Below are positions 1 through 64,000 of a stretch of 64,000 nt of DNA, in pieces (the first letter of the stretch is position 1; every line of letters begins with the position of its first letter). The stretch lies in contig JAWOFN010000112.1 in the NCBI GenBank assembly GCA_046497505.1, positions 8,834 to 72,833 of the forward strand, given 5' to 3'. Under the pieces are notes generated by a model. The model was given only the letters and a program-made list of their open reading frames with translations. It was not told where the DNA came from and did no database searches. The position numbers were made by a program, and so were the translations under genes. Source of the DNA: a bacterium (lineage in GTDB: Bacteria > Blakebacterota > Blakebacteria > Blakebacterales > JAWOFN01).

Positions 1-91
1 GCGAGACCCTGACGAGCTGTGACCTCACGTGCTCCATGAGGAGCCGGTAGAGCGGTTTCCCGCTGGAGTTGAAGATCTCTGCGTTCGGCAT
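1..91 (-). CDS. hypothetical protein, N-terminal 30 codons only; gene runs off the left edge of the window
   Basis: ATG at 91-89 on the minus strand gives MPNAEIFNSSGKPLYRLLMEHVRSQLVRVS. The frame stays open to the window start. It sits downstream of and co-oriented with the LOG gene. No family recognised. Confidence 0.15.
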   Translation of the reverse strand, partial: MPNAEIFNSSGKPLYRLLMEHVRSQLVRVS

Positions 92-199
92 GGTCGGCTG
101 ACTTCCCCGGTGTCGGGTTCAGGGGGACGGCACTTCCGTACACCGGGAGGATACGCCCGGCTCCGCCCGGCGTGAACAGGAATCGGCGGAGCGGGCGGG

Positions 200-790
200 T
201 CAGATGGCCGCGAAGTCCAGAGCATCGGGGTCCCAGGGCGGGGCCTGGCGGAGAGCGGGGAGCACGTCCTCCACCCTCTCGGCCACGCTCCACATATCCA
301 GATGACGGGGATCCATGAATCGCTCCTCCACCGTCTGTTCCAGCATGCGGACCAGCGGCTCGTAGAAGCCGTCCACACTCACCATCACCACCGGGCTGGT
401 GTAGAGCCCCAGTCGTTTCCAGGTGATGGCCTCGAGGAGTTCCTCGAGGGTGCCGGAGGCACCGGGCAGGGCCACCACGGCGTCGGAGAGTTCCAGCATG
501 GTGCGCTTGCGGATGTGGATGTCATCCACCACACGCAGTTCGCTGATCCCTGAGTGCCCCCATCCCACCTCCATCATGAACCGGGGTATCACCCCGAGCA
601 CCTTCCCATCCGCTTCCAGGGCCCCTTCGGCCAGGGCGCCCATCGATCCCACCCGACCCCCGCCGTAGACGATGCCGATCCCCTCCCCGGCCAGGAGCCG
701 TCCCAGCTCTCGAGCGGCGTCCGTATACCTGCTGTCGGTCTGTCGACTCGAGGCCGCATAGACGCACACTCTTCGAAAATCCCTCTCCAT
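200..790 (-). CDS. LOG family protein (cytokinin riboside 5'-monophosphate phosphoribohydrolase / TIGR00730-like)
   Basis: Within ORF 200..853, trimmed to the internal ATG (MERDFRRVCVYAASS). Motifs GIGIVYGGGRVGSMGALAEGAL and PGASGTLEELLEAITW match the LOG GGGxGxMG / PGGxGTxEE signatures. Confidence 0.8.
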   Translation of the reverse strand: MERDFRRVCVYAASSRQTDSRYTDAARELGRLLAGEGIGIVYGGGRVGSMGALAEGALEADGKVLGVIPRFMMEVGWGHSGISELRVVDDIHIRKRTMLELSDAVVALPGASGTLEELLEAITWKRLGLYTSPVVMVSVDGFYEPLVRMLEQTVEERFMDPRHLDMWSVAERVEDVLPALRQAPPWDPDALDFAAI

Positions 791-1020
791 GCACCCCTCC
801 GTTCGGTGGATCGTGGCCAGGGACATCCTCGTATCCCGAGACCCAGGATGCAACGCCGGTTCCTATTGTCTCTAACTTCATCGTTAGGTATTCTTTACTT
901 CGTCCGCTGCGCCGCGGAAGGGGGCGGCCGCCGCCGGCCCGGCTGATCAGGGAGGGAGGACGAGCATGACGAACACCGCGGAAGCGACCCGCCGAGGCCT
1001 ACCTGCCCATCGGAGGACTC

Positions 1021-1254
1021 ATGGGAGTCCTGGACTGCCTGTCGGTCTGCCCGGTGGAGGACATGCTGACGTCCGATACGCACCGCCGGGAGCTGGGGGT
1101 GCTGGGACTGGTCCTGGGCGTGATGCTCCTCTTCTTCGCCGGGTACACCACCGCCCGGGCCACCGGCTACCGGGACAACCGGATCACCGAATCCGAGTAC
1201 ATCGACCCCCTGCAGCACCGGGACCGACCGGGATACGGACACCCGGGCAGGTGA
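1021..1254 (+). CDS. small hypothetical membrane protein (77 aa, one predicted TM helix)
   Basis: Sits in the divergent intergenic region between the LOG gene and the redoxin gene. GGAGG lies 4 nt upstream of the ATG. It has one hydrophobic segment (VLGLVLGVMLLFFAGY). No homology recognised. Could be spurious. Confidence 0.15.
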   Translation: MGVLDCLSVCPVEDMLTSDTHRRELGVLGLVLGVMLLFFAGYTTARATGYRDNRITESEYIDPLQHRDRPGYGHPGR

Positions 1255-1336
1255 TCTCGAAGAGGTCCTTTCGCCGCCCGTTCGCTCCCCTAACTTATAA
1301 GGGTCGGTGCGTATCCCCGGAGCGAAAGGGCCCCAG

Positions 1337-1909
1337 ATGGGCGTCACCGCATCCCGCATGCTCCCCCTCGGTACCGAGGCCCCTGAGTTCGAACTCCCCG
1401 ACACCGAAGGGGAGATGGTCTCACTCGGGGACCTCTCCGACGGCAGGGGTCTGTGCGTGGTCTTCATGTGCAACCACTGCCCCTACGTGAAGCACATCCA
1501 GCACCTGCTGGCCGAGGTGGCGGGGGAGTACCAGGAGAAGGAGATCCGTTTCGTGGGGATCAACAGCAACGATATCGAGGCCTATCCCCAGGACCGGCCC
1601 GAACGCATGAAGGAGGACAAGGAGAGGTTCGGCTACCCCTTCCCCTATCTCTATGATGAATCGCAGGAGACGGCCCGAGCCTACAGGGCCGCCTGCACCC
1701 CGGACATCTACCTCTTCGACGACGGCCTGGAACTGGTCTACCGGGGTCAGTTCGATCCCAGCCGCCCGGGGCGGGGTGAGACCACGGGCGAGGACCTGGT
1801 CCGGGCCCTGGATGCCCTGCTGAAGGGGAAGAGGATCTCGGAAGCAGACCAGCGTCCCAGCGCCGGCTGCAACATCAAGTGGAAGCTGGGGAACGCCCCC
1901 CCCATCTGA
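1337..1909 (+). CDS. thioredoxin-fold redoxin (AhpC/TSA or TlpA-like thiol-disulfide oxidoreductase)
   Basis: ORF 1307..1909 with start moved to ATG 1337, which has an AAAGGG RBS 6 nt upstream. CNHCPY active-site CxxC lies in a thioredoxin-fold context (LCVVFMCNHCPYVKH). Confidence 0.7.
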   Translation: MGVTASRMLPLGTEAPEFELPDTEGEMVSLGDLSDGRGLCVVFMCNHCPYVKHIQHLLAEVAGEYQEKEIRFVGINSNDIEAYPQDRPERMKEDKERFGYPFPYLYDESQETARAYRAACTPDIYLFDDGLELVYRGQFDPSRPGRGETTGEDLVRALDALLKGKRISEADQRPSAGCNIKWKLGNAPPI

Positions 1910-1950
1910 TCCGAGAGCCCGCCCGACACCCTCCGCGGGGAGCCCCGTCC

Positions 1951-2328
1951 CTATTCGTCGTGGGCATGACCGGGGAAGCGCTCGTGGAGGCGGAAGTGCC
2001 CCTTCACCACCCGGTCCTCCAGGAACCGTATGAGGGGCTCGGCGGCCTCGTTGAAGCCCTCTTCCAGTTCCAGGAGCTTCTCACGGACCGCCTGCAGGTA
2101 GGCCTTCTCATGCGGATCGGTCTCGGAGGAGATCCGCTTCTCCACGTCCTCCACCAGGTAGCGGATGGAGGCCTTCAGGCTGGCGATGGTGGGTGCCTGG
2201 GCCACACACCCCAGGAGGGTGCCCTGCTCCACCTCGTCCGAGACCTCCCGGAAGAGGGAGTCGGGGATCGGCTCGCCCAGGATATGACGGAGGGAGTGCT
2301 CGACTGCTTCGATCTCACTGATACCCAT
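1951..2328 (-). CDS. hypothetical protein (125 aa, acidic, helical)
   Basis: Clean ORF convergent with the redoxin gene. Codon usage matches its neighbours. No family recognised by eye. Confidence 0.4.
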   Translation of the reverse strand: MGISEIEAVEHSLRHILGEPIPDSLFREVSDEVEQGTLLGCVAQAPTIASLKASIRYLVEDVEKRISSETDPHEKAYLQAVREKLLELEEGFNEAAEPLIRFLEDRVVKGHFRLHERFPGHAHDE

Positions 2329-2425
2329 ATGCTCTCCGTCCTCGGGGCAGGGATGGCACGCAACTCTCCATCGAGTCTACGTTCACTGTGCCCCCCTCGC
2401 AACGCTCAACGGACTGTCCAGCCCG

Positions 2426-3985
2426 CTACCGGATGGTCACCGCCTTCATGGGCACCCGTACGGGGATGCGATAGAGGGGGAGTGCGCTCCGGGGGCTCTC
2501 TCCCTCCGGGTCGGGCCGGGGCATCACCGCGTCGAAGTAATTCCAGGAGAAGAGGCTGTCGTCCGTGTCCGGTTCCAGCATGTAGGAAGCCACCCGCCCG
2601 CTGTTCTGGACGGTCCGGACCACGTAGCTGCCGGCGGGAAGGGTGATCTCTTCCTCCACCGTCGTCACCCGGCCCTCGGCCAGGATGTGGTTCTGGTAGG
2701 GACCGTCCGCATACTCCAGGTCGAGGAGCCTGTAGCGCTCCACGGTGAGGGTCACCGGCTCCACCAGCTTCTCCACCTCGATGTGGTGGCGGCGAAGCTG
2801 GTCCGCGACGTGATGCAGGTTCGCGTCGAAGGCGTACGCCCACGGCCTGGGCCGTGTCGCGCTGGGGACGTAGAGGGTCCGGCGCTCACCGGTGACCAGC
2901 TCCGGTTCGGCACCCCGTTCCGGGATCACGTAGAAGCGGTCCTTCCCGGGGTGGGACCGCTCCTCGAAGCCCAGCACCACCTCGTCACGGGGCTGATGGA
3001 GGGTGCGCCGCCGGGCATCCACCACGGTCCGGCGAACCTCTCCCGCGTTCTCCGCCATGAAGCGGAGAAGCCCCTCGAAGCCCTCCCGCTGGGCATCCGC
3101 CTGAACATCCAGGTCGTGGCGGCCGGGGACCTCGTAGAGGAGGGTGATGACGTTCTGCATGCCCCCGTAGGAGTGCTGCTTGCGTACCCAGGGCGTGGTG
3201 GTCCGCCAGTACCACTCCCCCGTCTCACGGTCCTGTCGGGGACCGGAATACCAGTAGAAGAGCAGGTCCTGTTCCGCCAGGTGCTGTTTCACGTACTCGT
3301 ACATGGGTCCGTTGGCGAAGTCCACCAGGGGCTGGTCGGCCGAGGGGTGGAGGGTGGCCTGGTAGGTCAGATGGTAAGGATAGGCGCCCCCGTTGTGGGC
3401 ATCCACGTACACGTCGGGCCACCAGCGGAGGAGCACCTCCTCCACCGCCGCCGAGACCTCCTCGGTCTCCATGACGATGAAGTCCCGGTTCATGTCGTAG
3501 CCCATGCTGTTGGTCCGCGTCGAGCGGGGCTCCGCCTCCGCTCCGTCCGGGTTGAGGCTGGGGATGATGAGGACGTTCACCTCCTCCAGGACGGGGCGGA
3601 GTCCACCGAGTGCGAGTTCCCGGATGAACTGCTGTCCCCCCTCTTTCCCCGAATACTCACCGCCGTGGATACTGCATGTGATGAAGAGGGTCGGCTTGCC
3701 CGAGAGCAGGAGGGTGGCGGGCTCAGCACTTGGCGGGTCACCCAGGATCACCAGCGGGACCACGCGTCCCAGCCGGGTGGTGGTGAGTTCCTGGATCAGT
3801 ATGTTGGAGCTGCGCACCTGGACCTCGAAGAGGAAGTCCATGAGCTCCTCGTGGCTGGTGGAACGCTCCCACCCCGCTCGTTCCGCACCGGTACGGGGGA
3901 GGTCCTGGGCCGCGGCTGCCGCGGGGAGCAGGAAGAGTCCCGCTGTGAGCAGGATGGTCTTCCGGAGATCGATGTGCTTCGGCAT
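2426..3985 (-). CDS. M14 family zinc carboxypeptidase, secreted
   Basis: Start at MPKHIDLRK (ATG 3985-3983) with a signal peptide (LLTAGLFLLPAAAAAQ). HGGEYSG zinc-ligand motif, NPDG, and a typical M14 fold-length catalytic domain followed by a C-terminal beta-rich domain. Confidence 0.8.
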   Translation of the reverse strand: MPKHIDLRKTILLTAGLFLLPAAAAAQDLPRTGAERAGWERSTSHEELMDFLFEVQVRSSNILIQELTTTRLGRVVPLVILGDPPSAEPATLLLSGKPTLFITCSIHGGEYSGKEGGQQFIRELALGGLRPVLEEVNVLIIPSLNPDGAEAEPRSTRTNSMGYDMNRDFIVMETEEVSAAVEEVLLRWWPDVYVDAHNGGAYPYHLTYQATLHPSADQPLVDFANGPMYEYVKQHLAEQDLLFYWYSGPRQDRETGEWYWRTTTPWVRKQHSYGGMQNVITLLYEVPGRHDLDVQADAQREGFEGLLRFMAENAGEVRRTVVDARRRTLHQPRDEVVLGFEERSHPGKDRFYVIPERGAEPELVTGERRTLYVPSATRPRPWAYAFDANLHHVADQLRRHHIEVEKLVEPVTLTVERYRLLDLEYADGPYQNHILAEGRVTTVEEEITLPAGSYVVRTVQNSGRVASYMLEPDTDDSLFSWNYFDAVMPRPDPEGESPRSALPLYRIPVRVPMKAVTIR

Positions 3986-4144
3986 ACGGAGCACTCCTTG
4001 CCCTTGTGATGAGGACGGTCCGGTCTTCTCTGTCCATGCTACAGTCTGGCCCCGCAGAATCTGCAACACAACCCGTCCCGACCGTGCCCCTGCCTCCCGC
4101 ACTCGGGGCATGTGACGGTGCTCACCCTCAGGTCGGAGGTCCGG

Positions 4145-4642
4145 TCACTCAGTGACGGGGGGGAGCCCTTCCAGTGCCAGGTCCACTTCATCGCACAGCA
4201 TACGCACACAGGAGGGCACGGCCGACCGGACCACCGGGGAGAGGGTTCCCCCGGGGCCGATCCAGGAGGGTTCCACCCCCAGAATCACCAGCCTTGAGGG
4301 AAGCATTTCCAGCCGCTCCCCCAGGTGCACCAGGTCGAGGAGGTCCCCCTCATGGAGGGAGATGCCCGGGAGTTCCTTCGCCGACCGCACATCCTCCGGG
4401 GTGAATCGGCGCATCGTACCGGGGGACTCGCCCATCCGGGCGCAGTCCACCAGGATGGCGGCGCTGCGTCCCTCCATGGCATAGAGCAGGGACATGCCCC
4501 CGGTACCCGCATCCACCGCCTCCACCAGGGGCGATGGTCCCCTGGAGGCGAGAAAGGCCTCTACCACCGCCGGACCCACCCCCTCGTCACCCATGAGGGG
4601 GTTGCCGATCCCTGCCACGAGGAGGGGCGGGGCGGTATGCAT
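4145..4642 (-). CDS. hydrogenase maturation endopeptidase (HyaD/HybD/HycI family)
   Basis: LLVAGIGNPLMGDEGVGPAVVE matches the GxGNxxxxDDGxG signature. The ATG overlaps the large-subunit stop codon in TGATG, indicating translational coupling. Confidence 0.8.
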   Translation of the reverse strand: MHTAPPLLVAGIGNPLMGDEGVGPAVVEAFLASRGPSPLVEAVDAGTGGMSLLYAMEGRSAAILVDCARMGESPGTMRRFTPEDVRSAKELPGISLHEGDLLDLVHLGERLEMLPSRLVILGVEPSWIGPGGTLSPVVRSAVPSCVRMLCDEVDLALEGLPPVTE

Positions 4643-5952
4643 CAGACGAACTCCACCTCCAGATGATGGGTCGAGCAGGAGATGCACGGGTCGTAGGAAC
4701 GGACCAGCATCTCCAACAGGGACCGGAGTCCGTCCTCTCCCCTGTCGAGGTAGCGCGGGACCAGGGCCTCGAAATCCTTCTGGATGTTGCCATGGTTCTG
4801 GTTGGTGGGGATGCAGATGTTGGCCCTCACGCAGTTCCCCGCCCCGTCGAACTCGTACCGGTGGAACAGGATCCCCCGGGGTGCCTCCACCGATCCCACA
4901 CCTTCCCCGGCCGTGGGCAGGACGGAGGGTTTCTCGGGACGGATCCCCCGGGTGAGGAGTTCGTCGATGAGGAGCAGGCCGTGCTCAACGGTCTGGACGA
5001 CCTCCACCACCTGGGCGGCGTTGTTCATATAGGGGTTCGTACACCCCTTTTCGAGTCCCAGTTCCCCGGCCGTCTTGAGCGCCAGGGGGAGGAGCGCGTC
5101 CGCATTGAGGTTGAAGCGTGCCAGGGCCCCCACCGCGTAGGCGTCCCGATGCCACTTCGTCCACTTGGCGGTGGACAGGGGACTGACGTATTCGTTCGCC
5201 ACGCGCTCGAACTCCTGCACCGGGACCCGTTCGTCGGTATCGGAAGAGCCGATGCGCCCTTCGTAGAAGGGATAGGCGCCCTCTTCCACCAGGGCGATGT
5301 ATTCGGTCTCCCGCTGGAAGTCCGGGAAACCGTCCGCGAGGGATGCCACTGCCTCCGCGATCGCCACCAGGTCGGGGACCACCGCCTGGAAACGCTCCTT
5401 GAAGTCGAGGAGCTGGGCGGCTGTCGGGAGGCGGGTGAAGCCCCCCGGAACGACGGTGACCGGATGGGTCTGCCTGCCCCCCAGCCAGTCCATGACCTCG
5501 TTGCCGAGCCGGTGGGCCCGTATGATGGTCTTCACCAGGTCGGGATGACTCTCCAGGAGCGGCACCACGCTGGGCTGACCCAGCAGGTCGGGTGCTGCCA
5601 GGTAGCCCACGTGGAGCACGTGGCTCTCCATGTACTCACCGTAGTGGAGCAGGGTCCGGAGCATCCGGGTCTGTTCCGAGACCCCGATGTCCATGGCATC
5701 CTCGATGGCCTTGACGGCTGCCAGGGAATGGCTCACCGAGCAGATCCCGCAGATCCTGCTAACGATGGTCTGGATGTGTTCCCAGGAACGGTCCCGCACC
5801 ATGGCCTCGAAGAACCTGGGGGCCTCGGGGACCTGCCACTCCACCCTCTCGATGGTCCCGTCGGAGGCCCGCACCGCGATGTTGCCGTGACCTTCGACCC
5901 GGGTGACATGATGGACATCGATCTGCACGGTGCGTGATGTGGTCTTCGCCAT
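4642..5952 (-). CDS. hydA: [NiFe] hydrogenase large subunit (alpha), group 3b sulfhydrogenase-like
   Basis: N-terminal RVEGHG and RICGICSVSH (RxCGxCxxxH) and C-terminal DPCISCSTHH (DPCxxCxxH) Ni-Fe ligand motifs. About 437 aa, short as in group 3. Start ATG at 5952 has a GAGGAG RBS. The ORF track begins at GTG 5967. Confidence 0.85.
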   Translation of the reverse strand: MAKTTSRTVQIDVHHVTRVEGHGNIAVRASDGTIERVEWQVPEAPRFFEAMVRDRSWEHIQTIVSRICGICSVSHSLAAVKAIEDAMDIGVSEQTRMLRTLLHYGEYMESHVLHVGYLAAPDLLGQPSVVPLLESHPDLVKTIIRAHRLGNEVMDWLGGRQTHPVTVVPGGFTRLPTAAQLLDFKERFQAVVPDLVAIAEAVASLADGFPDFQRETEYIALVEEGAYPFYEGRIGSSDTDERVPVQEFERVANEYVSPLSTAKWTKWHRDAYAVGALARFNLNADALLPLALKTAGELGLEKGCTNPYMNNAAQVVEVVQTVEHGLLLIDELLTRGIRPEKPSVLPTAGEGVGSVEAPRGILFHRYEFDGAGNCVRANICIPTNQNHGNIQKDFEALVPRYLDRGEDGLRSLLEMLVRSYDPCISCSTHHLEVEFV

Positions 5953-5963
5953 GGTCGGGCTCC

Positions 5964-6695
5964 TCACTTGGTTCCGAAGAGGTGCATGCGTCGCTCCAGG
6001 TCCTCTTCGGTCTTACCGTACATGTCCATGATCTCCTTGGCGGCCCCCACGTTGGCATAGGGGATGTATCCCCTGCATCCATAGCAGTAGGCTCCCGCCG
6101 AGGGACAGCAGGCGTCACATCCCGCCCGGGTGATGGGCCCCAGACACACCTCGTCGTACTCGAATCGACAGACGTTCCCTCGGGCCTTGCACTCCACACA
6201 CACCGGGTAGTCGGGGATCACCGGGGTCTTCCCGATGGCCAGGCAGCGGACCACGTAGGCGAACTCCCGGGGGTTGATGGGACACCCTTCGACCCGGTAG
6301 TCCACCTTCACCACCTCGTCGAGGGCCTTGGTGGGGGCGGTGTCCAGGTGAGGCATGCCGGCGTCATCACCGTATACCGTCTCCCGGACCTCCTCCATGG
6401 CGTACCGGTTCTTCAGCCGGTTGACCCCGCCTCGGGTCGCGCACGCCCCGAGGGCCACCAGTATCTCGGCACGGTCCCGTATGGCCCGGAGCCGCTCCTC
6501 GTCCTCCCGCCGCGTGATGGAGCCCTCGACGATGGCGATGTCGTATTCGTTGCTCTGCTCGCTCATCGCCTCCCGCCAGGCCACGGGCTGCACCACGGTG
6601 AGCAGGTCGAGGAGCTGCTCCTCCAGGTTCACGATCTGGAGCTGACAGCCCTCACAGCAGGCGAAGTCGAAGATCGCGACACGGGGCTTGCTCAT
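5964..6695 (-). CDS. hydD: [NiFe] hydrogenase small subunit (delta), group 3b
   Basis: Start MSKPRVAIFDFACCEGCQ with the proximal FeS cluster cysteines, plus further Cys clusters (CPINPREF, CVECKARGNVC, CDACCPSAGAYCYGC). Its ATG overlaps the gamma-subunit stop in TGATG. Confidence 0.8.
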   Translation of the reverse strand: MSKPRVAIFDFACCEGCQLQIVNLEEQLLDLLTVVQPVAWREAMSEQSNEYDIAIVEGSITRREDEERLRAIRDRAEILVALGACATRGGVNRLKNRYAMEEVRETVYGDDAGMPHLDTAPTKALDEVVKVDYRVEGCPINPREFAYVVRCLAIGKTPVIPDYPVCVECKARGNVCRFEYDEVCLGPITRAGCDACCPSAGAYCYGCRGYIPYANVGAAKEIMDMYGKTEEDLERRMHLFGTK

Positions 6696-7567
6696 CAGAT
6701 GGCCTCCGGGAGGTTGCGGATATCCGAGAGCCGGAACACCGGCCCGTCCTGACAGCAGTAGATGTCGTTGATCTGGCATCGGCCGCACTTACCCACCCCG
6801 CACTTCATGTGCCGCTCCAGGCTCACGAAGGTGCTCTCCTCGTCCAGGCCCTTCTTGTGGAGTTCCGCGATCACGAACCGGTACATGGCAGGGGGGCCGC
6901 ATACCACGGCCACGGTCCGTTCGGGATCCACATCCACGCCGGGGATCAGGGTGGTGATCACCCCCGAGTTGCCGTGCCAGTGCTCGTCTGCCTGGTCCAC
7001 CGTCTCCAGGAAGGTGATGTCGTCCCGGTCGCGGAAGTCGGCCAGGTCGTCACGGAAGAGGCGTTCACGCGGCTCCTTGCATCCGTAGAGGATGGTGATC
7101 CGCCCGTACTGCTCCCTGTGACGCGGGTCGAGGGTGTAGGTGATGGCAGACCGCAGGGGTGCCATGCCGCATCCCCCTCCCACGAAGAGGATATCCTTCT
7201 CCAGCATGTCCTCCTCCACCGGGAACCCGTGACCGAAGGGACCGCGCACGTAGATGCGCTCCCCCGGCTCCAGGGCGTGCATGGCGCCGGTGACGTTCCC
7301 CACCTTCCGCACCAGCATCCGGAAGGTGTCGCCCTCGTCGGGACTGGATGCGATGGAGATGGGCGCCTCGCCGATCCCCTGGATGCTCACCTGGACGAAC
7401 TGCCCCGGCATGTGCCCCAGGTGGATTCCCGATTCGAGCTGGAACTCGAAACAGGTGTCCAGGGGCGCCATGGGCTCCACGTCCAGCGTCACGGCGGGTT
7501 CGGGGACGTAGATGTGCTCGTTGACGCGTTCGGCCGTACTCTGCTGTGCGTCTGCGACCCGGGTCAT
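6695..7567 (-). CDS. hydG: hydrogenase gamma subunit, FAD/NAD(P)-binding oxidoreductase with C-terminal 2Fe-2S (HydG / AsrB-like)
   Basis: Ferredoxin-NADP reductase-like fold (RMLVRKVGNVTGAMH, ILFVGGGCGMAPLRS) and C-terminal CGVGKCGRCQ 2Fe-2S motif. Start ATG at 7567 overlaps the beta-subunit stop in ATGA. Confidence 0.8.
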   Translation of the reverse strand: MTRVADAQQSTAERVNEHIYVPEPAVTLDVEPMAPLDTCFEFQLESGIHLGHMPGQFVQVSIQGIGEAPISIASSPDEGDTFRMLVRKVGNVTGAMHALEPGERIYVRGPFGHGFPVEEDMLEKDILFVGGGCGMAPLRSAITYTLDPRHREQYGRITILYGCKEPRERLFRDDLADFRDRDDITFLETVDQADEHWHGNSGVITTLIPGVDVDPERTVAVVCGPPAMYRFVIAELHKKGLDEESTFVSLERHMKCGVGKCGRCQINDIYCCQDGPVFRLSDIRNLPEAI

Positions 7568-8589
7568 GATGAGACCTCCGCCAGGTGGTTGTAAACCTCC
7601 ACGGGGTTGGCGATCTTCGCCGGACAGGCGTCCACACACCGCCCGCAGCCCACGCATCCGCTGCTTCCGTACTTGTCCGCGATATACTTGCCCTTCCGGT
7701 AGTATCGATGCCGGTATCGGGAGGCCTTATCCTTCCGGAAGTTGTGCCCCCCCGCCACCCGCGCGAAAGGCTCCAGCATGCAGGAGTGCCAGTAGCGTGT
7801 CCGCGAACCGCTCGTGAGGTCCCAGTTCACGTCCTCGTGGACGTCGAAGCAGTAGCAGGTGGGGCAGACCATGTTGCAGGAGCCGCAGGAGAAGCAGAGC
7901 TCCGATTTATCCTCCCAGATCGGGTCGTCCCAGGAGGCGGCCAGGAGGCCGGGAAGGGTTTCGGGCGGCACCTTGAGCTTGAGCTGCTGGAGGACCTTCC
8001 GGTTCGTCTCCCACACCCGCTCGCGGGCCAGCAGGTCCTCCCGTCCCGCGTCGGGAGCATCCATGACGGGCACGGCCAGCTCCTCCCCCCGGTCGGTACG
8101 CCAGTCCAGGAGGTAGTGGCCGTCCACCCGGGTGAGGAGCACGTCGAAACCGTTCTCCACCGTGGCGGTCCCCATGCATCCCGCGAAGCAGTTCATGCCC
8201 GCCCGCTCCACGTCCGAGACCACGATGGCCGCCGCCTGGCGGAGGGCACGGTAGTGGGCGTCGAGGTTCCCCTGGAGGAAGATGGCATCCAGCTGGTTGA
8301 TGGCCGCCATGTCGTAGGGATGCACTCCCAGGAGCACGTACGGCTCCACCCGGTCGAGGGGCTGGTACTCCCCGTCCTTGAACTCCAGGAACCGGTCCTC
8401 GGGAGGGAGGACGTACTTCTTGGGCGGCAGGACCGTGGTATCGTAGTCGAGCCGCAGGTCCCCGGCATCCGCCAGGTCGTCGAATACGAATCGTTCCTCC
8501 CGGGCCTGGACCCCCACCACCCTCCCGAGCTCGATGAGCTCTTCCACCCATGTCCTCAGTACCTCGGGTTCCAGTCGTTTGACACCCAT
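7564..8589 (-). CDS. hydB: hydrogenase beta subunit, 4Fe-4S protein (HydB / AsrA-like)
   Basis: CFSCGSCNMVCPTCYC and CVGCGRCVDACP ferredoxin-type motifs. It is the first gene of the hydBGDA-protease operon, with the order seen in Pyrococcus sulfhydrogenase I. Confidence 0.8.
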   Translation of the reverse strand: MGVKRLEPEVLRTWVEELIELGRVVGVQAREERFVFDDLADAGDLRLDYDTTVLPPKKYVLPPEDRFLEFKDGEYQPLDRVEPYVLLGVHPYDMAAINQLDAIFLQGNLDAHYRALRQAAAIVVSDVERAGMNCFAGCMGTATVENGFDVLLTRVDGHYLLDWRTDRGEELAVPVMDAPDAGREDLLARERVWETNRKVLQQLKLKVPPETLPGLLAASWDDPIWEDKSELCFSCGSCNMVCPTCYCFDVHEDVNWDLTSGSRTRYWHSCMLEPFARVAGGHNFRKDKASRYRHRYYRKGKYIADKYGSSGCVGCGRCVDACPAKIANPVEVYNHLAEVSS

Positions 8590-8611
8590 GGGAGCCCCCG
8601 GTCAGGTAACA

Positions 8612-8627
8612 TGTGAAAGTTTTCACA
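8612..8627. promoter_or_regulatory. perfect CRP/FNR-family operator palindrome TGTGA-AAGTTT-TCACA, 22 bp upstream of the hydB start
   Basis: Read directly: TGTGAAAGTTTTCACA lies within an unusually AT-rich patch, flanked by a TATATTAT -10-like element on the gene strand. Confidence 0.45.
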
Positions 8628-8676
8628 AATAATATACCCTTTTCTACCGCCTCCGGGAAGCTCCATCAAACCGAAT

Positions 8677-8692
8677 AGTGAATTTTTTCACG
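8677..8692. promoter_or_regulatory. second CRP/FNR-like site AGTGA-ATTTTT-TCACG, 65 bp distal to the first
   Basis: Perfect GTGA-N8-TCAC core, with 4 of 5 matches to TGTGA/TCACA in each half. Centre-to-centre spacing to the proximal site is 65 bp. Confidence 0.3.
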
Positions 8693-8857
8693 TGCCCGCC
8701 GGGTAGGCCCCTGAAGTCATTATGCCGAAGGGACTTACGCATGAATCCCTCCCGGGGTCCTTTCGGTCCCGCCCCCGGCCCCCCGAAGACGCTTGCGGCG
8801 GGAGGCGCCGCAGGTCGCCCACTCACTCACCCACCCTCCCTCCGGGGGTGCGACCCG

Positions 8858-10006
8858 CTACTTCTCGAAACGCTCCACCACCGCCGGACCGACGGCGTCC
8901 CGGTGGACCATGATCCCCAGGACCCTGAGGGCGAACCAGTCCCCCCGCATCCACACGTAGCCCCGGCGGCCCGAACTGCTGCCGTGGGAGTTCTTGATCA
9001 GGTACCAGTCGTACCCGTCCACCACCCGGTGATCCACGGCATGGACCAGGTGGTCATCGGTGGTGCGGCGGTCCTCGAAATCGCGCTGGCGGTTCTCCTG
9101 GTCGATCATCAGGGGGCTGCCCATACCGGGATGGATCACCGCGATCCCCGCGCCGTTCCAGGAAGCCCCGCGGTCTCCCCAATCGGTGTCGATGGCCACG
9201 CTGAACCCCCGATCCAGCGCCCTGTTCATGATCCGGATGAAGTCGCCCAGGGGGACGTTGTAGTAGCCGTCGTAATCCCACCAGTTGTCCGGCACGTCCA
9301 GTTCGCCCCGGGTGTAGAAGGGGATGTCCGTGTAGGAGGTGAGTTCCCAGTAGGCGTCATAATCCAGCCCCAGGTAGTCGTCCGCGTACTCCTTCGGGGT
9401 CATCGAACGCTCCCCCACCCTGATCGAAGCGGGCGGAGGGGCCATATGGCGGTCGAGGACCTCGCGGACCCGCGATACCACCTCGTCCTCGTCCCAGGCC
9501 CCCTTCTCCTTCTCGTCCGAGATGACCGCGTTCAGGTCCCTGCGCATGGCACCGTAGTCCTCCACCACCGGGTAGTCCGCTTCCGGGACGATGCCGTACT
9601 CCCGGACGAGCCACACCGTGTCGTGGCTGAGCCCCCCATCGCTGAAGCGGGCCCCCTCGCCTCTCCGCTCCGCGTATTCCCGCGCCTTCTCCACGTAGGC
9701 CCAGTAGACAACGTAGTATTCGGAGAGATCCAGTTCCTCCCGCCTCCCCAGGGACTCGCGGACCGTCTCGTTGGCCCGGAGGACCTCCGACTCCAGGAAG
9801 GAGACGGTAGCGAAGTTCCAGCAGGTCCCCCCCCGCTGGGACTTGATCGAGGTGTGGGCGATGTCGGTACCCAGCCAGTTCGGGGCATGGATCGAGTCGA
9901 AGAAATGCTCCATGTCGGCTCGGCCCTGCCCCAGGGCGGGGGAGGTCCCCGCTAGCAGGAAGGTCGCTGCCAGCAGGACCGCCGTACGGCGTGCTGCTCT
10001 CTGCAT
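8858..10006 (-). CDS. C1 (papain) family cysteine peptidase, aminopeptidase C / bleomycin-hydrolase-like, secreted
   Basis: Signal peptide (LLAATFLLAGTSPALGQ). Catalytic QRGGTCWNFA Cys motif and a C-terminal HAV...NSHG His region. GGAGG RBS. Confidence 0.7.
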   Translation of the reverse strand: MQRAARRTAVLLAATFLLAGTSPALGQGRADMEHFFDSIHAPNWLGTDIAHTSIKSQRGGTCWNFATVSFLESEVLRANETVRESLGRREELDLSEYYVVYWAYVEKAREYAERRGEGARFSDGGLSHDTVWLVREYGIVPEADYPVVEDYGAMRRDLNAVISDEKEKGAWDEDEVVSRVREVLDRHMAPPPASIRVGERSMTPKEYADDYLGLDYDAYWELTSYTDIPFYTRGELDVPDNWWDYDGYYNVPLGDFIRIMNRALDRGFSVAIDTDWGDRGASWNGAGIAVIHPGMGSPLMIDQENRQRDFEDRRTTDDHLVHAVDHRVVDGYDWYLIKNSHGSSSGRRGYVWMRGDWFALRVLGIMVHRDAVGPAVVERFEK

Positions 10007-10309
10007 CGGTAGCCTCCGTTGAAGGATCGCCGGCCCGCATCACCATGGGTGCGGGTCCGTGTCCCCGGCAGGGGCCGGGGGCGATTCTGACTCCTCTCAC
10101 CATGCATGGGCCGGAGGGTCCGGACAACCGGTTTTCAGACCCTGATGTCTCGAATGTGAGGCGCTGTGCGTCCCGGGTGCCGTGGAGGTCATAGTATTGT
10201 GGACTTTACAGTATATTGAAACCCGCAGTAGTATCGCGTCGTATCACCCGCGTGGACGCCCGGGGAAGGCACCAGGGAGAGAGCCTCGGGCACAAGACCA
10301 GGAGGACGC

Positions 10310-10678
10310 ATGGAGGACGTGGAGGCTGCGGTCCAGAAGTTCCAGCGCGAGCTGAACTCGGGCACGGTGGCGCTGGTGCTGCTCAGCGTCCTGGAGGCCT
10401 CGAAAATGCCCCTGTACGGCTACGAGATCGCCCGGCGCCTGGACCGGGACGACGAAGAGGAGCCCCGGGTGAAGCAGGGCACCCTCTACCCCGTCCTGCG
10501 GTCCCTGGAGAGCGGCGGACTGCTGCGCAGCGAGGTCGAGCCCTCATCCTCCGGCCCGCCGAGGCGGTACTACCGGGTGACCGGCCTGGGGCAGGAGGTC
10601 CTGGCGGCCTGGGAGGAACGCTGGGAGAAGACGCGTGATTTCGTGGACGAGATCCGGAAGGGAGCAAACGGTGGATGA
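10310..10678 (+). CDS. PadR family transcriptional regulator
   Basis: Winged-helix signature LYGYEIARRL...GTLYPVLRSLESGGLL. AGGAGGA RBS. Size is typical of the family. Confidence 0.8.
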   Translation: MEDVEAAVQKFQRELNSGTVALVLLSVLEASKMPLYGYEIARRLDRDDEEEPRVKQGTLYPVLRSLESGGLLRSEVEPSSSGPPRRYYRVTGLGQEVLAAWEERWEKTRDFVDEIRKGANGG

Positions 10679-11579
10679 GCGGATCGCATCCTATCTGGAG
10701 TCGCTGAGGCAGGCCCTGGCCGGGGTCGACCCCGCCCTAATGCAAGACGCCCTCTACGACGCGGAAGAGCATCTCCGGAGCGAGATGGAGCAGATGCCGG
10801 AGGCCGAGCGTGAGAAGGCCCTGCCCGCCCTGCTCGAACGATTCGGGGAACCGGAAGAGGTGGCCCGGGCCTATCGGGAGGCGGAGATCCGCCTCCACGG
10901 GCCCTCCCCGGCCGCCGGGGAGCGTACCCCCACGACGCCCTCCGGCCGGCCGCGGCAGGACTACGGCCTGGGCCCCTTCTTCGGGGTCCTCGTGGACCCC
11001 CACGCCTACGGAGCCCTCTTCTACATGCTCCTCTCCCTCATCACCGGGATCCTCTACTTCACCTGGGTCGTCACCGGGGCGAGCATCTCGGTGAGCTTCC
11101 TCATCCTCATCATCGGTATCCCGATCCTCCTCCTCTTCCTCGCCACCACCCGGGTCTTCTCCTTCGTGGAAGGGCGGATCGTGGAGGCGCTGCTCGGGGT
11201 CCGCATGCCCCGTCGGCATCGCCCCGCCGGCACCGAGGGGCAGTGGCTGGAGCGGATCAAGGAGTGGTTCACCGATGCCCGCACCTGGGCCACCATGCTC
11301 TACATGCTGGTCATGATGCCCCTGGGGATCTTCTACTTCACCCTGGCGGTGACCTGGCTGGGGGTCTCCCTCGGACTCTTCGCCGCACCCTGGGTGCAGC
11401 TCATCGCCGGGGAACCCATCATCCAGTTCGGGTGGGGTACCTACTGGCTGGAGTGGTGGGCGTTCCCCCTGCTCATGGCGGTCGGAGCCCTCCTCGCCGT
11501 CATCGGGCTGCATCTGTTCCGCCTCATCGGGCGGGCTCACGGAACCTTCGCCAAGGCCATGCTGGTGAGCCGGATCTAG
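10635..11579 (+). CDS. DUF1700-like N-terminal domain fused to a 4-6 TM membrane domain (putative PadR-associated sensor or effector)
   Basis: N-terminus IASYLESLRQALAGVDPALMQDALYDAEEHL resembles DUF1700 proteins that pair with PadR. The C-terminal half is hydrophobic. The true start may be the in-frame GTG at 10671, since the ORF overlaps the PadR end. Confidence 0.55.
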   Translation: MISWTRSGREQTVDERIASYLESLRQALAGVDPALMQDALYDAEEHLRSEMEQMPEAEREKALPALLERFGEPEEVARAYREAEIRLHGPSPAAGERTPTTPSGRPRQDYGLGPFFGVLVDPHAYGALFYMLLSLITGILYFTWVVTGASISVSFLILIIGIPILLLFLATTRVFSFVEGRIVEALLGVRMPRRHRPAGTEGQWLERIKEWFTDARTWATMLYMLVMMPLGIFYFTLAVTWLGVSLGLFAAPWVQLIAGEPIIQFGWGTYWLEWWAFPLLMAVGALLAVIGLHLFRLIGRAHGTFAKAMLVSRI

Positions 11580-12779
11580 CGCCCGGAGGGGACCGTGACG
11601 GGGAGACCGGTGTGTCGGGGTCCCTCGTGGACCTCCCGGGCCATGTCCCTCTGGAGCATCTCCCGGTTGTAGCGTGCGATCACATCGTTCTTCCGCAGCG
11701 TGCCCAGCAGCTTCCCCTCCTGGGGATCCACCACCGGGATCTCATCGGCTCCGGTCCGTTCGAACTCGTGCATCACCCAGCTCAGGTCGTCCTCCGGCCT
11801 CACCGCCTGCACGTCCGCGGTGGCCAGGGTACAGGAGAGCATCATGGCAAGGATGATCTGGTAGTTCCCGGTGAGTTCGAAGAGCATGAGCACGGCGGTG
11901 AGGGGAGCATGCGTGGCGGCTGCCAGGACCGACCCCATCCCCACCATGGCGTAGGCCCCGCTCTGGGCGGTGGCGAAGGGGGCCCCCTGGACCAGGCTGC
12001 CCACCACGCTGCCCAGCATGACCCCGATGAACAGGCTGGGTGATAGGAGCCCCCCCGACCCCCCCGACCCCAGGGTGAAGGAGGTGGCGGCCACCTTGGC
12101 CAGCATGACGAGGAACAGGAGGAGGAGCGGGGAAGCGGGCTCCGGGCTCAGAACGGTCTCGATGGCGTCGTAGCCCACCCCCAACACCTGGGGGAAGCCC
12201 ACGGCCACCAGTCCCAGGAGCGCACCCCCCGCCGCGGGCCGCGCCCAGGCCGGCAGGTACTCCAGATGGTGGAACAGCCTCGTGGCGGTGTTCAGGGCAC
12301 GTATGAACACCAGGGCCACCAGGGCGGCCAGCAGGCCGAGGAGGGCATAGGGAAGGAACTCCCAGACGCTCACGATGTGGAAGACCCCCTCCGGGATGGC
12401 GAAGGTGGGCTGGGTGCCGAAGAAAGAGCGTCCCACCGCCGTACCCAGTACGCTCGCCACGACCACGGGAGTGAAGTGGGAGACGCCGAAATCCCCCAGG
12501 ATCACCTCGGCCGCGAAGATGGCCCCGGCGATGGGTGTGTTGAAGGTGGCTGAGATCCCTCCGGCGGCCCCCGAGGCCACCAGGATCCTCACATACCGGC
12601 CCGGGAGCCGGGCGAACGTTCCCAGGGCGGACCCCACCGCGGAGCCGATCTGTACGATCGACGAGCCAGCGGAAGCCCATCGCCCCGAACCCGGTGAGCA
12701 CGCCGGTGACAGCAGCCAGGCCCAGGATCCGGGAGTGCTCACTCTGCCTCAGACGCTTGATGAGGTCCCGGGTACGCAT
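11576..12779 (-). pseudogene. ClC family chloride channel, disrupted by an internal deletion (about 95 codons, including the GSGIP filter segment) with a frame change
   Basis: One frame, from 12779, gives MRTRDLIKRLRQSEHSRILGLAAVTGVLTGFGAMGFRWL, matching the ClC N-terminal helix B. Within a few codons the same DNA in another frame gives GSSIVQIGSAVGS, the GREGPxVQIGxxIG equivalent, and continues through GGISATFNTPIAGAIFAAEV to a C-terminal CBS domain. No intervening GSGIP region is present. Confidence 0.5.
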
Positions 12780-12780
12780 C

Positions 12781-15483
12781 TCAGATCGGAGACCAGCGGC
12801 CGCGGGTAACGAGACCGGCGGCGATGGGGGCCAGGCTCATGAGGCCGACCACACCCCATCCCCGCCAGCCCGGGTCCTCCACGTGGAGCACATGGGCCAG
12901 GGGCGGTACGAAGACCGCGACCACCAGCAGGAGGATGCAGAGCCCCAGGGCCCCCCAGACGTACCGGTTCCGGGTGACCTCGTTCCGGAAGAAACCGGAG
13001 GAGCTCCCCCGCATGTTGAAGACGTGCCAGAGCTGGGCGAATGCAAGGGTCAGGAAGGAGACGGTGATGGCCTGCTGACGGGGGAGCTCCAGCCACAGCA
13101 GCGCCAGGGCCAGGGCACCGAGAACCCCGGTGGTGAAGGCGGTGCCGTAGAAGGCGATCCCGGTCCAGTGACGGCGGGCGAGGATCGGCTCGGACTGCGG
13201 CCGGGGGGGACGCTGCATGACCCCCCGCTCCCCCTCCCCCATGCCCAGGGCCAGGGCCGGGAAGATGTCGGTCACCAGGTTGAGGAAGAGGATCTGGAGG
13301 GGGAGGATGGGCAGTACGGTCCCCACCAGGGAGGCCAGCCCCACCACCATGACCTCGCTGACGTTGCAGGAGAGCAGATAGTAGACGAAGCGCCGGATGT
13401 TCCCGAAGATCACCCGGCCCTGTTCCACCGCCGCCACGATGCTGGAGAAGGCATCGTCCTGGAGGACCATGTCGGCCGCCTCCCGGGCCACCTGGGTACC
13501 CCGCCGTCCCATGGCCACCCCGATGTCGGCCTTCTTCAGGGCCGGGGCATCGTTCACCCCGTCCCCGGTCATGGCCACCACCCGGCCCTCTCTCTGGTGC
13601 AGCTCGATGAGGTCGAGTTTCTGGCCGGGACTCACCCGGGCGAAGACGGGCACATCCAGCATGCGTGCCCGGACCTCGCTCTGGTCCATGTCCGCCCCGG
13701 AGAGCTCCTTCCCCTCCACCACGGCCGGGTCCTCGGTCTCTGTGAGCCCCACCGCCTCGGCGATCCCCAGCGCCGTGAGGGCCTGGTCCCCCGTGACCAT
13801 CACCACCCGGATGCCCGCCGCCTGGCAGCGGTCGAGGGAGGCCCTCACGTCGGTCCTCGGCGGGTCGAGGAGACAGGCCAGTCCAAGGAGCGTGAGGTCG
13901 CCATAGGGGTCGGCCCCTGCATCACCGACCTGCTTCCAGGCCAGGGCGATGATCCGAAGCCCCTCCGCGGCCAGTTCCCGGTTCCGCTCCTCCCACGCCT
14001 CCAGGGCCTCCGGGGTCAGGTCCTCCTCCCCGTCGACCGTCCGGACCCGGATGCATACCTCGAAGACCGCTTCCGGAGCGCCCTTCACCGCGGTCCGGAA
14101 GGCTCCCTCCCCCCGGTGTACCGTGGCCATCATGTTCCGATTTGGGTCGAAGGCCACCTCGCGCTCTTCGGGCAGGTCCTCCAGGAGTCCGTCTCGGGTC
14201 AGACCGGCCCGGGCAGCACCCACCAGCAGGGCCGCTTCCAGGGGGTCCCCGGTGGTATCTCCCGGTCCCTCTTCGCCGAGGCTCGCGTTGTTGCACAGGG
14301 CCGCCGCGACGAGGGCGTCGCGGATGGGCCCCTCGTTCGGCGGGACCTCCTCCTCCCCGGCGAGGAATCGGCCCGGAGCGATGCCCCCCGGCCCTCCTCC
14401 CTCCTCCTCCGGGGTCTCGAGCGTGACCGTGCGGTCCGCCAGGGCCAGGCGCGTGAGGGTCATCCGGTTCTCGGTGAGGGTCCCCGTCTTGTCGGTACAG
14501 ATGATCGAGGTGGCCCCCAGGGTCTCCACGCTGGAGAGTCGGTTGATGAGGGCGTTCCTCCGAGCCATCTCCTGCATGCCCCGGGCCAGGACGATGGTGG
14601 CTACGATGGGGAGACCCTCCGGGATCGTGGCCACGGCCAGGGCGATCCCCGTCTCGATCATGAGGAAGAGTTCCTTGCCCCCGGCGATACCGCTCACCGT
14701 CACCGCAGCCGCGATGCCCAGGGTCACCCAGATGAGCCGGCGGCCCAGACGGTCCAGACGTTCTTCCAGGGGGGTGGCCTCCTCCTCGGCCGACTCCACC
14801 ATGGCGGAGATCCGCCCCAGTTCGGTGTCCATACCGGTGTGGACCACCAGACCCTCACCGGAACCCCGTGTCAGGGCGGTCCCCTTGTAGAGCATGCCGG
14901 TCCGCCCGGCCAGCTCCGCCTCCTCGCCGACCGGTCCCTCCCCCTTGCTGACCGGAAGGCTCTCACCCGTGAGCGCGGACTCGTCGGCCTGGAGTTCGTT
15001 GGACTCACGGATACGGAGGTCGGCCACCATGACATCACCGCCCTCGAGGAGCACCACGTCCCCGGGTACGAGATCCTCCGCATCCACCTCTTCCACCCGG
15101 CCCTCCCGTCGCACCCGGGCCGAGACCCTGCCCAGTTCGTAGAGGGCCTCCATGGAACGGACCGCCCGGAGTTCGGTGAAGAAGCCGATGGCGGAGTTGA
15201 TGAGGATGACAGCCAGGATGGCCCAGCCCTCCAGCGTCTCCCCGTAGGCGAAGGCCACCGCCGAGGCGGCGGCCAGCAGGCCGATGATCAGGCTCTTGAA
15301 CTGTGCGATGAGGATGGAGAGGGCGCTGCGTGTCTCGTGTCGGCGGAGTTCGTTGCTGCCGAACCGCTCCCTGCGATCCGACACCTGCCCATCCGTCAGT
15401 CCCTCATGCGCATCCACACCCAGTCGGTCGGCCAGTTCCCCGGCCGGGAGGGACCAGGTCGTACCCGGGATCTCATGCTCCAC
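12781..15483 (-). CDS. P-type cation-transporting ATPase (type IIA/IIB-like, Ca2+/Mg2+/cation family)
   Basis: DKTGTLT phosphorylation motif, TGDGVNDAPALKKADIGVAMG hinge and an N-terminal cation_ATPase_N-like segment. 900 aa with 10 predicted TM helices. GTG start. Confidence 0.85.
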   Translation of the reverse strand: MEHEIPGTTWSLPAGELADRLGVDAHEGLTDGQVSDRRERFGSNELRRHETRSALSILIAQFKSLIIGLLAAASAVAFAYGETLEGWAILAVILINSAIGFFTELRAVRSMEALYELGRVSARVRREGRVEEVDAEDLVPGDVVLLEGGDVMVADLRIRESNELQADESALTGESLPVSKGEGPVGEEAELAGRTGMLYKGTALTRGSGEGLVVHTGMDTELGRISAMVESAEEEATPLEERLDRLGRRLIWVTLGIAAAVTVSGIAGGKELFLMIETGIALAVATIPEGLPIVATIVLARGMQEMARRNALINRLSSVETLGATSIICTDKTGTLTENRMTLTRLALADRTVTLETPEEEGGGPGGIAPGRFLAGEEEVPPNEGPIRDALVAAALCNNASLGEEGPGDTTGDPLEAALLVGAARAGLTRDGLLEDLPEEREVAFDPNRNMMATVHRGEGAFRTAVKGAPEAVFEVCIRVRTVDGEEDLTPEALEAWEERNRELAAEGLRIIALAWKQVGDAGADPYGDLTLLGLACLLDPPRTDVRASLDRCQAAGIRVVMVTGDQALTALGIAEAVGLTETEDPAVVEGKELSGADMDQSEVRARMLDVPVFARVSPGQKLDLIELHQREGRVVAMTGDGVNDAPALKKADIGVAMGRRGTQVAREAADMVLQDDAFSSIVAAVEQGRVIFGNIRRFVYYLLSCNVSEVMVVGLASLVGTVLPILPLQILFLNLVTDIFPALALGMGEGERGVMQRPPRPQSEPILARRHWTGIAFYGTAFTTGVLGALALALLWLELPRQQAITVSFLTLAFAQLWHVFNMRGSSSGFFRNEVTRNRYVWGALGLCILLLVVAVFVPPLAHVLHVEDPGWRGWGVVGLMSLAPIAAGLVTRGRWSPI

Positions 15484-15669
15484 GATGCGTCTGCTCCGGA
15501 CTGGGATGGCAGGGTCGGTCCTCGGTCATCGAATGCAAGGTACCCCGGGTGATGTCGCGGCTCAACCGGACGAGCGTGTCGGTCCCGGGCCGAGGTGGCG
15601 GAACCGGGACACGGAACCTACCTTGGGGCCGACCCCATCGACGAACCACAGGAAGAAGGGTGTGCAGGC

Positions 15670-17067
15670 ATGAAGGTGACCTTCCGGGGAGCTGCCCGCA
15701 CGGTGACCGGATCGATGCACCGGGTGGACACCGCGGACGGGAAGACGGTGCTGCTGGACTGCGGGCTCTACCAGGGACGGCGCAAGAAGGCCGCGAAGAT
15801 CAATCGCGAGATGCCGCTCCCGGTGGAGGAGATCGACGCCGTCCTCCTCTCCCACGCTCACATCGATCATTCCGGACTGCTCCCCCGTCTCTACAAGGAA
15901 GGTTACCGCGGTCCTGTCTACGCCACACCGGCCACGGCGGACCTGAGCGGCATCATGCTCAGGGACTCCGCCCACATCCAGGAAGCAGATGTACGGTACG
16001 TGAACAAGAAGAACGAGGCGAGGGGGCTCCCTCCCGTGGAGCCCCTCTACGAGATCCCCGACGCGGAGGGGGTGAGCGGTCTCTTCATCCCCGTGGACTG
16101 CCGGGAGGTCTTCACCCCCGTCGAGGGCCTGGAGGTGGAGTACCGCGACGCCGGTCACATACTCGGCTCGGCCAGCATGACGCTCATGGCCCGGGAGGAG
16201 GAGCGCGAAGTCCGTCTCGGCTTCACCGGGGACGTGGGCAGGCCGGACCGCCTCATCATCCGTGACCCCCAGCCCATGATGGACTGCGACTGGCTCATCA
16301 CCGAGTCGACCTACGGCGGACAGGTACATGACCCGCCGGAGAGCGCGAAGAAGCGGCTCGAAGAGGTCATCGGCCGCACCGTGGAACGGGGGGGGAAGGT
16401 CATCATCCCCGCCTTCAGCGTGGGCCGCACCCAGGAGATCGTCCACACCCTGGACCAGCTCTGGAACGAAGGACGGCTGCCCATGATCCCCGTCTACGTG
16501 GACAGCCCCCTGGCGGTGAACGCCACCGACATCTACAAGGACCATCCGGAGTGCTACGACCAGGACCTGAGGGAGTACATACTGAGCGATGCCGACCCCT
16601 TCGGGTTCCGCAGACTGACCTACGTGAGGAACGTGGAGGAGTCGAAGGCCCTGAACGGGCGCAGGGACCCCATGGTCATCATCAGCGCTTCGGGGATGTG
16701 CGAGGGGGGACGGATCCTCCACCACTTGAAGAACAACATCCACGACGAACGCAACACCGTCCTCATGGTGGGCTATTCCGCCGAACACACCCTGGGCCGG
16801 AGGATCTCCGAGCGCAGGAGCAGGGTCCGGATCTTCGGGACCGAGTACGCGCTGAGAGCCCAGGTAGAGGTCATGGACGCCTATTCCGCCCATGCGGACC
16901 AGCCTGAACTCCTGGACTTCCTGGAGCCCCTGCATACCGCACGGCTCAAGGGGGTCTTCCTGGTCCACGGGTCGCTGGACCGGCAGGAGGCGATGAGGAA
17001 GGAACTCCGGCGAAAGGGCTGCGACAACGTGATGGTACCGGAGCGGGGCCAGAGCTTCACGCTCTGA
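15670..17067 (+). CDS. MBL-fold metallo-hydrolase of the beta-CASP RNA-metabolising family
   Basis: HAHIDHSG metallo-beta-lactamase motif, a beta-CASP region and an RNA-specificity C-terminal domain (YSAHADQPELLDFL). ORF 15595..17067 trimmed to ATG 15670 (MKVTFRGAARTVTGS). Confidence 0.75.
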   Translation: MKVTFRGAARTVTGSMHRVDTADGKTVLLDCGLYQGRRKKAAKINREMPLPVEEIDAVLLSHAHIDHSGLLPRLYKEGYRGPVYATPATADLSGIMLRDSAHIQEADVRYVNKKNEARGLPPVEPLYEIPDAEGVSGLFIPVDCREVFTPVEGLEVEYRDAGHILGSASMTLMAREEEREVRLGFTGDVGRPDRLIIRDPQPMMDCDWLITESTYGGQVHDPPESAKKRLEEVIGRTVERGGKVIIPAFSVGRTQEIVHTLDQLWNEGRLPMIPVYVDSPLAVNATDIYKDHPECYDQDLREYILSDADPFGFRRLTYVRNVEESKALNGRRDPMVIISASGMCEGGRILHHLKNNIHDERNTVLMVGYSAEHTLGRRISERRSRVRIFGTEYALRAQVEVMDAYSAHADQPELLDFLEPLHTARLKGVFLVHGSLDRQEAMRKELRRKGCDNVMVPERGQSFTL

Positions 17068-17098
17068 GTCCTCCGGCCCCGCCGATCGGTCTCGCTTC

Positions 17099-18793
17099 TC
17101 AGTGTCCTCCCGCCTGACCGTCCTTGCGGGGGTCCGATGCCGCCGCCCACCCGGGTGCCAGGCGCAGGATCGCCTGGGCCCCGCCGAAGGCCGTTCGGCC
17201 CTCGTCGGTGAGTTCGTGACCCATCCGGGTCAGCTCCCCACGGACCCGCCCCGGGATCGGAGCCTCCAGCGCCACCCTCCGGCCGCCCAGGTGCCGGAAT
17301 CGGGGGGCATCCACCGCCTCCTGCAGATCCATGCCGAAGACCAGGAGGTTGAGCAGGAGCTGCACGTGTCCCTGGGGCTGCATCGACCCCCCCATGACCC
17401 CGAAGGCCAGCCACGGCTCGATCCCCCCCTCGCTCCCCGTGCGGGTCACGAACCCCGGGATCAGGGTGTGGAAGGGGCGCTTCCCGGGTCCCACGGTGTT
17501 GGGATGGTCCGGCTCGGTGGTGAAGCCGGCTCCCCGGTTCTGCAGCGCGAACCCGGTCCCCGGTACCACGACCCCCGAACCGAACTCCCAATAGATGCTG
17601 TTGATGAAGGAGACCATGTTGCCGCGGCTGTCAGCCGCCGTCAGGTAGATGGTCTCGCTGGAGAGGTCCAGTTCCCCGGGCGCTGCTCCCTCGGAGGCCT
17701 CCCGGGGGTGGATGGCCTCCCTCCGGCGGCGGAGGAAGTCCTCCTCCAGCAGGTCCTCGGGGGAGGCCTCCATGCTGGTCGGGTCCCCCACGTAGGCCTC
17801 CAGGTCGGCGAAGGCCTGCTTCTTCGCCTCGATGAGGTGATGCAGGTAGGCGGGGCTGTTGTGCCCCATCCCCTCCAGATCGAAGGTTTCCAGTATCCCG
17901 AGCATCTCCAGGGCCGCGATGCCCTGGCCGTTGGGGGGAAGTTCCCACACGGTGTATCCATGGAAGGGGAGCCCCACCGGCTCCACCCATTCCACCCGGT
18001 GGGCCCTCAGGTCCTCCGGGGTGAGGAACCCGCCCTCCTGCTGGAGATGCTCCGCGATCGTGCGGCCCAGCTCGCCGCCGTACAGGTGACCCGGCCCCCG
18101 ACGGGCGATGGCCCTCAGCGTCGAGGCGTAGTCCGGGTTGCGGAACCACTCCCCCGCCCGCGGGGTGGTCCCGTCTTCCATGAGGTAGGTGTCCCGCGCC
18201 CCCTCGTCCCTCGTCAGACGCCCTGTCTCGGCCGCCCACTGACGAGCGATCTTGGGGGAGACGGGGAACCCCTCCTCCGCGAGGCGGATGGCCGGTCCCA
18301 GTGCCTGGGCGAGTTCGATCGTGCCGAACCTCTCCAGCAGGGCCGACCAGCCGGAGAGGGCCCCGGGGACCGTAACCGGCTCGGCCCCGAAGAGGGGGAC
18401 CCGGTCCAGGTCCCGCTCCCGCAGGGCCTGGCGGGTCATCCGGGACCCGGAGCGCCCGCTGGCGTTCAGACCGATGAGCGCGCCCTCCTCCGCCGACCAC
18501 ACGATGGCGAAGACGTCACCGCCGATCCCGGTCATGTGGGGTTCGGTGACGGTCAGGACCGCTGCCGCGGTCACCGCCGCGTCGATCGCGTTGCCCCCCT
18601 GCTCCAGGACCGCCAGTCCCGCGGAGGTGGCAAGGGGCTGGCTGGCAGCCACCGCGCCACGGGGGGCGTAGACGGTGGAACGTCCTGCCAGGGTCGTGGG
18701 ACGGTCCTCCGATCCCCCCTCCCCGCAGGCACCGGCCAGAAAGAGGAGGAGGACGAGGGGAACAGCCGCGGCTGCGGGAACGTATTGTGACAT
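17099..18793 (-). CDS. ggt: gamma-glutamyltransferase
   Basis: Signal/lipoprotein N-terminus. TGIGGDVFAIVW and the autoprocessing region ETIYLTAADSRGNMVSFINS, followed by GSGVVVPGTGFALQNRGAGF, are typical of GGT. Confidence 0.85.
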   Translation of the reverse strand: MSQYVPAAAAVPLVLLLFLAGACGEGGSEDRPTTLAGRSTVYAPRGAVAASQPLATSAGLAVLEQGGNAIDAAVTAAAVLTVTEPHMTGIGGDVFAIVWSAEEGALIGLNASGRSGSRMTRQALRERDLDRVPLFGAEPVTVPGALSGWSALLERFGTIELAQALGPAIRLAEEGFPVSPKIARQWAAETGRLTRDEGARDTYLMEDGTTPRAGEWFRNPDYASTLRAIARRGPGHLYGGELGRTIAEHLQQEGGFLTPEDLRAHRVEWVEPVGLPFHGYTVWELPPNGQGIAALEMLGILETFDLEGMGHNSPAYLHHLIEAKKQAFADLEAYVGDPTSMEASPEDLLEEDFLRRRREAIHPREASEGAAPGELDLSSETIYLTAADSRGNMVSFINSIYWEFGSGVVVPGTGFALQNRGAGFTTEPDHPNTVGPGKRPFHTLIPGFVTRTGSEGGIEPWLAFGVMGGSMQPQGHVQLLLNLLVFGMDLQEAVDAPRFRHLGGRRVALEAPIPGRVRGELTRMGHELTDEGRTAFGGAQAILRLAPGWAAASDPRKDGQAGGH

Positions 18794-18935
18794 GCAGGGC
18801 TCCTGACCTCAGGCGTGGGCAGGAGGATGGTAAGATGGCGCCTGCTTGGCTGTCCAGGCCCCGGTCGCCGCAGGGAGGAGGTCGCCCTCTACCGGGGACC
18901 GGGCCGCCGCTATCGGTCCGGGGCGGCGGAGAGGG

Positions 18936-20060
18936 CTACATGAGGGTGGCCAGGAAGATCCCCGCCGCCACCGCCGAACCGATGACCCCCGAGACGTTGG
19001 GGGCCATGGCCTGCATGATCACGTAGTTCTCCGGGTCCTCCTGGGCGCACACCATCTGACAGACCCTGGCGGAGTCCGGTACGGCAGATACCCCGGCGGC
19101 TCCGATCACCGGGTTGATCTTCTCCCTGCTGACCAGGTTGAGCAGCTTGGCGAACATCAGCCCCGCCGCGGTGGCGACCGCGAAGGAGGCCGCCCCCAGG
19201 GCGAAGATCATGATGCTCTCGGGCGTGAGGAACCGGCTCGCGTCGGTGGAGGTGCCCACGGTGAACCCGAGCAGGATGGTGATGATATCGATGAAGGCGG
19301 TCCGGGCCGTCTTGGCCAGGCGCTCCGTGACCCCCGATTCTTTCAGGAGGTTCCCGAAGAAGAGCATCCCAAGCAGGGGGATGGAGCCGGGTGCGATGAA
19401 TGCGGTGAGCAGGAAGGCGACCACGGGGAAGATCATGCGCAGCCTGGCACTCGGCTGGGGGGAGGGCTTCATCCGGATCAGCCGTTCCTCCCGGCTGGTG
19501 AGGAGCCGGATGATGGGGGGCTGTATCACCGGCACCAGGGCCATATAGGAATAGGCCGCCACCGCGATGGCACCCAGGTACTGCGGGGCCATCTGCGAGG
19601 AGAGGAAGATGGCGGTGGGACCGTCCGCGCCCCCGATGATGCCGATGGCGGCGGCCTCGTGCATCTCGAAGCCGAGAGCCAGCGACCCCAGGAAGGTCAG
19701 GAAGATACCGGCCTGAGCCGCCGCACCCAGCAGGATGAGCCGGGGGTTGGCCAGCATGGCCGAGAAGTCGGTCATCGCCCCGATACCCAGGAAGATCAGG
19801 GGCGGGTACCACCCCTGGCGGACACCCTGGTAGAGGATGCTGAGGACGCTCCCCTCCTCGTACACCCCGAGGTTCATCCCCGCCTGGAAGGGGATGTTGC
19901 CCACGAGGATCCCGAAACCGATGGGGACCAGCAGCAGGGGTTCGTAGTCCTTGCTGATGGCCAGGTAGATGAACACGCACCCCACCACGATCATGATGAG
20001 GTTGCCCAGGGTGAAGTGCCCGAGGGCACCGGCCTGGAGGAACTCGCGAAGGATGGTCAT
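18936..20060 (-). CDS. Na+-translocating decarboxylase membrane beta subunit (OadB/MmdB/GcdB family)
   Basis: 374 aa polytopic protein with conserved family segments (GAMTDFSAMLANPR, IGGADGPTAIF, NLLKESGVTERL). Confidence 0.85.
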   Translation of the reverse strand: MTILREFLQAGALGHFTLGNLIMIVVGCVFIYLAISKDYEPLLLVPIGFGILVGNIPFQAGMNLGVYEEGSVLSILYQGVRQGWYPPLIFLGIGAMTDFSAMLANPRLILLGAAAQAGIFLTFLGSLALGFEMHEAAAIGIIGGADGPTAIFLSSQMAPQYLGAIAVAAYSYMALVPVIQPPIIRLLTSREERLIRMKPSPQPSARLRMIFPVVAFLLTAFIAPGSIPLLGMLFFGNLLKESGVTERLAKTARTAFIDIITILLGFTVGTSTDASRFLTPESIMIFALGAASFAVATAAGLMFAKLLNLVSREKINPVIGAAGVSAVPDSARVCQMVCAQEDPENYVIMQAMAPNVSGVIGSAVAAGIFLATLM

Positions 20061-20082
20061 GGATCGGTCCGGTGGCTTGGGG

Positions 20083-20502
20083 CTACTCGAGTTCGACCAG
20101 GACCTGGCCCTCGCGCACCGAGTCTCCGGCCGCGACGGGGATGGCCTTCACCTTCCCGCTGGCGGGGGCGGCGATCGACGTGTTCATCTTCATCGCCTCG
20201 ACGACCAGCAGGGTCTGTCCCTTGCTCACCTCGTCACCCACCTCCGCCTTCAGTTCCACCACGGTCCCGGCGATGGGAGAGGCCACCGCCCCCCCCAGGT
20301 CCTTGCCCCCCGCGGCACCCGCAGGGGTCCGGGAGGGTGCGGAGCCGGGTGGGGGGGCCGGAGGCGTCGTCGGGGAAGCGGGGCCGCCGCCCCCGGGACG
20401 TACCGCCGGGAGGGCCCCGGTCTGGGGGAATCCCTCCCCCGGGTCCAGCACCTCCACTTCCACCTCGTACGCGACACCGTGGACCGTGATCTTCAGCTTC
20501 AC
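20083..20502 (-). CDS. biotin carboxyl carrier subunit of the decarboxylase (biotinyl domain with Pro/Ala linker)
   Basis: EAMKM biotinylation motif in a C-terminal biotinyl domain. A long P/A/G-rich linker is encoded by the GC-rich 20280-20420 stretch. GTG start with an AAGGGAAG RBS. Confidence 0.8.
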   Translation of the reverse strand: MKLKITVHGVAYEVEVEVLDPGEGFPQTGALPAVRPGGGGPASPTTPPAPPPGSAPSRTPAGAAGGKDLGGAVASPIAGTVVELKAEVGDEVSKGQTLLVVEAMKMNTSIAAPASGKVKAIPVAAGDSVREGQVLVELE

Positions 20503-20547
20503 GTCGATCTTCCCTTCATGGGGGCGGGCAGCAGGCCCGCCCTCGGT

Positions 20548-20886
20548 TCAGCTCTTCTTCTTCGGCATGATGTGACTGCCGAGGAGCACCGAGCGTCCCT
20601 GGGTGGCCCAGGGGCTGTGGGGGTTCTCGGCAGGAAGCAGTCTCCGGACGCTCCGGATCCTGAAGCGGCCCTCGATCATGGTGGCGACGGCGGCCGTGAT
20701 GAGCACGAGCGTCGTGTTGTCGATGGTGGGGGAGGACTCGGCGGGGCCGGCCTCCTTCTCGGAGGCCTTCGCGAGCCGCCGCTCGTCCAGGCGGCTCATG
20801 GTCTTCACCGCCAGGGAGATGAGGGCCAGGACACCGAAGACCATCACGATGCCTGCCGCACTGAGTACCAGGCCGTTCACGGGCAT
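20548..20886 (-). CDS. OadG-like small membrane subunit of Na+-pumping decarboxylase
   Basis: 112 aa with one N-terminal TM helix (LVLSAAGIVMVFGVLALISLAV) and a hydrophilic tail. It lies between the carboxyltransferase and biotin-carrier genes as in mmdADCB/gcd operons. Confidence 0.55.
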   Translation of the reverse strand: MPVNGLVLSAAGIVMVFGVLALISLAVKTMSRLDERRLAKASEKEAGPAESSPTIDNTTLVLITAAVATMIEGRFRIRSVRRLLPAENPHSPWATQGRSVLLGSHIMPKKKS

Positions 20887-20899
20887 CCGTTCGTTCCCA

Positions 20900-22450
20900 T
20901 CAGAGGGGGATCAGACCGTGCTTCTTCTGCGGCCGCACATCCCGTTTCGCCTTGACGACCTCCAGGGCGGCCGCGAGCCAGGGCCGTGTCTCGCTGGGCT
21001 CGATGACATCGTCGATCAGCCCGCTGCCTGCCGCCTGGAACGGGTTTCCGAACCGCTCCTTGTACTCCTCGATCTTCTCCTTGCGGGTGGCTTCCGGGTC
21101 GTCGGAGGCCTGGATCTCCCGGCGGTAGAGCACGTTCACGGCCCCTTCGGCCCCCATCACTGCGATCTCACCCGTGGGCCACGCACAGGTGCGGTCCGCA
21201 CCCATGTCCTTGCTGCACATGGCCAGGTACGCTCCGCCGTACGCCTTGCGCACCACCACGGTGAGTTTCGGTACCGTGGCCGCCGCGTAGGCGAAGAGCA
21301 TCTTCGCACCGTGCCGGATGATCCCCCCGTACTCCTGCTCCACCCCGGGCATGAAGCCGGGTACATCCACCAGGGTGACGATGGGGATGTTGAACGCGTT
21401 GCAGAAGCGGATGAACCGGCTGGCCTTGTCGGAGGAATCGATGTCCAGAACACCGGCCCGCTGTATGGGCTGGTTGGCCACGACACCGATGGTGCGCCCC
21501 ATGAGGCGTCCGAACCCCACGATGATGTTGGGGGCGAAGTGCTCCTGCACCTCCAGGAAGTCCCCCTGGTCCACCACGCGCAGTATGATCTCCTTCATGT
21601 CGTAGGGATCCCGCCCCTCAGCGGGCACCACCTCGTCCAAGGAGGGGTCCCCGACCGCGGTCTCCTCGTGGTATTCGGGATAGAAGGGCGGGTCCTCCAT
21701 GTTGTTGCTGGGGAGGAAGGAGAGGAGGCGCCGGGCGATGCGTACGGCGTCTTCGTCATCCGATGCCACGAAATGCACCACACCGGAGTAGTACGCGTGG
21801 CTGGAGACGCCGCCCAGTTCCTCGGCCGTCACATCCTCTCCGGTGACCTCCTTGATCACGCTGGGGCCGGTGATGTACATCTGCCCCTCCTGCTGCACCT
21901 GGATGATGAAGTCCGTGAGGGCGGGACTGTAGGCCGCTCCGCCGGCGCAGGGTCCGGCGATGATGCTTATCTGGGGGACCACACCCGAGAGGAGGACGTT
22001 GCGGAAGAAGATCTTGCCGTACCCGGAGAGGGCATCCACCCCTTCCTGGATCCGGGCACCGGCGCCGTCGTTGACGAAGACGAAGGGGTCGCCGGTCTTC
22101 ATGGCGCTCTCCATGATCTCGGCGATCTTCCGTGCCCCGGCTTCACCCACCGAGCCGCCCGCGACGGTGAAGTCCTGGCTGGCGGTATAGACGGGTCGGC
22201 CGTCCACGATACCCGATCCGGTCACGATCCCCTCGGCCGGCATCTCCCGACCCTGCATCCCGAAATGCACGGCCTTGTGCCGCATATGGAGGTGCGTCTC
22301 CTGGAATGTATCGGGCTCGAAGAGGAGTGCGAGACGTTCGCGTGCGGTGAGTTTTCCCTTGTCGTGCTGCTTCTCGATCCGTTCCGGGCCTCCGCCCTGC
22401 ATGAGCTTCTGACGCCGTTTACGGAGGTCCTCGATCGGCTTCTCCATCAT
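20900..22450 (-). CDS. acyl-CoA carboxyltransferase subunit (methylmalonyl-CoA / glutaconyl-CoA decarboxylase alpha; propionyl-CoA carboxylase beta family)
   Basis: Two crotonase-like carboxyltransferase halves. Conserved blocks GGARIQEG, IAGPCAGGAAYSPALTDF and VTLVDVPGFMPG. Start at the tandem ATG 22450/22447 with a G-rich RBS. Confidence 0.85.
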   Translation of the reverse strand: MMEKPIEDLRKRRQKLMQGGGPERIEKQHDKGKLTARERLALLFEPDTFQETHLHMRHKAVHFGMQGREMPAEGIVTGSGIVDGRPVYTASQDFTVAGGSVGEAGARKIAEIMESAMKTGDPFVFVNDGAGARIQEGVDALSGYGKIFFRNVLLSGVVPQISIIAGPCAGGAAYSPALTDFIIQVQQEGQMYITGPSVIKEVTGEDVTAEELGGVSSHAYYSGVVHFVASDDEDAVRIARRLLSFLPSNNMEDPPFYPEYHEETAVGDPSLDEVVPAEGRDPYDMKEIILRVVDQGDFLEVQEHFAPNIIVGFGRLMGRTIGVVANQPIQRAGVLDIDSSDKASRFIRFCNAFNIPIVTLVDVPGFMPGVEQEYGGIIRHGAKMLFAYAAATVPKLTVVVRKAYGGAYLAMCSKDMGADRTCAWPTGEIAVMGAEGAVNVLYRREIQASDDPEATRKEKIEEYKERFGNPFQAAGSGLIDDVIEPSETRPWLAAALEVVKAKRDVRPQKKHGLIPL

Positions 22451-22599
22451 CTCCCCCCCTGGGTCCCTGTCCCCGGCCCTCACCCTGTGACGGCCGCCAT
22501 TCCCGGCGGGCTGAGGGTCCCGCCGATATCCTCCACAAGATAGTACCTCTCCAGCAGAGGAAAGCCCGAAATCGACAGGGTGCCGGGTGATCAGCTATC

Positions 22600-23895
22600 A
22601 TGCCCCCGCTGCCGCCACTCACCTGCCACCGCCAAGCCGCCTGGAGACCCGTGGGGACTGCCGAGAGGGCCGATGTTGTCGTCATCGGGGCCGGGATCTC
22701 CGGCTGCGCTTCCGCGTGGCATCTCCTGCACAGAGACCCCTCCCTCCGGGTGGTGCTCCTGGAATCACACCAGGTGGGGGCCGGGAGCACCTCGCGGAGC
22801 AACGCTGCCTTCCGCCACCAGTGGTCGGTCCCCGTCCACGCCGCCTTCTCACGATATTCCGCCGCCGAGTATGCCGACCTGGCCGGCCGGGGACACCCCG
22901 TGGGTTTCACTCCCAACGGCTACCTCTTCCTCTTCACCGAAGAGGAGGCGTTCCAGCAGGCCGCGGAGCGGGCCCGCAGACAGCGCCAGTCCGGCATGGA
23001 GGGGATCCGGGCCCTGCGCCCGGAACAGGTACCGGACGAGGTGCCGGGAGGTGACCTCCTCGAATTGGAGGGCCTGGCCGGAGCGGTCTGGGGGCTCCGG
23101 GACGGCTTCCTGGATCCCATGGGGGTCACGCAGGCCTACCTGGAGGAGGGCCGGGCCGCGGGGCTTGACTACCGGCAGGGTGTCCGGGCCGTCTCGCTGG
23201 TGCGAGAGGGGGGGCGCGTGACGGGAGTGGTCACCGGGGAGGGGAGCACGGTGGCCGGGTCCCGGGTCCTGCTGGCCGCCGGGGTCTGGAGCGCTTCCCT
23301 CATGCGCTCATGGCGGCTGGGACTCCCCGTCCGCCCGGCCAAGCGCTATCTCTATCACACACGGCCGGTGAGGGGGAGGGAGGTCTCCGACTGGCCCCTC
23401 ATCGTCGGGGAGCGGGGAGCCCATCTCCGTCCCTCGGAGGGGAACACCCTGCTGCTGGCCTGGGAATCACGTCCCGACCCGGAGGAGGATGTCCCGAACG
23501 GCGGGACGCTGCGGGACCGGCAGGACGCAGTCGAGGAGGGGTTCGGAACCGGCCCGGAGGGGTACGGGATGGAGGTCCTGGCCGAGCTGGCCCCCCACAT
23601 GCCCCTCCTGGCCGAAGAGGCGGCGCTTGCCGGAGTCACCTCGGGCTGGTACTGCGTGACCGGTGACCACAAGGCGATCCTCTCGGCGGACCCCCGGTTG
23701 GAGGGTCTCTATCATGCATGCGGCTTCAGCGGGCATGGGATCATGCATGGAGCGGCCACCGGACGGACCATGGCGGAACTGGTCCTGGGGGAACCCACCT
23801 CCCTCGCCCGGTTTGAGGAGATCCGTCGGCACTTCGGCCTTCAGCCGCTGCTCGAAGGGAAGACCCGGGAACCGGGGGAGGACGTGGTCATCTGA
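22600..23895 (+). CDS. FAD-dependent oxidoreductase (DAO family; glycine/sarcosine oxidase-like)
   Basis: N-terminal Rossmann VVVIGAGISGCASAW. DAO-type C-terminal GFSGHGIMHGAATG. Confidence 0.7.
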   Translation: MPPLPPLTCHRQAAWRPVGTAERADVVVIGAGISGCASAWHLLHRDPSLRVVLLESHQVGAGSTSRSNAAFRHQWSVPVHAAFSRYSAAEYADLAGRGHPVGFTPNGYLFLFTEEEAFQQAAERARRQRQSGMEGIRALRPEQVPDEVPGGDLLELEGLAGAVWGLRDGFLDPMGVTQAYLEEGRAAGLDYRQGVRAVSLVREGGRVTGVVTGEGSTVAGSRVLLAAGVWSASLMRSWRLGLPVRPAKRYLYHTRPVRGREVSDWPLIVGERGAHLRPSEGNTLLLAWESRPDPEEDVPNGGTLRDRQDAVEEGFGTGPEGYGMEVLAELAPHMPLLAEEAALAGVTSGWYCVTGDHKAILSADPRLEGLYHACGFSGHGIMHGAATGRTMAELVLGEPTSLARFEEIRRHFGLQPLLEGKTREPGEDVVI

Positions 23896-23907
23896 GGCAG
23901 AAGGGCC

Positions 23908-24126
23908 CTATACGGGTCCCTGGGCAAGGTCCATGCGGAGGTCCTTGACCAGGCCGCGGATGTCCGCGATCCCCTTGCTGCGGGCCAGTTCCTCCAGGGT
24001 CCCCCAGTACGCCTCGCCGCATACCATGCACACCACGCCCCGGTGGGCGAGAGGGCCGATGAGTTCCGGGTAGTGGTCCACCAGGTCCTCCACCAGGATA
24101 TCCCCGGTCAGGGGCGGTCTGCTCAT
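23908..24126 (-). CDS. DUF1858 domain protein (72 aa)
   Basis: ORF 23908..24504 trimmed to ATG 24126. MSRPPLTGDILVEDLVDHYPELIGPLAHRGVVCMVCGEAYWGTLEELARSKGI matches the DUF1858 pattern (conserved C..C and a helical bundle). Confidence 0.55.
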   Translation of the reverse strand: MSRPPLTGDILVEDLVDHYPELIGPLAHRGVVCMVCGEAYWGTLEELARSKGIADIRGLVKDLRMDLAQGPV

Positions 24127-24231
24127 GTCGCTCCTCCTCACTGCCCTGCGTCGATGGGTTCGATCCCTCCTCGTAAGCTGAGAGCCGCGGGGGGGAAGCA
24201 GGGGTTCGGACTTTCTCGTACCGCTCGCGCC

Positions 24232-24260
24232 TTGGACAGCTCCTCCTGTCCCGCTACAAT
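24232..24260 (+). promoter_or_regulatory. sigma70-like promoter candidate TTGGAC-N17-TACAAT upstream of the HMG-CoA synthase cluster
   Basis: Read directly: TTGGAC at 24232, a 17-nt spacer, and TACAAT at 24255. It is 135 nt upstream of the 24395 start. Confidence 0.3.
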
Positions 24261-24394
24261 GGCAGCGCCCTTGGGGGAGACCGGTCCCGAGGACCGCCCC
24301 CCGGGCTCGCCCGGATCCCGGGCACAGCAGCTGGACGACGCGGCATACCTCGGGGTGTGCCCGCACAACATCGCGCCTGCCAGGGGGATCAGCC

Positions 24395-25441
24395 ATGGTC
24401 GGTATCGTCGGGTACGGATCATACGTGCCCTGTTTCCGGATCAAAGTCGAGGAGATCGCCCGCCAGTGGGGCCAGGACCCCGAACCGGTGAAGAACGGGC
24501 TCATCGTCTACGAGAAGACGGTACCCGGCCGGGACGAGGACACCATCACCATCAGCGTGCAGGCCGCCCGCTACGCCATCCAGCGGGCGGGCATCGATCC
24601 TTCCCTCATCGGAGCGGTCTACATCGGCTCCGAGTCGCACCCCTATGCCGTCAAGCCCAGCGGTACCGTCCTCGTCGACGCGCTGGGGATCGGGCCGGAC
24701 GTGCACGTCTCGGACTACGAGTTCGCCTGCAAGGCGGGCACCGAGGCGATGTACGTGGCCATGAGCCACGTGAAGGCGGGAGAGATGCCGTACGCCCTGG
24801 GGATCGGAGCGGACACCTCCCAGGGGGCCCCCGGGGATGCCCTGGAGTACACCGCCTCGGCCGGGGGTTCCGCTTTCGTGATGGGTTCGGAGGGGGTGGT
24901 GGCCGAGTGCGAGGCCTCCTATTCCTACACCACGGATACGGCTGACTTCTGGCGGCGCGAGGGGCGGGAGTACCCCATGCACGGGGGACGGTTCACCGGG
25001 GAACCCGCCTACTTCCGTCACGTCCTCGGAGCCGCCAGGGGCCTCATGGAACGTACCGGTACCGAGGTCGGCGACTTCACCTGGGGGGTCTTCCACATGC
25101 CCAACGGCAAGTTCCCTCTCCGGGCGGCGACCACCCTCGGCTTCGAGAAGGAGCAGATCGAGCCGGGTTGGGTGGTGCGCTGGATCGGGAACACCTACTC
25201 CGGTTCCTCCCCCTGCGGGCTGTCCGCCACCCTGGATGCAGCATCACCCGGTGACCGGATCCTAATGGTCTCCTTCGGCTCGGGGGCGGGGAGCGACGCT
25301 TTCATCTGGAAGGTGACCGATCGTATCGAGGAGGTGAGAGACCGGGCCCCCCGGTTCAGCGACCTGATGGAGCGCCGGAAGATCTACCTGGACTACGGCA
25401 GGTATGCCAGCTTCCGCCGCAAGATCCTCATGAACGACTAG
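24395..25441 (+). CDS. hydroxymethylglutaryl-CoA synthase, archaeal type (UPF0219)
   Basis: N-terminus [12 protein letters not shown]..., [10 protein letters not shown] (active-site Cys), HMPNGKFP and SFGSGAGSD are characteristic of the archaeal-type HMGS. Confidence 0.8.
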
Positions 25442-25492
25442 ACCCTGCGGCTCCCGTATCTGGAGGCATCCATCGGAAGGAAGGAAGAGGTC

Positions 25493-26644
25493 ATGAGAGA
25501 AGCAGCGATCGTGGGCATCGGGATGACCGACTTCGGTGAGCTCTGGGGCTCCTCGCTCCGCCAGATGTTCACCGAGGCCGCGACGGCCGCCATCGAGGAC
25601 GCGGGCGTCGATCACATCGAGAGCATGTACGTGGGCTCCATGTCCCCGGGGCTCTTCGTCCACCAGGAACACATCGGGGCCCTGCTGGCGGACTACCTGG
25701 GCGTTGCGGGGATCCCCGCCGGCCGGGTGGAGTCGGCGTGCGCGTCGGGAGGGCTGGCCCTGCGGCAGGCGGTGCTCGAGGTCCTCTCCGGGGTATCCGA
25801 GGTCGTCCTGGCCGGGGGGGTGGAGAAGATGACGGACGGGGTGGACGCCACCGACGCCCTCGCCACCGCAGCGGACCAGGAGTACGAGGCGTTCGGAGGG
25901 ATCACCTTCCCGGGACTCTACGCGCTCATGGCACGGGCCCACATGGAGAAGCACGGGACGACCCGTGAGCAGATGGCGGACGTGGCGGTGAAGAACCACG
26001 CCAACGGTGCCCTGAACCCCCGGGCCCAGTTCCGGCGCCCCATCGAACGGGCAGACGTACTCACCTCCACCCTGGTTGCGGACCCCCTGCGCCTGCTGGA
26101 CTGTTCCCCCATCACCGACGGGGCAGCGGCCGCGGTGGTGACCACCGTGGAGAGGGCACGAGAGCTGGGAGGCCCCCTGATCCGGGTCCGGGCCTCGACC
26201 ATGGCCACCGACTCCCTGGCCCTCCACGACCGCCCCGACCTCACGAGCATCCCCTCGGTGGGCCGGGCGGTGAAGAGGGCCTTCCAGGACGCCGATCTCA
26301 CCCTCGATGACATCGATGTCCTGGAGGTCCACGACTGCTTCACCATAGCGGAACTCGTGGTCATGGAAGAGATCGGTCTGGTGGAGCCGGGCTCCTCGGG
26401 TCAGGAGGTCACCGCGGGCCTCACGGCCCGGGACGGGAAGCTCCCGATCAACACCAGCGGCGGGCTGAAGTCGAAGGGTCACCCGGTGGGCGCCTCGGGC
26501 ATCGCCCAGGTGTTCGAGATCGTCGAACAGCTGCGCGGGAGCGCCGGCGAGCGGCAGATCGAGGGCGCGCGCATCGGCATGGCACAGAACATGGGCGGCT
26601 CCGGTGCGAGCTGCGTAGTCCACATCCTGGAGGCGATATCATGA
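25493..26644 (+). CDS. thiolase (acetyl-CoA C-acetyltransferase), archaeal-type partner of HMGS
   Basis: [12 protein letters not shown], active-site [17 protein letters not shown] and C-terminal GGSGAS. Strong GGAAGGAAGG RBS. Confidence 0.8.
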
Positions 26645-27036
26645 CGGTCCCACGCTATACACGCGAGATCCCCCAGCGCTACCGCCTGGAGGCGGGCCGG
26701 TGCGAGGGGTGCGGGAAGGTGAGCTTCCCCCCCCGTCAGGTGTGTCCTTCCTGCGGGGGCCGGAAGCAGGAGACCATCCGACTGGAGCCCTCCGGCACCA
26801 TCCTCTCCTACACCGCCGTACACGTGGCCGCGGAGGAGTTCGATACGGGCACCCCGTTCGTGGTCGCCGTCGTGGAGACCCCGGAGGGAGCGAGGCTCAC
26901 CGCCCAGGTGGCGGACTGCGACCCCTCGGAGGTGGCCATCGGGAAGAAGGTGCGGCTGGAACTGCGCAGGGTCCGGGAAGAGGGCAAGGCGGGCATCCTC
27001 CAGTACGGGTACACGGCGGTGCTGGGATCGGCATGA
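26641..27036 (+). CDS. DUF35 OB-fold / rubredoxin-like zinc-ribbon protein (scaffold of the thiolase/HMGS complex)
   Basis: [20 protein letters not shown] four-Cys zinc ribbon followed by an OB-fold. The ATGA overlap with the thiolase stop indicates translational coupling. Confidence 0.75.
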
Positions 27037-27178
27037 TCCCGGGATTCCCTTGAATCGTCTGCGGTTTCCCCGGCTCTTTACCTTTATGAGGGGCGGGAGG
27101 AGAAGCCCACCCGCCGGATGAACCGACCCGCGCGCCTCCACGACCGTGGGGCGCCGACCGATCATGAGAGGACCGAGT

Positions 27179-27832
27179 ATGCCGTTTCTGGACGAGAAGG
27201 TACAGGGTGAGGTGAGGGAGCAGCTCGCCGAACTCGAGGAGGAGGTCTCCCTCCTGCTGTTCACCCGCGAAGAGGACTGCCAGTTCTGCGACGAGACCGC
27301 GCAGCTGCTTCGGGAGGTCGCCGATCTGAGCGCGAAGGTGAACCTGGAGGTCCGCGACCTGGAAGAGTCCATGGAGGTCGCCGAGCATTACCAGGTCGAC
27401 AAGGTGCCGGCGCTGGTGGTGCAGGGTGAGCAGGACCACGGCATCCGATTCTACGGTATCCCCTCCGGATACGAGTTCGGCTCCCTGCTCGAGATCATCC
27501 GCCTGGTGAGCAAGGACGACCCGGAACTGGGCGAGGAGCAGCGCGGGAAGCTCGCTTCCCTCGAGCACCCGGTCCACCTCCAGGTGTTCGTGACCCCGAC
27601 CTGCCCCTACTGTCCCCGGGCGGTCGTGGCGGCGCAGAAGATGGCCATGGCCAGCGAGTGGGTCCGGGCCGACATGGTGGAGGCCAGCGAGTTCCCCGAA
27701 CTGACCCAGCACTATCAGGTACAGGGCGTTCCCAGGACGATCATGAACGAGGAGCACCACATCGAGGGGGCCGTCCCCGAGGAACACCTCCTGGAATGGG
27801 TACTCTCCGAGGCGGGGTCCTCCGGAGAGTAG
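27179..27832 (+). CDS. protein disulfide oxidoreductase, glutaredoxin-like with two thioredoxin-fold units (Pyrococcus PDO-like)
   Basis: Two CxxC sites (CQFC and CPYC) separated by about 110 aa. GAGAGGA RBS. Start ATG at 27179 (MPFLDEKVQ). Confidence 0.7.
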   Translation: MPFLDEKVQGEVREQLAELEEEVSLLLFTREEDCQFCDETAQLLREVADLSAKVNLEVRDLEESMEVAEHYQVDKVPALVVQGEQDHGIRFYGIPSGYEFGSLLEIIRLVSKDDPELGEEQRGKLASLEHPVHLQVFVTPTCPYCPRAVVAAQKMAMASEWVRADMVEASEFPELTQHYQVQGVPRTIMNEEHHIEGAVPEEHLLEWVLSEAGSSGE

Positions 27833-27910
27833 CACCCGGGAGGGATCGCTCCGGGAGCGGGATGCCGGCTGGCTGTTGCAGACCCCGGCCCGGCATGCGA
27901 TGCTGGGGAC

Positions 27911-28534
27911 ATGGATCCCCCGACATCCTCCCCGAGGGAAGACCGACAGGAGAAGGAACTCCTCCAGGCCGCAGCCGAAGGGGACCCGGAGGCGTTCACC
28001 TCCCTGATGGACCTGTACGAGGACCGTCTCTTCGGCTTCGGTATGCGGATGTGCGGGCATCGGGAGGACGCGGAGGACATATTCCAGGAGACCTTCCTCA
28101 CCGCCTTCCGCAAGCTCGATCAGTATCGGGGTGAGGGGTCGCTCAAGAGCTGGCTCTTCAAGATCGCCTCCTCCCACTGCCTCAAGAAGAGGCGGAAGCG
28201 GTCAGGTGAACCGGACCAGCACCTCTCGGTAGAGGAACTAACACCCGAGCGTCTCCGCCCCATCAGTCAGGGGCCCTCCCTGACCGGCGACCCCGAGGTA
28301 CCCCTGGAGGTGGTGCTGAAGGATGAACTCTCCCGGCACATCACCGGGGCCATCGAAGCCCTCCCCCCCGACTACCGGGTGGTGCTGATGCTGCGCGACG
28401 TGGAGGGCTTCAGTACCGGGGAGACCGCGGAGATGCTCGAACTCTCCGAGTCGGCGGTCAAATCGCGTCTGCACCGGGGGCGGATGGCGGTGCGGGAGTA
28501 CCTGCAGCCCTATCTCGAGGAGGGTGCCCGATGA
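27911..28534 (+). CDS. RNA polymerase ECF sigma factor (SigR/RpoE-like)
   Basis: Sigma70 region 2 (DIFQETFLTAFRKLDQYRG) and region 4 (VLMLRDVEGFSTGETAEMLELSESAVKSRL). Confidence 0.85.
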   Translation: MDPPTSSPREDRQEKELLQAAAEGDPEAFTSLMDLYEDRLFGFGMRMCGHREDAEDIFQETFLTAFRKLDQYRGEGSLKSWLFKIASSHCLKKRRKRSGEPDQHLSVEELTPERLRPISQGPSLTGDPEVPLEVVLKDELSRHITGAIEALPPDYRVVLMLRDVEGFSTGETAEMLELSESAVKSRLHRGRMAVREYLQPYLEEGAR

Positions 28535-28788
28535 GCGGTGAAGAGATCACCTGCCGCGAACTGGTGAATCGTCTCTCGCTCTACATCGACGGCGAGCTGA
28601 GACCCCGCATGCTCCGCGAGGTGGAACGGCACCTGGAGCGATGCGGCGAATGCAGCCACTGTGCCGACGAGATCAGGGCCACCATCCGCCTCATCCACGA
28701 GCGGGCGTACGAACCCCTCCCCTCTTCCGAACGTGAGCGGATGCGGACCCGGCTCTGGAGGAGCCTGGCGCTCGGCACCGGGGAGTGA
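28531..28788 (+). CDS. ZAS-type anti-sigma factor (RsrA-like zinc finger)
   Basis: Cys8, His34, Cys38 and Cys41 have the same spacing as the RsrA ZAS motif (C-x25-H-x3-C-x2-C). The ATGA overlap with the sigma gene is typical of sigma/anti-sigma pairs. Confidence 0.7.
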   Translation: MSGEEITCRELVNRLSLYIDGELRPRMLREVERHLERCGECSHCADEIRATIRLIHERAYEPLPSSERERMRTRLWRSLALGTGE

Positions 28789-28874
28789 GACCCGGCTTGC
28801 CGTCGGAAAACACCTTTCTCCCCTGCCCGCGATCCGGAACCTTGTCCTGTAGAACCCTACCGGGAGGTAATCCT

Positions 28875-29441
28875 ATGTACCGATTTCTGTTCCGCACCGC
28901 ACTTCTGGTCAGCTTCCTCGCCGTCGCCGCATGCGGCGGGCAGCAGGGCGAGGAGACCGTGTTGAACCTGCCCACCGGTCCCGACCGGGCCGTGGCCGTC
29001 CTCCACGCTCCGGACGGGTCCCCCCGGGGCACGGTGACCTTCACCGACACCGAGGAGGGGGTGAGGGTCGTCGCCGACGTCCGCGGGCTGGAACCGGGCG
29101 CCCACGGGTTCCATCTCCACGAGTACGGCGACTGTACCGCCTCTGACTTCACCTCCGCCGGAGGTCACTTCAATCCCACCGGAGCCCCGCACGGCGGCCC
29201 GGACGACCCGCAGCACCACGCCGGGGATTTCGGGAACATCATGGTGGGCGAGGAGGGCACCGGTCACGCGAAGCTGGTCTCCCAGATGATCAGCCTCGAC
29301 CCTGGACCCGCTTCCATCCTGGGCAGGGCCGTCATCATCCACGAGGGTGAGGACGACCTGGAGAGTCAGCCCACCGGTTCCGCCGGCGGACGCGCCGCCT
29401 GCGGGGTGGTGGGAAGAGCTCCCGCCCCGGAAGAGATGTAG
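28875..29441 (+). CDS. sodC: Cu/Zn superoxide dismutase, periplasmic
   Basis: Signal/lipoprotein N-terminus (LVSFLAVAACGG). HGFHLHEYGDC, GGHFNP, HAGDFGN and the C-terminal GGRAACGVVG Cu/Zn SOD blocks. GGGAGG RBS. Confidence 0.85.
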   Translation: MYRFLFRTALLVSFLAVAACGGQQGEETVLNLPTGPDRAVAVLHAPDGSPRGTVTFTDTEEGVRVVADVRGLEPGAHGFHLHEYGDCTASDFTSAGGHFNPTGAPHGGPDDPQHHAGDFGNIMVGEEGTGHAKLVSQMISLDPGPASILGRAVIIHEGEDDLESQPTGSAGGRAACGVVGRAPAPEEM

Positions 29442-29449
29442 ACACCTCT

Positions 29450-29472
29450 CCGGACCCCTCGAAGGGGGCCGG
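29450..29472. terminator. GC-rich hairpin 9 nt after the sodC stop (possible bidirectional terminator between convergent genes)
   Basis: CCGGACCCCT-cga-AGGGGGCCGG forms a 9-bp stem with one mismatch. No U-tract follows. Confidence 0.25.
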
Positions 29473-29771
29473 GACCTCCCTCAGGCCCTCTGCGAGGGGT
29501 CTATAATCTCAAGGAGCGAGGCGTCCACCTCCACCTCCGAGGAGAGGAGGTTCTGGGCGTCCGTCTTCCCCTGCGGGTCGAGGAGCAGGGAGAGGGTCCC
29601 CCGCCGCTCAGGGCGTCGTGGAGGACGAAGTTCAGGGCCATCAGGTTGGGGAGTTCGTACCGGCCGATCTCACCCCGGCACAGCCTCCTCGGGGATCCTT
29701 CCGCATGTCCCGAAGCAACGGCTTTCCACCACCGGGGATGGACCCGGACAGCCTGGAGGTGCTGCGGGCCT

Positions 29772-30845
29772 TCAGGGCCGGTAGCCTGACTTCGCCAGGT
29801 CGAGCCACCTGCGGAGCCGCTCCCAGCCCGGCTCCAGGACCACGGCACGCCCCCGGATATCGGTCTCGCTGAGCCAGCTCACCATCATCCCGTGGTATTC
29901 CCCCCGCGCCCGAAAGGCCTGGAAGACGAACCGGTGTCGGCCGGCGATCCAGTCCCATCGTGGATCCCGGACGGTGATGTGCCCCTCGCTGTAGAGGCTG
30001 TCCTCCACATTCTGCACCTCCCCGGGGACCACCTTCACACTCCGATCCTTTCCTGCCAGCACCACCGGGAGACTCTCCAGCGCCGCCTGGAAGAACTCCC
30101 GCAGGGTACCGGTCCGATCGTCCTGCCTTCGGAGGAGCACCATCCCCACCGATTCGGTGTCCATCGACCAGAGGGCCCCATCCTCGCGGGTGACCTCCTC
30201 TCCCCATCTCCCCCACTGCCAGCTCTCGGGGATCCTCAAGCCCACGGAGAGTCGCGGTGCCCTGACGGCCCGGATATGGGCCGGGACCATCGGCGGTGCC
30301 GGCCGTATGGGCCCGTGACAGGCCGCTGATGCCGCCATCACCTCCAGATGGTCCATCCACCGCGGATCGGTCTCCAGGGAGCGGTCCAGGAGGGTCTCCG
30401 CCGCGAACGTCCTGCTGCTCCGGCCGCAGTACCAGAGCCGCACGGCCCGGATCGTCCCCCCCTCCTCCCGCTCCAGGGCCCAGAGCGTGTGACCCCGGTG
30501 GGTCTCATCCGAAGGGACCGCTTCCGACGGTCCCCATCCCCTGCCCGTCAGCCGGGAAGCCCGATCGGCGGCATCGGCTGCAGTGGCTGGAGCTCCCTCA
30601 CCCACCCGTGCAGACCAGTGGAGGAGCAGCCAGCTGCGCTGTCTGAACTGGTAGAGGATCAGGCGGGCCGTCTCCGGACCGCCGACGTCCGAGACCCGGG
30701 TCCAGCTCCCCAGGGGCTTCTGGAGGAAGCTCATGTCCACCTCGGCCCTCCCTCCGGGCTGCGCCCCGGCGGGAGCAGGAGCCCCCGGGAGTCCGCTGAG
30801 GAGCAGGAGGGCACAGAACCAGGGCAGGGAGAGCGGAGGGAGCAT
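29772..30845 (-). CDS. hypothetical secreted protein (358 aa)
   Basis: ORF 29772..31217 trimmed to ATG 30845, which gives a classic signal peptide (MLPPLSLPWFCALLLLSGLPGAPAPAGAQ). No family recognised. Confidence 0.5.
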   Translation of the reverse strand: MLPPLSLPWFCALLLLSGLPGAPAPAGAQPGGRAEVDMSFLQKPLGSWTRVSDVGGPETARLILYQFRQRSWLLLHWSARVGEGAPATAADAADRASRLTGRGWGPSEAVPSDETHRGHTLWALEREEGGTIRAVRLWYCGRSSRTFAAETLLDRSLETDPRWMDHLEVMAASAACHGPIRPAPPMVPAHIRAVRAPRLSVGLRIPESWQWGRWGEEVTREDGALWSMDTESVGMVLLRRQDDRTGTLREFFQAALESLPVVLAGKDRSVKVVPGEVQNVEDSLYSEGHITVRDPRWDWIAGRHRFVFQAFRARGEYHGMMVSWLSETDIRGRAVVLEPGWERLRRWLDLAKSGYRP

Positions 30846-31023
30846 GACCGGACCTCCGGGAGGGTGGAAGGGGACCGAACCGCCGGATGTGCGGCGTTGA
30901 CACCCCGTGACGGGGCAGGGTACGGTGCGGATGGGGGTCGGACAGCCCCTCTGACCCCGTGAACCGGACTCCGGCCGCACTGACGTCTTATTACAGCAAC
31001 CCTGCGACAGGGGATCTCCTGGT

Positions 31024-31905
31024 ATGATCGAGCGGGACCGTTCGCGGACTCCGGGTCCCTCCCGACTCCTCACCAGCGCTCTCGCGGGAGCAGCCGCGGG
31101 TACGGCGGTGGGGCTGGGTGCATGGTGGGCCCTGGACCAGCTCATCCTGGCCGCCTCGGGTACCGGGGCCCCGGCAGGACTGGCCCTCGCCCTGGCCTCT
31201 CTGGGGGGCAGCATCACCGCCCTGCTCCTGGCCTACCGGCTCCTCATGCGGCGCGCTTCGGAGAGTGACCTGCTCCGGCTGGTGGTGGAGTCCACCGCCG
31301 CGGGGGTCTGGATCGTGGATCGGGAATTCGACTCGGTCTGGCTCAACGACAGCATGCGCCGGCTCCTGGGCGAGGAGCCGACCAGCGGCAGCACCGTCTT
31401 CGACTACTTCGGTGAAGAGGACCGCCGAAAACTGGAAGAGGCCCGGCAAGAGCGCCGGCGGGGAATATCCAGTGCCTATCAGGCCACGGTCCGCCGCCCG
31501 GACGGTACGGAACGGGTCGTCTACATCATCGGGACCCCCATATACGGCCCCGACGGCCGACACCTCGGTTCCTTCGGGTTCTTCATGGACATCACCGACC
31601 AGCAGAAGGCCGCCGAGGAAGCCGCCGAGGAGGCCCGTGTCGAGACCCTCATGGCCACCGTGGCCCGTCTCAACCACAAGATCAACAACGCCCTGATGGT
31701 GATACGCGGGCAGGCGGAGGTCAGCATACGGAAGGTGGAAGAGGAGGGTCCCGTGCACGCGTTCCAGCGGGTGATCGACCAGGTGGACCTGATCACCGGC
31801 GAGCTCAAGTCCCTCAGCGAACTCAGGGAGGTCCAGCTGGAGGACTATCTGGGCTCCCGTCCCATCCTGAGCGTTCCGGAACCGGGGACCACCCCGGAGG
31901 AGTGA
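31024..31905 (+). CDS. membrane-anchored PAS domain protein with a HisKA-like H-box but no ATPase domain
   Basis: Two N-terminal TM segments. A PAS-like core (VWIVDREFDSVWLNDSMRRLLG...GTPIYGPDGRHLGSFGFFMDITD). Then ARLNHKINNAL (H-box-like). The protein ends about 60 aa later without N/G boxes. Confidence 0.6.
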   Translation: MIERDRSRTPGPSRLLTSALAGAAAGTAVGLGAWWALDQLILAASGTGAPAGLALALASLGGSITALLLAYRLLMRRASESDLLRLVVESTAAGVWIVDREFDSVWLNDSMRRLLGEEPTSGSTVFDYFGEEDRRKLEEARQERRRGISSAYQATVRRPDGTERVVYIIGTPIYGPDGRHLGSFGFFMDITDQQKAAEEAAEEARVETLMATVARLNHKINNALMVIRGQAEVSIRKVEEEGPVHAFQRVIDQVDLITGELKSLSELREVQLEDYLGSRPILSVPEPGTTPEE

Positions 31906-31956
31906 GGAGCTGGATCCCTTTCGCTCCCGGCTGCTCATACCTATATTTCCTGAATC

Positions 31957-32982
31957 ATGCCTATACCGGTCCGTCCCCGTACGTCCTCATACTGCAGGGT
32001 CATCCTGCTCCTCCTGCCACTGGCCCTCACCGCTGCTCTTCCCGGGTGCACCCGGACGCCGCAGCAGCTGGAGGCCCGGGGAGACGAACTCCTCTCCGAG
32101 GGCCGCTTCGGACAGGCGATGGCCGCCTACAAGAAAGCCGTCGAACTATCCCCGGAGGACCTCGGACTGAAGCTGAAAGTGGCCGGGGCCTACCGTGACC
32201 GGGGCCTCCGGTCGGAGGCCATCGAACGATACGAGACCATCCTGGAAGAGCACCCAGAGAGCCTGGAAGCCCGGCGCGAGCTGGCTCTGCTCCTGGCGGC
32301 AGAGGGTCTCCGCACCCGGGCGATGGAACAGATCGGGATCCTGAAGGATCGGATGCCCGGGTCCCCCGTCCCCTGGAAGCTCGAAGCCCGGATGGCCCAG
32401 CAGGACGAGGACTGGCGGGATGCCGTCACCCACTGGCGACAGGCCCTCCGCCGGGACGACCAGGACGCGGAGGCCTATCACATGATGGGCCGGGCCCACA
32501 TGGAGCTGGGGGACTACCCTTCTGCCCTGGCCGCACTGCAGCAGGCCGTCCGGGTCGAGGAGGGATACGACGACGCCTATTTCGAACTGGGTCTGACCCT
32601 CATCGAGCTGAACCGGATCGACCGGGCCGAAGAGGCCTACCGCAACTACATCGACACCCATCCCCGCGACGCACAGGCCTACTACAAGCTGGGCAACGCA
32701 CTGCTCAGCAAGGGATATGCCGAGCAGGCCGTCGAGCAGTACCGGAGGGCCGTGGCCATCCGTCCCGGATACGCCGACGCACACTTCAACCTCGGCATGG
32801 CGCTGCTCCAGCAGGACCGGGAAGAAGAGGCCGCCAAGGCCTTCGAAGCGGTGCTCATCCACGCTGCCCGCGACGCGGTGAAAGACAACGCGCGGAGCAT
32901 GCTGAGGGTCATCCGGCAGGGCGGCCGAGAGGTCCCCGAAGACGGGGTGAATCGGCTTGACCCCCTCTTGAGCCGAACGTAG
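31957..32982 (+). CDS. TPR repeat lipoprotein
   Basis: Lipobox-like LALTAALPGCTR. At least 7 TPR-like repeats (AYKKAVELSP, AYHMMGRAHMELGDY, AYYKLGNALLSKGY, AHFNLGMALLQ). Confidence 0.7.
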   Translation: MPIPVRPRTSSYCRVILLLLPLALTAALPGCTRTPQQLEARGDELLSEGRFGQAMAAYKKAVELSPEDLGLKLKVAGAYRDRGLRSEAIERYETILEEHPESLEARRELALLLAAEGLRTRAMEQIGILKDRMPGSPVPWKLEARMAQQDEDWRDAVTHWRQALRRDDQDAEAYHMMGRAHMELGDYPSALAALQQAVRVEEGYDDAYFELGLTLIELNRIDRAEEAYRNYIDTHPRDAQAYYKLGNALLSKGYAEQAVEQYRRAVAIRPGYADAHFNLGMALLQQDREEEAAKAFEAVLIHAARDAVKDNARSMLRVIRQGGREVPEDGVNRLDPLLSRT

Positions 32983-33038
32983 GTTGCCCGCAGTCTAGGA
33001 GTCCCCGCCCGGGGGATTCCCGACGCGCCGTACCGACG

Positions 33039-33054
33039 CCCCCCTGCAGGGGGG
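33039..33054. terminator. perfect 16-bp GC palindrome CCCCCCTGCAGGGGGG between the TPR gene and the Lon-like gene
   Basis: Read directly. Potential stem-loop or attenuator 57 nt after the TPR stop and 45 nt before the Lon-like start. Confidence 0.3.
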
Positions 33055-33098
33055 TCGGCGGCTTCCTCCTCGCCATCGAAGGCTGCAAGGAGCGACGC

Positions 33099-35528
33099 AT
33101 GCCCGAAGTGCCGGTCGCCCTCTCCTCCGACCGACTCTACGCACGCTGCGACCCCTCCGACCTGCCTGCGGAGTCCACCGCGAACATCCCCCCCGATGTG
33201 GGGATCATCGGTCAGCCCCGGGCCGCCGACGCCATCGAGTTCGCACTGGGGGTCGATGCTGAGGGCTACAACCTCTACGTGGCCGGTCAGACCGGCACCG
33301 GACGGAACACCAGCGTCCGGATCGCGGTCAAGGACGCCGCAGTCGACCGACCCGTACCCGACGACTGGTGCTACGTACACAACTTCGAACAGGAGGACCG
33401 ACCTCGCGCCATCCGTCTGCCTGCCGGACAGGCCTGCCAGCTGCAGGAGGACATGGAGGCCCTGATCGAAGAGCTGAAGGCCGAGATCCCGAAGGCCTTC
33501 GAGGGACGCGCCTACGAAGAACGAAGGGCACGGCTCCTCAAGGACCTCCAGGAACGGAGGGACAGCCTCCTGGAGGAGTTCAAGGAGGAGGCGGAGGAAC
33601 GGGGCTTCACCGTCGAGCAGTCCGGAGGGGGGCTCCTCACCCTCCCGATGAAGGACGGCAGGCCCATGTCCAGCCAGGACTGGGAGGAACTCAGCGAGGA
33701 GGAGAAGACGGACCTGGAGGAGCGGCAGGAGGACCTCCAGCAGGTGATGCGCGAGATCACCCGCCGGGTACGGGAGATGGAGAAGGAGGCCCGCAGCCGC
33801 CTCTCCGACCTGGAACGTGAGATCGCCATGCTGCCCGTCTCGGCGGCCGTCGACGAGCTCAAGGAGAAATACGCGGACCAGGAAGTGGTCCTGGAGTACC
33901 TGGAGGCCGTCAAGGAGGAGATCCTCGAGAACCTGGACGATTTCAAGGAGGACAACGACCAGCAGGTGGCCATCCCCGGCCTGCGCATGAGCCGGGGCGG
34001 CGACAGGTTCGTCCGTTACCAGGTGAACGTCCTGGTAGACAACAGCGGCACCGAGGGCGCTCCGGTCGTCTTCGAGACCAACCCCACCTACTACAACCTC
34101 ATCGGCCGCCAGGAGTACCGTGCTCAGATGGGGGCCATGACCACCGACTTCACCATGATCAAGGCAGGTGCCCTGCACCGGGCGAACGGCGGCTATCTGG
34201 TGGTCCAGGCACTGGATGTGCTCCGCAACCCGATGTCGTGGGAGGCCCTCAAGCGGGCCGTCAAGAACAGGGAGATCGTCCTCGAGGACCTGAACGAGCA
34301 GTACCGCCTTATCCAGACCCAGGGGCTCAAGCCCCAGCCCGTCCCGCTGGATACCAAGGTCATCCTGGTGGGATCCCCCTATCTCTACCATCTCCTCTAC
34401 GCCTACGACGAGGATTTCAGGAAGATCTTCAAGGTGAAGGCCGACTTCGGACTCCTGATGGACCGGGAGGGGGATGCGATCGCCACGTACGCCGGCTTCA
34501 TCAGCAGCAGGGTCCACGAGGAGGGGCTGAAGCACTTCGACCGGTCGGCCATGGCCCGCGTGATCGAACACGGCCACCGCATGGTGTCGGATCAGACAAG
34601 GCTCTCCACCCGCTTCATCGACGTGGCGGATCTGCTGAGGGAAGCGGACTACTGGTCGCGGAAGGCGGGTGCGAGCAGGGTATCGGCCAAGCACGTGGAC
34701 CGGGCCATCGACGAGAAGGTCCACCGCTCCAACAGGATCGAGGAGCGCCTCCGCGACCTCATCGCGGAAGGCACCATCCTGGTGGACACCGAGGACGCGG
34801 TGGAAGGGCAGATCAACGGGCTGGCCGTTCTCGACCTCGGGGATTATCAGTTCGGGAAACCGAGCCGGCTCACCGCCCGTGTCTACATGGGCCGGTCGGG
34901 GATCATCCAGATCGACCGGGATTCGAAACTCGCGGGCAATATCCACAACAAGGGTGTGATGATCCTCCAGGGTTTCTTCGGGGAACGCTATGCCAGGAAC
35001 GCCCCCATCGCGCTCTCAGCGAGCCTGACATTCGAACAGTTGTACGACGGCGTGGAAGGCGACTCCGCCTCTTCCACCGAGCTGTACGTCCTGCTCTCCG
35101 CCCTGGCACGCGTCCCCCTCCGCCAGGACCTGGGGGTGACGGGGTCGGTGAACCAGCGGGGAGAGATCCAGGCCATCGGCGGAGTGAACGAGAAGGTGGA
35201 GGGTTGGTATCACACCTGCAAGATCGTGGGACTGAGCGGGAAGCAGGGTGTGCTGATCCCGGAATCCAACGTGCATAACCTCATGCTCAAACAAGAGATC
35301 CGGGACGCCGTGGATGAGGGGACGTTCCACATCTATCCCATCAAGCACGTCGACCAGGGGATCGAACTCTTGACGGGCATCCCGGCGGGCGAACTGGATG
35401 AAGAGGGGTCCTACCCCGTCGGAACCATCAACTACCGAGTGCAGAAGAAGCTGGAAAACCTGGCCGAAGGACTCCGGAAGTCCTCGCCCGGGTCGGACGA
35501 CAGCTTCGGCCTGCGCTCCAGCACCTGA
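33099..35528 (+). CDS. Lon-like protease with degenerate AAA+ module and coiled-coil insertion (LonC-type, probably ATP-independent)
   Basis: C-terminal Lon S16 protease domain (GDSASSTELYVLLSAL... with catalytic Ser, GVNEKVEGWYHTCK). The N-terminal AAA-like region has the degenerate Walker A GQTGTGRNTS, with no Lys. A long charged helical insertion (EERRARLLKDLQERRDSLLEE...EKEARSRLSDLEREIA) is present. AAGGAG RBS. Confidence 0.7.
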   Translation: MPEVPVALSSDRLYARCDPSDLPAESTANIPPDVGIIGQPRAADAIEFALGVDAEGYNLYVAGQTGTGRNTSVRIAVKDAAVDRPVPDDWCYVHNFEQEDRPRAIRLPAGQACQLQEDMEALIEELKAEIPKAFEGRAYEERRARLLKDLQERRDSLLEEFKEEAEERGFTVEQSGGGLLTLPMKDGRPMSSQDWEELSEEEKTDLEERQEDLQQVMREITRRVREMEKEARSRLSDLEREIAMLPVSAAVDELKEKYADQEVVLEYLEAVKEEILENLDDFKEDNDQQVAIPGLRMSRGGDRFVRYQVNVLVDNSGTEGAPVVFETNPTYYNLIGRQEYRAQMGAMTTDFTMIKAGALHRANGGYLVVQALDVLRNPMSWEALKRAVKNREIVLEDLNEQYRLIQTQGLKPQPVPLDTKVILVGSPYLYHLLYAYDEDFRKIFKVKADFGLLMDREGDAIATYAGFISSRVHEEGLKHFDRSAMARVIEHGHRMVSDQTRLSTRFIDVADLLREADYWSRKAGASRVSAKHVDRAIDEKVHRSNRIEERLRDLIAEGTILVDTEDAVEGQINGLAVLDLGDYQFGKPSRLTARVYMGRSGIIQIDRDSKLAGNIHNKGVMILQGFFGERYARNAPIALSASLTFEQLYDGVEGDSASSTELYVLLSALARVPLRQDLGVTGSVNQRGEIQAIGGVNEKVEGWYHTCKIVGLSGKQGVLIPESNVHNLMLKQEIRDAVDEGTFHIYPIKHVDQGIELLTGIPAGELDEEGSYPVGTINYRVQKKLENLAEGLRKSSPGSDDSFGLRSST

Positions 35529-35552
35529 GCTGATATCACAAGGAGCGGTAAG

Positions 35553-36608
35553 ATGGACTACTTCCGCGAGATCGCGAAGCGGAACCACCGGCAGGTGCTC
35601 TTCGGGAACGACCCGGAGTCCGGCCTCCAGACGATCATCGCCATCCACGACCTGACCCTGGGGCCCGCCCTCGGCGGGTGCCGGATGAAGACCTACCTCA
35701 GCACCTATGAGGCACTGGTCGACGCACTCCGGCTCTCCCGGGGGATGACCTACAAAGCCGCAGCCGCGGGTCTCGACCTGGGCGGCGGGAAATCCGTGAT
35801 CATCGGTGACCCCGAGACGCAGAAGTCGGAGGACCTCCTGAGGGCCTTCGGCAGGATGGTGGACGGACTCAACGGGCAGTACATCACCGCGGAGGACGTG
35901 GGCACCACGGTACCCGACATGACCATCGTCCGGGAGGAGACCGAGTACGTGACAGGACTCCCCGAGGACATGGGCGGGTCGGGCGATCCCAGCCCGGTCA
36001 CAGCCCTGGGGGTCTTCCACGGGCTCCGTGCCGCCACCGAGGAGGTCTATGGCAGCGACGACCTCGACGGCAAGAGCGTGGCGGTCCAGGGTCTGGGCAA
36101 GGTCGGCTGGCACCTGGCGGAGCACTTGGTCGAGGCCGGTGCCGAACTGATCGTGGCCGACATCCGTGAGGACGTCGTGGAGAAGGCCCGGGAGGAACTC
36201 GGTGCCGAGGTCATGGCCCCCGACCGCATCCACGCCGCGGAGTGCGATATCTTCAGCCCCTGTGCCCTGGGCGCGGTGATCAACAACCAGAGCATCGAGG
36301 AGCTGAAGTGCCGGATCGTGGCTGGTGCCGCCAACAACCAGCTGGCGGACGAGAAGGTCCAGGGGCCGATGCTGAAGCTCCGGGACATCCTCTACGCGCC
36401 GGACTTCGTCATCAACGCCGGCGGGCTGATCAACGTCTCGGGGGAACTCGACCCCGACGGCTACGACCGCGAGAAGCAGCTTGCCGCGACCAAGCGCATC
36501 TATGATTCGATGAAGGAGTGCTTCGCGCTGGCCAAGGAGCGGAACGTCCCCACCGCCGAGGCCGCCATGATCATGGCGGAGGAGCGTATCGAAGCGGCGA
36601 AGAGGTAG
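35553..36608 (+). CDS. leucine (Leu/Phe/Val) dehydrogenase, short Glu/Leu/Phe/Val dehydrogenase family
   Basis: GGCRM...K catalytic region (LGGGKSVI), Rossmann GLGKVGWHLAEHL, and a 351-aa length typical of LeuDH/PheDH. Confidence 0.8.
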   Translation: MDYFREIAKRNHRQVLFGNDPESGLQTIIAIHDLTLGPALGGCRMKTYLSTYEALVDALRLSRGMTYKAAAAGLDLGGGKSVIIGDPETQKSEDLLRAFGRMVDGLNGQYITAEDVGTTVPDMTIVREETEYVTGLPEDMGGSGDPSPVTALGVFHGLRAATEEVYGSDDLDGKSVAVQGLGKVGWHLAEHLVEAGAELIVADIREDVVEKAREELGAEVMAPDRIHAAECDIFSPCALGAVINNQSIEELKCRIVAGAANNQLADEKVQGPMLKLRDILYAPDFVINAGGLINVSGELDPDGYDREKQLAATKRIYDSMKECFALAKERNVPTAEAAMIMAEERIEAAKR

Positions 36609-36650
36609 GGGAGAGCTCCCTCCTCGAGCGGGGAGGGGATGTCACGCCCC

Positions 36651-36687
36651 GGAGAGGCCCGCCCGGCGGCGCCGGGCGGGCCTCTCC
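36651..36687. terminator. perfect 18-bp inverted repeat (GGAGAGGCCCGCCCGGCG-g-CGCCGGGCGGGCCTCTCC) between convergent leucine dehydrogenase and racemase genes
   Basis: Read directly. A 37-nt near-perfect palindrome in a 82-bp convergent spacer. Candidate bidirectional terminator. No U-tract. Confidence 0.4.
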
Positions 36688-36690
36688 ATG

Positions 36691-37413
36691 TCAGGAATAG
36701 GGCCCTTCTCGGAGCCGCGGGTAGGCTTCCCGGAGCGTCGCCTCCACCAGGATCTCGGTGGAATCGAAACGGCGCGTCCCCCCCTCCTCCCCCTCCGGTC
36801 CGAACAGCAGGGGGAGTTCCGTGCAGCCCAGGATGACCCCTTCGGCACCCCGGGCCTTCAGGTGCCCGACCACGGCCAGGATCTGTGCTCTCAGCCTGTC
36901 CGCTTCGCCCCCCCCATGTTCCTTGATCTCGTAGATCGCCTGGTGGATCGCCTCCTGGTCCTCTTCCGAGGGCTCGATCAGACCGATGTCCCCGGCGGCT
37001 CGGGCATAGACCCCGGTCCTGACCGTACCCGTGGTGGCCAGCAGGCCCACCTGTCCCAGACCCTCCTGCTCGATCCGGGCGAACACCTCCTCGATCATGT
37101 CGAGCATGGGGACGTGTATGCGCGGGATGAGGTCGTCGTAGAAGTAGTGAGCGGAGTTGCACGGCATGACCAGGAGTTCGGCACCCATCTCCTCGAGGAG
37201 CTGGGCAGAGGAGGCGATGGCTTCCAGGGCCTTCTCCGGTTCCCCCGCGAGGATCGACCCGGTCCGATCCGGTATCTTGGCGTTGCTGTCGATGATCACC
37301 CGGAGATGCTCCTGGTCCCTGCGGGCGGGGGTCCGGGTGATGAGCCGCATATAGAAGTAGGAGGTCGCCTCGGGACCCATCCCCCCTATCACACCGACGA
37401 CTTTCTCTGACAC
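36691..37413 (-). CDS. aspartate/glutamate racemase family protein
   Basis: VGVIGGMGPEAT N-terminal motif, and the two catalytic Cys regions (LVMPCNSAHYF and VILGCTELPLL). GTG start with an AGGGGAAG RBS. Confidence 0.8.
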   Translation of the reverse strand: MSEKVVGVIGGMGPEATSYFYMRLITRTPARRDQEHLRVIIDSNAKIPDRTGSILAGEPEKALEAIASSAQLLEEMGAELLVMPCNSAHYFYDDLIPRIHVPMLDMIEEVFARIEQEGLGQVGLLATTGTVRTGVYARAAGDIGLIEPSEEDQEAIHQAIYEIKEHGGGEADRLRAQILAVVGHLKARGAEGVILGCTELPLLFGPEGEEGGTRRFDSTEILVEATLREAYPRLREGPYS

Positions 37414-37542
37414 GGCATCTTCCCCTGTTGGGTCGGAACGGGCCCAAGGTAGCGGCGGGGCACCCTGCAGTCAACGTACCTGCGCCTTCCGGGTCGAGAA
37501 TAGCCTGTTCGCGCGCTCCGTACAGCCTATAGTTAAGAGCAT

Positions 37543-39840
37543 ATGAATATTTCCGTTCTCAACCTGTTGCTCGTGCTGGCCGCAGCCTGGGGCGGCGGCC
37601 TCGCCGTCCGGAGGCTCGGGCTCCCGTCCATCGTCGGAGAACTCCTGGCCGGGATCATCTTCGGCCCCCCCATCCTGGGTCTGATCCAGCCCTCTCCCGC
37701 ATTGATGGTGCTGGCTGAGGTCGGCGTCATCCTCCTCCTCCTCTACGTCGGGATGGAGATCGATCCGAAGGAGCTGAAGAAGGCCTCCTGGGGAGGTCTC
37801 CTGGTTGCGATCGGCAGCTTCCTGCTCCCGTTCGCACTGGGGTTCCTCGTCATCCGCTTCTTCGGCGGCACACTCCTGGCCGCGACCCTCTCCGGCATCC
37901 TCCTGGGCGTGACCTCGCTCACCACCAACAGCCGCATCCTTCTGGACCTCCAGCTCCTGGATACCAGGATCGCCCACACCCTCCTGGCCGGTGCGCTGGT
38001 GGCCGAGATCCTCGGGCTGGTCGCCTTCGCATCGCTGCTCGGGGTCATCGAGGTCGGTTCCGCCGACTTCGGCCTGCTCCTGGAAGAGATCGGCCTCGCT
38101 CTGATCTTCCTCAGCTTCACCGCCATCGTGGGGCACTACCTGCTGCCGCCCGCGGCCGCCTGGCTGGTCCGGACCGTCCGGGTCAGTTCCGGCATGCTGT
38201 TCCTGCTCATCCTCGCCGTCGGGTTCCTCTTCGCGGAACTCGCGGAGCTCGCCGGACTGCACGCGATCCTCGGCGCGTTCATGATCGGTCTGTTCCTGCG
38301 GGATGTGATCCCCGACCGGAGTATGAACCGGGAGGTGATCGGACTGGTCGAGGACATCTCCCTCGGCTTCATGGCCCCGATCTTCTTCGTGGTCGCCGGA
38401 TTCCAGGTGACGCTCGGTGCCTTCGCGATGCATCTCCCCCTGCTCGCCGTGGTGGTCGTTGTGGCCATCGCCAGCAAGGTCGTGGGCTCGGCGGTGGCGT
38501 ATCTCCCCACCGGACACGGACTGATGGAAGGCCTGGCCGTGGGGGCCGGGATGTCGAGCCACGGTGCGGTGGAGATCATCATCGCGGGGATCGGCCTCGA
38601 GTCCGAGATCATCGGCCCCGACCTCTTCTCCGTCCTGGTCATCATGACCATCGTCTCCACCATCACCGCCCCCATGATGCTGAAACATCTGACCAACCGG
38701 ATGAAGAACAGCGGCACTCTGGTACGATCGGACCGGCGGAGGGGCGTGCTCATCGTCGGCGCGGGCCCGACCGCATGCCTGGTGGCCGGTGAACTCTCCC
38801 GGTGGACGGAGGTCACACTGCTCGACAGCAGTCCCTCCCACTGTGAGACCGCACGCCGACTGGGGCTCGAGGTGGAGCACGGCAACGCGCTGAAGGAGGA
38901 TGTCCTCGAACAGGCAGGTGCGGAGGATATCCGGACCCTGGTCGCCCTGACCTCCAACGCCGAAGTGAACGTCCTGGCAGCCCGGCTCGCCAGGGAGGTC
39001 TTCCTCGTCCCCGAGGTCCATGTGACCTTCATGCACGGCGAGAAGGGGGCCCATGCAGGTCTGATCGAACCGATCGAGGCCACCACCCTCTTCGCCGGAC
39101 CCGCCGATATCAGCGGATGGGACCGGAAGATCGCCCTCGGACACTGCAGGATCTCCACCAGGGAGGTGACCGAACCGGCAGATGCCGCGGAGTTCCTCGA
39201 TTCCCTCGGTTCCACGGACCGGACCCTGCCCATCATCATCCTGCGGGGGGACGGCCTGGCGGGGATGTTCCATGCAGGGTGCACGCTCCAGGAGGGCGAC
39301 CGGGTCGTCATGCTGGAGCAGGAGCAGTCCCCGGTTCAGGACGAGTTCGATGAACTCGTGCGGGAAGCCGACCTGCTGGATATCGAAGAACCCGTCGGGA
39401 TGGAAGAACTCTTCCGACGGGTGGCCGGGGTGCTCGAAGCCCGCACGGGGATCGATGCTTCGGAGATCTCCGGGCTGCTCATCGAGCGGGAGCGTATGGG
39501 CAGCACGGTGGTCGGACCCGATCTCGCGGTCCCCCACATCCTGCTGGACGACATGGAGGGAGTCCGGCTCGTCGTGGTCCGGTGCAGGCGGGGCGTCCGG
39601 TTCCCGGACATGGACGTGAACGTCCACACGGTCTTCGTCCTGGCCAGCGGGTCGGTGGACCGTACCCTCCACCTGAGGATCCTCTCCGCGGTGGCTCAGA
39701 CCATCCAGGACCCCGGGTTCGAGGACCGATGGCTCTCCGCCCCGGGAGAGGCGCAGCTCCGCGATATCATCCGGTACGCGGAGCGGAGGCGCATCCCTTT
39801 CGCGGGCCAGAGCCAAGGGGCCCATAATCGCTTGCCCTGA
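37543..39840 (+). CDS. cation:proton antiporter (CPA family) fused to RCK (TrkA-N/TrkA-C) and a C-terminal PTS EIIA(Ntr/Fru)-type domain
   Basis: About 400-aa TM domain (GELLAGIIFGP, NhaP/Kef-like). GAGPTACLVAGEL Rossmann of TrkA-N. The C-terminal 150 aa carry the PTS_EIIA_2 fold with the phosphorylatable His in GPDLAVPHILL. Confidence 0.75.
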   Translation: MNISVLNLLLVLAAAWGGGLAVRRLGLPSIVGELLAGIIFGPPILGLIQPSPALMVLAEVGVILLLLYVGMEIDPKELKKASWGGLLVAIGSFLLPFALGFLVIRFFGGTLLAATLSGILLGVTSLTTNSRILLDLQLLDTRIAHTLLAGALVAEILGLVAFASLLGVIEVGSADFGLLLEEIGLALIFLSFTAIVGHYLLPPAAAWLVRTVRVSSGMLFLLILAVGFLFAELAELAGLHAILGAFMIGLFLRDVIPDRSMNREVIGLVEDISLGFMAPIFFVVAGFQVTLGAFAMHLPLLAVVVVVAIASKVVGSAVAYLPTGHGLMEGLAVGAGMSSHGAVEIIIAGIGLESEIIGPDLFSVLVIMTIVSTITAPMMLKHLTNRMKNSGTLVRSDRRRGVLIVGAGPTACLVAGELSRWTEVTLLDSSPSHCETARRLGLEVEHGNALKEDVLEQAGAEDIRTLVALTSNAEVNVLAARLAREVFLVPEVHVTFMHGEKGAHAGLIEPIEATTLFAGPADISGWDRKIALGHCRISTREVTEPADAAEFLDSLGSTDRTLPIIILRGDGLAGMFHAGCTLQEGDRVVMLEQEQSPVQDEFDELVREADLLDIEEPVGMEELFRRVAGVLEARTGIDASEISGLLIERERMGSTVVGPDLAVPHILLDDMEGVRLVVVRCRRGVRFPDMDVNVHTVFVLASGSVDRTLHLRILSAVAQTIQDPGFEDRWLSAPGEAQLRDIIRYAERRRIPFAGQSQGAHNRLP

Positions 39841-39932
39841 ACTCTCTCATTGACCAGAATGCCCACCGGCAGCACCCTCGTAGCGACCGGTGCACACCCC
39901 CTCATCCCAGGGCACCAAGACGAAGGAAGTAG

Positions 39933-42200
39933 ATGGAGCTGCATCTTCTGAACCTGCTGTTCGTGCTCCTGGCTGCCTGGGCTGCGGGGACCGTCGCGGA
40001 GAGGCTGGGGTATCCCACGATCCTGGGTGAGCTGCTGGCCGGGATCCTCCTCGGCCCTCCCCTCCTGGGGCTCCTCCACGGACAGGAGGCGCTGAACGTG
40101 CTGGCGGAGGTCGGGGTCCTCCTGATGATGATGTACATCGGGATGGAGATCGACCCGAAGGAGCTCGGCAAGGCGTCCTGGGCGGGGTTCCTGGCAGCGA
40201 TCGGGGGCTTCATCACCCCGTTCGTCGCCGGATACTTCGTGGTCGTGGCCTTCGGCGGCTCCACCATGGCAGGCATCTTCGTCGGGATCGCGGGGGGTGT
40301 GACCTCCCTGGCGACCAAATCCCGCATCCTGGTGGACCTGAAGCTCCTGGACACCCGCATCGCCCATGTCCTCATGGCCGGTGCCCTGGTCTCCGACACC
40401 CTCTCCCTGCTGGTTTTCGCGGGGGTGGTCGGGATCGCAGGGGCCGGTTCGGTCAGCGCGCTGGGACCGGCGGCCGTGGCCGGGAAAGCGGCCGCATTCT
40501 TCCTCGCCGGAGGTCTGGCCGGCTACTATCTGCTCCCCTACCTCGGCAGGCTGCTGGACGACGCCGGCATCAGGAACCGAACCGTGCTGTTCACCCTGAT
40601 GCTGCTGATCGCCCTCCTGTATGCGGAACTCGCGGAACTCGCCGGTCTCCACGCGATCCTGGGGACCTTCATCGCGGGCCTGTTCCTGCGTGACGCCATA
40701 CCCGACCGGAAGCTCTCGAAGAGGCTCACATCCACCGTATACGACGTCTCGATCGGGTTCCTGGCCCCCATCTTCTTCGTGATCACCGGGTTCGAGGTCT
40801 CCTTCTCGGTGTTCGGTGCCGACCTCGCCCTGCTGATATCGGTGGTGGCCGTCGCGACGCTCGGGAAGGTCCTGGGAACGGCCCTCTTCTATATGCCGAC
40901 CGGACACGGCTGGCGGGAAGGGGTGACGATCGGTGCAGGGATGAACGGACGCGGGGCTGTTGAGATCATCATCGCGGGGATCGGCCTCCAGCAGGGCATG
41001 ATCTCCCAGGAGATCTTCTCCATCCTCATCTTCATGGCCATCTTCACCACCGCCACCCTACCCGTCCTCCTCAAATGGGGCACCGATTGGCTGGACCGAC
41101 GCGGAGAACTCGTCCGCGCATCGGAGGATCGGACCGGTCACGTCATCGTGGGCGGCGGGGCGGCCACACGGCTCGTGGCCGGTTTCCTCTCGGACGAGGG
41201 ACCCCTGACCATCATCGACAGCAACCAGTACCGCTGCGAGATGGCCAAGCGTGAAGGATACGAGACACTGTGCGGCAATGCCCTGCGTGAGGAGGTGCTG
41301 AGCGAGGCGGGGGCTGCCGAAGCGCGCACGTTCGTCTCCATGACCAGCAACGCCGAGGTGAACGTGCTCGCCGCACAGCTGGCGAGAGAGGTCTTCCTGG
41401 TCCCCTCCATCCATGTCGCCATGGCGGCGGCGGACCGGGGTGCCCACGAGGAGATGATCGAACCCCTGGAAGCGAACACACTCTTCGCGGCTCCCGCCAA
41501 CATCGGGAGGTGGGACCGGGTCGTGGATCAGCGGTCCTATCGCATCCGCAGGATGCAGGTACCGGAGGACGCGGCGGAGGGGGCGGAGGAACTCCGCTCC
41601 TCGTACTGGACATCCGAGGACTGCCGCCTGCCCCTCCTGGTCGAATCGGACCAGGGCAGGAGACTGTTCCACGATGCCGTCGAGATATCTCCCGGGGATA
41701 CGGTGATCCTGCTGGAGTCCCTCGAAGAGGGACATCAGGGGGATGACTTCGACAGGCTGGTCGAAGAGAGCCGGATACTGGACATCCCCGAGAGCATCGA
41801 CATGGAGACCTTCTTCGAGATCGCCTCGGAAATGATCGCCGACGAGGTCGATGTGGGCAAGGAGGTCCTCAAGCACCAGCTCCTCCTCCGGGAGGAGGAG
41901 GGCAGCACCGTCCTGGGCTCTGACCTCGCCGTACCCCATGTCCTCCTCCCAGCCGGGAAGGGGTTCCACATGGTCGTCGCCCGCTGCCGCATGGGAGTGC
42001 ACTTCCCGGACATGGATGTCCGGGTCCACGCGGTGTTCGTGCTGGCCGGCGGTCACGATGAGCGGACGACCCATCTTCGCGCGCTCTCCGCCATCTCGCA
42101 GATCGTACAGAACGACCGGTTCATGGACCGGTGGATCGACGCGGCGGATCCGGAGGATATCCGGTCTCTCGTACTCAACGCCGACCGGAGGCGCTTCTGA
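39933..42200 (+). CDS. cation:proton antiporter-RCK-PTS EIIA fusion, tandem paralog of the preceding gene
   Basis: Same architecture. The N-terminus MELHLLNLLFVLLAAWAAGTVAERLGYPTILGELLAGILLGPPLLG aligns with the upstream copy. The EIIA-type His lies in GSDLAVPHVLL. GAAGGAAG RBS. Confidence 0.75.
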   Translation: MELHLLNLLFVLLAAWAAGTVAERLGYPTILGELLAGILLGPPLLGLLHGQEALNVLAEVGVLLMMMYIGMEIDPKELGKASWAGFLAAIGGFITPFVAGYFVVVAFGGSTMAGIFVGIAGGVTSLATKSRILVDLKLLDTRIAHVLMAGALVSDTLSLLVFAGVVGIAGAGSVSALGPAAVAGKAAAFFLAGGLAGYYLLPYLGRLLDDAGIRNRTVLFTLMLLIALLYAELAELAGLHAILGTFIAGLFLRDAIPDRKLSKRLTSTVYDVSIGFLAPIFFVITGFEVSFSVFGADLALLISVVAVATLGKVLGTALFYMPTGHGWREGVTIGAGMNGRGAVEIIIAGIGLQQGMISQEIFSILIFMAIFTTATLPVLLKWGTDWLDRRGELVRASEDRTGHVIVGGGAATRLVAGFLSDEGPLTIIDSNQYRCEMAKREGYETLCGNALREEVLSEAGAAEARTFVSMTSNAEVNVLAAQLAREVFLVPSIHVAMAAADRGAHEEMIEPLEANTLFAAPANIGRWDRVVDQRSYRIRRMQVPEDAAEGAEELRSSYWTSEDCRLPLLVESDQGRRLFHDAVEISPGDTVILLESLEEGHQGDDFDRLVEESRILDIPESIDMETFFEIASEMIADEVDVGKEVLKHQLLLREEEGSTVLGSDLAVPHVLLPAGKGFHMVVARCRMGVHFPDMDVRVHAVFVLAGGHDERTTHLRALSAISQIVQNDRFMDRWIDAADPEDIRSLVLNADRRRF

Positions 42201-42214
42201 CCGGGGGATGACGA

Positions 42215-43231
42215 TCAGGGATCGATGGAGAGCCGGAACTGGAAGCCCGCCCGGGCGGAGAGACCGGAGGGGGTCTGCTCGAAGGACTTGATGAGGCTGA
42301 AGAACGCCTGTCCGTCGTCCGCCTCCCTCCCGCTGAGGAAGAGGGTGTTCATGATGTTGAACACGTAGGCGCCCAGCACGAAGAGACTCGCTTCCCCCTT
42401 CTTGGCAGCGGCCCTTCGGCGATCCAGCATGGCCGTGGCGGAATGGGCACGGTCCTCCCTGACCTTCTGCTCGTAATACTCCTGCGTGACCTCCTCTCCA
42501 TCCACCAGGAAGACATACTGGAACCTCCCGTCCCGGACCTCCCGGTAGTCCTGGAAGCGGGAGGAGTCGAAGCGGAAGGGGTCCCCGTCCGGGAGCGAGT
42601 TCCGGTAGACGAAACTGCCCACCACCAATCCCGCGGAGACCAGGGCCCACCCGGGGCGGCCCCGACTGAGCTGTCCGGCCCCGGGGAGGATCATGGAATA
42701 GAAGAACGCCGTGTCGCCCGTCACGAAGCGGGAGGGATGACTGAGGGCGGAACCGAGCCTGGGGGCGTCCTCGCGGGCGGCCTCCTCATCCGGGTAGGAG
42801 CGCTTCTCGAGACCGACGACAGCCCCCTCTTCTCTACTGTAGACGATGGAGGAGACCTCCACCCGTCCCCCCGGCTCTCGGGTCATCACCCCCGTGATGA
42901 GGAAGGAACTGCTCCGGGTCGTCAGATACTCCCGGAGGGAACCGGGGCTCCTCAGGGTCTTCCTGAGGCTCCCCAGGTCCTCGGGCCCTCCCCCATCCTC
43001 CTCTTCCATCAGGCGGAGCCAGTTCCCCCTCCTGATGCCGCTGCGGAACGCCGCACTGTATTCCGCCGCAAACGTGCTGTCTGCGGTGGAACTCAGGAAA
43101 GGAAGAAGGGCCACGTTGCGGTCCACACCGGTCTGGGCCAGGGCGGAGGACGTGCCTCCCCCCCCGAGCAGGGAGAGAGCCAGCAGCGCCCCCACCGTAC
43201 ACGCAGGGAATAAGCAGGTCGTTCGATCCAC
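42215..43231 (-). CDS. hypothetical secreted/membrane protein, divergent from the pgsB-led operon
   Basis: The in-frame GTG at 43231 gives a signal peptide (DRTTCLFPACTVGALLALSLLGGGG). The alternative ATG is at 43309. One C-terminal TM segment (ILPGAGQLSRGRPGWALVSAGLVVGSF). No family recognised. Confidence 0.45.
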   Translation of the reverse strand: MDRTTCLFPACTVGALLALSLLGGGGTSSALAQTGVDRNVALLPFLSSTADSTFAAEYSAAFRSGIRRGNWLRLMEEEDGGGPEDLGSLRKTLRSPGSLREYLTTRSSSFLITGVMTREPGGRVEVSSIVYSREEGAVVGLEKRSYPDEEAAREDAPRLGSALSHPSRFVTGDTAFFYSMILPGAGQLSRGRPGWALVSAGLVVGSFVYRNSLPDGDPFRFDSSRFQDYREVRDGRFQYVFLVDGEEVTQEYYEQKVREDRAHSATAMLDRRRAAAKKGEASLFVLGAYVFNIMNTLFLSGREADDGQAFFSLIKSFEQTPSGLSARAGFQFRLSIDP

Positions 43232-43493
43232 GGGGCTCCCGAGCAGATGATCGGATGTGTCCTCCCCGGAGTATACAGGCCAGGTCGTACTTCCTTCACC
43301 TGTCCGCATGATGCCCCACGCCTTCCGGTGCGTGACCCACCCGTTCCGGGCGGAACCTCTGAGGAGGAGCGGGGGGCCCTGGTGGATACGGAACGGGGAA
43401 GCTTCCCTGTAGAGGGTACCGTCCCGCCGCATCAGGCCGTAGTATGTACCCTGGATCGAATCCGACTCCGACCGCCAGCCCCGGGAGCACCCG

Positions 43494-44651
43494 GTGTCCA
43501 CGCTGCTCGTCACATTGGCCCTCTTCCTGGCCTGGCTCCTCCGGGAACGGCTGCTCCTGGACCGCGCACGAGACCGGGTCCCGAACCGGATCACGGTGAC
43601 CGGGACCCGGGGGAAGAGCGGGTGCGCCCGCCTGCTGGGTGCCATGCTCCGGGCGGAGGGCCGACGGGTGGTGGTGAAGACCACCGGTTCGGAGGCCACC
43701 CTGGTACTGCCCGACGGAACGACCGAGACGATCCCACGAAGGGGGGTACCCAGCATCATGGAGCAGCGCGACCTCATCCGGCGCTGTGCCCGGCTCGGAG
43801 CGGACACCCTGGTGGCGGAGATCATGAGCATCCACCCGGAGAACCACCGCATGGAAGGACTCCGGATCCTCCGGCCCCAGACGGTCCTCTTCACCAACGC
43901 GAGGCCGGACCACGTGGATGCCATGGGGTGGGACGAGAGGGCGGTCTGTGAGGTACTCCTCTCCTCGGTGCCCCCCGGGACCCATCTCCTCCTCCCCCCC
44001 TCCCCCCCGCCCCTCCTGGAGGAACATATCCGCGGAGGGCGGTGGGAAGCGATGAAGGTGGCCGAGGGGGAGGCGACGATGCCTCCTGCGGCGGGCGTCT
44101 TCCATGACGATCTCTGTCTGGCAGCGGCAGCGGCACGGAGAGCAGGGGTCGGGGACCGGGCGGTGAGGGAGGGTTTGGAAGACTTCCGGGAGGATGCCGG
44201 GGGGCTGAGGGTCTGGCGGCTGGAACCCCCGGGGATCCGGGGACCGGTCTACGCCGTGAGCGCCTTCGCGGCCAACGACCCCCTCTCCACCGTCGACGTC
44301 CTCGACCACGTCCGGGGCCGGCTGCCCTCGCCCCTGCCCTGCACCGGCCTGCTGAGCCTGCGGGCCGACCGCGCCGACCGCACACTCCACTGGATCAGGT
44401 ATCTGAAGGAGCAGGGGTTGTCCGGGGTACACCCCCTTTTCGCCCTCGGCGTACAGGCGGGCATCGCATCTCGGAGGACACCCGGCATCCGTGCCCTGAA
44501 ATGGACCGGCCCCGGCAGCGTGACCCGGGAGGTCTGCGCGGCGGCGGGGACGGACGGCCCGCAGATCCTCTTCGGGTTCGGCAACTTCAAGGGGCACGGG
44601 GAGGAACTGGCGGCATGGTGGGCCGGGGAGGGCAGCCGCGTTGAGCTATGA
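43494..44651 (+). CDS. pgsB: poly-gamma-glutamate synthetase PgsB/CapB (Mur-ligase-like amide ligase)
   Basis: VTGTRGKSG P-loop. Blocks VVKTTGSEATLVL, NARPDHVDAMGWDE, SAFAANDPLST and SLRADRADRT align block-for-block with Bacillus PgsB. GTG start. Confidence 0.8.
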   Translation: MSTLLVTLALFLAWLLRERLLLDRARDRVPNRITVTGTRGKSGCARLLGAMLRAEGRRVVVKTTGSEATLVLPDGTTETIPRRGVPSIMEQRDLIRRCARLGADTLVAEIMSIHPENHRMEGLRILRPQTVLFTNARPDHVDAMGWDERAVCEVLLSSVPPGTHLLLPPSPPPLLEEHIRGGRWEAMKVAEGEATMPPAAGVFHDDLCLAAAAARRAGVGDRAVREGLEDFREDAGGLRVWRLEPPGIRGPVYAVSAFAANDPLSTVDVLDHVRGRLPSPLPCTGLLSLRADRADRTLHWIRYLKEQGLSGVHPLFALGVQAGIASRRTPGIRALKWTGPGSVTREVCAAAGTDGPQILFGFGNFKGHGEELAAWWAGEGSRVEL

Positions 44652-45078
44652 ACTGGCGTTCGCCGGCCTCCTCCTCTCCCTGGCCTTCACCGGTCTCACG
44701 GGCTACTACCCCGGCGGCATCATCGTGCCCAGCTACCTGGTCCTCTTCGCCAACCAGCCGGAACGGATCGCGGGCACCCTGGCGGCCGCCCTCCTCACTT
44801 TCCTCTGCTATCGACTGGCCGAACGCCACCTGCTCCTCTTCGGCCGCCGGAGGACGGTCTTCATGCTCCTGACGGGGGCGACCTGGGCGGTGCTCTGGGT
44901 CCAGGTGCTCCCATCTCTCTTCCCGGTCTCCATGGAGTTCCGGGTCATCGGATGGATCATCCCCGGCCTCATCGCCAACCACTTCCAGCGGCAGGGGGCG
45001 GCGGTGACCACGGCCGGCCTCGTCACCGTGGTCACCCTCCTCCACGCGGGGGGACGTCTCCTGGGAACGGGAGGCTGA
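44641..45078 (+). CDS. pgsC: poly-gamma-glutamate synthesis membrane protein PgsC/CapC
   Basis: 145 aa with four TM helices. IVPSYLVLFANQP, LFGRRRTVFMLLTG and GWIIPGLIANHFQRQG match the PgsC conserved blocks. TTG start overlapping the pgsB stop. Confidence 0.75.
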   Translation: MSYELAFAGLLLSLAFTGLTGYYPGGIIVPSYLVLFANQPERIAGTLAAALLTFLCYRLAERHLLLFGRRRTVFMLLTGATWAVLWVQVLPSLFPVSMEFRVIGWIIPGLIANHFQRQGAAVTTAGLVTVVTLLHAGGRLLGTGG

Positions 45079-45079
45079 T

Positions 45080-46174
45080 GTGGCCCCTCCCTCCGACCGG
45101 TCGGTCCGACGCCGGATCCTCCTCGCCGGGCTGGCGAGCATGGGGCTCCTGGTGCTGCTTCGGACCCTTCCCGCCTCGACCGAAGGGAGGGAACAGCTCC
45201 GGGAGGCCGCCCACTGGATGGACCGGGGGATCCAGGCGGCCCGGGAGGCACGGGAGGCGAGGGGGATCCGCATCGACCCGTCGGCGGACCCGAACGGGAC
45301 CGGTCTCATCGGGCCGGAGATCTCGCCCCTGGTCACCACGGTGGGCTCACTGGAATCGAAGCGCACCGCCACGAGTCCGGAGATGGCCGTCGTCACGGCG
45401 TGGATGCTGAGGCGGGCCGGTGCGGAGCCGGGGGAGACAGTGGCCGTCGGGGCCTCCGGATCCTTCCCCGGCCTTCTCACCGCGGTCCTCTCCGCCTGCA
45501 GGGCCCTGGACGCCGAGCCAGCCGTCATCCTCTCCCTGGGGGCTTCCAGCTGGGGGGCAGCTCATCCCGATTTCCACCTCCTCGACCTCCATGGCACACT
45601 CCGGGAGGCGGGTCTCACCGACCGTCCTCCCCTCGCGGTCAGCGTGGGGGGCGAGGGGGACGAGGGGGGCGGGCTGGACCGAGCGGTGGTAGACGGCCTT
45701 CGGGAGGAGGTACTCGATGCGGGCATCCCCCTTATCGAAGAACCGGACCTCCAAAGGAATGCGACCCTCAGGCTGCACTACTACCAGGAGGCCGCAGGGG
45801 GCGGCAAACCCGCGGCCTTCGTGAACATCGGAGGAGCCTGGGCGAACATGGGTACGAGCGAGGTTGCGCTGGGACTCCGTCCGGGATTGAATACACACGT
45901 GCGTCGCCCCCCTCCCGGACAGGGCGGTGTGGTGCATGCCATGGCCGCGCGCCGGGTGCCGGTGATCCACCTGCTGCACCTCAGGGGCCTGACCGCACGC
46001 TACGGCCTGCAATGGGACCCGGTCCCCCTCCCCCACCCGGAGGAGCCCGGTGTCTACCGCAGGCTCGCACCGCTGCCCACCCTTTTCCGGGTCGCTCTGG
46101 CGGCCTACCTGCTCTGCCTTGCCGGTCTGGCGGTGGTACCGCTCCCCCGAGGCTCCCACCGCAGCCGGGGCTGA
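45080..46174 (+). CDS. membrane-anchored protein of the pgsBC cassette (candidate poly-gamma-glutamate system protein replacing PgsA/CapA)
   Basis: The GTG start overlaps the pgsC stop in TGATGTG, with a GGGAGG RBS. It has an N-terminal TM segment and a C-terminal TM segment. It does not resemble the CapA metallophosphatase. Its position matches cassette proteins described in pgsA-less PGA loci. Confidence 0.45.
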   Translation: MAPPSDRSVRRRILLAGLASMGLLVLLRTLPASTEGREQLREAAHWMDRGIQAAREAREARGIRIDPSADPNGTGLIGPEISPLVTTVGSLESKRTATSPEMAVVTAWMLRRAGAEPGETVAVGASGSFPGLLTAVLSACRALDAEPAVILSLGASSWGAAHPDFHLLDLHGTLREAGLTDRPPLAVSVGGEGDEGGGLDRAVVDGLREEVLDAGIPLIEEPDLQRNATLRLHYYQEAAGGGKPAAFVNIGGAWANMGTSEVALGLRPGLNTHVRRPPPGQGGVVHAMAARRVPVIHLLHLRGLTARYGLQWDPVPLPHPEEPGVYRRLAPLPTLFRVALAAYLLCLAGLAVVPLPRGSHRSRG

Positions 46175-46256
46175 CCCCCCCGGCATCCCCTCCCCGACCC
46201 GTCCCGGGAACGCCCCGGTGACGGATGGGGTCGGAACCGGAACCGGAGGATCCGTC

Positions 46257-46862
46257 ATGTACTCCCGCCGCTGCGCCGTGGGACTCGCCCTCGCTCTCCT
46301 AGTACCCCTGGTACCGGCCGCCGCCGCTGCCCAGCAGGGTCCCACCGCATCCGAACCCGTCCTCATCACCTCGTGCGGCCAGAGCCCCGGCCCGCTGAAG
46401 GTCAAGGTCTTCGCCCAGCGGCTGGGGATCGACCACGAGTACGACCCCCTGGCGACCGCCGAGGACCTGACCGCGGCGAAGGAGTCGGACACCCCCTTCC
46501 GGTCCATCATCGTGGTCACGGGGGCCAGCCTGAAGGGGATGGGCGCCGCCGGGATCTCCGTGGAGGAGGAGCTCGCGCGGGTGGACGCCCTCCTGGACGA
46601 GGCGGAGGCACAGGGCCTGACCATCGTCGGGGCGCACGTGGAGGGCATGGCCCGGCGCGCCCAGGGTGCCTCACCGGGGGACAACTCCGACGAGCAGAGC
46701 ATCGACGCCGTCTGCCCCCGCTCCGACATGCTCATGGTGCGGAGCGACGGGAACGAGGACGGACGCTTCACCGCTATCGCCACCGACCGGGACATCCCCC
46801 TCCTGGAGTTCGAGAAGAACCTCGAGCTGGGTGAGGTCCTGAAGGACATCTACGGCAAGTAA
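46257..46862 (+). CDS. hypothetical secreted protein (201 aa) within the PGA-like operon
   Basis: Signal peptide (LALALLVPLVPAAAAAQQ). CGGAGGA RBS. No family recognised. Confidence 0.45.
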   Translation: MYSRRCAVGLALALLVPLVPAAAAAQQGPTASEPVLITSCGQSPGPLKVKVFAQRLGIDHEYDPLATAEDLTAAKESDTPFRSIIVVTGASLKGMGAAGISVEEELARVDALLDEAEAQGLTIVGAHVEGMARRAQGASPGDNSDEQSIDAVCPRSDMLMVRSDGNEDGRFTAIATDRDIPLLEFEKNLELGEVLKDIYGK

Positions 46863-46876
46863 CGGAGGGTTCGGGC

Positions 46877-56004: not shown

Positions 56005-58167
56005 TTAAAGGATTCCCGCCAGGATGATGACCAGCACAGCCGTGAGGGTGGCCAGCACGTAGTTCTGGATCCGGCCCGTCTGGATCTGGCGTGTGGCCGA
56101 TCCCGCGCTGCCCACCGTGCGTGCGGTGGCGTTCACCAGCCAGTCCACACCGTGCAGGTCTGCGTTCCCGCTGAACCGCGAGATGCCCCGGGTCACCGGG
56201 GCCGTGGCGTTCACGAAACCGTCGATGATCTTCGCGTCGAACCAGCCCAGCAGCAGCCGTCCCTTCATGACCGCCGCCACGAAGGTGACCCCGTACAGTT
56301 CGTCGAAGAAGAACTTCCCGTCGGCCAGCCGGTAGAGGGGTCCCATCCGTTCCGCCCAGGCCTCGGCGGAGAGCGACTTCTTGAAGTACATCAGGTAGGC
56401 CAGGAAGATCCCCGTGGCCGCCACGATGAGGCTGATGATCATGGCGATCAGGTGCTCCGGACCATGGTGGCCCGCACCGTGTGCCTCCTCAGCGTACCCC
56501 TGGGCCGCACCCGCCTCCCCGTGCTCACCGGCCTGTTCGGGCTGGTGTTCCCCCGGGAAGGCGGCCGGGAGGATCCGGGTCTCCCCGGCGGGGTGAAGGA
56601 CCCCCTCGGTGCGCTGCAGCCCGGCTCCCGCTGCATGTTCGGTCGCGGCAGCCGAGGTCTGTTCGTACGCGAAGTCGGGTTTCTGGATCAGGTGCGCGAA
56701 CCAGCCCTCCCCGCCGAAGGGATTGAAGGAGGGGAAGGTGAAGAAGAGATAGAAGCAGAGCACACCCAGCACGCTGAGCGGTACCGTCATGACCTTCGGG
56801 CTCTCGTGGGCGTGGTCGTACTTCTCGTGGTCCTGAGGCTCTCCGTGGAAGGTCATGAAGAGGAGCCGGAACATGTAGAAAGCGGTCAGCAGGGCGGCGC
56901 CGAAACCGAAGAGCGGGAGCAGGAAGTGCCCCGGCTGCTCCATGGCGAAGCCCAGCGTGCCGGCCAGGATGGCGTCCTTGCTTACGAAGCCGGTCGTGAA
57001 GGGAACCCCCGAGATGGCGAGGGTGGCCGCCAGGAAGGTGAGGTAGGTCACGGGCATCTTCTTCCTCAGCCCGCCCATCTCACGCATGTCCTGGGTGTGC
57101 ACCGCATGGATCACCGAGCCGGAGCCCAGGAAGAGCAGCGCCTTGAAGATGGCGTGGGTGATCAGGTGCATGAAGCCCGCCGTGTAGGCCCCCACCCCCA
57201 TGGCCATGACCATGTAGCCCAGCTGACTGATGGTGGAGTAGGCCAGCACCCGCTTGATGTCGTTCCGGACGATGGCGATGATGGCAGCCATCATGGCCGT
57301 GATGCCCCCGATGTAGGCGATGACGATCAGCGCCTCGGGGGTCAGCATGAAGAAGATCCGGGCGGTCAGGTACACACCGGCCGCCACCATCGTGGCAGCG
57401 TGGATCAGGGCGGAGACCGGGGTGGGACCCTCCATGGCGTCCGGGAGCCAGATGTGAAGCGGGAACTGGGCCGATTTACCGATGGCCCCCATGAAGAGGG
57501 TGATCCCGGCCGCGGTGAGCAGGCCTCCGCTCAGCCCTCCCGCTGCCACCCCGGCCGCGATGTCGTTCAGGTTGAAGGAGCCGATCGTGGCGTAGACGAT
57601 CCCCAGGCCGATGAGCATGCCCGCGTCACCCACCCGGTTGACGATGAACGCCTTCTTACCCGCCTGGCTGGCACTGAACTTCTCGAACCAGAAGCCGATG
57701 AGCAGGTAGGAGGAGACCCCCACCAGTTCCCAGAAGGCGTAGAGGGTGAAGAGGTTGTCGGAGAGGACGATCCCGGAGATCGAGAAGGTGAAGAGGCTCA
57801 GGTAGCCGAAGTAGAGACTGTACCGGGAATCCCCGTGCATGTAGCCCATGCTGTAGACATGGATCAGGAAGGTCACCAGCAGCACCGGGGTGAGCATGAG
57901 GGCCATCAGGTTGTTGGCCAGCACGCCGATGGTCATCTGGAAGCTTCCGATGCTGAACCACACGATCCGGGGGTTCTCCATCCATCCCGGGTCGTACAGG
58001 CCGATGGCCTTGAAGAAGATGGGCAGGCTCAGCAGCAGGGCGATGAAGACCGCCAGGACCGAGACCCAGTCTCCCTGCCGGGGCAGTTTCTTCCCGAAGA
58101 GCACGTTCACCCAGAACGCCAGGAAGGGGAAGAGCAGGATCAGGAGTGCCGTAGTGAGGAGGTTCAC
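56005..58167 (-). CDS. nuoL: NADH-quinone oxidoreductase subunit L, with an internal His/Glu/Ala/Gly-rich insertion
   Basis: 720 aa. WLPDAMEGPTPVSALIHAATMV and YSTISQLGYM blocks. GTG start with an AAAGGATAGGAG RBS. A low-complexity insert of about 70 aa (EHAAGAGLQRTEG...EHGEAGAAQGYAEEAHGAGHHGPEH) lies before the last TM helices. Confidence 0.85.
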   Translation of the reverse strand: MNLLTTALLILLFPFLAFWVNVLFGKKLPRQGDWVSVLAVFIALLLSLPIFFKAIGLYDPGWMENPRIVWFSIGSFQMTIGVLANNLMALMLTPVLLVTFLIHVYSMGYMHGDSRYSLYFGYLSLFTFSISGIVLSDNLFTLYAFWELVGVSSYLLIGFWFEKFSASQAGKKAFIVNRVGDAGMLIGLGIVYATIGSFNLNDIAAGVAAGGLSGGLLTAAGITLFMGAIGKSAQFPLHIWLPDAMEGPTPVSALIHAATMVAAGVYLTARIFFMLTPEALIVIAYIGGITAMMAAIIAIVRNDIKRVLAYSTISQLGYMVMAMGVGAYTAGFMHLITHAIFKALLFLGSGSVIHAVHTQDMREMGGLRKKMPVTYLTFLAATLAISGVPFTTGFVSKDAILAGTLGFAMEQPGHFLLPLFGFGAALLTAFYMFRLLFMTFHGEPQDHEKYDHAHESPKVMTVPLSVLGVLCFYLFFTFPSFNPFGGEGWFAHLIQKPDFAYEQTSAAATEHAAGAGLQRTEGVLHPAGETRILPAAFPGEHQPEQAGEHGEAGAAQGYAEEAHGAGHHGPEHLIAMIISLIVAATGIFLAYLMYFKKSLSAEAWAERMGPLYRLADGKFFFDELYGVTFVAAVMKGRLLLGWFDAKIIDGFVNATAPVTRGISRFSGNADLHGVDWLVNATARTVGSAGSATRQIQTGRIQNYVLATLTAVLVIILAGIL

Positions 58168-58173
58168 GGGCTC

Positions 58174-58479
58174 CTATCCTTTCATGATGTCGGCTTCGTC
58201 CACGTTGGCGGAGCCGACCTGCTTGTAGAAGTTCAGTACGATGGCAAGGGCCACGGCGGCTTCCGCCACGGCGAGCACGACCACGAAGAGGGCGGTCATC
58301 TCGCCCCGGGCACTGGCGGTGTTGAAGCGGCTGAACGCGGCGAAGTTGAGGGCCGACGCGTTCAGGATGAGCTCGATCCCCATCAGCACCGCGATGGCGT
58401 TCTTGCGGATCATCACCGTCGCCAGTCCCAGGGCGAAGAGCACCACCGAGACGACGACGTAGTGCGAGAGGCCGATCAT
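58174..58479 (-). CDS. nuoK: NADH-quinone oxidoreductase subunit K
   Basis: 101 aa, three TM helices. MGIELILNASALNF is the NuoK signature. Its ATG overlaps the nuoJ stop. Confidence 0.85.
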   Translation of the reverse strand: MIGLSHYVVVSVVLFALGLATVMIRKNAIAVLMGIELILNASALNFAAFSRFNTASARGEMTALFVVVLAVAEAAVALAIVLNFYKQVGSANVDEADIMKG

Positions 58480-58971
58480 GTCTTCCTCCGTGCCATGTAG
58501 CCCGCACCCACCAGCGCGATGAGCAGCAGCACCGAGATCGCCTCGAAGGGCAGGATGTAGTCGCTCATGAAGAGCGAACCCACCCCTTCAGGGTCGGGGC
58601 CCGCGTAGACCGGCGCCTGTGCCAGCCAGAGCGCGTCCTTGAGGGTGATGTAGAAGAGCACCAGCGTGGCCGCCACCAGGAGCAGTCCCAGGAAGCGCTG
58701 GGCACCCGACATGCTGATCCGGGCGTGCTCCATGTCCCGGGTGAGGACGATGGCGAAGAGCAGCAGCACCAGCACGCCGCCGATGTACAGCAGCAGCTGA
58801 GCACCCGAGAGGAACGCGGCCCCCAGCACGCCGTACAGGATGGCCACCCCGCCGAACGTGGCGAGCAGTGCGAAACCGGCCACGATGAGCCGGCGCGAGA
58901 AGGTGACCACCATGGCCGACCCGATGGTCAGGGCGGCGGCCAGGTAGAAGACTAGAGATTCCCAGTTCACC
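58476..58971 (-). CDS. nuoJ: NADH-quinone oxidoreductase subunit J
   Basis: ORF 58476..59138 trimmed to GTG 58971 (VNWESLVFYLAAALTIGSAMVV). The upstream part of the long ORF is antisense to the Lys/Glu-rich tail of nuoI. GAGG RBS. Confidence 0.75.
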
Positions 58972-58974
58972 GGC

Positions 58975-59601
58975 TTAAGCCTCGCCTTCCTGGTCGTCTT
59001 GGGTTTCGGAGGACGGTTGTCCGGCTTCCTCTTCCGCCTTCTTCTTCGCTTCCTCCTCGGCCTTGCGCCGCTTCTCCTCCGCCTTCTTCTTCTTGTCCTC
59101 CTCCACGATCCGCTCAGCCTCGGCGATGTCCTCCTCACTCATGCGGGAGAACTGGTAGACGTGGTCGGTGATCTCGGTGGCCGAGTACTCGTAATTGGGC
59201 GTCATGACGATGCACTCGGTGGGACACGGATAGGTGCAGAGGGCGCAGTAGCAGCACTTCGCCATGTCGATCTTGAAGGAGGGGAGCCAGAAGTTGATCG
59301 GGTTGCCCGAAGAGGACTTCCCAAGGTCCGCGTCCTTGGGCGACTTGATCGTGTCGATCGTGATGCAGTCCACCGGGCAGGCCCGCTCGCACTGCCGGCA
59401 GCCGATGCAGTCCTCGATGACGACATGCAGCCGGTGACGTGTGCGGTCGGGCAGTTCCGCCTTCTCACGGGGGTACTGCACCGTGGCGGAACGGGTGAAG
59501 ATGTGCCGTGAGGCGGTGGTCCAGGCCGAAAGGGTGGTGGACACCGCCTTCGCGATGTTGCCGAAGTAGTCCTTCACCGGCGATGTGCTCGTTGTCGGCA
59601 T
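58975..59601 (-). CDS. nuoI: NADH-quinone oxidoreductase subunit I (2x[4Fe-4S]) with a 45-aa Lys/Glu-rich C-terminal extension
   Basis: CIGCRQCERACPVDCI and CCYCALCTYPCPTECI ferredoxin motifs. AAGGAG RBS. The tail is EEDKKKKAEEKRRKAEEEAKKKAEEEAGQPSSETQDDQEGEA. Confidence 0.85.
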   Translation of the reverse strand: MPTTSTSPVKDYFGNIAKAVSTTLSAWTTASRHIFTRSATVQYPREKAELPDRTRHRLHVVIEDCIGCRQCERACPVDCITIDTIKSPKDADLGKSSSGNPINFWLPSFKIDMAKCCYCALCTYPCPTECIVMTPNYEYSATEITDHVYQFSRMSEEDIAEAERIVEEDKKKKAEEKRRKAEEEAKKKAEEEAGQPSSETQDDQEGEA

Positions 59602-59628
59602 CGGTACTCCTTACCAGCCTTTCAGGCC

Positions 59629-60627
59629 CTACAGCATGGCCAGGACGGACGCCCCGAGCATGCAGATCAGCGCGATAGGGGTCAGGTACTTCCACGACAC
59701 CACCATGAGCTGGTCCACCCGCAGCCGCGGCACGGACCAGCGCAGCACGATGATGGCCACGCCCACCAGCACCATCTTGATCACGGTCCAGGCGATGCCG
59801 GGGATGAAGTCGAGGAAGGCGAAGGGTGCCATCCAGCCGCCCAGGTAGACGACGGTGATGATCAGGCCCGCCACGAAGATGTTGCCGTACTCCGCCAGGA
59901 AGAACATGGCGAAGCGCATCCCGCTGTACTCGGTGTGGAAACCCGCCACCAGTTCCGATTCCGACTCCGGCATGTCGAAGGGAAGGCGATTCCCCTCGGC
60001 CACGGCGGTCAGGACGAAGACCCCCATGCCGATGAAGTTGAAGGGGAAGCCCTTGAAGAGGGTCCACTGGAGGACCCCGCCCGCCTGCGACTCGACGATC
60101 CCCACCGTGGAGAGGGTGCCGGCGTAGATGAGCGCGGCCAGGGCAGCGATGCTCGCCGGGATCTCGTAGGAGACGATCTGCGCGGCGCCGCGCATGGAGC
60201 CGAAGAGGGCCCACTTGTTGCCGCTGGACCATCCCGCCATGAGGATGCCCAGTACCCCCAGGCTGGAGATGGCCAGGAAGTAGAAGATGCCGATGTTCAG
60301 GTCCGCGGGGATCAATCCCGCGCTCCAGGGGATCACGACCATGGCCCCGATGGCTCCGCCCACCACCAGCGCCGGGGCGATCAGATGCATGACCGGGTCC
60401 GCCCTGGCCGGGACCACATCCTCCTTCTGGAGGAGCTTGAGGGCGTCGGCGATGGGCTGGAGGATGCCGTGGTAGCGGCCCACCTCCATGGGGCCCAGCC
60501 GGTCCTGCATGAACCCTGCGGTCTTCCGCTCGGCCAAGGTCAGGATCAGGGCGGCCACCGCGAAGAAGATCAGGATGATGACCGACCAGATCACCATGTC
60601 AGCGAAGGGCCAGGGCGTGAAGGTCAT
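59629..60627 (-). CDS. nuoH: NADH-quinone oxidoreductase subunit H
   Basis: 332 aa, 8 TM helices. ADALKLLQKED and GWSSGNKWALFGSMRGAAQIVSYEI NuoH blocks. Its ATG overlaps the nuoD stop. Confidence 0.85.
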   Translation of the reverse strand: MTFTPWPFADMVIWSVIILIFFAVAALILTLAERKTAGFMQDRLGPMEVGRYHGILQPIADALKLLQKEDVVPARADPVMHLIAPALVVGGAIGAMVVIPWSAGLIPADLNIGIFYFLAISSLGVLGILMAGWSSGNKWALFGSMRGAAQIVSYEIPASIAALAALIYAGTLSTVGIVESQAGGVLQWTLFKGFPFNFIGMGVFVLTAVAEGNRLPFDMPESESELVAGFHTEYSGMRFAMFFLAEYGNIFVAGLIITVVYLGGWMAPFAFLDFIPGIAWTVIKMVLVGVAIIVLRWSVPRLRVDQLMVVSWKYLTPIALICMLGASVLAML

Positions 60628-61802
60628 CGGTCAACCTCTCCCAGCACGATGTCGATGCTGCCCAGGATGATGATGAGATCGGCGATCATCGACCCCCTTC
60701 CGATCTCCCGGATGCAGCTCAGGTTGCAGTAGGATCCGCCCCGGGCCCGCACCCGATAGGGTGTGGGGGAGCCGTCCGATACGATGTAGAAGGCCACCTC
60801 GCCCCGGGGCGCCTCGTTGCGCGCGTACACCTCGCCCTTCGGCGGCCGGACCAGTCGGGGTACGTCCTCCCGCACGTCGCTGTCCGGGAGACCGTCGTCC
60901 AGGATCTGCCGTATGATCCGTGTCGACTGCTTCATCTCCTCGTAGCGCACCCAGTAACGGTCCCAGGCGTCTCCCCGGGTCCCCATGGCTCCGGTGCCGA
61001 GCGGCACGTCGAACTCGAGCTGGTCGTAGATGCCGTACGGTTCGTCACGGCGCAGGTCCCAGTCCACCCCGCTCCCGCGGAGCATGGGGCCGCTGCAGCC
61101 GTATTCGAGGGCGATCTTCGGCGGGAGCACACCCACGTCGGCGGTTCGCTCGACGAAGATGTGGTTGTTGGTCATGAGCCGGTCGTACTCGGGCCAGCGT
61201 GCCTCCATGTAGCCCAGGAAGTCCAGGACCTTCTGCTCGAAGCCCTCGGGGATGTCGTGACTCAGACCCCCCACCCACATGAAGTTGTAGAGGAGCCGCC
61301 CGCCGCAGGTCATCTCGAAGAGGTCCAGGATCATCTCCCGGTCCCGGAAGTACCAGAAGAAGGGGGTCTGGGAGCCGGCGTCGTTGCTGAAGGTCCCCAG
61401 AGCCACCATGTGACTGGCGATGCGCTGCAGTTCGGCGAAGATCACCCGCAGCTTCTGGACCCGTTCGTTGACCTCCAGTCCCATGAGCTTCTCCACCGCC
61501 ACCACCCAGCCGTGCTCCATGTTCATGGCGGCCAGGTAGTCCATCCGGTCGGTGTAGGGGATGATCTGCTGGTAGTTCTCGTTCTCCGCGTGCTTCTCGA
61601 AGTTCCGGTGGAGGTAGCCCAAGTGGGGCCGCACCTCATGGACGATCTCGCCGTCGGTGGTCACCTCGAGCCTGAGAACCCCATGGGTGGAGGGGTGCTG
61701 CGGACCGAAGTTCACCACGAACTCGTCCGTCCGGTATTCGATCCCGGGGTCCTCGAGGGATCCCAGGTAGAAATCCTTGTGAACGGTCAGCTTCTCAGCC
61801 AC
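60624..61802 (-). CDS. nuoD: NADH-quinone oxidoreductase subunit D (49 kDa)
   Basis: GPQHPSTHGVLRLEV, RIASHM and the C-terminal IDIVLGEVDR. GTG start with a GGGGAGG RBS. It immediately follows nuoC and precedes nuoH, so no nuoE/F/G lie between. Confidence 0.85.
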   Translation of the reverse strand: MAEKLTVHKDFYLGSLEDPGIEYRTDEFVVNFGPQHPSTHGVLRLEVTTDGEIVHEVRPHLGYLHRNFEKHAENENYQQIIPYTDRMDYLAAMNMEHGWVVAVEKLMGLEVNERVQKLRVIFAELQRIASHMVALGTFSNDAGSQTPFFWYFRDREMILDLFEMTCGGRLLYNFMWVGGLSHDIPEGFEQKVLDFLGYMEARWPEYDRLMTNNHIFVERTADVGVLPPKIALEYGCSGPMLRGSGVDWDLRRDEPYGIYDQLEFDVPLGTGAMGTRGDAWDRYWVRYEEMKQSTRIIRQILDDGLPDSDVREDVPRLVRPPKGEVYARNEAPRGEVAFYIVSDGSPTPYRVRARGGSYCNLSCIREIGRGSMIADLIIILGSIDIVLGEVDR

Positions 61803-61805
61803 GGG

Positions 61806-62396
61806 TCAAGCCTCCCCGCCCTCGGAAGCCGCTTCCCTCGGCCCCTCGTAGAGCATGCTTCCGGGCATCCGGTACACGTCCGGGATGCCGTGGTATTCCA
61901 GGGGGAACGTGTAGTCCTTGCGGAGCGGGTGCCCGTCCCAGTCGTCGGGCAGCAGGATGCGTCGGTGGTCGGGATGACCCGTGAAGCGCACGCCCACCAG
62001 GTCGTAGGTCTCCCGCTCGTGCCAGTCGGCCGCCTTCCAGACCTCGGCCGCGCTCTCCACTTCCGGGAGCTCACCCTTCTCGGGACGGTCCAGAGGGATC
62101 CGGACATGCAGCCACTCGGCACGGTTGCGGCTGTAGAGGGTGTATACCACCTCGATACGGCCCTCGCCCGGCCCCCGGTCGATGCCCGTGACCATGTGAC
62201 AGGTCTCGAACTTCAGCTCGTCCTTGAGGAAGGGGGCCGCCTCGGCCCAGTGCGCCTTGTCCAGGGTGACGGTGGGATCGACCCTCTCCTCCTCCACCGT
62301 GCACTGCTCTCCGTACTTCTCGGCCAGCTTCCGGGCTGCGGTATCGGACTCCGAGACCCAGGGGGCGTGCTGGACCTCCTGCTCGTTCTCGCTCAT
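61806..62396 (-). CDS. nuoC: NADH-quinone oxidoreductase subunit C (30 kDa)
   Basis: 196 aa. VRIPLDRPEKGELPEVESAAEVWKAADWHERETYDL is the NuoC signature (ERE.YD). Confidence 0.8.
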   Translation of the reverse strand: MSENEQEVQHAPWVSESDTAARKLAEKYGEQCTVEEERVDPTVTLDKAHWAEAAPFLKDELKFETCHMVTGIDRGPGEGRIEVVYTLYSRNRAEWLHVRIPLDRPEKGELPEVESAAEVWKAADWHERETYDLVGVRFTGHPDHRRILLPDDWDGHPLRKDYTFPLEYHGIPDVYRMPGSMLYEGPREAASEGGEA

Positions 62397-62399
62397 CCG

Positions 62400-63185
62400 T
62401 CAGTCTTCCTTGTTGGCCAGCATGGCGTATTCGTCCAGGTTGGGACGCTGGGGCTGGTTCTTCTCGGGATCCTCGGCGAAGACCTGCTTCCGGGTCTCCG
62501 GACCGAGTTCGCCTTCCGGCACCTCGGGGGTCCAGAGGGATCCGATCTTGTACCCCAGCACCCGCTCCTTCTCGATCTTCTTCTTCAGGAGCAGGAATGC
62601 CTCGATGAGGGTCTCGGGACGGGGGGGACAGCCGGGAGCGTAGACATCCACGGGGATGATCTTGTCCACCCCCTTGACCACGTGGTAGCCGTGCTTCCAG
62701 TAGGGGCCTCCGCAGTTGGCGCACGAACCCATGCTGATCACGTAGCGGGGCTCGGCCAGCTGCTCGTAGAGACGCTTGATGCGCAGCCCCATCTTGTAGG
62801 TCACCGTCCCGGATACGATTATCACGTCGCTCTGCCGCGGCGTGTTCCGCATCACCTCGTATCCGTGCCGGGACATGTCGAAGCGGGTCGCCAGCGTGGC
62901 CATCATCTCGATCGCGCAGCAGGCCAGGCCGAAGCCCATGGGCCAGATGGATCGGGCCCTGCCCCAGGAGAGGAGCTTGTCCACGCTGGTCATGAGGACC
63001 GACTCGCTCAGGGACCGTACCAGGGAGGGCATCCCGGGCGTGGCTTCCTTCGGAGGGAGATCGTAGGGGTCCCTGTCCACCACCAGCTTCGCGGAATCGG
63101 TGGCCGGGTCTTCCCCGATGGCCTTGACGTCTTTGACCTCGATGAAACCGGTCTCGACGTTGCGCGGCTTCTTGCTGTCCGCCAT
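62400..63185 (-). CDS. nuoB: NADH-quinone oxidoreductase subunit B (20 kDa; N2 cluster) with extended N- and C-termini
   Basis: ORF 62400..63539 trimmed to ATG 63185 with an [33 protein letters not shown] and [11 protein letters not shown] Cys motifs. There are about 75 aa before the CC motif and about 65 aa after PGCPP. Confidence 0.8.
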
Positions 63186-63190
63186 GCGGT

Positions 63191-63667
63191 TCACTCTCCT
63201 GCCGTCGTGGCGCGTGGGGTGGTCGCCGCCCCGTGGTGCTTGAAGATCGCCTCCTCGGGCATCTCGACGTCTTCGCCGGTGAAGGCGGGACGGGGCTTCA
63301 CCCAGTCCAGGTCCCCCTTGGCCCAGGCGTAGACCAGGCCGAGGGCCAGGATGGAGATGAAGATGACCCCCTTGATGAAGGTGATGAGGCCTCTGCCCGC
63401 CGCCACTTCGTCCCCGAAGATGATGGCCCACGGGAACATGAAGAGGATCTCCGCCTCGAAGATGATGAAGGTCAGGGCCACGGTGTAGAACCGGAAGTTG
63501 TACCGGATCCGCGCTTCCCCCTTCGGCTCCTCCCCGCACTCGTAGGTGGCCAGCTTCTCCGGATCGGGATTCCGCGGCTGGAGGAGTCTCGAAACGAGTA
63601 TGCTGATGAAGACGAAGGCGGCCCCTGCGGCGAGGAAGACCAGGATGGTACCGAATTCTCCGCGCAT
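63191..63667 (-). CDS. nuoA: NADH-quinone oxidoreductase subunit A with a C-terminal soluble extension
   Basis: Start ATG at 63667 ([24 protein letters not shown]). The track start is TTG 63682. YECGEEP and [15 protein letters not shown] NuoA blocks. About 35 extra C-terminal residues. Confidence 0.8.
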
Positions 63668-64000
63668 AGAAGAGGACTCCAAGCAGGTCGTTCTGGCAGG
63701 CGCTGGAAACCGTGTGTTCGCGGCCTACCGAGAAGGTATCTCGGACAAAGGAGTCGTCAACTCCTTTCCATCCCTAATAGCTCCTGTATACGGATGTATC
63801 ACGACACTCCGGGGGAGACCATGACCTGCGACCCCTCCAGCAGCCGGGGGCTCGGCCCGTCACCCCATCGAGGAGGGGGACGAGGAGGAGGTCCGTCGGG
63901 CTGGAGGGGATGTCGGGACCCGCTCCAGGGGGAGGATGGTGCAGGTGGGCCCTCCACCCCCTTTGCCGTACTCGGAGAGATCCAGCGCGTGTACCCGGAT

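Follow-up and report, generated by a model that had tools for sequence, protein, structure and literature searches.

The locus described here is an ordinary bacterial group 3b [NiFe] hydrogenase operon with its own maturation protease, of a kind known from many bacterial phyla; we call it ordinary because the gene order recurs across phyla and because the large subunit is already present in GenBank. Less routine is only the conserved pair of Rex-type (redox-repressor) sites ahead of the first gene. Taking all of the evidence together, we put at roughly 0.88 the probability that the five genes specify a cytosolic, heterotetrameric, NAD(P)-coupled bidirectional [NiFe] hydrogenase of group 3b, along with a dedicated protease; the enzyme may serve as a Rex-regulated, H2-evolving ‘redox valve’.

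Organisation of the operon

The operon occupies positions 4145-8589 of the window (the whole 64-kb stretch of DNA that was analysed) and is encoded by the minus strand, which the original prediction had left unspecified. As that prediction held, five co-directional genes are present; all are intact, each runs from an ATG to a TGA without internal stops, and their reading frames fill the interval exactly. Their GC3 values (0.81-0.88) match those of the remaining window, and the products of all five exceed Pfam gathering scores. The predicted order of beta, gamma, delta and alpha is likewise borne out, with the protease gene in final position.

Stop/start overlaps had been claimed for every junction, and this stands for three of the four: beta/gamma overlap by 4 nt (ATGA), whilst gamma/delta and alpha/protease each overlap by 1 nt (TGATG). 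Delta and alpha, in contrast, are separated without overlap (TGA-GGAGCCCGACC-ATG) by a spacer of 11 nt, rather than the 12 nt originally counted, which includes a GGAG ribosome-binding site (5960-5963, minus strand) lying 7 nt upstream of the ATG at 5952. A start for alpha at GTG 5967, producing a GTGA overlap, is disfavoured, as homologues, the 436-amino acid GenBank protein and the GGAG all point to ATG 5952. Identical junction geometry was called in the two nearest relatives (loci L081 and L082), and the five-gene set with this conserved geometry is far beyond what chance would produce. We suggest that one polycistronic mRNA would carry the five genes, and that translation would be coupled across all junctions but delta/alpha.

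Amongst 80 related loci, drawn from at least eight bacterial phyla (Planctomycetota, Verrucomicrobiota, Spirochaetota, Chloroflexota, Myxococcota, Bacillota, Armatimonadota and Fermentibacteria), essentially all of the complete ones show the order beta-gamma-delta-alpha(-protease). Bacteria are already known to carry group 3b enzymes widely (HydDB, PMC5037454), so the comparison with Thermococcales is a historical one and offers no surprise.

Elsewhere in the window, the ‘respiratory complex I’ of the original prediction is present as a nuoABCD-HIJKLMN core, but nuoEFG is missing from this neighbouring operon, whose product need not oxidise NADH. The ‘fermentation genes’ proved to be many peptidases, a dehydrogenase of the Glu/Leu type and an operon for a Na+-pumping decarboxylase. 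A Cu/Zn superoxide dismutase and a thiol peroxidase are also encoded.

Predicted upstream operators and possible physiological role

The Rex consensus, TTGTGAA-N4-TTCACAA, and the logic of the repressor are documented (PMC2883068; PMC5317091; PMC13077300), and the only two matches to it in the 64 kb, against 0.30 expected, both fall within the 268-nt spacer upstream of the operon. The proximal palindrome, O1 (TTGTGAAAACTTTCACAT, read on the minus strand; 8611-8628), sits 39 nt ahead of the start codon of beta and has a single mismatch; the distal one, O2 (ACGTGAAAAAATTCACTA, also minus strand; 8676-8693), sits 104 nt upstream and has three mismatches, all at outer positions, with an exact GTGAA-N4-TTCAC core. 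Their centres are 65 bp apart. Sites at 39 nt and at 103-104 nt are also found in the two closest relatives (L081 and L082, alpha identity 87% and 81%), where the surrounding DNA has diverged, and the GTGAA-N4-TTCAC core is exact at every one of the six sites, a pair in each of the three genomes. Among other 3b loci, 8 of 68 have a Rex-like box upstream of beta, against 1.7 expected, and the majority of those in other phyla have none.

A putative promoter lies between O1 and O2 (8641-8669, minus strand), with a -35 element TTGATG (8669-8664), a 17-nt spacer and a -10 element TAGAAA (8646-8641); a consensus promoter scanner made no call at this position, and the 17-nt spacing of the TTG and GGTAGAA/GGTACAT blocks is kept in all three aligned relatives. 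Conservation of O1 and O2 suggests that the operon is subject to NADH/NAD+-responsive repression through these predicted Rex-type sites, which would bracket the promoter, holding it silent when NADH/NAD+ is low and permitting expression once reductant builds up. Expression under such conditions would, in turn, suggest that the hydrogenase acts as a redox valve that evolves H2, in an uncultured bacterium that ferments peptides or amino acids and probably has its kin in the FCB group.

H2 uptake coupled to a supply of NADPH for biosynthesis is the role usually assigned to Pyrococcus furiosus SHI, and the same 3b enzyme might physiologically run in this direction here, with no function as an H2-evolving valve; we regard this as possible, if on the unlikely side. 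According to HydDB, group 3b enzymes couple to NADP and are reversible under physiological conditions (PMC5037454), and the complex I core, together with the genes for superoxide dismutase and thiol peroxidase, hints that the organism may be something other than a strict fermenter. However, Rex-type operators imply expression at high NADH/NAD+, a better fit to the disposal of reductant than to its production, and many of the neighbouring genes are for peptidases and amino-acid catabolism.

The two palindromes might also be read as sites for a CRP/FNR-family protein (core TGTGA-N6-TCACA), answering to a signal such as cAMP, CO or O2/NO rather than to Rex, a reading to which we give about one chance in five. 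Both sites are compatible with the CRP core, the one in O1 is exact, with no second exact TGTGA-N6-TCACA anywhere in the window (0.02 expected), and no rex gene was found either in the window or on the relatives' short contigs. Against this, GTGAA-N4-TTCAC is invariant in all six sites, whereas O2 varies at the outer T/A of the CRP core; moreover, the spacers are A/T-rich, like the W4 of the Rex consensus (PMC2883068), and O1 is placed between the putative -10 element and the start codon, the position of a repressor. A Rex-family protein is the regulator that we infer.

Subunits and group assignment

For each of beta, gamma, delta and alpha (all coordinates on the minus strand), the top curated family in NCBIfam is a sulfhydrogenase subunit, and the closest homologue of solved structure, for beta the only one, is a chain of P. 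furiosus SHI or Thermococcus kodakarensis HyhL, aligned over its full length with the ligand cysteines kept. Beta (7564-8589, 341 amino acids; Pfam Fer4_22, 115 bits) is an iron-sulfur protein resembling HydB, ShyB and AsrA, matched in NCBIfam by ShyB (220 bits), HydB (198) and AsrA (148); its sole solved relative is the P. furiosus SHI beta subunit (9nez_B, 180 bits, residues 12-327), and CxxCxxCxxxCP is present twice and conserved. Gamma (6695-7567, 290 amino acids) is a HydG/AsrB/PyrK-like FAD, NAD(P) and [2Fe-2S] protein with FAD_binding_6, NAD_binding_1 and DHODB_Fe-S_bind domains, and matches PRK08345 (240 bits), AsrB (213) and HydG (197). Its FAD/NAD(P)-binding residues, which had been put forward as a test of the assignment, are kept in a 194-bit alignment with P. 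furiosus SHI gamma (9nez_C), the shared motifs being PISIASSP (PISIxSSP), GGGCGMAPLRS (GxGxAPLRS) and CGPPAMY (CGPPxMY); the C-x4-C-x2-C...C motif for a [2Fe-2S] cluster (C256/C261/C264/C272) is also conserved.

Delta, the [NiFe] hydrogenase small subunit (5964-6695, 243 amino acids; Pfam Oxidored_q6, 94.5 bits), scores higher with HydD (190 bits) and ShyD (166) than with VhuG (109) or FrhG (54), and aligns with 9nez_A over its full length (172 bits) with every cysteine cluster in register. Its N-terminus, MSKPRVAIFDF, has no Tat signal or RRxF motif, and inspection of the products' sequences found neither a Tat signal nor a hydrophobic segment.

Sulfur reduction by the archaeal enzyme is commonly regarded as non-physiological, and it is highly improbable that the enzyme here acts mainly as a sulfur or polysulfide reductase, or that its main activity is a sulfite-related reaction of the AsrAB kind carried out by beta and gamma. 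These subunits are homologous to AsrA and AsrB, and HydDB mentions a possible sulfhydrogenase activity (PMC5037454), but neither AsrC (the sirohaem subunit) nor other sulfur-metabolism genes adjoin the operon, and the AsrA and AsrB scores lie under their equivalog cut-offs, with beta also scoring lower against AsrA than against the hydrogenase-subunit models.

Alpha, the [NiFe] hydrogenase large subunit (4642-5952; Pfam NiFeSe_Hases, 87.8 bits), is 436 rather than 437 amino acids long and is the GenBank protein MFO7769138.1 (436 amino acids, 100% identity and coverage). The two signatures that had been noted, RxCGxCxxxH and DPCxxCxxH, are found as RICGICSVSH (residue 66) and as DPCISCSTH (residue 421), the latter followed by a seven-residue C-terminal tail, HLEVEFV. 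In NCBIfam, ShyA (272 bits) and HydA (232) stand above VhuA (3c, 173) and FrhA (3a, 130); in a single-sequence search of the PDB, the best four distinct sequences are all 3b, with T. kodakarensis HyhL (5yxy) reaching 222 bits and entries for SHI alpha of P. furiosus 212-213 (9nez_D, 213), as against MvhA (3c) at 201, HoxH (3d) at 135 and FrhA (3a) at about 101. Alpha and delta both rank 3b first in NCBIfam and PDB searches, and the subunit matches, conserved motifs and recurring gene order support the 3b reading of the original prediction. That alpha only looks like 3b and is in truth a member of subgroup 3c (Mvh-type), 3d (Hox-type) or 3a (Frh-type) has next to no likelihood: MvhA trails HyhL by only 21 bits in the single-sequence search, and JGI labels of alpha homologues are inconsistent (‘coenzyme F420-reducing hydrogenase alpha subunit’ as well as sulfhydrogenase), but a 20-sequence family profile sets 3b (289-298 bits; 5yxy 298, 9nez_D 292) at least 38 bits apart from 3c (251), 3d (182) and 3a (122), the small subunit too ranks 3b first, MvhD/Hdr, HoxEFU and FrhB partners are absent, and the AsrA-like beta and AsrB-like gamma that accompany alpha are those which define 3b.

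ShyA, HydA and the other subunit models all miss their NCBIfam equivalog cut-offs (272 versus 700, for example); the enzyme represents a bacterial 3b lineage rather than an orthologue of the archaeal enzymes that have been characterised, and so may not share their properties.

Proposed catalysis and maturation

By homology to P. furiosus SHI, we infer a scheme in which the Ni-Fe site of alpha, liganded by the four cysteines of RICGICSVSH and DPCISCSTH, would split or form H2, with electrons passing through three Fe-S clusters of delta to the [4Fe-4S] clusters of beta, and from there to gamma, with its [2Fe-2S] cluster, its FAD and the predicted binding site for NAD(P)+/NAD(P)H. What the sequence itself shows is the identity of the genes, their motifs and family, and the conservation of synteny and operators; cofactor content, nucleotide specificity, direction of catalysis and the identity of the regulator are predictions.

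The protease (4145-4642, minus strand, 165 amino acids) is a maturation endopeptidase of the HyaD/HybD/HycI family (TIGR00072, 128.5 bits where 47.45 is the cut-off; Pfam HycI, 79.5 bits), and the GDEG, D and H positions align with those of its closest solved relative, 5ttx. There are no hyp genes within the 64-kb window; Hyp proteins encoded elsewhere would insert Ni, after which the endopeptidase would cut off the HLEVEFV tail behind His429.

Comparison with known systems

P. furiosus SHI (soluble hydrogenase I or sulfhydrogenase 1, HydBGDA; 9nez/9nf0, 9e15 and 9e1j) is built from these four types of subunit too, and its genes follow one another in the order seen here. Alignments with SHI or HyhL are full-length (alpha 213-222, beta 180, gamma 194 and delta 172 bits), and the Ni-Fe cysteine ligands, Fe-S cysteine motifs, FAD/NAD(P) motifs and short C-terminal tail of alpha are common to all. 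Unlike SHI, the locus belongs to a GC-rich bacterial host, presumably mesophilic or moderately thermophilic; its subunits score far under the NCBIfam equivalog cut-offs, its protease gene is joined to the operon through a TGATG overlap, and predicted Rex-type operators lie upstream.

Bacterial 3b operons (L001-L085, from PVC, Spirochaetota, Chloroflexota, Bacillota and other MAGs; alpha identity 56-87%) share the gene order, usually with the same protease next. Several lineages (L084 and L085) carry hypA, B, F, C, D and E directly behind it, which is not the case here, and operators at -39 and -104 are confined to this locus and its two closest relatives, being mostly absent in other lineages.

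The hyd-3b operon of Calderihabitans maritimus KKC1 likewise comprises beta, gamma, small, large and maturation protease genes, has a Rex-binding-like motif upstream and is up-regulated under reducing (CO) conditions; NADH/NAD+-responsive repression has been proposed for it (PMC7306483). It differs in its phylum (Bacillota), in the single motif reported as against a conserved pair, and in having a transcriptome behind its regulation, which in our locus is predicted. As for the Rex operators (ROP) of Gram-positive bacteria, Thermotogae and Calditrichota, our predicted O2 departs from their consensus at three outer positions, but the sites share the TTGTGAA-N4-TTCACAA pattern with an A/T-rich spacer. 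ROP sites lie near the promoters of NADH-reoxidising enzymes, hydrogenases included (PMC2883068; PMC5317091; PMC13077300), and ours lie beside the putative promoter of this hydrogenase.

A five-gene operon on the minus strand

Five uninterrupted, co-directional genes lie exactly at positions 4145-8589, as the original prediction proposed, and both the ORF list and a read of the reverse complement place them on the minus strand, which had not been specified. They encode, in order, a beta subunit (7564-8589, 341 aa), a gamma subunit (6695-7567, 290 aa), a small or delta subunit (5964-6695, 243 aa), a large or alpha subunit (4642-5952, 436 aa) and an endopeptidase (4145-4642, 165 aa), all on the minus strand; in a scripted check each gene starts with ATG, stops with TGA and contains no internal stop. 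Direct reading of the sequence agrees with the predicted beta-gamma-delta-alpha order, and with a single transcription unit.

Overlaps had been proposed at every gene junction and are present at three of the four: beta and gamma share an ATGA (4-nt overlap), whilst gamma/delta and alpha/protease are each joined by TGATG (1-nt overlap). The exception is delta/alpha, where the TGA stop is followed by an 11-nt spacer (GGAGCCCGACC), with a GGAG ribosome-binding site inside it, and then by ATG; the earlier figures of 12 nt for this spacer, and 437 aa for the large subunit, should be corrected to 11 nt and 436 aa. A GTG at 5967 would give a GTGA and make all four junctions overlap, but was rejected in favour of the ATG at 5952 on the basis of the GGAG spacing, the lengths of homologues and the 436-aa protein in GenBank. 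From this arrangement we infer that translational coupling at the junctions may help to set subunit stoichiometry.

A gene caller based on GC3 preferred an antisense ORF to the protease gene, and was overruled by Pfam and TIGRFAM matches. GC3 across the five genes (0.81-0.88) equals that of the rest of the window and GC content is flat through the region; neither measure gives a compositional sign of recent acquisition. Scans for sigma-70 promoters and terminators around the operon returned nothing convincing. A conserved-looking GC hairpin upstream (approximately 8806-8830) was dropped as a terminator, as its fold is no better than that of shuffled sequence (z = 0.55), and an Rfam search of the entire window found no RNA families.

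Subunit composition supports assignment to group 3b

All five products passed Pfam gathering thresholds, with Fer4_22 found in beta, FAD_binding_6, NAD_binding_1 and DHODB_Fe-S_bind in gamma, Oxidored_q6 in delta and NiFeSe_Hases in alpha. The large subunit carries both of the motifs ascribed to it, RxCGxCxxxH as RICGICSVSH at residue 66 and DPCxxCxxH as DPCISCSTH at residue 421, the latter followed by a 7-residue C-terminal tail; the Ni-Fe ligand motif positions are invariant in a family alignment of 20 sequences. The subunits align to solved structures over their full length and with ligands conserved: both CxxCxxCxxxCP motifs in beta, the cysteines of the proximal, medial and distal clusters in delta, and PISIxSSP, GxGxAPLRS, CGPPxMY and the C-x4-C-x2-C...C [2Fe-2S] motif in gamma. 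The arginine of the RxYS flavin motif is missing from gamma, and from its P. furiosus counterpart too, so that its absence is a family trait rather than a defect.

In our reading, the top NCBIfam model for each structural subunit is that of a Thermococcales sulfhydrogenase subunit. Bit scores were 220 for ShyB and 198 for HydB, against 148 for AsrA (beta); 240 for PRK08345, 213 for AsrB and 197 for HydG (gamma); 190 for HydD and 166 for ShyD, against 109 for VhuG and 54 for FrhG from other groups (delta); and 272 for ShyA and 232 for HydA, against 173 for VhuA and 130 for FrhA from other groups (alpha). The equivalog cut-offs of models NF040828-NF040836, which describe soluble hydrogenases SHI and SHII and are tuned to archaeal orthologues, were nevertheless missed (ShyA 272/700, HydA 232/880, ShyB 220/690, HydG 197/650, HydD 190/500), which makes this a bacterial branch of the group and not an SHI/SHII orthologue.

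Comparison with the PDB, where the group was assigned by nearest-neighbour and profile scores and not by a tree, leads to the same place. As a single sequence, alpha scores 222 bits against the T. kodakarensis 3b large subunit HyhL (5yxy) and 213 against the alpha chain of P. furiosus SHI (9nez_D), with a 3b range of 212-222, compared to 201 for MvhA (3c), 135 for HoxH (3d) and about 101 for FrhA (3a); a 20-member family profile widens the gap (3b 289-298, 3c 251, 3d 182 and 3a 122 bits). SHI beta is the sole solved relative of beta (180 bits), gamma matches SHI gamma (9nez_C) at 194 bits, and delta matches SHI delta (9nez_A) at 172 bits, against 111 for 5odc_E.

Pfam searches of neighbouring ORFs found no Hdr/MvhD, HoxEFU or FrhB genes adjoining the operon. 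The delta subunit begins MSKPRVAIFDF and has no Tat signal; by a crude test of cytosolic location, none of the five proteins contains a hydrophobic segment (maximum 19-residue Kyte-Doolittle mean at most 1.56). Taken together, alpha and delta lie closest to characterised 3b enzymes and are partnered by AsrA/AsrB-like beta and gamma subunits, alpha does not fall outside 3b by score, and gamma keeps its FAD/NAD(P) motifs on alignment; the homology thus supports the reading of the operon as a group 3b hydrogenase.

Maturation

The product of the fifth gene is an endopeptidase of the HyaD/HybD/HycI family (TIGR00072, 128.5 bits against a cut-off of 47.45; Pfam HycI, 79.5 against 23). Its best structural match is 5ttx, with the GDEG, VDC and LHE positions aligned; by comparison to HybD, we take these to be metal ligands. 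No hyp genes were found by Pfam among the called ORFs of the window, and tblastn of the window with HypA-F from two related bacterial 3b loci (L084 and L085) gave chance-level matches only (E >= 0.075). In both of those loci hypA, B, F, C, D and E directly follow the protease gene, whereas the window operon is without them.

Distribution and relatives

GenBank MFO7769138.1, titled ‘MAG: Ni/Fe hydrogenase subunit alpha [bacterium]’ and encoded on a 90,472-bp contig, has the same sequence as alpha. A protein search with alpha returned at least 8000 matches at E <= 1e-10, the best 120 of which have at least 68% identity and come mostly from Planctomycetota, Kiritimatiellia, Lentisphaerota, Verrucomicrobiota and Spirochaetia MAGs. 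JGI names for near-identical orthologues are inconsistent, being either ‘sulfhydrogenase subunit alpha’ or ‘coenzyme F420-reducing hydrogenase alpha subunit’, of which the latter is misleading because these operons have no FrhB partner. A scan of GTDB species representatives identified 80 loci with 56-73% alpha identity, in Planctomycetota, Verrucomicrobiota, Spirochaetota, Chloroflexota, Myxococcota, Bacillota, Armatimonadota and Fermentibacteria; tblastn of these with the five window proteins showed the beta-gamma-delta-alpha order in essentially all complete loci, with the protease usually directly next.

The two closest related loci, L081 (GCA_964539285.1, alpha 87% identical) and L082 (Logan SRR7614767, 81%), share the five genes and the junction geometry of the window operon. 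The beta gene of L081 (947-2128) is called at 393 aa, compared to 341 aa in the window, from a conserved ATG start common to both, which suggests that beta of L081 contains some 52 inserted residues. In L084 (ENA ERZ10759773, NODE_606), positions 1-6772 carry, divergent from the 3b operon, a second AsrA-like/AsrB-like gene pair, then genes for a 542-aa protein without a Pfam match, a ferredoxin and NuoH-, NuoB-, NuoC- and NuoD/NiFe-like proteins; this module may be a membrane-bound, group-4-type unit paired with a beta/gamma-type diaphorase.

According to HydDB, group 3b enzymes are NADP-coupled, physiologically reversible and spread over numerous phyla of bacteria and archaea (PMC5037454). 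Operons of this type have been described in genome papers for Caldithrix (PMC5317091) and Calderihabitans (PMC7306483), and such reports are routine. Given this breadth, the operon is unremarkable for its type, which is well known and widespread; it is already deposited and auto-annotated.

A conserved pair of Rex-type sites upstream of the beta gene

The 268-nt spacer upstream of beta carries sequence features absent from the original prediction, among them the sole exact TGTGA-N6-TCACA of the window (8612-8627; 0.02 expected). A whole-window search with the Rex consensus TTGTGAA-N4-TTCACAA, allowing up to three mismatches, returned exactly two matches in 64 kb (0.30 expected), both in this same spacer: a proximal palindrome, O1, at 8611-8628 (minus-strand read TTGTGAAAACTTTCACAT, one mismatch) and a distal one, O2, at 8676-8693 (minus-strand read ACGTGAAAAAATTCACTA, three mismatches). 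Within the window, the core GTGAA-N4-TTCAC is exact only at O1 and O2.

Alignment of the upstream regions shows both palindromes conserved in the window, L081 and L082 amid diverged flanking DNA, starting 39 and 103-104 nt 5' of the beta ATG in all three genomes, and the L081 and L082 contigs hold no further such matches beyond the equivalents of O1 and O2. The GTGAA/TTCAC half-sites and an A/T-rich spacer are kept in all six sites, and O2 is variable at the outer positions of the CRP type; this pattern favours reading O1 and O2 as putative Rex sites, with a CRP-family protein as the less probable binder.

Between O1 and O2 sits TTGATG-17 nt-TAGAAA, conserved in position across the same three-genome alignment. 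It was not called by a promoter consensus scan; we consider it a putative promoter. Were this so, O1 would follow closely on the transcription start and O2 would immediately precede the -35 hexamer; both positions would suit a repressor, and they are 65 bp apart. Of 68 other 3b loci, 8 have Rex-like boxes in the 300 nt 5' of beta (1.7 expected), the best being in Bacillota MAGs. A search beside the 3b operons of loci with Rex-like boxes revealed no adjoining rex gene, and Pfam found no Rex-domain protein among the window ORFs. Rex is a repressor that is released by NADH (PMC2883068, PMC5317091, PMC13077300).

Genomic surroundings

Peptidase genes flank the operon, both on the minus strand: C1-like immediately upstream (8858-10006) and M14 carboxypeptidase immediately downstream (2426-4111). 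The respiratory complex I of the original prediction is encoded in an 11-subunit form, nuoA-B-C-D-H-I-J-K-L-M-N (53005-63682, minus). The NADH-oxidising module is missing there: nuoD (60627-61802, minus) abuts nuoH (59632-60627, minus), so NuoEFG is not encoded at this operon. The ‘fermentation genes’ that were also invoked come down to an operon for a Na+-translocating decarboxylase of the methylmalonyl-/glutaconyl-CoA or oxaloacetate type (18939-22594, minus), with genes for carboxyltransferase, OAD gamma, biotin carrier and OAD beta, a Glu/Leu-type dehydrogenase (35529-36605) and several peptidases.

The nearest relatives of NuoD form an unnamed clade at 72-93% identity, followed at about 62-64% by MAGs of Ignavibacteria, Bacteroidota and Marinimicrobia (Fidelibacterota); the host is probably a deep lineage of the FCB group.

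Several other loci deserve mention. Tandem paralogues of about 760 aa each (37537-39837 and 39933-42197, plus) fuse a Na+/H+ exchanger with TrkA-N and PTS EIIA-2. At 43494-45075 (plus) the genes for a CapB/PgsB-like Mur ligase and for CapC overlap, and these, with a gamma-glutamyltranspeptidase gene (17102-18808, minus), suggest synthesis and turnover of poly-gamma-glutamate; long ORFs near CapB/CapC (45080-46171, 45350-46849, 46877-48166 and 50961-52229), whose frames are uncertain, have no Pfam matches. At 24182-26641 (plus), an HMG-CoA-synthase-like gene with an ACP_syn_III_C domain is followed directly by a thiolase gene, an arrangement reminiscent of the mevalonate-pathway pairing of thiolase with HMG-CoA synthase. 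Two further plus-strand regions (27122-29438 and 1301-1906) encode a thioredoxin/glutaredoxin-like protein, an ECF-type sigma factor, a Cu/Zn superoxide dismutase and an AhpC/TSA peroxiredoxin, oxidative-stress genes within an otherwise anaerobic-looking genome.

The most probable mechanism

The genes, their motifs, the family assignment and the conservation of synteny and operators are shown directly by the analysis. By homology to SHI, we suggest that H2 would be activated at the Ni-Fe site of alpha, with electrons passing via the three delta clusters, and onward through the [4Fe-4S] clusters of beta, to gamma with its [2Fe-2S] cluster and FAD, the subunit that would bind NAD(P)(H). The protease would trim the 7-residue tail of alpha after His429, once Hyp proteins encoded elsewhere had inserted the cofactor. 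If the operators act as their sequences predict, a rise in NADH/NAD+ would lead to expression of the operon, and expression under such circumstances suggests that evolving H2 serves as a redox ‘valve’ in peptide or amino-acid catabolism.

The enzyme class is reversible, and the opposite role, uptake of H2 to make NADPH, is a live alternative. The H2-evolving valve can also be taken further: with no NuoEFG at the complex I operon, the Rex-gated 3b hydrogenase could be the principal route of NAD(P)H re-oxidation, such that H2 evolution and not respiration sets pyridine-nucleotide balance, and the dual operators, 65 bp apart and bracketing the promoter, could form a clade-specific cooperative or looping redox switch; we think it unlikely that this extended scheme holds, putting it at roughly one chance in eight.

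For an uncultured peptide-degrader that is probably related to the FCB group, the result is a single further data point on H2 cycling, in the form of a bidirectional, NAD(P)-linked hydrogenase; beyond correct annotation it has little significance. The paired Rex-type operators and the complex I without NuoEFG are modest leads; the operator pair predicts that expression tracks NADH/NAD+, and so bears on whether bacterial 3b enzymes serve chiefly as valves that evolve H2. No new principle is involved, since comparable control was proposed earlier for another 3b operon: the five-gene hyd-3b operon of Calderihabitans maritimus has a Rex-like motif upstream and is induced under reducing conditions (PMC7306483). 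The principle is known from that system, and what is specific here is the conserved pair of sites, in a different and uncultured lineage.

Follow-up and report, generated by a model that had tools for sequence, protein, structure and literature searches.

The hydrogenase locus

The window (the whole 64-kb stretch of DNA analysed here) carries on its minus strand a hydrogenase operon, as the initial annotation had proposed; this hydBGDA operon begins with hydB and ends with a maturation protease gene (Table 1). The best NCBIfam matches of the subunits are to Shy/Hyd sulfhydrogenase subunits, and the enzyme is therefore assigned to the group 3b-type NAD(P)-linked [NiFe]-hydrogenases. Its link to NAD(P)H/NAD(P)+ turnover is the FAD- and NAD(P)-binding gamma subunit of this HydBGDA-type hydrogenase; the true start of the gamma subunit gene, hydG, is probably downstream of the listed ORF start.

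The window also encodes a complex I operon and an ECF sigma factor with its anti-sigma factor. The proteins closest to its NuoD are metagenomic (72-93% identity), followed by those of FCB-group phyla at ~60-64%. Among its other genes are peptidases, an amino-acid dehydrogenase and a Na+-pumping decarboxylase, which point to a lifestyle of peptide and amino-acid fermentation for the host. The sulfhydrogenase-type operon prompted consideration of an archaeal reading of the upstream region, as a BRE/TATA box with a repressor site; it was rejected on two grounds, the ECF sigma-70 factor and anti-sigma factor encoded in the window and a NuoD nearest to those of FCB-group bacteria.

Table 1. Features of the hyd operon and of the region upstream of it, numbered from the first nucleotide of the window.
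Feature	Position	Strand	Remarks
Hydrogenase maturation endopeptidase gene (HycI/HybD family)	4145..4687	-	final gene of the operon
hydA, [NiFe]-hydrogenase large (alpha) subunit	4642..5967	-	
hydD, [NiFe]-hydrogenase small (delta) subunit	5964..6788	-	
hydG, gamma subunit	6695..7657	-	FAD- and NAD(P)-binding domains
hydB, beta subunit	7564..8589	-	4Fe-4S dicluster domain (Fer4_22); best NCBIfam match sulfhydrogenase ShyB, HydB
Leader, O1 to ATG	8590..8610	-	GTTACCTGACCGGGGGCTCCC; 21 nt with a G-rich ribosome-binding stretch; 19/21 identical in relatives
Proximal operator O1 (predicted)	8611..8628	-	gene strand TTGTGAAAACTTTCACAT; 5' end 39 nt before hydB ATG
-10-like element TATATTAT	8629..8636	-	TATATT or TATTAT, each 5/6 to TATAAT; present in the window
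Candidate -10 TAGAAA (putative)	8641..8646	-	17 nt after TTGATG; weak match
Candidate -35 TTGATG (putative)	8664..8669	-	6 nt downstream of O2, inside the conserved distal block TTCACTATTnnGnTTGATG
Distal operator O2 (predicted)	8676..8693	-	gene strand ACGTGAAAAAATTCACTA; 5' end 104 nt before hydB ATG
C1-family peptidase gene, upstream neighbour of hydB	8858-10006	-	same strand as hydB, 268-bp intergenic region; gene start at 10006
PadR-family regulator gene	10310-10678		followed by a HAAS/"Sensor" membrane protein gene

Two palindromes upstream of hydB

Two palindromes lie between the peptidase gene and hydB: a proximal one, TGTGAAAGTTTTCACA, at 8612-8627, and a distal one, AGTGAATTTTTTCACG, at 8677-8692. 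Their positions are exactly those of the initial annotation, with 22 nt (8590-8611) between the proximal site and the hydB ATG (8589-8587, minus strand) and a start-to-start distance of 65 bp between the two sites. The centres of the corresponding 18-mers, O1 and O2 (Table 1), are likewise 65 bp apart, with O2 upstream. The surroundings had been described as the only strongly AT-rich stretch for kilobases. The 81-nt span containing both sites does rank 11 among 63,920 windows for A+T, but there is one other place in the 64 kb where 60-nt windows reach 58% A+T (10185-10248), and it is just 1.5 kb away; the description is therefore close to correct.

The palindromes had been described as CRP/FNR-type sites. 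Tested within the 64-kb window, the perfect TGTGA-N6-TCACA pattern does exceed chance expectation, with 1 copy against 0.02 expected. The proximal site matches the CRP pattern at 10 of 10 positions and the distal site at 8 of 10. CRP patterns with at most two mismatches are not enriched in the window (13 found, 16 expected from shuffles), so that by this pattern nothing marks out the distal site; its significance comes only from the longer core that it has in common with the proximal one, GTGAA-N4-TTCAC.

This longer core is that of operators for the redox-sensing repressor Rex. The Rex consensus TTGTGAANNNNTTCACAA, which passages of PMC5317091, PMC13077300 and PMC6391272 attribute to Ravcheev et al. 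(2012), is matched at 13 of 14 positions by O1 (gene strand TTGTGAA-AACT-TTCACAt) and at 11 of 14 by O2 (acGTGAA-AAAA-TTCACtA; the AAAA spacer fits W4), with all ten core positions matched in both. For Staphylococcus aureus the consensus is given as TTGTGAAW4TTCACAA (PMC2883068). In a scan of 63,983 window positions with the Rex consensus, O1 has the top score and O2 the second. The exact core GTGAA-N4-TTCAC occurs twice in the 64 kb, as O1 and O2; shuffling the local AT-rich 131 nt 200,000 times gave one copy on 21 occasions and two copies on none. There is no further Rex-like site in the 64-kb window, and thus no regulon is visible within it.

A TGTGA/TCACA core is common to CRP-family sites and Rex operators, and sequence alone therefore cannot separate the two. 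The positions specific to Rex are the inner A/T, present in both sites, and the outer T and A, present in the proximal one; by these, the sites fit a Rex operator better than a CRP/FNR site.

Conservation in close relatives

Two further proteins in the HydB 90% cluster led to three contigs (L089, L090, and L091) with the same operon and upstream region. These relatives come from the samples JGI 3300017991 and SRR7614767. Their HydB proteins are 86-87% identical to that of the window at the amino-acid level, with 69-70% identity at hydB third codon positions, while the intergenic background is 22-56% identical. Against this background O1 is identical at 18 of 18 positions in all three contigs, and conservation sets in exactly with the first base of the 18-mer. 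The conserved proximal block consists of O1 and the leader up to the ATG. Since this conserved block, of 43 nt, extends to the start codon, part of the conservation of O1 may come from constraint on the leader and its ribosome-binding site.

The distal block appears in the alignment as GTGA(A/G)-nnnn-TTCACTATTnnGnTTGATG. The half-sites of O2 are kept (GTGAA/TTCAC in L091, GTGAG/TTCAC in L089), with a spacer change from AAAA to ATGA, and the 65-bp spacing is kept as well, because there is no indel between O1 and O2. The footprint amounts to about one independent comparison, since L089 and L091 are 97% identical to each other. Taken with the counts above, it indicates that the palindromes are real, conserved and non-random sites in the hyd promoter region, with the predicted function of binding a regulator.

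A third conserved block is a short GC-rich inverted repeat after the peptidase gene. On the gene strand it reads TGCGGCGCC-TCC-CGCCGCA (8797-8820), ~40 nt past the peptidase stop codon; the stem is kept in the relatives and the loop varies, and no T-tract follows. It may separate the peptidase gene from the hyd promoter as a terminator or an insulator. As a strong terminator the GC-rich region after the peptidase gene was rejected, its predicted fold being no better than those of shuffles.

The closest metagenomic HydB homologues beyond these relatives (L081, L084, L085, and L086; 57-60% identity) have no Rex- or CRP-like site upstream, so this type of regulation would be limited to some lineages.

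Promoter candidates and leader

O1 and O2 flank two candidate promoters (Table 1). The first, TTGATG-17-TAGAAA, keeps its position in all aligned sequences, the relatives having TACATA (preceded by TGn) or CATAAT at the columns of the TAGAAA -10. It would place the transcription start near 8634-8635, with O1 at about +7 to +24 and the centre of O2 near -50, abutting the -35. The second uses the -10-like element TATATTAT noted initially, which is indeed on the gene strand (8636-8629) but is not conserved in the close relatives, where GTAAGGTA or GTAAGCTA replaces it. With TATATT or TATTAT as the -10, transcription would start near 8622-8624, with O1 over the start and O2 (centre 8684.5) near -61. 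The class-I-like position earlier ascribed to the distal site depends on this non-conserved element, and is lost with the conserved candidate. The repressor-like position ascribed to the proximal site is supported: under both candidates O1 lies at or after the start, where a bound protein would be expected to block RNA polymerase. A scan with the sigma-70 consensus gave one match, on the plus strand (8606-8633); being antisense, it was set aside as irrelevant to hydB.

The identity of the leader in relatives (19/21) exceeds that at third codon positions (69%). The ribosome-binding stretch accounts for part of this conservation, though perhaps not for the whole.

One explanation of the palindromes that does without Rex or CRP is that an unrelated or uncharacterised regulator recognises them, or that they work in the RNA, as small hairpins of the 5' leader. 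A stem of 5 bp and a loop of 4 nt are possible for each, pairing would be retained as G-U despite the A-to-G change that L089 has in its distal site, and the entire leader is conserved. The leader does not, however, have a predicted fold of greater stability than shuffles (z = 0.38), and neither an Rfam match nor a tRNA was found; the distal site would moreover be absent from the RNA, because it lies upstream of the start under either promoter candidate. As for a new protein factor, a known operator consensus and the gene order described below explain the data without one. We regard this explanation, in either form, as very unlikely.

hydB loci in other genomes

A profile search yielded 80 hydB loci from reference genomes, 51 of them with all four subunits. 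In nine of the 16 loci closest to the window, hydB is directly preceded by a rex gene of the same orientation (L003, L005, L007, L008, L010, L011, L013, L015, and L016; tblastn E 1e-28 to 1e-44). With 48-55% identity in HydB and ~60% in HydA, these include the hydBGDA operons of reference genomes closest to that of the window, and they come from Phycisphaerae, Pirellulales and Sedimentisphaerales (Planctomycetota), Kiritimatiellae and Verrucomicrobiota. In L007, for example, rex is at 5302-5901 and hydB at 6001-7023, and the Rex assignment is by NCBIfam (240 bits, cut-off 126).

An TTGTGAAWGTGARCACAA-type element (11-12/14) is present ~30-55 bp before rex in 7 of the 8 loci for which sequence upstream of rex is available, which fits autoregulation of a predicted rex-hyd operon in these genomes. 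The right half-site of these elements is (A/G)(A/G)CACAA instead of TTCACAA.

Rex-type sites were also sought in the 400 bp upstream of hydB, with a score of at least 13/14. Four loci have one (L009, L032, L046, and L059), against 0.007 expected from shuffled upstream regions, and the remaining 810 kb of the hydB loci have no site at this threshold. All four are complete hydBGDA operons, and in none is rex adjacent; the site in L032, at -34, is a perfect 14/14. A further locus, L012, has a 12/14 site upstream of hydB. Given the four metagenomic homologues above, which have no such site, the association of rex or Rex-type operators with hydBGDA is frequent, though not universal.

These results also bear on the possibility that the palindromes arose by chance in an AT-rich promoter region and have no specific function. 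A/T-rich near-palindromes do arise in such promoters, and the two-mismatch CRP pattern is no commoner in the window than in shuffles; but the two exact 10-base cores together were never reproduced by local shuffling, the sites are conserved against a diverged background, and the motif recurs before hydB in unrelated genomes. An origin by chance is extremely improbable.

Candidate regulators

The assignment of the palindromes to a CRP/FNR-superfamily regulator deserves fuller consideration. Such a protein (CRP/GlxR, ArcR, or HcpR-like) might activate from the distal site and either repress from the proximal one or use it as a second contact. The 5+5 core of E. coli-type CRP sites is identical to that of the proximal palindrome, and the distal one matches it at 8/10, but the inner A/T of both sites and the outer T/A of the proximal one are set by the Rex consensus and not by the CRP core. 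Of the CRP-core matches found before bacterial hydB genes, every one carries flanks specific to Rex, tTGTGAA...CACAa.

CRP acts chiefly as an activator, from sites upstream of the promoter; in E. coli, its class I sites are centred near -61.5 and class II sites near -41.5. With TATATT/TATTAT of the window as the -10, the centre of the distal site would be near -61, the classical class-I position. The -10 behind this geometry is not conserved in the relatives, however, and the better of the two sites would lie at or after the start.

Unlike Rex, CRP-family proteins occur in nearly all bacteria, but no crp or fnr gene was found in the 64-kb window by tblastn with E. coli CRP and FNR or by Pfam scans of ~50 ORFs. 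Nor was a rex gene, by tblastn with Bacillus subtilis and planctomycete Rex and by Pfam over the same ~50 ORFs. At the hydB loci of other genomes, rex adjoins hydB nine times, while a CRP-like protein is found nearby once, as a weak match (L058, E 9e-6).

For FNR, neither site matches the consensus TTGAT-N4-ATCAA, both being GTGAA/TTCAC, and FNR-type motifs are not enriched upstream of hydB homologues. For CooA, the consensus is TGTC-N8-GACA as given in PMC7306483; the proximal site has TGTG-N8-CACA and the distal AGTG-N8-CACG, and no CO dehydrogenase genes were seen in the 64-kb window. There is also a precedent for confusion of the two families: in S. aureus, sites with CRP-like motifs had initially been attributed to ArcR, a Crp/Fnr protein that proved not to regulate the genes concerned, and turned out to be Rex sites (PMC2883068). 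A CRP/FNR-superfamily regulator at hydB is accordingly rated as unlikely, if by no means negligible.

On balance, the palindromes are probably Rex operators preceding the hydBGDA-protease operon; comparing motif, conservation and gene order, we would put the probability of this at roughly two in three. Of the redox-responsive switch for H2 metabolism suggested by the initial annotation, the redox switch itself is retained as the best reading, while its attribution to CRP, FNR or CooA gives way to the Rex core and the rex genes adjacent to hydB elsewhere.

A proposed model for Rex control

Rex binds its operators at low NADH/NAD+ ratios and is released from them by NADH (PMC5317091, PMC13077300, PMC7306483). 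In the model proposed here, Rex dimers on O1 and O2 would bracket the core promoter of the hydBGDA-protease operon. At low NADH/NAD+, Rex would occupy a high-affinity O1, at or just downstream of the transcription start, and also a weaker O2, just upstream of the -35, and RNA polymerase would be excluded. Once electron acceptors were exhausted, NADH would rise, NADH-bound Rex would leave the operators, and the operon would be transcribed; the NAD(P)-linked hydrogenase could then vent surplus reducing equivalents as H2. For an NADH sensor, a hydrogenase that oxidises NAD(P)H makes a natural target. We infer in this model that Rex is encoded by the host genome and binds at O1 and O2, as well as the site at which transcription starts and the direction of regulation.

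A more elaborate arrangement can be imagined, in which O1 and O2 act as a cooperative pair (for instance through a DNA loop bridged by Rex-Rex contacts), or are read by a non-Rex regulator in a lineage lacking rex. If true, this would be an architecture undescribed for Rex-controlled hydrogenases; we consider it distinctly unlikely.

Comparison with known systems

The nearest published parallel is the hyd-3b cluster of Calderihabitans maritimus KKC1, which is preceded by a predicted Rex motif and induced under reducing conditions (PMC7306483). The two are alike in operon type (beta, gamma, small, large, protease) and in having a TTGTGA-N6-TCACAA-like palindrome, and derepression upon a rise in NADH/NAD+ has been proposed there (PMC7306483) as it is here. 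They differ in that C. maritimus is a Firmicute with an identified rex, RNA-seq support, and one reported motif (PMC7306483), whereas the window is from an uncultured bacterium with an FCB-like NuoD, and has two operators and no rex within its 64 kb.

In Caldicellulosiruptor bescii, Rex represses both NiFe and FeFe hydrogenase genes, with EMSA support (PMC6391272). Operators of the C. bescii/C. saccharolyticus Rex regulon are 18-20 bp TTGTGAANNNNTTCACAA sequences located tens of bp before the first gene (PMC6391272), as are those proposed here; the hydrogenases there are Ech group 4 and bifurcating FeFe enzymes and the binding is experimental (PMC6391272), while the enzyme in the window is group 3b-type and known from its sequence. 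In Caldithrix abyssi, an FeFe-hydrogenase operon begins with rex itself, and its operator lies 38 bp upstream (PMC5317091).

The rex-hydBGDA loci of the PVC phyla have rex directly before hydB and, mostly, a TTGTG-N8-CACAA element before rex. In the window, the gene upstream of hydB is for a C1-family peptidase instead of Rex, the putative operators directly precede hydB, and the full TTCAC half-site is kept.

The Rex boxes of S. aureus are within promoters or a few bp from them, mismatches lower their affinity, and ldh1 has two (PMC2883068). The consensus, an A/T-rich 4-nt spacer and a two-site promoter are thus common to S. aureus and the window. The S. aureus targets are fermentation genes, for which binding and transcription starts have been determined experimentally (PMC2883068); the sites in the window are predicted from its sequence.

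Implications

If correctly read, the locus adds an unexceptional case to a known class of redox switches. Published work already covers Rex control of hydrogenases, with a predicted group 3b case among them, and current understanding of Rex or of hydrogenase regulation is unchanged. Two aspects are mildly new, namely the two operators at a fixed 65-bp spacing around the core promoter and the rex-hydBGDA synteny in PVC phyla. To our knowledge the Rex regulon has not previously been studied in these phyla, and the rex-hydBGDA linkage would extend it to them. Given its occurrence across Planctomycetota, Kiritimatiellae and Verrucomicrobiota, this synteny suggests that group 3b hydrogenases are widely under Rex control.

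The model supplies a testable rule for an uncultured, peptide-degrading bacterium, namely that its NAD(P)-linked hydrogenase is made upon accumulation of NADH, and such a rule would help in reading H2-producing potential from metagenomes. It also offers a caution for motif-based annotation: as with ArcR and Rex in S. aureus, a perfect "CRP" palindrome can prove to be a Rex operator when the gene behind it is an anaerobic or redox one.

Other features of the window

Some further features of the window were noted. A palindrome resembling a CRP site with one mismatch, TGTGACGGTGCTCACC (4111-4126), coincides with the start codon of an M14 carboxypeptidase gene that closely follows the gene for the hydrogenase protease. 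Because neither L089 nor L091 conserves it and the inner A/T of Rex sites is missing, it was rejected as an operator and is probably due to chance.

There is no Rex-like site before the complex I operon within the window. A sequence matching the Rex consensus at 10 of 14 positions and its core at 9 of 10, TAGTGAGGAGGTTCACGG (58152-58169), is in coding sequence at the nuoK/nuoL junction, and is probably a chance match. In the same operon, the NuoB (Oxidored_q6) ORF (62400-63539, minus strand) is 379 aa long, with the domain at residues 207-316 only, and has a third-codon GC of 0.76 against ~0.9 in its neighbours; it may be a fusion, an over-extended ORF covering nuoA, or the result of a frame problem.

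At 27146-29441 is a cluster encoding a thioredoxin/glutaredoxin-like protein, an ECF sigma factor, a zf-HC2 anti-sigma factor and a Cu/Zn superoxide dismutase. This looks like an oxidative-stress module, present alongside a hydrogenase of an O2-sensitive type in the same organism.

Finally, 10185-10248, the sole other AT-rich island of the window, is between the divergent C1 peptidase and PadR-family genes (Table 1). It holds repeated AGTAT motifs (CATAGTATTGTGGACTTTACAGTATATTG...GCAGTAGTATCG), which might be a PadR operator.

Follow-up and report, generated by a model that had tools for sequence, protein, structure and literature searches.

The window analysed here, a 64-kb stretch of DNA, carries on its minus strand a ClC gene whose sequence indicates, with a probability of about 0.7, that it is a young, non-functional pseudogene of the ClC-CBS-CBS-TrkA_C type, produced by deletions between short direct repeats (microhomology). 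Compared with the loci of two relatives (L001 and L002), the window copy lacks four segments, of 281, 324, 219 and 14 nt; 275 of the 675 codons are gone and 400 are kept. The 388-aa 'MAG: chloride channel protein' deposited as MFO7769145.1 is an artefact of gene calling, and the remnant is probably an ordinary dead gene.

In the proposed course of events, the ancestral anion channel/transporter gene would have been the last one in a P-type ATPase operon, and the four segments would have been lost between direct repeats of 2–8 nt. The first loss would have shifted the frame, and translation from the ATPase-coupled ATG would now yield 40 real residues followed by approximately 305 nonsense residues. 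Replication slippage and microhomology-mediated end joining typically leave junctions at short repeats of this kind.

Reading frames and deletion junctions

A two-frame pattern is present at 12779–11576 (Table 1). The first-pass annotation had recognized a ClC N-terminus in the frame opening at 12779 and a ClC continuation in another frame, and both assignments hold. The translation of fragment 1, MRTRDLIKRLRQSEHSRILGLAAVTGVLTGFGAMGFRWLV, matches residues 1–40 of the intact orthologs P0002 and P0003 and covers the N-terminus, which is cytoplasmic, and helix B up to two thirds of its length (residues 1–43 of P0003 match positions 12779–12651 in tblastn, and the block 13166–12655 pairs with L001 1–512 in blastn). 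The 388-aa ORF of the second frame matches the Voltage_CLC profile over positions 45–343 of 346 (Pfam, E = 1.1e-72), and only one Pfam CBS match (residues 307–357) was found in it. Its GTG start sits within the native reading frame, and residues 1–28 result from out-of-frame reading of the native N-terminus. The out-of-frame part of the frame from the native ATG is rich in Arg, Gly and Pro and ends at a stop at 11742; this 345-aa frame has no Pfam match. Programmed frameshifting was considered and rejected, since the 94 missing residues are not restorable in that way.

Fragment 2 extends from just past GREGP (IVQIGSAVGS...) to the end of helix Q (...MMLSCTLAT) and forms with L001 and L002 a gapless blastn block of 840 nt (80–81% identity), while fragment 3 forms one of 238 nt (89–94% identity). 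In total, blastn gives four collinear blocks, offset by 281, 324 and 233 (= 219 + 14) nt against both relatives alike, and protein alignment to the intact orthologs gives clean gaps at the deletions. These are: (i) the 281-nt deletion, corresponding to P0003 residues ~42–134, which takes the end of helix B, helices C–E, the G(S/H)G(V)P loop (the GSGIP equivalent) and GREGP with its gating Glu, and whose junction has an in-register microhomology of 2–4 nt (ATCG); (ii) the 324-nt deletion, which takes the Q-R loop, helix R with its central Tyr (P0003 Y426), the linker, CBS1 and the first CBS2 strand, the missing segment being flanked on both sides by TGGCCACC (L001 1622 and 1946; L002 1495 and 1819), an 8-nt repeat (a random deletion of similar size would have a microhomology of at least 8 nt with P ~0.0004–0.0009); (iii) the 219-nt deletion, corresponding to P0003 residues 600–672 and thus to the whole TrkA_C domain, past which the gene keeps its stop and the three codons before it (SGR), with an in-register microhomology of 3 nt (TCC); and (iv) the 14-nt deletion downstream of the stop, where the window has CGCTAGATCC against CACTAG-GACGTCCGCC-CTAGATCC in L002 and CGCTAG-CGCGGCGGCATCAG-ATCC in L001. 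As a result of the last one, the ClC remnant and the convergent sensor gene now share one palindromic CTAG, in which their TAG stops overlap, and the two ORFs end at 11576 and 11579. Neither small indels in the retained 1.2 kb of the remnant nor templated insertions at the four junctions were seen. In tblastn searches with P0002 and P0003, only the three collinear pieces were recovered in the 64-kb window, with neither the missing segments elsewhere nor a second ClC.

The absence of about 95 residues, including GSGIP, had been noted before, and alignment to the intact orthologs at L001 and L002 bears out this estimate and sets the loss at exactly 281 nt, with the breakpoints at 12658–12655. 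It had also been considered that correction of one sequencing indel might restore a continuous ClC; 281 nt are absent, not 1–2, and no such repair of the frame is therefore available. The internal deletion with a frame change thus stands, but it is not the sole damage, as helix R with CBS1 and TrkA_C are lost too. The remainder, described earlier as continuing like a normal ClC up to a CBS domain, in fact carries the 324-nt and 219-nt in-frame deletions and lacks a further 14 nt after the stop. Nor does the second frame encode a GREGP equivalent, as had been claimed: the motif is deleted, and the 'GSS' preceding IVQIG comes from the left flank in the wrong frame.

Table 1 Features of the broken ClC gene and its neighbours (positions in the window)
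Feature	Positions	Strand	Basis or remark
Broken ClC gene	12779-11576	-	
Fragment 1: native ATG 12779 and ClC codons 1-41	12655..12779	-	native frame
Fragment 2: ClC core, second frame	11819..12654	-	blastn, Pfam, ClC-ec1 alignment
Fragment 3: second CBS motif and linker after it	11589..11818	-	ADVQAVRPEDDLSWVMHEFERTGADEIPVVD ... GLPVTVP
345-aa frame from native ATG	11742..12779	-	ORF list
388-aa ORF, second frame	11576..12742	-	GTG start 12742; deposited as MFO7769145.1
Junction 1: 281-nt frameshifting deletion	12655..12658	-	blastn blocks overlap; register shift of 281 nt vs L001 and L002
Junction 2: 324-nt (108-codon) in-frame deletion	11819..11826	-	two direct copies of TGGCCACC
Junction 3a: 219-nt (73-codon) in-frame deletion	11589..11592	-	alignment to orthologs
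Junction 3b: 14-nt intergenic deletion	11576..11579	.	between two CTAG copies, as in L002; ORF list
P2-type cation ATPase, 900 aa, apparently intact	12781..15483	-	upstream operon partner
PadR regulator	10310-10678	+	Pfam; convergent, downstream of ClC
HAAS/'Putative sensor' membrane protein	10635 or 10671 to 11579	+	Pfam; convergent, downstream of ClC

Intact orthologs, lost elements and selection

The closest relatives, P0002 (81% identity) and P0003 (77% identity), are both 675 aa long and carry the Voltage_CLC profile (positions 1–345), two CBS stretches and TrkA_C. Their gene neighbourhood is conserved: in L001 and L002 the order is ATPase, 675-aa ClC and convergent sensor gene, the PadR/sensor pair is kept downstream of the intact ClC in L001, and window positions 11577–10806 match L001 2428–3199 at 81% (blastn). 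The P-type cation ATPase reported in the first-pass annotation as the adjacent gene is confirmed by its Pfam domains (Cation_ATPase_N, E1-E2_ATPase, Cation_ATPase, Hydrolase and Cation_ATPase_C); its stop lies 1 nt ahead of the ClC ATG, an arrangement common to L001 and L002.

The remnant was assessed against the features of a functional ClC (PF00654; TC 2.A.49 anion channel/transporter). Homology to the ClC core is present (E = 1e-23 to 1e-26 against ClC-ec1 and StClC), but the alignment to E. coli ClC-ec1 covers only residues 146–433, and complete helices B–R in a single frame are not found, with the last part of helix B, helices C–E and helix R deleted. GREGP is invariant in alignment A1, and its position in the remnant is occupied by SAGSS, which belongs to the out-of-frame left flank. 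According to the alignment of P0003 with StClC (1KPL), the equivalents of GSGIP, E148 and Y445 all fall inside deleted segments. The Ser-centre loop (G[HS]GV[PS] in this ClC subfamily), kept in P0002–P0005, lies in the first one, and P0003 Y426 (SIYT), which aligns to the PLYS Tyr of StClC, that is Y445 of ClC-ec1, lies in the second. The GxFxP-type loop at the start of helix N is kept (GGLLSPSL aligns to GGIFAPML of StClC and ClC-ec1). The tandem CBS pair (Bateman module) is absent, with one CBS stretch in the window ORF versus two in P0002 and P0003, and TrkA_C (PF02080), located at residues 606–672 of these orthologs, has no match in the window ORF. These losses suggest that the remnant is probably non-functional.

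No excess of amino-acid change was detected in the retained 400 codons by dN/dS or relative-rate tests. Their dN/dS against the two relatives is 0.14 and 0.28 (the two intact genes compared with each other give 0.165). At columns that are otherwise invariant, the window copy has 4 changes of its own versus 6 and 7 in the relatives, and the Tajima relative-rate tests were not significant (p = 0.19–1.0). The damage is likely to be recent, because the retained codons carry no sign of relaxed selection. Such a pattern fits a very young pseudogene or an artefact.

Outside the ClC gene, the window is densely coding (GC3-based gene map), and Pfam domains are covered over their full length in most of the 20 other large genes; no other broken gene was seen in the 64 kb by these two approaches. 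Two apparent gaps, at 29.4–31.0 kb and 51.2–53.0 kb, were examined as possible damage and rejected, since ordinary genes are located there. The tRNA and Rfam scans of the window gave no matches.

Origin of the deletions

A recent pseudogene or an assembly collapse had been offered as alternatives. The intact syntenic orthologs argue for the former, and a classical repeat collapse is unlikely because the junction repeats are only 2–8 nt long (for a De Bruijn or overlap collapse, they would have to reach at least k-mer or read-overlap length) and the rest of the window looks intact. It seems unlikely also in a wider sense that the organism has an intact 675-aa gene and that the deletions come from library amplification, from chimeric or low-coverage joins or from the choice of a minor deletion-bearing haplotype. 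In favour of such an origin, the record is a MAG contig, the protein cluster 100% identical to the 388-aa ORF (P0001, NCBI source) is a singleton, and the retained sequence exactly resembles a functional gene. In vitro template switching by polymerases likewise uses microhomology. Moreover, a second assembly of the junctions was not found: the first scan of genome contigs for them gave no match, the metagenome-contig scan returned L001 only, a profile-based scan of genome contigs retrieved only ~45%-identical relatives from many phyla and one 1.5-kb partial contig at 52%, and exact-product look-ups (P0001, the 345-aa and 334-aa alternatives, two sensor starts, PadR and the ATPase) were without a match. 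Against this, no other damage is visible across the 64 kb, and no intact allele more than 81% identical is present among 5.8 billion clustered proteins. In addition, an independent Logan contig of SRR31818007, found via the beta-CASP neighbour and ending short of the ClC gene, is 100% identical over 2,694 neighbouring nt (window 14655–17348), and the base-level quality is thus high.

It is very improbable that GTG 12742 or an internal start serves for translation of a functional shortened membrane protein (helices F–Q plus one CBS) that selection maintains, for example as a subunit with a modulatory or dominant-negative role. The 388-aa frame does stay open over two in-frame deletions, its dN/dS is as low as in intact orthologs, and GAGG and GAGGA occur 4 nt before GTG 12742 and 5 nt before GTG 12580, respectively. 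However, the deletions have taken helix R and all but one of the four anion-coordinating elements, the candidate starts are embedded in the reading frame that opens at the native ATG, which is translationally coupled, and the low dN/dS, at a dS of 0.4–0.66, mostly reflects history preceding the deletions. CBS motifs normally work in pairs (Bateman module), whereas only one is left here. The architecture is also unique to the singleton P0001, the relatives among the matches listed being mostly ~570–680 aa long. Retention of the frame by both downstream deletions could, against the pseudogene reading, hint at residual selection; the neutral chance of this is ~1/9, and higher with the known bias towards multiples of three.

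For the preferred reading, a young pseudogene, the deletion spectrum is a difficulty: three deletions of 219–324 nt and no small indel in 1.2 kb make an unusual size distribution, and four large clustered deletions without small indels, odd for natural decay, also speak for an artefact. Four events in ~2 kb without an excess of substitutions require either a very recent burst or one complex event. It is unlikely that all four deletions arose at one stroke, through serial forward template switches during replication repair (MMBIR/FoSTeS-like). The junctions lie within ~1.1 kb of the window (~2 kb of the ancestral sequence), are collinear and in the same orientation, each has short microhomology, and neither point changes nor small indels accompany them. 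On the other hand, a single sequence gives no order or timing of events, independent microhomology deletions would yield an identical end product, and MMBIR often leaves templated insertions, which these junctions lack. A broader proposal, that the four deletions reflect either one template-switching repair event or positively selected, fast shrinkage of a toxic, still translated, ATPase-coupled membrane-protein pseudogene, is quite unlikely. If true, the locus would be a natural snapshot of bacteria erasing a dead gene almost at once; were all four junctions real on single molecules and absent in sister strains, it would make a modest case study of one-step deletion or fast selective removal.

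Significance and relation to known systems

The main value of these results lies in annotation. MFO7769145.1 is best flagged as a pseudogene and not as a 388-aa chloride channel, and remnants of this kind can end up as contaminants in family alignments and in domain-architecture counts. The lineage has probably lost its ATPase-linked ClC, barring another copy outside the window, and the locus neatly illustrates decay driven by deletions between short direct repeats.

Literature treating ClC with TrkA_C and CBS together was searched for, as was literature on the sequencing run, and nothing relevant was found. The gene belongs with the prokaryotic ClC-CBS-CBS-TrkA_C (RCK_C) family (PF00654, two PF00571 and PF02080; ~656–680 aa), examples of which are P0002–P0005 and homologs at ~45% identity in MAGs, among them those of Gemmatimonadota, Calditrichota and Desulfobacterota. 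The remnant is 77–81% identical to P0002 and P0003 over the retained parts and keeps helices F–Q, the GxFxP-type loop, CBS2 and the operon position after the ATPase. Missing from it, unlike in members of the family, are the last part of helix B, helices C–E, GREGP, helix R, CBS1 and TrkA_C, and its N-terminus is in another frame. Among the H+/Cl- exchangers E. coli ClC-ec1 and Salmonella StClC (1OTS and 1KPL), the intact P0003 aligns to 1KPL residues 16–451. ClC-ec1 itself has neither CBS nor TrkA_C, and in contrast to it, the window copy lacks the equivalents of S107, E148 and Y445, the Glu-in position (E203) is Val in this ClC subfamily and the Ser-centre is His in most of its members (GHGVP).

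Deletions in bacterial pseudogenes are flanked by microhomology and enriched in multiples of three (Danneels et al. 2018, PMC6054270), and young pseudogenes are quickly removed by deletion (Kuo & Ochman 2010, PMC2916853). The window copy resembles young bacterial pseudogenes in its frame-breaking deletion, intact relatives, junction repeats and multiples of three (PMC6054270, PMC2916853), as well as in a rapid loss of size soon after inactivation (PMC2916853). It differs from typical ones, in which most deletions are small (81 of 104 were ≤15 nt in a broad-taxon set; PMC6054270), in that three of its four deletions exceed 200 nt and small indels are absent.

Reading frames and deletions at the ClC locus

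The two-frame pattern described by the first-pass annotation (the frame opening at ATG 12779, followed by a ClC frame at 12742-11576) is real, as is its P-type cation ATPase neighbour, which possesses the full domain set. The native ClC start codon lies 1 nt past the ATPase stop, and its frame begins MRTRDLIKRLRQSEHSRILGLAAVTGVLTGFGAMGFRWLV, after which no family match was found with Pfam in the ~305 residues preceding the stop at 11742. The 388-aa product of the second frame is identical in sequence to MFO7769145.1 ('MAG: chloride channel protein [bacterium]'), which forms a singleton cluster and is encoded on a 90,472-nt contig. Its Voltage_CLC match is limited to profile positions 45-343 of 346, and only ClC-ec1 residues 146-433 were aligned in comparison with solved structures. 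The structure alignment places SAGSS where GREGP would stand, and the GREGP-equivalent region attributed to this frame is in fact within the deleted 281 nt.

BLASTn comparison with two contigs carrying intact relatives of the gene, L001 (JGI) and L002 (Logan), divided the window sequence into four collinear blocks, whose register jumps were identical in both relatives, and set four junctions at the nucleotide level. The single deletion with a frame change seen at first pass corresponds to deletion 1, one of four. It removed the end of helix B, helices C-E, the G(S/H)GVP loop (aligned to GSGIP, the absence of which had been recognized correctly) and GREGP with the gating Glu. The proposal that a normal ClC, leading to a CBS domain, follows the frame change is incorrect, as the 324-nt and 219-nt deletions lie further along. 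Deletion 2, bounded exactly by two direct TGGCCACC copies found in both relatives, eliminated the Q-R loop, helix R, the linker and CBS1; the lost helix R Tyr aligns to the StClC central Tyr (Y445 in ClC-ec1). Deletion 3a took the whole TrkA_C domain, while the final SGR and stop were kept. The ends of deletion 3b are two CTAG copies in L002. In the window, one palindromic CTAG (11576-11579) supplies the TAG stop both for the minus-strand ClC remnant and for the convergent plus-strand HAAS/sensor gene, with zero intergenic space. The corresponding spacer in L001 and L002 is about 10 nt, which is also too short for a terminator.

Deletions in the ClC gene and other features of the window
Feature	Position	Strand	Size	Description
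Deletion 1	12658-12655		281 nt (3n+2, frameshift)	repeat 2-4 nt (ATCG); loses P0003 residues ~42-134
Deletion 2	11826-11819		324 nt (108 codons, in frame)	repeat 8 nt (TGGCCACC); loses P0003 residues 415-522
Deletion 3a	11592-11589		219 nt (73 codons, in frame)	repeat 3 nt (TCC); loses P0003 residues 600-672
Deletion 3b	11579-11576		14 nt, intergenic	repeat 4 nt in L002 (CTAG); loses post-stop spacer
P-type cation ATPase	12781-15483	minus	900 aa	Cation_ATPase_N, E1-E2_ATPase, Hydrolase, Cation_ATPase_C complete (Pfam)
Second-frame ORF	12742-11576	minus	388 aa	Pfam Voltage_CLC (E = 1.1e-72), one CBS motif
Tandem paralogs	37543-39840, 39933-42200	plus	765 and 755 aa	each Na_H_Exchanger, TrkA_N, PTS_EIIA_2
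ORF	42215-43924	minus	569 aa	coding-like GC3
ORF	45347-46849	minus	500 aa	coding-like GC3
ORF	46877-48169	plus	430 aa	coding-like GC3
Hydrogenase-like protein	4642-5967	minus	441 aa	matches NiFeSe hydrogenase large subunit, first 78 profile positions only
Nuo/Mrp-like cluster	53002-63539	minus		three Proton_antipo_M subunits, Complex1_49kDa homolog
OAD_beta gene	18936-20060			

Intact relatives and genomic surroundings

The best-matching proteins after MFO7769145.1 were P0002 (81% identity) and P0003 (77%), each 675 aa long; in both, the Voltage_CLC match spans profile positions 1-345 and is accompanied by two CBS stretches and, at residues 606-672, a TrkA_C domain. The neighbourhood in their contigs, L001 and L002, is as in the window: the upstream gene stops 1 nt ahead of the ClC start, and the convergent gene of L001 shares 81% nucleotide identity with the window sensor gene (L002 covers just its last 35 nt). 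MAGs from many phyla encode proteins of the same ~670-aa architecture with about 45% identity, so that it represents an established, widespread subfamily, ClC-CBS-CBS-TrkA_C, to which the locus is assigned by homology and gene order.

Members of this subfamily differ at the Ser-centre loop, which is GHGVPEV in P0003 and in two further relatives, P0004 and P0005 (His at the ClC-ec1 S107 position), and GSGVS in P0002; Val (FAAEVILGDF) occupies the position aligned to Glu-in (E203 of ClC-ec1). In species-representative genomes, no fewer than 600 loci matched the pattern G[HS]GV[PS][ED]VME. In contig L004, the intact P0005 gene adjoins a PNPOx-family gene, not a P-type ATPase, thus local gene order was rearranged between lineages. 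A block encoding a PAS-like protein, a ~330-aa protein and a LonC-type protease (11169-14037) lies a few kb downstream of this ClC gene in L004; its window counterpart is at 31024-35528.

The damage is local to the ClC gene. A GC3-guided gene map showed dense coding over all 64 kb, with ordinary genes in its two apparent gaps, and most of 20 other large window genes scanned had end-to-end Pfam coverage (e.g. G_glu_transpept 2-512 of 512, Carboxyl_trans 1-493 of 493, OAD_beta 2-348 of 349 and Na_H_Exchanger 4-373 of 375). Neither a second ClC nor relocated copies of the deleted segments were found in the window by tBLASTn with intact orthologs. Ion-translocating systems abound in the window (the Nuo/Mrp-like cluster, hydrogenase-like protein, OAD_beta and ATPase), and the tandem paralogs are cation/proton antiporters fused to a PTS EIIA-type regulatory domain. 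The 569-, 500- and 430-aa ORFs matched no Pfam family at E <= 1e-5; second-position GC is unusually high in the first two (0.57 and 0.62, respectively). Scans of the whole 64 kb revealed no tRNA genes and no Rfam families at gathering threshold.

Origin of the deletions

As far as measurable, the remaining ClC sequence is not decaying. Over 400 retained codons, dN/dS of the window copy was 0.14 against L001 and 0.28 against L002, compared with 0.165 for the two intact genes against each other; BLASTn aligned the retained blocks with essentially no gaps; changes unique to one sequence, at columns where the other four agree, numbered 4 in the window copy, 6 in P0002 and 7 in P0003; and Tajima relative-rate tests with outgroups P0004 and P0005 gave p = 0.19-1.0. 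Measured against the ~15-18% protein divergence that separates the window copy from its nearest relatives, the deletions are therefore recent, unless they are non-biological.

We consider the four deletions to be biological, with a probability of about 0.7. An assembly artefact, though unlikely, would be in keeping with a retained sequence indistinguishable from a functional gene and with four clustered large deletions without small indels, a pattern atypical of pseudogene decay (81 of the 104 deletions in a broad-taxon pseudogene set measured <= 15 nt; PMC6054270). No second assembly carrying the junctions was found in genome and metagenome contig scans or exact-product look-ups. However, judging from how assemblers work, junction repeats of 2-8 nt appear too short for a classical collapse, being far under any k-mer or read-overlap length. 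Moreover, a Logan contig assembled independently from SRR31818007 is 100% identical to neighbouring DNA over 2,694 nt (14655-17348), which shows that base-level quality is good and that this run contains the genome.

If biological, the deletions probably arose when short direct repeats underwent slipped-strand mispairing or microhomology-mediated end joining, a signature reported for bacterial pseudogenes (PMC6054270). Random 200-350-nt deletions simulated on L001 and L002 had a mean microhomology of 0.8 nt, with one of >= 8 nt expected at P ~0.0004-0.0009. The codon periodicity of microhomologies favours deletion sizes in multiples of 3 (PMC6054270), hence two in-frame deletions are unremarkable. 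The losses may have been stepwise, in which case selection against an aberrant membrane protein that was still translated possibly helped, an argument made for young Salmonella pseudogenes (PMC2916853); alternatively, one complex template-switch event may have produced them together.

Predicted fate and comparison with functional ClC proteins

The remnant is predicted to be non-functional, because of its four anion-coordinating elements three are gone, along with helix R, one half of the Bateman module and TrkA_C. Translation coupled to the ATPase stop would enter the wrong frame after codon 41, and the 388-aa ORF is probably a gene-caller product. Two candidate starts, GTG 12742 (GAGG 4 nt upstream) and GTG 12580 (GAGGA 5 nt upstream), both lie within the native reading frame. 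The practical result is an annotation correction of the MFO7769145.1 locus, an ordinary gene remnant whose only somewhat unusual traits are how large its deletions are and how closely they cluster. With a functional ClC-CBS-CBS-TrkA_C member it shares overall homology and the GxFxP loop only, whereas the complete core, Ser-centre loop, GREGP, central Tyr, CBS pair and TrkA_C of such a protein are absent from the window copy.

Follow-up and report, generated by a model that had tools for sequence, protein, structure and literature searches.

A thiolase/HMG-CoA synthase/DUF35 operon in an FCB-superphylum bacterium and its suggested link to leucine and isovalerate metabolism

Results

Three adjacent genes and their upstream region

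The window (the whole 64-kb stretch of DNA analysed here) has a GC content of 67% and contains three co-directional open reading frames with a GC3 of 0.88-0.90 and the codon bias of real genes. They code for an archaeal-type HMG-CoA synthase (HMGS), a thiolase and a DUF35 protein, and lie exactly where the earlier note had put them. These genes and two candidate features upstream of them are as follows:

24233-24260, forward strand: candidate sigma-70-like promoter (TGGACA-N16-TACAAT) some 135 nt ahead of the HMGS start codon (consensus match, footprint in one relative)
24342-24361, forward strand: 8-bp hairpin in the 5' leader, GGCAUACC-UCGG-GGUGUGCC (-15.6 kcal/mol, z -2.2)
24395-25441, forward strand: HMGS, archaeal-type (UPF0219), 348 aa (TIGR00748, 538 bits; 6ESQ_I, E = 1e-136)
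25493-26644, forward strand: acetoacetyl-CoA thiolase, archaeal/SCP2-type, 383 aa (6ESQ_A, E = 2e-103; NF004720, 505 bits)
26641-27036, forward strand: DUF35 scaffold protein, 131 aa (PF12172 and PF01796; 6ESQ_E, E = 7e-30)

The thiolase stop codon and the DUF35 start codon overlap in a 4-nt ATGA, the only overlap in the trio; HMGS and thiolase, which the earlier note had also called translationally coupled, are 51 nt apart. SD-like sites are present at all three genes, among them AGGGGGA 7 nt upstream of HMGS and AAGAGG ahead of the thiolase ATG. The promoter-like site, described earlier as TTGGAC-N17-TACAAT, was borne out and is the same element as TGGACA-N16-TACAAT shifted by one base; it agrees with the consensus at 10 of 12 positions, and two sites of this quality occur in 5.6 kb, where shuffled sequence would be expected to give 0.3. 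Both hexamers are kept in the closest relative, locus L088 (HMGS 93% identical), as TTGACA-N16-TACAAT with a diverged spacer. The upstream regions of relatives at 78-79% do not align with the window, and promoter conservation is thus that of one sequence (L088). The leader hairpin has its support from two sequences, the window and L088, where it reads GGCAUGCC-GAAC-GGCAUGCC (z -2.7) and includes one A-U to G-C compensatory pair. Because of the thiolase/DUF35 overlap, the SD-like sites, the promoter-like site kept in L088 and a gene order that recurs in other genomes (see below), the three genes are, as judged from sequence, one operon predicted to encode an intact thiolase/HMG-CoA synthase/DUF35 complex.

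Family assignment and catalytic residues

The best PDB matches of the three proteins are the three kinds of chain in the Methanothermococcus complex (6ESQ/6ET9), namely chain I for HMGS (60% identity), chain A for the thiolase (47%) and chain E for DUF35 (45%), which upholds the earlier description of the trio as the archaeal-type set. Family-model scores, used in place of a phylogeny with labelled archaeal sequences, place the synthase in the archaeal class (TIGR00748, 'HMG_CoA_syn_Arc', 538 bits, cut-off 353) and neither with MvaS (TIGR01835, 113.5 bits, cut-off 360) nor with FabH (fabH models, 57-60 bits, cut-offs 249-292), a grouping that the earlier note had named as one that would refute its reading. 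The thiolase passes NF004720 (505 bits, cut-off 420) and scores 519 bits, below the cut-off of 600, against the equivalog NF053570 ('AcCoTHIOL_METTL'), while the DUF35 protein combines a PF12172 zinc ribbon at residues 8-41 with a PF01796 OB fold at residues 48-108.

Catalytically competent complexes of this type have been defined by a Glu-Cys-His-Asn tetrad in HMGS and by CxS, HDxF and GHx motifs in the thiolase (PMC12960953). In the window HMGS the tetrad is present as E80, C112, H234 and N266, aligned with the corresponding residues of 6ESQ_I, together with the motifs SESHP, EFACKAG, FHMPNG and GNTYSG. The thiolase keeps CxS (C83-A-S), HDxF (H280-D-C-F283) and GHx (G-H330-P), and the CxxC...CxxC zinc ribbon of DUF35 is formed by C21, C24, C35 and C38. 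Since none of the catalytic or zinc-binding residues is lost and the 6ESQ chains are the best matches, we regard the trio as a genuine HMG-CoA-forming complex rather than a Phl/Muc acyltransferase, an MvaS or a FabH; its production of HMG-CoA is predicted by homology, from 45-60% identity and full conservation of the catalytic residues.

Neighbouring genes in the window

The trio had been described as lying next to genes for leucine dehydrogenase and acyl-CoA decarboxylase, a description that does not hold, and neither neighbour is conserved. The gene for a Glu/Leu/Phe/Val-family dehydrogenase (35553-36608) is 8.5 kb downstream of the trio, past eight unrelated genes, and its product has the tryptophan dehydrogenase ScyB as best NCBIfam match, below the cut-off. 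The decarboxylase operon (18936-22483) is on the opposite strand to the trio, with an FAD oxidoreductase gene in between; its carboxyltransferase is of the MmdA type (methylmalonyl-CoA; 782 bits to TIGR01117) and only 34% identical to the MCC beta that accompanies the trio elsewhere. We considered this enzyme as a trio-linked methylglutaconyl-CoA decarboxylase and ruled it out on account of its MmdA type. With such a carboxyltransferase, and with different neighbours in the closest relatives, the neighbours that had been invoked as context are not functionally tied to the trio.

A Liu-type set (MCC beta and alpha, methylglutaconyl-CoA hydratase, isovaleryl-CoA dehydrogenase) does not adjoin the trio here, and tblastn found no hydratase, acyl-CoA dehydrogenase or biotin carboxylase in the 64 kb. 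The same stretch contains no HMG-CoA reductase (HMGR), mevalonate kinase or later mevalonate enzyme, and tRNA and Rfam scans of it gave no matches. No intact AtuA was detected in the window; a decayed feature of related type was found downstream of the trio:

29484-29848, reverse strand: frameshifted AtuA_ferredoxin-like remnant (two tblastn segments in different frames; PF23544, 28.1 bits, cut-off 27)

A local HMM matches the remnant in two frames (1.4e-10 and 3e-4), with the break at a G-run near position 29598; possibly it is what is left of an AtuA/AtuA-ferredoxin pair such as many relatives have beside the trio. The ORF at 29772-31217 on the reverse strand was tried as a divergent AtuA upstream of the remnant and rejected, as neither Pfam nor the local HMM matched it. 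This ORF looks secreted and has a low-complexity false N-terminal extension.

Host, distribution and inheritance

The host is a bacterium, as had been supposed: an ECF sigma/anti-sigma pair is encoded in the window, and the nearest relatives of the window's NuoD are those of Ignavibacteria, Marinimicrobia/Fidelibacterota and Bacteroidota (60-64% identity). An archaeal origin, raised by the GC content of 67%, is ruled out by the same sigma factor with its zf-HC2 anti-sigma partner, a CapB Mur-ligase-like gene and the FCB-like NuoD. In a collection with one genome per bacterial or archaeal species, relatives of the HMGS are encoded at at least 596 genomic places, and nearly all of the 80 that we inspected among these carry FCB-superphylum lineage names (HMGS identity 64-72%). 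Carriers include the cultured species Thermosulfidibacter takaii, whose HMGS is 73% identical to that of the window, and Melioribacter roseus, in which an HMGS is encoded by a metagenome-assembled genome assigned to the species. The rarity in bacteria that the earlier note implied is therefore not upheld, and bacterial occurrence had in fact already been published (PMC7852524). The trio and its flanks do not differ in GC content, and the composition gives no sign of recent transfer. Given a NuoD closest to those of FCB bacteria, an HMGS that shares 64-72% identity with proteins from mostly FCB-named loci and a trio that matches its flanks in GC, we conclude that the operon is most probably an ancient feature of the FCB superphylum passed on vertically, not a recent archaeal import. 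It is nothing out of the ordinary, but a bacterial orthologue, conserved across many species, of a known and structurally characterised complex.

Gene neighbourhoods in related genomes

The order HMGS-thiolase-DUF35 recurs in related loci: of 88, 83 have the thiolase and 79 have DUF35, with most of the gaps at contig ends. At least one gene for AtuA, AtuA-ferredoxin, an MCC-beta-type carboxyltransferase or a crotonase lies within 10 kb in 37 of the 55 loci with enough flanking sequence. The next gene on the same strand, 0-400 nt past DUF35, encodes MCC beta in 13 loci and AtuA in about 17. MCC beta adjoins the trio in 18 loci, nine of which also have a biotin carboxylase and 11 a hydratase; acyl-CoA dehydrogenase is found in 9/88. 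The carboxyltransferase of these relatives scores 720 bits against Pseudomonas aeruginosa MCC beta (3U9R_B) and 706 against human MCCC2, and the clusters with MCC beta further encode biotin carboxylase, biotin carrier, an AtuE/LiuC-like hydratase and acyl-CoA dehydrogenase. In locus L086 the order is ACAD-CT-AtuA-HMGS-thiolase-DUF35-AtuAfd. Neither AtuA nor AtuA-ferredoxin has a sequence-level homologue in the PDB; by fold search only, the predicted fold of the relatives' AtuA matches entry 9ERQ of the nucleotide-binding citramalate lyase CmlA (PDB 9ERQ/9EVF).

Two other arrangements were seen. In the closest relatives (L081-L085 and L088) the trio stands alone or with a thioredoxin-like gene, and in 21 loci of Ignavibacteria it directly follows miaA, the gene of a DMAPP-using enzyme. 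In 84 loci, covering 1.27 Mb, short motifs for HMGR (DAMGxN), HMG-CoA lyase (RDGLQ, GLGGCPY) and GHMP kinases were absent up to 10 kb from the trio, and neither a lyase nor a reductase was found among the ORFs scanned in the MCC-beta loci.

Discussion

Whether the complex serves a mevalonate pathway or catabolism, as the earlier note asked, is a legitimate question, and the evidence leans towards the leucine-type option by way of synteny in other genomes rather than anything in the window. Our preferred reading, to which we give a probability of roughly 0.55, is that the window encodes an intact, vertically inherited FCB complex whose predicted product, HMG-CoA, belongs to the network of leucine, isovalerate and iso-fatty acids rather than to an archaeal-like mevalonate pathway. 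The thiolase would catalyse the unfavourable condensation of two molecules of acetyl-CoA to acetoacetyl-CoA; with thiolase and synthase held together by the DUF35 zinc-ribbon/OB protein, the synthase would at once add a third acetyl-CoA to give HMG-CoA, pulling the first reaction forward. The HMG-CoA would then join a network of branched C5/C6 acyl-CoA compounds comprising HMG-CoA, 3-methylglutaconyl-CoA, 3-methylcrotonyl-CoA and isovaleryl-CoA. A point against this reading is that the carboxylase beside the trio of relatives is ATP-dependent, which fits leucine breakdown towards HMG-CoA and would require some consumer of that product. Because the window lacks liu and atuA genes except for the decayed AtuA-ferredoxin, and because the closest relatives lack such neighbours as well, the leucine/isovalerate role, while most likely, is extrapolated from gene neighbourhoods in the genomes of other phyla. 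Our literature search found no publication that ties HMGS to isovalerate or leucine degradation in FCB phyla.

Mevalonate synthesis is the sole demonstrated role of the homologous complex (6ESQ/6ET9; PMC12960953), and the window complex could be its entry point, supplying HMG-CoA to an HMGR and later enzymes encoded elsewhere and so to isoprenoids as in archaea, alone or beside the MEP pathway. The intact catalytic residues and the position of the trio directly behind miaA in Ignavibacteria agree with this; mevalonate-pathway genes are reported alongside MEP genes in some Bacteroidota (PMC11129491), and the window covers just 64 kb of the genome, while archaeal HMGR genes need not adjoin the trio either. 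We nevertheless consider this explanation unlikely, given that reductase and kinase motifs are missing both from the window and from the surroundings of the trio in the 84 loci, and that the recurrent neighbours are of the liu/atu type and not mevalonate genes. Moreover, in Cloacimonetes metagenome-assembled genomes that carry these genes the MEP pathway is complete and the mevalonate pathway is represented by acetoacetyl-CoA thiolase (AACT) and HMGS only, with nothing beyond (PMC7852524), and a survey of bacteria with at least three mevalonate enzymes found the archaeal-type pathway in Chloroflexi as the only phylum, the FCB lineages with archaeal-type enzymes being missing from it (PMC6107057). 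Far less probable is a repurposed complex that, like PhlACB or MucABC, C-acetylates a small-molecule acceptor in secondary metabolism and makes no HMG-CoA. Bacterial HMGS/ACAT/DUF35 complexes with such a function and the same architecture do exist, and PhlA, PhlC and PhlB are detectable homologues of the trio, but their HMGS tetrad and thiolase HDxF motif are lost (PMC12960953), whereas the window proteins retain both; no biosynthetic-cluster neighbours were found around the trio, and scores against the Phl chains fall far below those against the archaeal ones (given below).

The complex might also run in reverse, as the last step of a leucine/isovalerate pathway without HMG-CoA lyase, in which three acetyl-CoA would be formed from HMG-CoA and two CoA; in AtuA-containing lineages, activation or cleavage of the free carboxymethyl arm would be assisted by a nucleotide-dependent AtuA/AtuA-ferredoxin lyase. 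This would be in keeping with the 18 loci in which MCC beta adjoins the trio, often with biotin carboxylase or hydratase, with the flux towards HMG-CoA that an ATP-dependent carboxylase implies, and with the absence of the lyase motif from those loci. The unfavourable thiolase and favourable synthase reactions would roughly cancel to a sum near equilibrium. HMG-CoA synthase is, however, held to be practically irreversible, with no reverse activity known; the window has neither liu genes nor an intact AtuA, and were AtuA itself the lyase, the synthase would be needless for breakdown. We therefore judge reverse use to be quite improbable. A broader proposal, tentative and in our estimation less likely than not, is that the 'archaeal mevalonate' complex of FCB bacteria is the non-isoprenoid HMG-CoA end of a lyase-free leucine/isovalerate pathway, working with MCC and hydratase or with a two-part, CmlA-related AtuA lyase, and perhaps reversible between HMG-CoA and three acetyl-CoA.

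For the window itself the result mostly clarifies matters: the operon signals neither a pathway of archaeal type nor a recent transfer. The first two 'mevalonate' enzymes are retained in hundreds of FCB lineages, most of them anaerobic; where checked, these use the MEP pathway and have the trio next to AtuA or to genes of leucine catabolism. Should the link to leucine and AtuA prove functional, it would provide a role for AtuA/DUF1446 and connect leucine with acetyl-CoA by a path independent of HMG-CoA lyase, and it would call for caution in labelling these genes a 'partial mevalonate pathway' in metagenome annotations.

Comparison with known systems

The thiolase/HMGCS/DUF35 complex of Methanothermococcus thermolithotrophicus (PDB 6ESQ, 6ET9), reportedly described by Vogeli et al. 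in PNAS in 2018, shares with the window trio three subunits of the same families encoded by adjacent genes, the HMGS tetrad, the thiolase motifs and the zinc ribbon. It differs in that the window comes from an FCB bacterium with no mevalonate genes near the trio, and in that the operons of relatives pair with liu/atu-type genes. The archaeal complex is a solved structure, whereas complex formation, a fused CoA-binding site and channelling of acetoacetyl-CoA in the bacterial members are predicted from homology and conserved co-location.

The Friedel-Crafts acyltransferases PhlACB (PDB 5M3K) and MucABC/SmaATase (PDB 9SKH) have the same three-protein architecture in bacteria, with all three subunits homologous, and are set apart by the lost residues discussed above. 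Against the archaeal chains the window proteins reach two to three times the scores that they reach against those of 5M3K (459 vs 207 bits for HMGS, 349 vs 121 for the thiolase and 107 vs 52 for DUF35). MvaS-type synthases (PDB 1XPK, 1X9E) catalyse the same reaction and belong to the same superfamily but need no DUF35 partner and sit in mevalonate clusters, and the window HMGS reaches only 88 bits against 1XPK. The benzoylsuccinyl-CoA thiolase BbsAB (7PXP) and Ltp2-ChsH2(DUF35) (6OK1) also combine an SCP2-type thiolase with a zinc-ribbon/OB DUF35 partner, but without HMGS, and the window proteins score far below the cut-offs of NF053628 (189 vs 750 bits) and NF053627 (50 vs 250).

The Liu and Atu clusters of Pseudomonas resemble the loci of relatives in which the trio adjoins a LiuB-like MCC beta, a LiuD-like biotin carboxylase and carrier, an AtuE/LiuC-like hydratase, acyl-CoA dehydrogenase and AtuA. 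Unlike the Liu clusters, these loci lack LiuE (HMG-CoA lyase) by motif and have the trio in its place; in contrast to the Atu clusters, they encode AtuA as two separate proteins, one of 450 aa and a ferredoxin-like one of 106 aa. No liu or atu gene adjoins the trio in the window. The broader proposal made above, if correct, would have a counterpart in citrate synthase and ATP-citrate lyase as a pair.

According to work attributed to Bode, Muller and co-workers, Myxococcus xanthus reportedly has an alternative isovaleryl-CoA pathway made up of MvaS, LiuC, AibA/B and AibC. There, as in our preferred reading, the HMG-CoA made by HMGS goes into 3-methylglutaconyl-CoA and isovaleryl-CoA for iso-fatty acids, in place of or in addition to mevalonate. 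In M. xanthus the synthase is of the MvaS type and the decarboxylase is CoA-transferase-like, whereas the FCB clusters have an ATP-dependent carboxylase; the pathway nonetheless stands as a precedent for a non-isoprenoid role of HMGS.

Organization of the trio operon

The window carries an intact operon predicted to encode an archaeal-type thiolase/HMGCS/DUF35 complex, in a bacterium of the FCB superphylum. Because GC content is uniformly high (63-71%), long ORFs occur on both strands, and real genes were told from spurious ones by third-position GC. The three co-directional genes (HMGS, thiolase and DUF35; hereafter the trio) lie at exactly the coordinates assigned to them in the earlier note.

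Features of the operon and its leader
24233-24260 (+): sigma-70-like promoter candidate, TGGACA-N16-TACAAT
24342-24361 (+): 8-bp hairpin in the HMGS leader, -15.6 kcal/mol, z about -2.2 to -2.7
24395-25441 (+): HMGS, 348 aa
25493-26644 (+): thiolase, 383 aa
26641-27036 (+): DUF35 protein, 131 aa

SD-like purine runs are found at all three starts. The translational coupling proposed in that note is borne out for thiolase and DUF35, which overlap at ATGA, but not for HMGS and thiolase, which are 51 nt apart. Its promoter candidate is also present: sites this good number 2 in 5.6 kb against 0.3 expected, and in L088, the locus of the nearest relative found (HMGS 93% identical), both hexamers are conserved while the spacer has diverged. 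L088 has the leader hairpin too, one A-U pair being replaced by a compensatory G-C; there it consists of two copies of the palindrome GGCATGCC, which could equally be a protein-binding site.

HMGS scores 538 bits on the NCBIfam model TIGR00748 ('HMG_CoA_syn_Arc', cut-off 353); the MvaS-type model gives it 113 and FabH models about 60, which answers the earlier question of whether it might instead be a 3-oxoacyl-ACP synthase III. The thiolase scores 505 bits on NF004720 (cut-off 420) and 519 on the Methanothermococcus-named equivalog NF053570, under its cut-off of 600. The third protein combines a ChsH2/DUF35 zinc ribbon with an OB fold.

Host and distribution

Genes in the window include those for an ECF sigma factor and its zf-HC2 anti-sigma factor, as well as a CapB/CapC pair and a nuo operon of the 14-subunit type. 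NuoD has metagenomic relatives at 72-93% identity, and in the next tier (60-64%) the named matches come only from Ignavibacteria, Marinimicrobia/Fidelibacterota and Bacteroidota, a kinship that makes the host an FCB-superphylum bacterium of high GC from a poorly sampled lineage.

With one genome scanned per species, at least 596 genomic places encode a relative of this HMGS. The best 80 of them (64-72% identity) fall in Ignavibacteria, Bacteroidota, Fidelibacterota, WOR-3, Cloacimonadota, Krumholzibacteriota, Gemmatimonadota, Calditrichota, Fibrobacterota and similar lineages. A protein search returned at least 8000 homologues, one from Thermosulfidibacter takaii and many already named HMG-CoA synthase by JGI. 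Given so many bacterial carriers, and a trio GC equal to that of its flanks, the operon is a common bacterial one that was apparently inherited vertically. The trio is ordinary in its phylogenetic setting, and the surprise once attached to an archaeal-type operon in a bacterium finds no support. Vogeli et al. in 2018 reportedly placed the tripartite complex in some bacteria.

Other features of the window are listed here as observations in their own right.

4642-8589 (-): four-gene cluster resembling soluble group-3 NiFe hydrogenase (large subunit, Oxidored_q6 small subunit, FAD/NAD-binding subunit, 4Fe-4S subunit)
17099-18793 (-): gamma-glutamyltranspeptidase
33099-35528 (+): 809-aa Lon-like protease with archaeal LonB AAA-LID and LonC helical domains, a further 'archaeal-flavoured' protein
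37543-39840 and 39933-42200 (+): tandem paralogues, each an Na+/H+ exchanger, TrkA_N and PTS EIIA-2 fusion
43494-46862 (+): CapB-like Mur ligase, CapC and DUF6305 protein, a putative poly-gamma-glutamate synthesis set

Gene neighbourhoods

Surroundings of the trio in the window
18936-22483 (-): Na+-translocating methylmalonyl-CoA-type decarboxylase operon, upstream, complete (MmdA-like carboxyltransferase, gamma subunit, biotin carrier, membrane beta subunit)
27146-27832 (+): two-domain protein disulfide oxidoreductase, directly downstream (TIGR02187, 274 bits)
27911-29441: ECF sigma factor, zf-HC2 anti-sigma factor and Cu/Zn superoxide dismutase, after the oxidoreductase
29484-29848 (-): frameshifted AtuA_ferredoxin-like (PF23544) fragment, broken at a G-run near 29598

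Two genes formerly taken as metabolic context do not hold up as such. The supposed leucine dehydrogenase, a member of the Glu/Leu/Phe/Val family, lies 8.5 kb from the trio, and its best model is tryptophan dehydrogenase, under cut-off. The decarboxylase is on the opposite strand; with 782 bits on TIGR01117 its carboxyltransferase falls in the MmdA type, and it shares just 34% identity with the one accompanying the trio in other genomes. The disulfide oxidoreductase also follows the trio in L088 (3571-4221); the flanks are wholly different in relatives at 78-79% identity.

ORFs were called and clustered in 88 loci; thiolase follows HMGS in 83 and DUF35 is present in 79, most gaps lying at contig ends. 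Two same-strand arrangements recur. Ignavibacteria and Bacteroidota have PCMT-MiaA-HMGS-thiolase-DUF35-AtuA-AtuA_ferredoxin-prfB, and WOR-3, TA06, Stahlbacteria, Cloacimonadota, Coatesbacteria and others have HMGS-thiolase-DUF35-carboxyltransferase-(cupin)-crotonase-biotin carboxylase-biotin carrier, sometimes with acyl-CoA and 3-hydroxyacyl-CoA dehydrogenases. The trio-linked carboxyltransferase matches 3U9R_B at 720 bits and human MCCC2 at 706, compared with 483 for geranyl-CoA and 277 for propionyl-CoA carboxylase, and is assigned by these scores as methylcrotonyl-CoA carboxylase (MCC) beta; the crotonase is nearest to AtuE/LiuC-type hydratases. At least one recurrent partner occurs in 37 of the 55 loci with adequate flanks. 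MCC beta begins no more than 400 nt past DUF35 in 13 loci, and AtuA does so in about 17; hardly any locus has both AtuA and the hydratase/carboxylase set. Two metagenomic loci read acyl-CoA dehydrogenase-carboxyltransferase-AtuA-HMGS-thiolase-DUF35-AtuA_ferredoxin and AtuA-TPR-trio-AtuA_ferredoxin.

A Pfam scan of leftover ORFs in the relatives' loci returned only selfish-element inserts and further acyl-CoA enzymes. Small genes of selfish-element type interrupt the Cloacimonadota operon (locus L073, 12314-12691 and 13723-14202; locus L028, 12441-12827): one for a 23S rRNA intervening-sequence protein separates thiolase from DUF35, and one for a HepT-like toxin follows DUF35. In locus L087 (655-kb contig) the thiolase (11063-12213) is called as two ORFs of 189 and 190 aa, which indicates a frameshift or assembly error in an otherwise intact trio. 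Upstream of the trio in locus L011 (1-9893) and similar WOR-3/TA06 loci, long same-strand acyl-CoA gene arrays look like a large amino-acid fermentation supercluster, with a second carboxylase set, methylmalonyl-CoA mutase, an epimerase-like glyoxalase, alanine dehydrogenase, acetyl-CoA hydrolase/transferase and two Cys/Met PLP enzymes.

The window itself has no AtuA gene. On the opposite strand, 2.5 kb downstream of the trio, is the AtuA_ferredoxin-like fragment. Either decay of a former gene or a homopolymer sequencing error could explain it, and it is consistent with an ancestral AtuA/trio linkage that decayed in this lineage.

Possible role of HMG-CoA

The trio would condense three acetyl-CoA to HMG-CoA, with acetoacetyl-CoA channelled. 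Based on synteny in other genomes and the literature, we suggest, at a probability of roughly 55%, that this HMG-CoA belongs to the methylglutaconyl/methylcrotonyl/isovaleryl-CoA network and not to the mevalonate pathway. Our literature search found no link between the trio genes and leucine or isovalerate metabolism in the carrier phyla. A tertiary 3-hydroxy carbon with a carboxymethyl arm is common to citramalate, HMG-CoA and the Atu intermediate 3-hydroxy-3-isohexenylglutaryl-CoA. For the last of these, a long-standing but unproven proposal makes AtuA the lyase (PMC4847356).

The earlier note had left the choice between an archaeal-like mevalonate pathway and catabolic use of leucine or acetoacetyl-CoA; its observation is confirmed and its interpretation partly borne out, in that the archaeal-type complex stands and neither the surprise nor the window neighbours are supported. 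A role in mevalonate synthesis, its other genes lying elsewhere in the genome, seems unlikely to us. The 64-kb window holds no mevalonate gene, nor any MEP gene. Motif scans covering 84 loci (1.27 Mb) for HMG-CoA reductase, HMG-CoA lyase and GHMP kinase came back empty. Black Sea Cloacimonadota, cultivated or binned, have the full MEP pathway (PMC11129491), and a survey requiring at least three mevalonate enzymes found MEP in virtually every phylum and the archaeal-type pathway, among bacterial phyla, in Chloroflexi only (PMC6107057). Somewhat more doubtful still is reverse operation, the trio forming a lyase-free end of leucine breakdown, possibly AtuA-assisted; its attraction is that the carboxylase beside the trio in relatives is ATP-dependent and that no HMG-CoA consumer is encoded nearby. 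What deserves follow-up is the conserved association of the trio, across FCB lineages, with MCC or AtuA.

Comparison with known complexes

In a search of all PDB sequences, the top match of each trio protein is one chain of the Methanothermococcus thermolithotrophicus complex (6ESQ/6ET9).

Trio proteins against the 6ESQ/6ET9 chains (identities from local BLAST)
HMGS: E=1e-136, 60% identity
Thiolase: E=2e-103, 47% identity
DUF35: E=7e-30, 45% identity

A 2026 study of repurposed bacterial complexes separates HMG-CoA-forming complexes from Phl/Muc-type acyltransferases by an E-C-H-N tetrad in HMGS and by CxS, HDxF and GHx motifs in the thiolase (PMC12960953). Here the tetrad (E80, C112, H234, N266) and the thiolase motifs (C83-A-S, H280-D-C-F, G-H330) are complete, and DUF35 has both CxxC pairs. 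A Phl/Muc-like acyltransferase is contradicted by these retained catalytic residues and is very improbable. Assembly of the complex, channelling of acetoacetyl-CoA and enzyme activity are what we infer from the sequences. By every sequence-testable criterion the trio belongs to the archaeal-type complex, since all features of HMG-CoA formation are retained and its scores against PhlA, PhlC and PhlB are two to three times lower than those against the 6ESQ/6ET9 chains.

Follow-up and report, generated by a model that had tools for sequence, protein, structure and literature searches.

A predicted LonC-type Lon-like protease with a lysine-less P-loop in a Gemmatimonadota-like bacterium

The lonC locus and the encoded protein

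The 64,000-nt stretch of DNA analysed here (the window) carries a lonC-type gene for a protein of 809 aa; a TPR lipoprotein gene and a gene for a membrane PAS protein lie upstream, and a promoter-like element and two GC-rich hairpins precede the start codon (Table 1). The ORF has a GC3 of 0.87 and full-length homologues of 806-809 aa that are up to 89% identical to its product, and the Shine-Dalgarno region is kept as C(A/C)AGGA in relatives of the locus. The ORF is real and, judged by sequence and predicted fold, encodes a LonC-type Lon-like protease, agreeing with this assignment in every feature tested.

Table 1. Features of the lonC locus, in window coordinates
Feature	Position	Strand	Evidence
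Membrane PAS protein gene with H-box-like C-terminal helix, 293 aa	31024-31905	+	Pfam PAS; HisKA_2, E 0.0037
TPR lipoprotein gene, 341 aa	31957-32982	+	Pfam TPR families; signal peptide; Cys31
Promoter-like element	32957-32985	+	-35 TTGACC (32957-32962), 17-nt spacer, -10 TAGGTT (32980-32985)
Two GC-rich hairpins in the TPR-lonC spacer (predicted lonC leader)	32998-33062	+	Hairpins at 32998-33020 and 33027-33062
Shine-Dalgarno AAGGAG	33087-33092	+	6 nt 5' of the lonC ATG; read from the sequence
lonC-type gene, 809 aa plus stop codon, ATG start	33099-35528	+	ORF; Pfam; MtaLonC match; Foldseek
Degenerate P-loop GQTGTGRNTS, residues 63-72	33285-33314	+	Alignment to MtaLonC GPPSLGKHE
Helical-hairpin extension, residues ~108-300	33420-33998	+	AF2 secondary structure; Pfam LonC_helical; fold match to 8k8v_A
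AAA-like alpha/beta domain, second half (AAA_32), residues 306-450	34014-34448	+	Pfam, E 4e-57
Walker-B-like GGYLVVQALD, residues 364-373	34188-34217	+	Alignment to MtaLonC GGYLILDAL
AAA+ lid (alpha) domain, residues 479-543	34533-34727	+	Pfam LonB_AAA-LID, E 2e-26
Lon S16 protease domain, residues ~561-765	34779-35393	+	Alignments to MtaLonC and A. fulgidus LonB; column counts
Catalytic Ser656, after Asp655	35064-35066 (codon)	+	Alignment to MtaLonC D581-S582
Catalytic Lys699	35193-35195 (codon)	+	Alignment to MtaLonC K625

The assignment to LonC (Liao et al. 2012; MEROPS S16.007 type), which was the original prediction for this gene, is borne out by profile, pairwise and structural comparisons and by the two LonC-specific insertions described below. 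The Pfam matches are LonC_helical, AAA_32, LonB_AAA-LID and Lon_C, and so include both families (AAA_32 and Lon_C) that had been proposed as an HMM check. In a phmmer search of the PDB the top match is MtaLonC, the LonC of Meiothermus taiwanensis (E 2e-100), aligned in two stretches, residues 27-179 and 306-761; the five best alignments are all to MtaLonC variants, whose PDB entries bear the molecule name 'TTC1975 peptidase', and TonLonB is far behind at E 4e-24. An AF2 model of the protein (pLDDT 83, pTM 0.71) gives Foldseek TM scores of 0.78/0.87 against full-length MtaLonC (8k8v_A) and 0.55/0.76 against TonLonB. No hydrophobic (membrane) segment was found in the 809 aa, the highest 19-residue Kyte-Doolittle mean being 0.99, and only ~35 residues precede the AAA-like domain, which leaves the protein without a LonA N-domain. 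LonA was also rejected on its profiles (NF008053, 20.7 versus a cut-off of 891; TIGR00763, 19.8 versus a cut-off of 608) and on Asp655, which stands where a Pro would precede the serine; the Bacillus sporulation 'LonC' (TIGR02903), a different family of the same name, was rejected at 33.6 bits versus a cut-off of 678.8, its match being limited to the protease-domain core at residues 652-727.

An intact Lon S16 proteolytic domain had been predicted as well, and this holds: Ser656 and Lys699 align to the catalytic S582 and K625 of MtaLonC (PMC3391209, PMC13069640) and are invariant among 266 relatives. The Asp ahead of the serine follows the rule for B-type enzymes, which have Asp, not Pro, at this position (PMC9569914). 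Both insertions described for the LonC protease domain (PMC3391209) are present. The first, which follows the catalytic-Lys helix and has the consensus CX3GLX(G/E), is C707-K-I-V-G711-L712-S-G714, aligned to CKALGLSG of MtaLonC; a column count over 151 sequences (150 representatives and the 809-aa protein itself) finds the C in 146 and the G, L and G in 137, 139 and 140, respectively. The second, in helix alpha5 with the consensus phi-X2-A-phi, is I734-R-D-A737-V738, aligned to V-L-E-A-V, with A737 shared by 141 of the 151 sequences.

The charged helical insertion that had been read from the sequence is there, at ~190 residues, but it is not the plain coiled coil that had been supposed; it has the form of the LonC-specific helical-hairpin extension (HHE) with a beta-hairpin hook. 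Acidic residues make up 29% and basic ones 15% of positions 108-285 (44% charged), and Pfam LonC_helical matches at residues 89-122. The AF2 model places the four helices at 111-134, 137-167, 200-257 and 262-277, with the hook at 170-185; the third is the long helix, and a disordered linker (286-300) comes after the fourth. This four-helix layout with a hook is as described for MtaLonC, and the extension sits where LonB has its membrane anchor.

The degenerate AAA-like module

The AAA+-like module had been predicted to contain GQTGTGRNTS as a Walker A motif that has lost its lysine, and alignment to MtaLonC bears this out, with Arg69 occupying the expected Lys position. The register of the motifs was fixed via this alignment, the motifs of MtaLonC having been defined against TonLonB (PMC3391209), and via the secondary structure of the AF2 model, in which GQTGTGRNTS forms the loop joining strand 59-63 and helix 69-82, i.e. 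the P-loop position. In the Walker-B-like segment, Gln370 and Ala371 stand at the expected Asp and Glu positions, at the end of strand 366-370 of the model. Once properly registered, which was the check proposed for the original prediction, the motifs still show neither a Lys in the P-loop nor an acidic residue at the two Walker B sites.

The prediction failed where it counted the loss of the Walker A lysine among the hallmarks of MtaLonC; that enzyme in fact retains its P-loop Lys, in the Walker-A-like GPPSLGKHE (PMC3391209). The family-wide hallmark is instead the missing Walker B Glu: position 371 is acidic in 0 of the 266 relatives, and by this alignment the loss is universal in the sampled LonC members, while Asp373 is kept in 202. 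At position 69 the relatives have Arg in 155 cases and Lys in 106, with ~51 or more switches between the two on a UPGMA tree; because Arg is the majority state in the family, Arg69 does not single this gene out. G63, G66 and G68 are near-invariant and [ST]71 is conserved, giving the near-invariant pattern GxxGxG[RK]x[TS]. Since the glycines are kept and K and R interchange, an anion (phosphate) site appears to be retained and not to be a dead relic, and phosphate or some other anion most likely remains a ligand of the P-loop, as in MtaLonC, whose P-loop contains a phosphate ion (PMC3391209, PMC13069640). Nucleotide binding or an unconventional use of the site may also occur, because conservation of the P-loop goes far beyond that expected of a relic with no function and Asp373 is kept.

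MtaLonC (PDB 4fwd, 8k8v) and the 809-aa protein share, in the same order, the P-loop, the HHE with its hook, the rest of the AAA-like domain, the lid and the S16 domain; they also share the Asp-Ser...Lys active site and both LonC-specific protease-domain insertions, and both are without a Walker B Glu, a membrane anchor and a LonA N-domain. The two proteins are nevertheless only ~29% identical, and MtaLonC has Lys59 in its P-loop versus Arg69 here, and Asp313 in Walker B versus Gln370, so that the Walker B Asp is lost too. The distance from P-loop to Walker B is 301 residues versus 254 in MtaLonC, and on account of these 47 extra residues the HHE region is longer than in MtaLonC; the total lengths are 809 aa versus 732 aa. 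The hosts differ as well, Gemmatimonadota-like and probably non-thermophilic in our case versus Deinococcus-Thermus for MtaLonC. MtaLonC is a heat-shock protein and chaperone that has no ATPase activity and degrades unfolded substrates (PMC3391209, PMC13069640). [quoted passage not shown]

Upstream genes and the lonC leader

A TPR lipoprotein and a kinase-like PAS protein had been placed upstream of the gene, and both are found there, although the kinase likeness is reduced to an H-box: the PAS protein carries a pair of hydrophobic segments near its N terminus, together with a PAS domain and a HisKA_2-like H-box that is sub-threshold (E 0.0037), and Pfam finds no HATPase_c kinase domain in it. 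The TPR protein has a lipobox-like LPGC at Cys31, which is a canonical LTGC in the orthologue at locus L001. TPR orthologues lie directly upstream of lonC in L001, L002, L003, L007, L011, L012 and L013, and L009 keeps a remnant; PAS orthologues are found in L001, L003, L007 and L012, whereas L002 and L011 have just the C-terminal part. By gene order, the two are lineage-specific neighbours of lonC in Gemmatimonadota. When the ORFs located up to 4 kb from LonC were clustered across 88 loci, the result was lineage-specific neighbours only, with no family-wide gene partner. Two candidate associations were rejected: an ELFV dehydrogenase gene, found close to LonC in L034, L036, L046 and L055, which are distant loci, forms no robust cluster, and in L006, L008 and L014, where a Rex-like gene and LonC are divergent, the spacers contain no Rex-box-like site. 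The ORF at 30348-30962 was dismissed as an upstream gene, its translation resembling that of a wrong frame and the conserved gene lying on the minus strand.

The -10 of the promoter-like element overlaps the TAG stop codon of the TPR gene. The sequences CTTGACCC and TA(C/G)GTT(G/C)CCC are invariant and 17-18 nt apart in the window, L002, L011 and L009, among which the surrounding sequence is not alignable; a consensus scan missed the element because its -10 matches at just 3/6 positions. lonC appears to have its own promoter-like element, whose function we infer, and a structured leader, the RNA of 32983-33098 having a predicted fold of -62.4 kcal/mol (z -2.74). The second hairpin holds the perfect 16-bp GC palindrome that had been noticed ahead of the gene, CCCCCCTGCAGGGGGG (33039-33054), downstream of the promoter-like element. 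The palindrome is indeed present, but the window contains four perfect 16-bp palindromes versus ~2.3 expected from base composition (64000 x 0.278^8), so that it is unremarkable on its own. The ~70-nt segment with the two hairpins is missing from the leaders of L002, L011 and L009. The palindrome was rejected as a repeated element, since a blastn search with the 86-nt leader segment returned no further copies in the window or in any of the loci and Rfam gave no match for the hairpins; neither the sequence nor a terminator scan reveals a T tract or T-tract terminator at them.

Proposed mechanism, alternatives and the LonC family

We think it very probable that the 809-aa protein is a soluble cytoplasmic LonC-type ATP-independent protease/chaperone ring with an anion-binding P-loop. 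Its subunits, each joining a degenerate AAA-like module to a Lon protease domain with the Ser656-Lys699 dyad, would form a self-compartmentalising ring that by analogy with MtaLonC would be hexameric when proteolytically active. With the Walker A Lys replaced by Arg and the Walker B Asp-Glu by Gln-Ala, ATP hydrolysis at the site should be impossible; without it there would be no substrate unfolding, so that only unfolded, damaged or intrinsically unstructured polypeptides would be degraded. The ~190-residue HHEs, with their hooks, would project from the AAA-like ring to form a basket over the pore, which may capture non-native chains (a holdase/chaperone function) and hand them to the chamber, and the role of the P-loop glycines and basic residue would be structural or allosteric, not catalytic. 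The sequence, the model and the loci themselves give the domain architecture, the catalytic residues, the state of each motif, the likeness in fold, the spread of the family and the gene context. From homology to MtaLonC/TTC1975 we infer the oligomeric state, independence from ATP, the class of substrate, chaperone activity and the binding of phosphate, and the oligomeric state and a hexamer/heptamer switch would be extrapolated from a thermophile.

A refinement of this scheme rather than a strict rival to it is that nucleotide, polyphosphate or phosphate, still bound at the degenerate site, acts as an allosteric signal. The near-invariance of GxxGxG[RK]x[TS], with a K/R interchange that preserves charge, is consistent with such a signal, as are the binding of ATPgammaS by MtaLonC (~1 per subunit by ITC; PMC3391209), the phosphate in its P-loop and the appearance of closed MtaLonC hexamers with ATPgammaS; however, the MtaLonC structures show phosphate only and no nucleotide, and conservation of the P-loop could be purely structural. 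We hold this idea tentatively, including the step in which the same ligand would gate proteolytic hexamer versus chaperone heptamer, making the enzyme ligand-regulated and not ATP-fuelled, the authors of the MtaLonC work terming their own assembly model speculative. That the protein is instead a classical ATP-dependent LonB-like protease with mis-registered Walker motifs is very improbable. It does have AAA_32 and LonB_AAA-LID domains and a weak match to TIGR00764. It shares with TonLonB (Thermococcus onnurineus, PDB 3k1j) the B-type AAA module and lid, the Asp before the catalytic Ser and the want of a LonA N-domain. The TIGR00764 (LonB) score, however, is 117.7 bits versus a cut-off of 516.6, and in LonB both Walker motifs (A and B) are intact and a transmembrane insertion occupies the LonC HHE site, neither of which holds here: where LonB reads GxxxxGK[ST] and hhhhDE, the registers fixed by MtaLonC and the model strands and helices give Arg69, Gln370 and Ala371, with no Lys, Asp or Glu, and the Walker B Glu is missing from all 266 relatives. 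BrxL likewise pairs an AAA-like module with a Lon-like C-terminal protease domain, yet a BrxL-type or other phage-defence role is hardly credible. PADLOC gives no BrxL match at E<=0.01 and only coiled-coil noise to LmuB/ZorA (E>5e-4), and no BREX or other defence genes occur among ~20 neighbouring products scanned, in keeping with the original prediction, which had set the BrxL role aside; the neighbours in the window are housekeeping genes, as they are in the 88 related loci, with no common partner.

A further reading, which we consider unlikely, is that in Gemmatimonadota LonC, the membrane PAS/H-box protein and the TPR lipoprotein make up one module; roles in envelope- or redox-signal-controlled proteolysis, or in quality control of exported proteins, seem similarly doubtful. 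All eight Gemmatimonadota-type loci have the TPR gene immediately 5' of lonC (as a remnant only in L009), six have the PAS gene or its H-box part upstream, the outer flanks differ, the three genes lie on the same strand with 40-120-nt gaps, and a thioredoxin / ECF sigma / anti-sigma / SOD block is nearby in the window and in L009. Yet export is predicted for the TPR protein whereas LonC has no signal peptide, L009 has lonC without intact PAS or TPR genes, no PAS/TPR neighbours are seen outside the phylum, and lonC in the window's subgroup has the promoter-like element of its own; moreover, at 64-71% identity a common gene order may simply be inherited. It would be bolder still, and is quite improbable, that the P-loop of the ~800-aa LonC subgroup is a dedicated phosphate/polyphosphate/nucleotide sensor switching the ring between protease and chaperone assemblies, wired in Gemmatimonadota via the PAS/H-box and TPR proteins to an envelope/redox signal.

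Returning to the ATP-independent LonC that we favour, the 809-aa protein is an ordinary family member, which databases already label 'Lon protease family protein', and as a standard copy of a protein-quality-control enzyme the gene alone matters little. LonC had been described as having few characterised examples, and this is so, Thermus and Meiothermus being the only sources of characterised enzymes; the family itself is not rare. Cluster representatives number 8701 at E<=1e-3 and still 2500 at E<=1e-30; they come from ten or more bacterial phyla and, in one case, an archaeal MAG, and LonC is thus a very large multi-phylum family, though MEROPS listed eight members as of 2022 (PMC9569914). 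Across this family, the flipping of K and R between fixed glycines argues that the P-loop has been maintained for anion binding and not given up, and provides a testable point for the assembly and regulation of ATP-independent Lon-like proteases.

Assignment to the LonC subfamily

The ATG-initiated lonC ORF is a true gene, because its third-position GC of 0.87 is that of real genes of the window (66.6% GC), a ribosome-binding site, AAGGAG, lies 6 nt 5' of the ATG, and homologues of its product are full-length at 806-809 aa, with identities of up to 89%. The best match among all PDB sequences is Meiothermus taiwanensis LonC (MtaLonC; E 2e-100) over two stretches, residues 27-179 and 306-761, followed by Thermococcus onnurineus LonB (TonLonB; E 4e-24); the NCBIfam models for LonB, LonA and the unrelated Bacillus sporulation 'LonC' all score far under their cut-offs. 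A model was built with AlphaFold2 from 54 sequences of the family (mean pLDDT 83, pTM 0.71) and compared by Foldseek with full-length MtaLonC (8k8v_A; TM 0.78 for the query and 0.87 for the target, 806 columns) and with TonLonB (TM 0.55 and 0.76).

The definition of LonC by Liao et al. 2012 (PMC3391209) rests on four features: the protease domain carries two insertions, the Walker motifs are non-canonical, and the AAA-like domain has an insertion specific to the family. All four are found in the 809-aa protein. Insertion 1, CX3GLX(G/E) after the catalytic-Lys helix, reads C707-KIV-GLSG714, and insertion 2, phi-X2-A-phi in helix alpha5, reads I734-RD-AV738 (definitions from PMC3391209); both align to the MtaLonC segments and are kept across the family. 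The Lon S16 proteolytic domain is intact, as had been noticed: Ser656 and Lys699 align to the catalytic S582 and K625 of MtaLonC and do not vary in 266 full-length relatives of 700-900 aa (drawn from the 120 nearest cluster representatives at 90% identity and 150 at 50% identity), and the Asp directly N-terminal of Ser656 is a B/C-type signature (PMC9569914). No hydrophobic segment of the protein could serve as a LonB-type membrane anchor. With its Pfam domains, all of the evidence from sequence and model converges on membership of the LonC subfamily of Lon-like proteases, the assignment made in the original prediction.

In the model, a beta-strand/P-loop/helix unit at residues 59-82 is followed by four helices (111-134, 137-167, the very long 200-257, and 262-277), with a beta hairpin (170-185) between the second and third, and then by the remainder of the alpha/beta domain. 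This helical segment, C-terminal of the P-loop motif, is as highly charged as first described (29% acidic and 15% basic at residues 108-285), and its predicted helices and hairpin correspond to the four-helix 'helical-hairpin extension' (HHE) with beta-hairpin hook seen by cryo-EM in MtaLonC (PMC13069640). Model confidence is low at 606-615 and 640-655, directly N-terminal of the invariant GDS motif; these stretches may be the counterpart of the conformationally switchable substrate-binding loop of MtaLonC.

Degenerate ATPase motifs

The register of GQTGTGRNTS (residues 63-72) and of Walker B was set both by the secondary structure of the model and by alignment to MtaLonC, whose Walker-like motifs GPPSLGKHE and GYLILDA were defined against TonLonB (PMC3391209). 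The P-loop basic residue is then Arg69, and Gln370 and Ala371 occupy the Walker B Asp and catalytic Glu positions; no hidden Lys and Glu emerged, and the predicted loss of both holds. The lysine-less Walker A had also been taken as a hallmark of MtaLonC, which is incorrect, since MtaLonC retains the P-loop Lys (GPPSLGKHE).

Among the 266 relatives, position 69 is R in 155, K in 106 and another residue in 3, and has changed about 51 times or more on a UPGMA tree; judged by these sequences, Arg at this position is nothing unusual for the family. Position 370 is Q (96), N (53), D (50), E (26) or other (41), and position 371 is A (189), V (42) or another aliphatic or small residue (35) and never acidic. 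G63, G66 and G68 are near-invariant, position 71 is T or S in 226, and position 373 is Asp in 202. The P-loop Lys of true P-loop NTPases is, as is well established, essentially immutable; that Lys and Arg exchange freely here, with the glycines fixed, suggests that the loop is kept for charge-based anion binding and not for catalysis. This reading agrees with the phosphate ion observed in the MtaLonC P-loop (PMC13069640).

Gene neighbourhood and upstream region

Features of the window and of the 809-aa protein (coordinates in nt unless marked as residues)
Feature	Coordinates	Strand	Remark
Thioredoxin-like, ECF sigma factor, zf-HC2 anti-sigma factor, Cu/Zn superoxide dismutase	27146-29441	+	upstream block
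Gene without Pfam family	29772-30746	-	40% identical to a 355-aa L009 protein
PAS protein	31024-31905	+	two hydrophobic N-terminal segments, C-terminal helix RLNHKINNALMVIRGQAE
TPR protein	31957-32982		signal peptide ending in lipobox-like LPGC
Conserved blocks	32957-32962 and 32980-32985		second overlaps TPR stop codon
Spacer hairpins	32998-33020, 33027-33062		predicted, GC-rich
Palindrome CCCCCCTGCAGGGGGG	33039-33054		45 nt upstream of lonC start codon
lonC	33099-35528	+	809 residues
LonC_helical	residues 89-122		Pfam
AAA_32	residues 319-450		Pfam
LonB_AAA-LID	residues 479-543		Pfam
Lon_C	residues 653-756		Pfam
ELFV-type (Leu/Val/Phe) amino-acid dehydrogenase	35553-36608	+	starts 24 nt past lonC
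Two Na/H-exchanger fusion genes	37543-39840, 39933-42200	+	tandem paralogues, 49% identical
CapB-like Mur-ligase-domain protein, then CapC	43494-45078	+	few kb from Asp/Glu racemase
Other perfect 16-bp palindromes	36563-36578, 54844-54859, 60179-60194		apparently within coding regions

The window neighbours of lonC are housekeeping genes. A BrxL-type role had been considered; no BREX or other defence component occurs among about 20 neighbouring products, as already noted, and PADLOC gave no BrxL match. When ORFs up to 4 kb from LonC were clustered at 88 loci, no family-wide partner emerged. The predicted TPR lipoprotein is borne out by its signal peptide and lipobox-like motif, canonical (LTGC) in the orthologue at the related locus L001. 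The 'kinase-like' PAS protein fits its description too: the PAS domain is present and the protein's C-terminal helix resembles HisKA_2 slightly under threshold (E 0.0037); HATPase_c is absent. This membrane protein conserves a histidine-kinase-like H-box, RLNH[KR]INNALMVIRGQAE, without the catalytic ATP-binding domain, and is kept in Gemmatimonadota relatives, with the H-box part alone in L002 and L011.

Every Gemmatimonadota locus has the TPR gene immediately 5' of lonC, in L009 as no more than a remnant; six also have, upstream, the PAS gene or just its H-box part, and the outer flanks vary. A PAS/TPR/lonC functional module is possible but unlikely, because the predicted export of the TPR protein contrasts with the cytoplasmic LonC, and L009 has lonC but neither the PAS nor the TPR gene intact; that the P-loop senses phosphate or a nucleotide and is coupled to these neighbours is improbable.

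The thioredoxin-like, ECF sigma and zf-HC2 genes are syntenic with L009 1438-3042 (61-63% identity). An Arg/Pro/Gly-rich ORF of 204 aa (30348-30962, +) was rejected as a wrong-frame artefact, the conserved gene being on the minus strand. In seven Gemmatimonadota relatives a class-IV aminotransferase (L001 10448-11473 and equivalents) takes the slot of the ELFV dehydrogenase, which looks as if one amino-acid-deaminating enzyme had displaced another, non-orthologous one; a minus-strand Asp/Glu racemase comes next in the window and several of the seven. The exchanger paralogues combine Na+/H+ exchanger, TrkA_N and PTS EIIA-type domains, and the CapB/CapC-like genes suggest poly-gamma-glutamate synthesis. 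In several non-Gemmatimonadota loci a Rex-like redox repressor gene (Put_DNA-bind_N plus CoA_binding) is divergent from LonC (L006 5270-5896, L008 5277-5909, and L014, ~117 nt upstream of LonC); the Rex-LonC spacers have strong TTGAC-N17-TATAAT promoters and no Rex-box-like site.

The perfect palindrome reported 5' of lonC is present, but it is not significant by itself, since the window holds four of 16 bp against ~2.3 expected from base composition. The 116-nt TPR-lonC spacer is predicted to fold into two hairpins (-62.4 kcal/mol, z -2.7), with no T tract at them and no Rfam match. Aligning the sequence 5' of lonC in the window, L002, L011 and L009 revealed two blocks invariant in all four, CTTGACCC and TA(C/G)GTT(G/C)CCC, spaced by 17-18 nt; the sequence around them could not be aligned. 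This element, which a consensus promoter scan missed, resembles a sigma-70-type promoter for lonC. If it is one, the hairpins would lie within the lonC 5' leader. The ~70-nt hairpin segment is absent from the other three loci, and the hairpins could block read-through from the TPR gene.

Relation to characterized LonC proteins and proposed mechanism

Of 1.84 billion representatives searched with HMMER, 8701 matched at E<=1e-3, and 2500 did so at E<=1e-30. The nearest relatives, at 64-89% identity, derive from Gemmatimonadota MAGs; farther full-length ones (42-54%) come from Omnitrophota, Chloroflexota, Acidobacteriota, Nitrospirota, Thermodesulfobacteriota, Planctomycetota, Bacillota, Proteobacteria, Bacteroidota and one Bathyarchaeia MAG. 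The functional studies of the family found in literature searches are confined to Thermus and Meiothermus. The protein is ~29% identical to MtaLonC and differs from it in the P-loop Arg for Lys, in lacking the Walker B Asp as well, in having 47 more residues between the two Walker motifs and in its host phylum; these differences are typical of a large ~800-aa subgroup and not special to this gene.

By analogy, the 809-aa protein most likely works like MtaLonC. As proposed from MtaLonC and TTC1975, the Thermus thermophilus Lon-like protease, the subunits would form a ring in which the protease domains surround the Ser-Lys sites, and the HHEs would form a basket over the pore that binds non-native polypeptides. 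Because without ATP hydrolysis there would be no unfolding, cleavage would be limited to unfolded or damaged chains, and the same basket would provide holdase activity.
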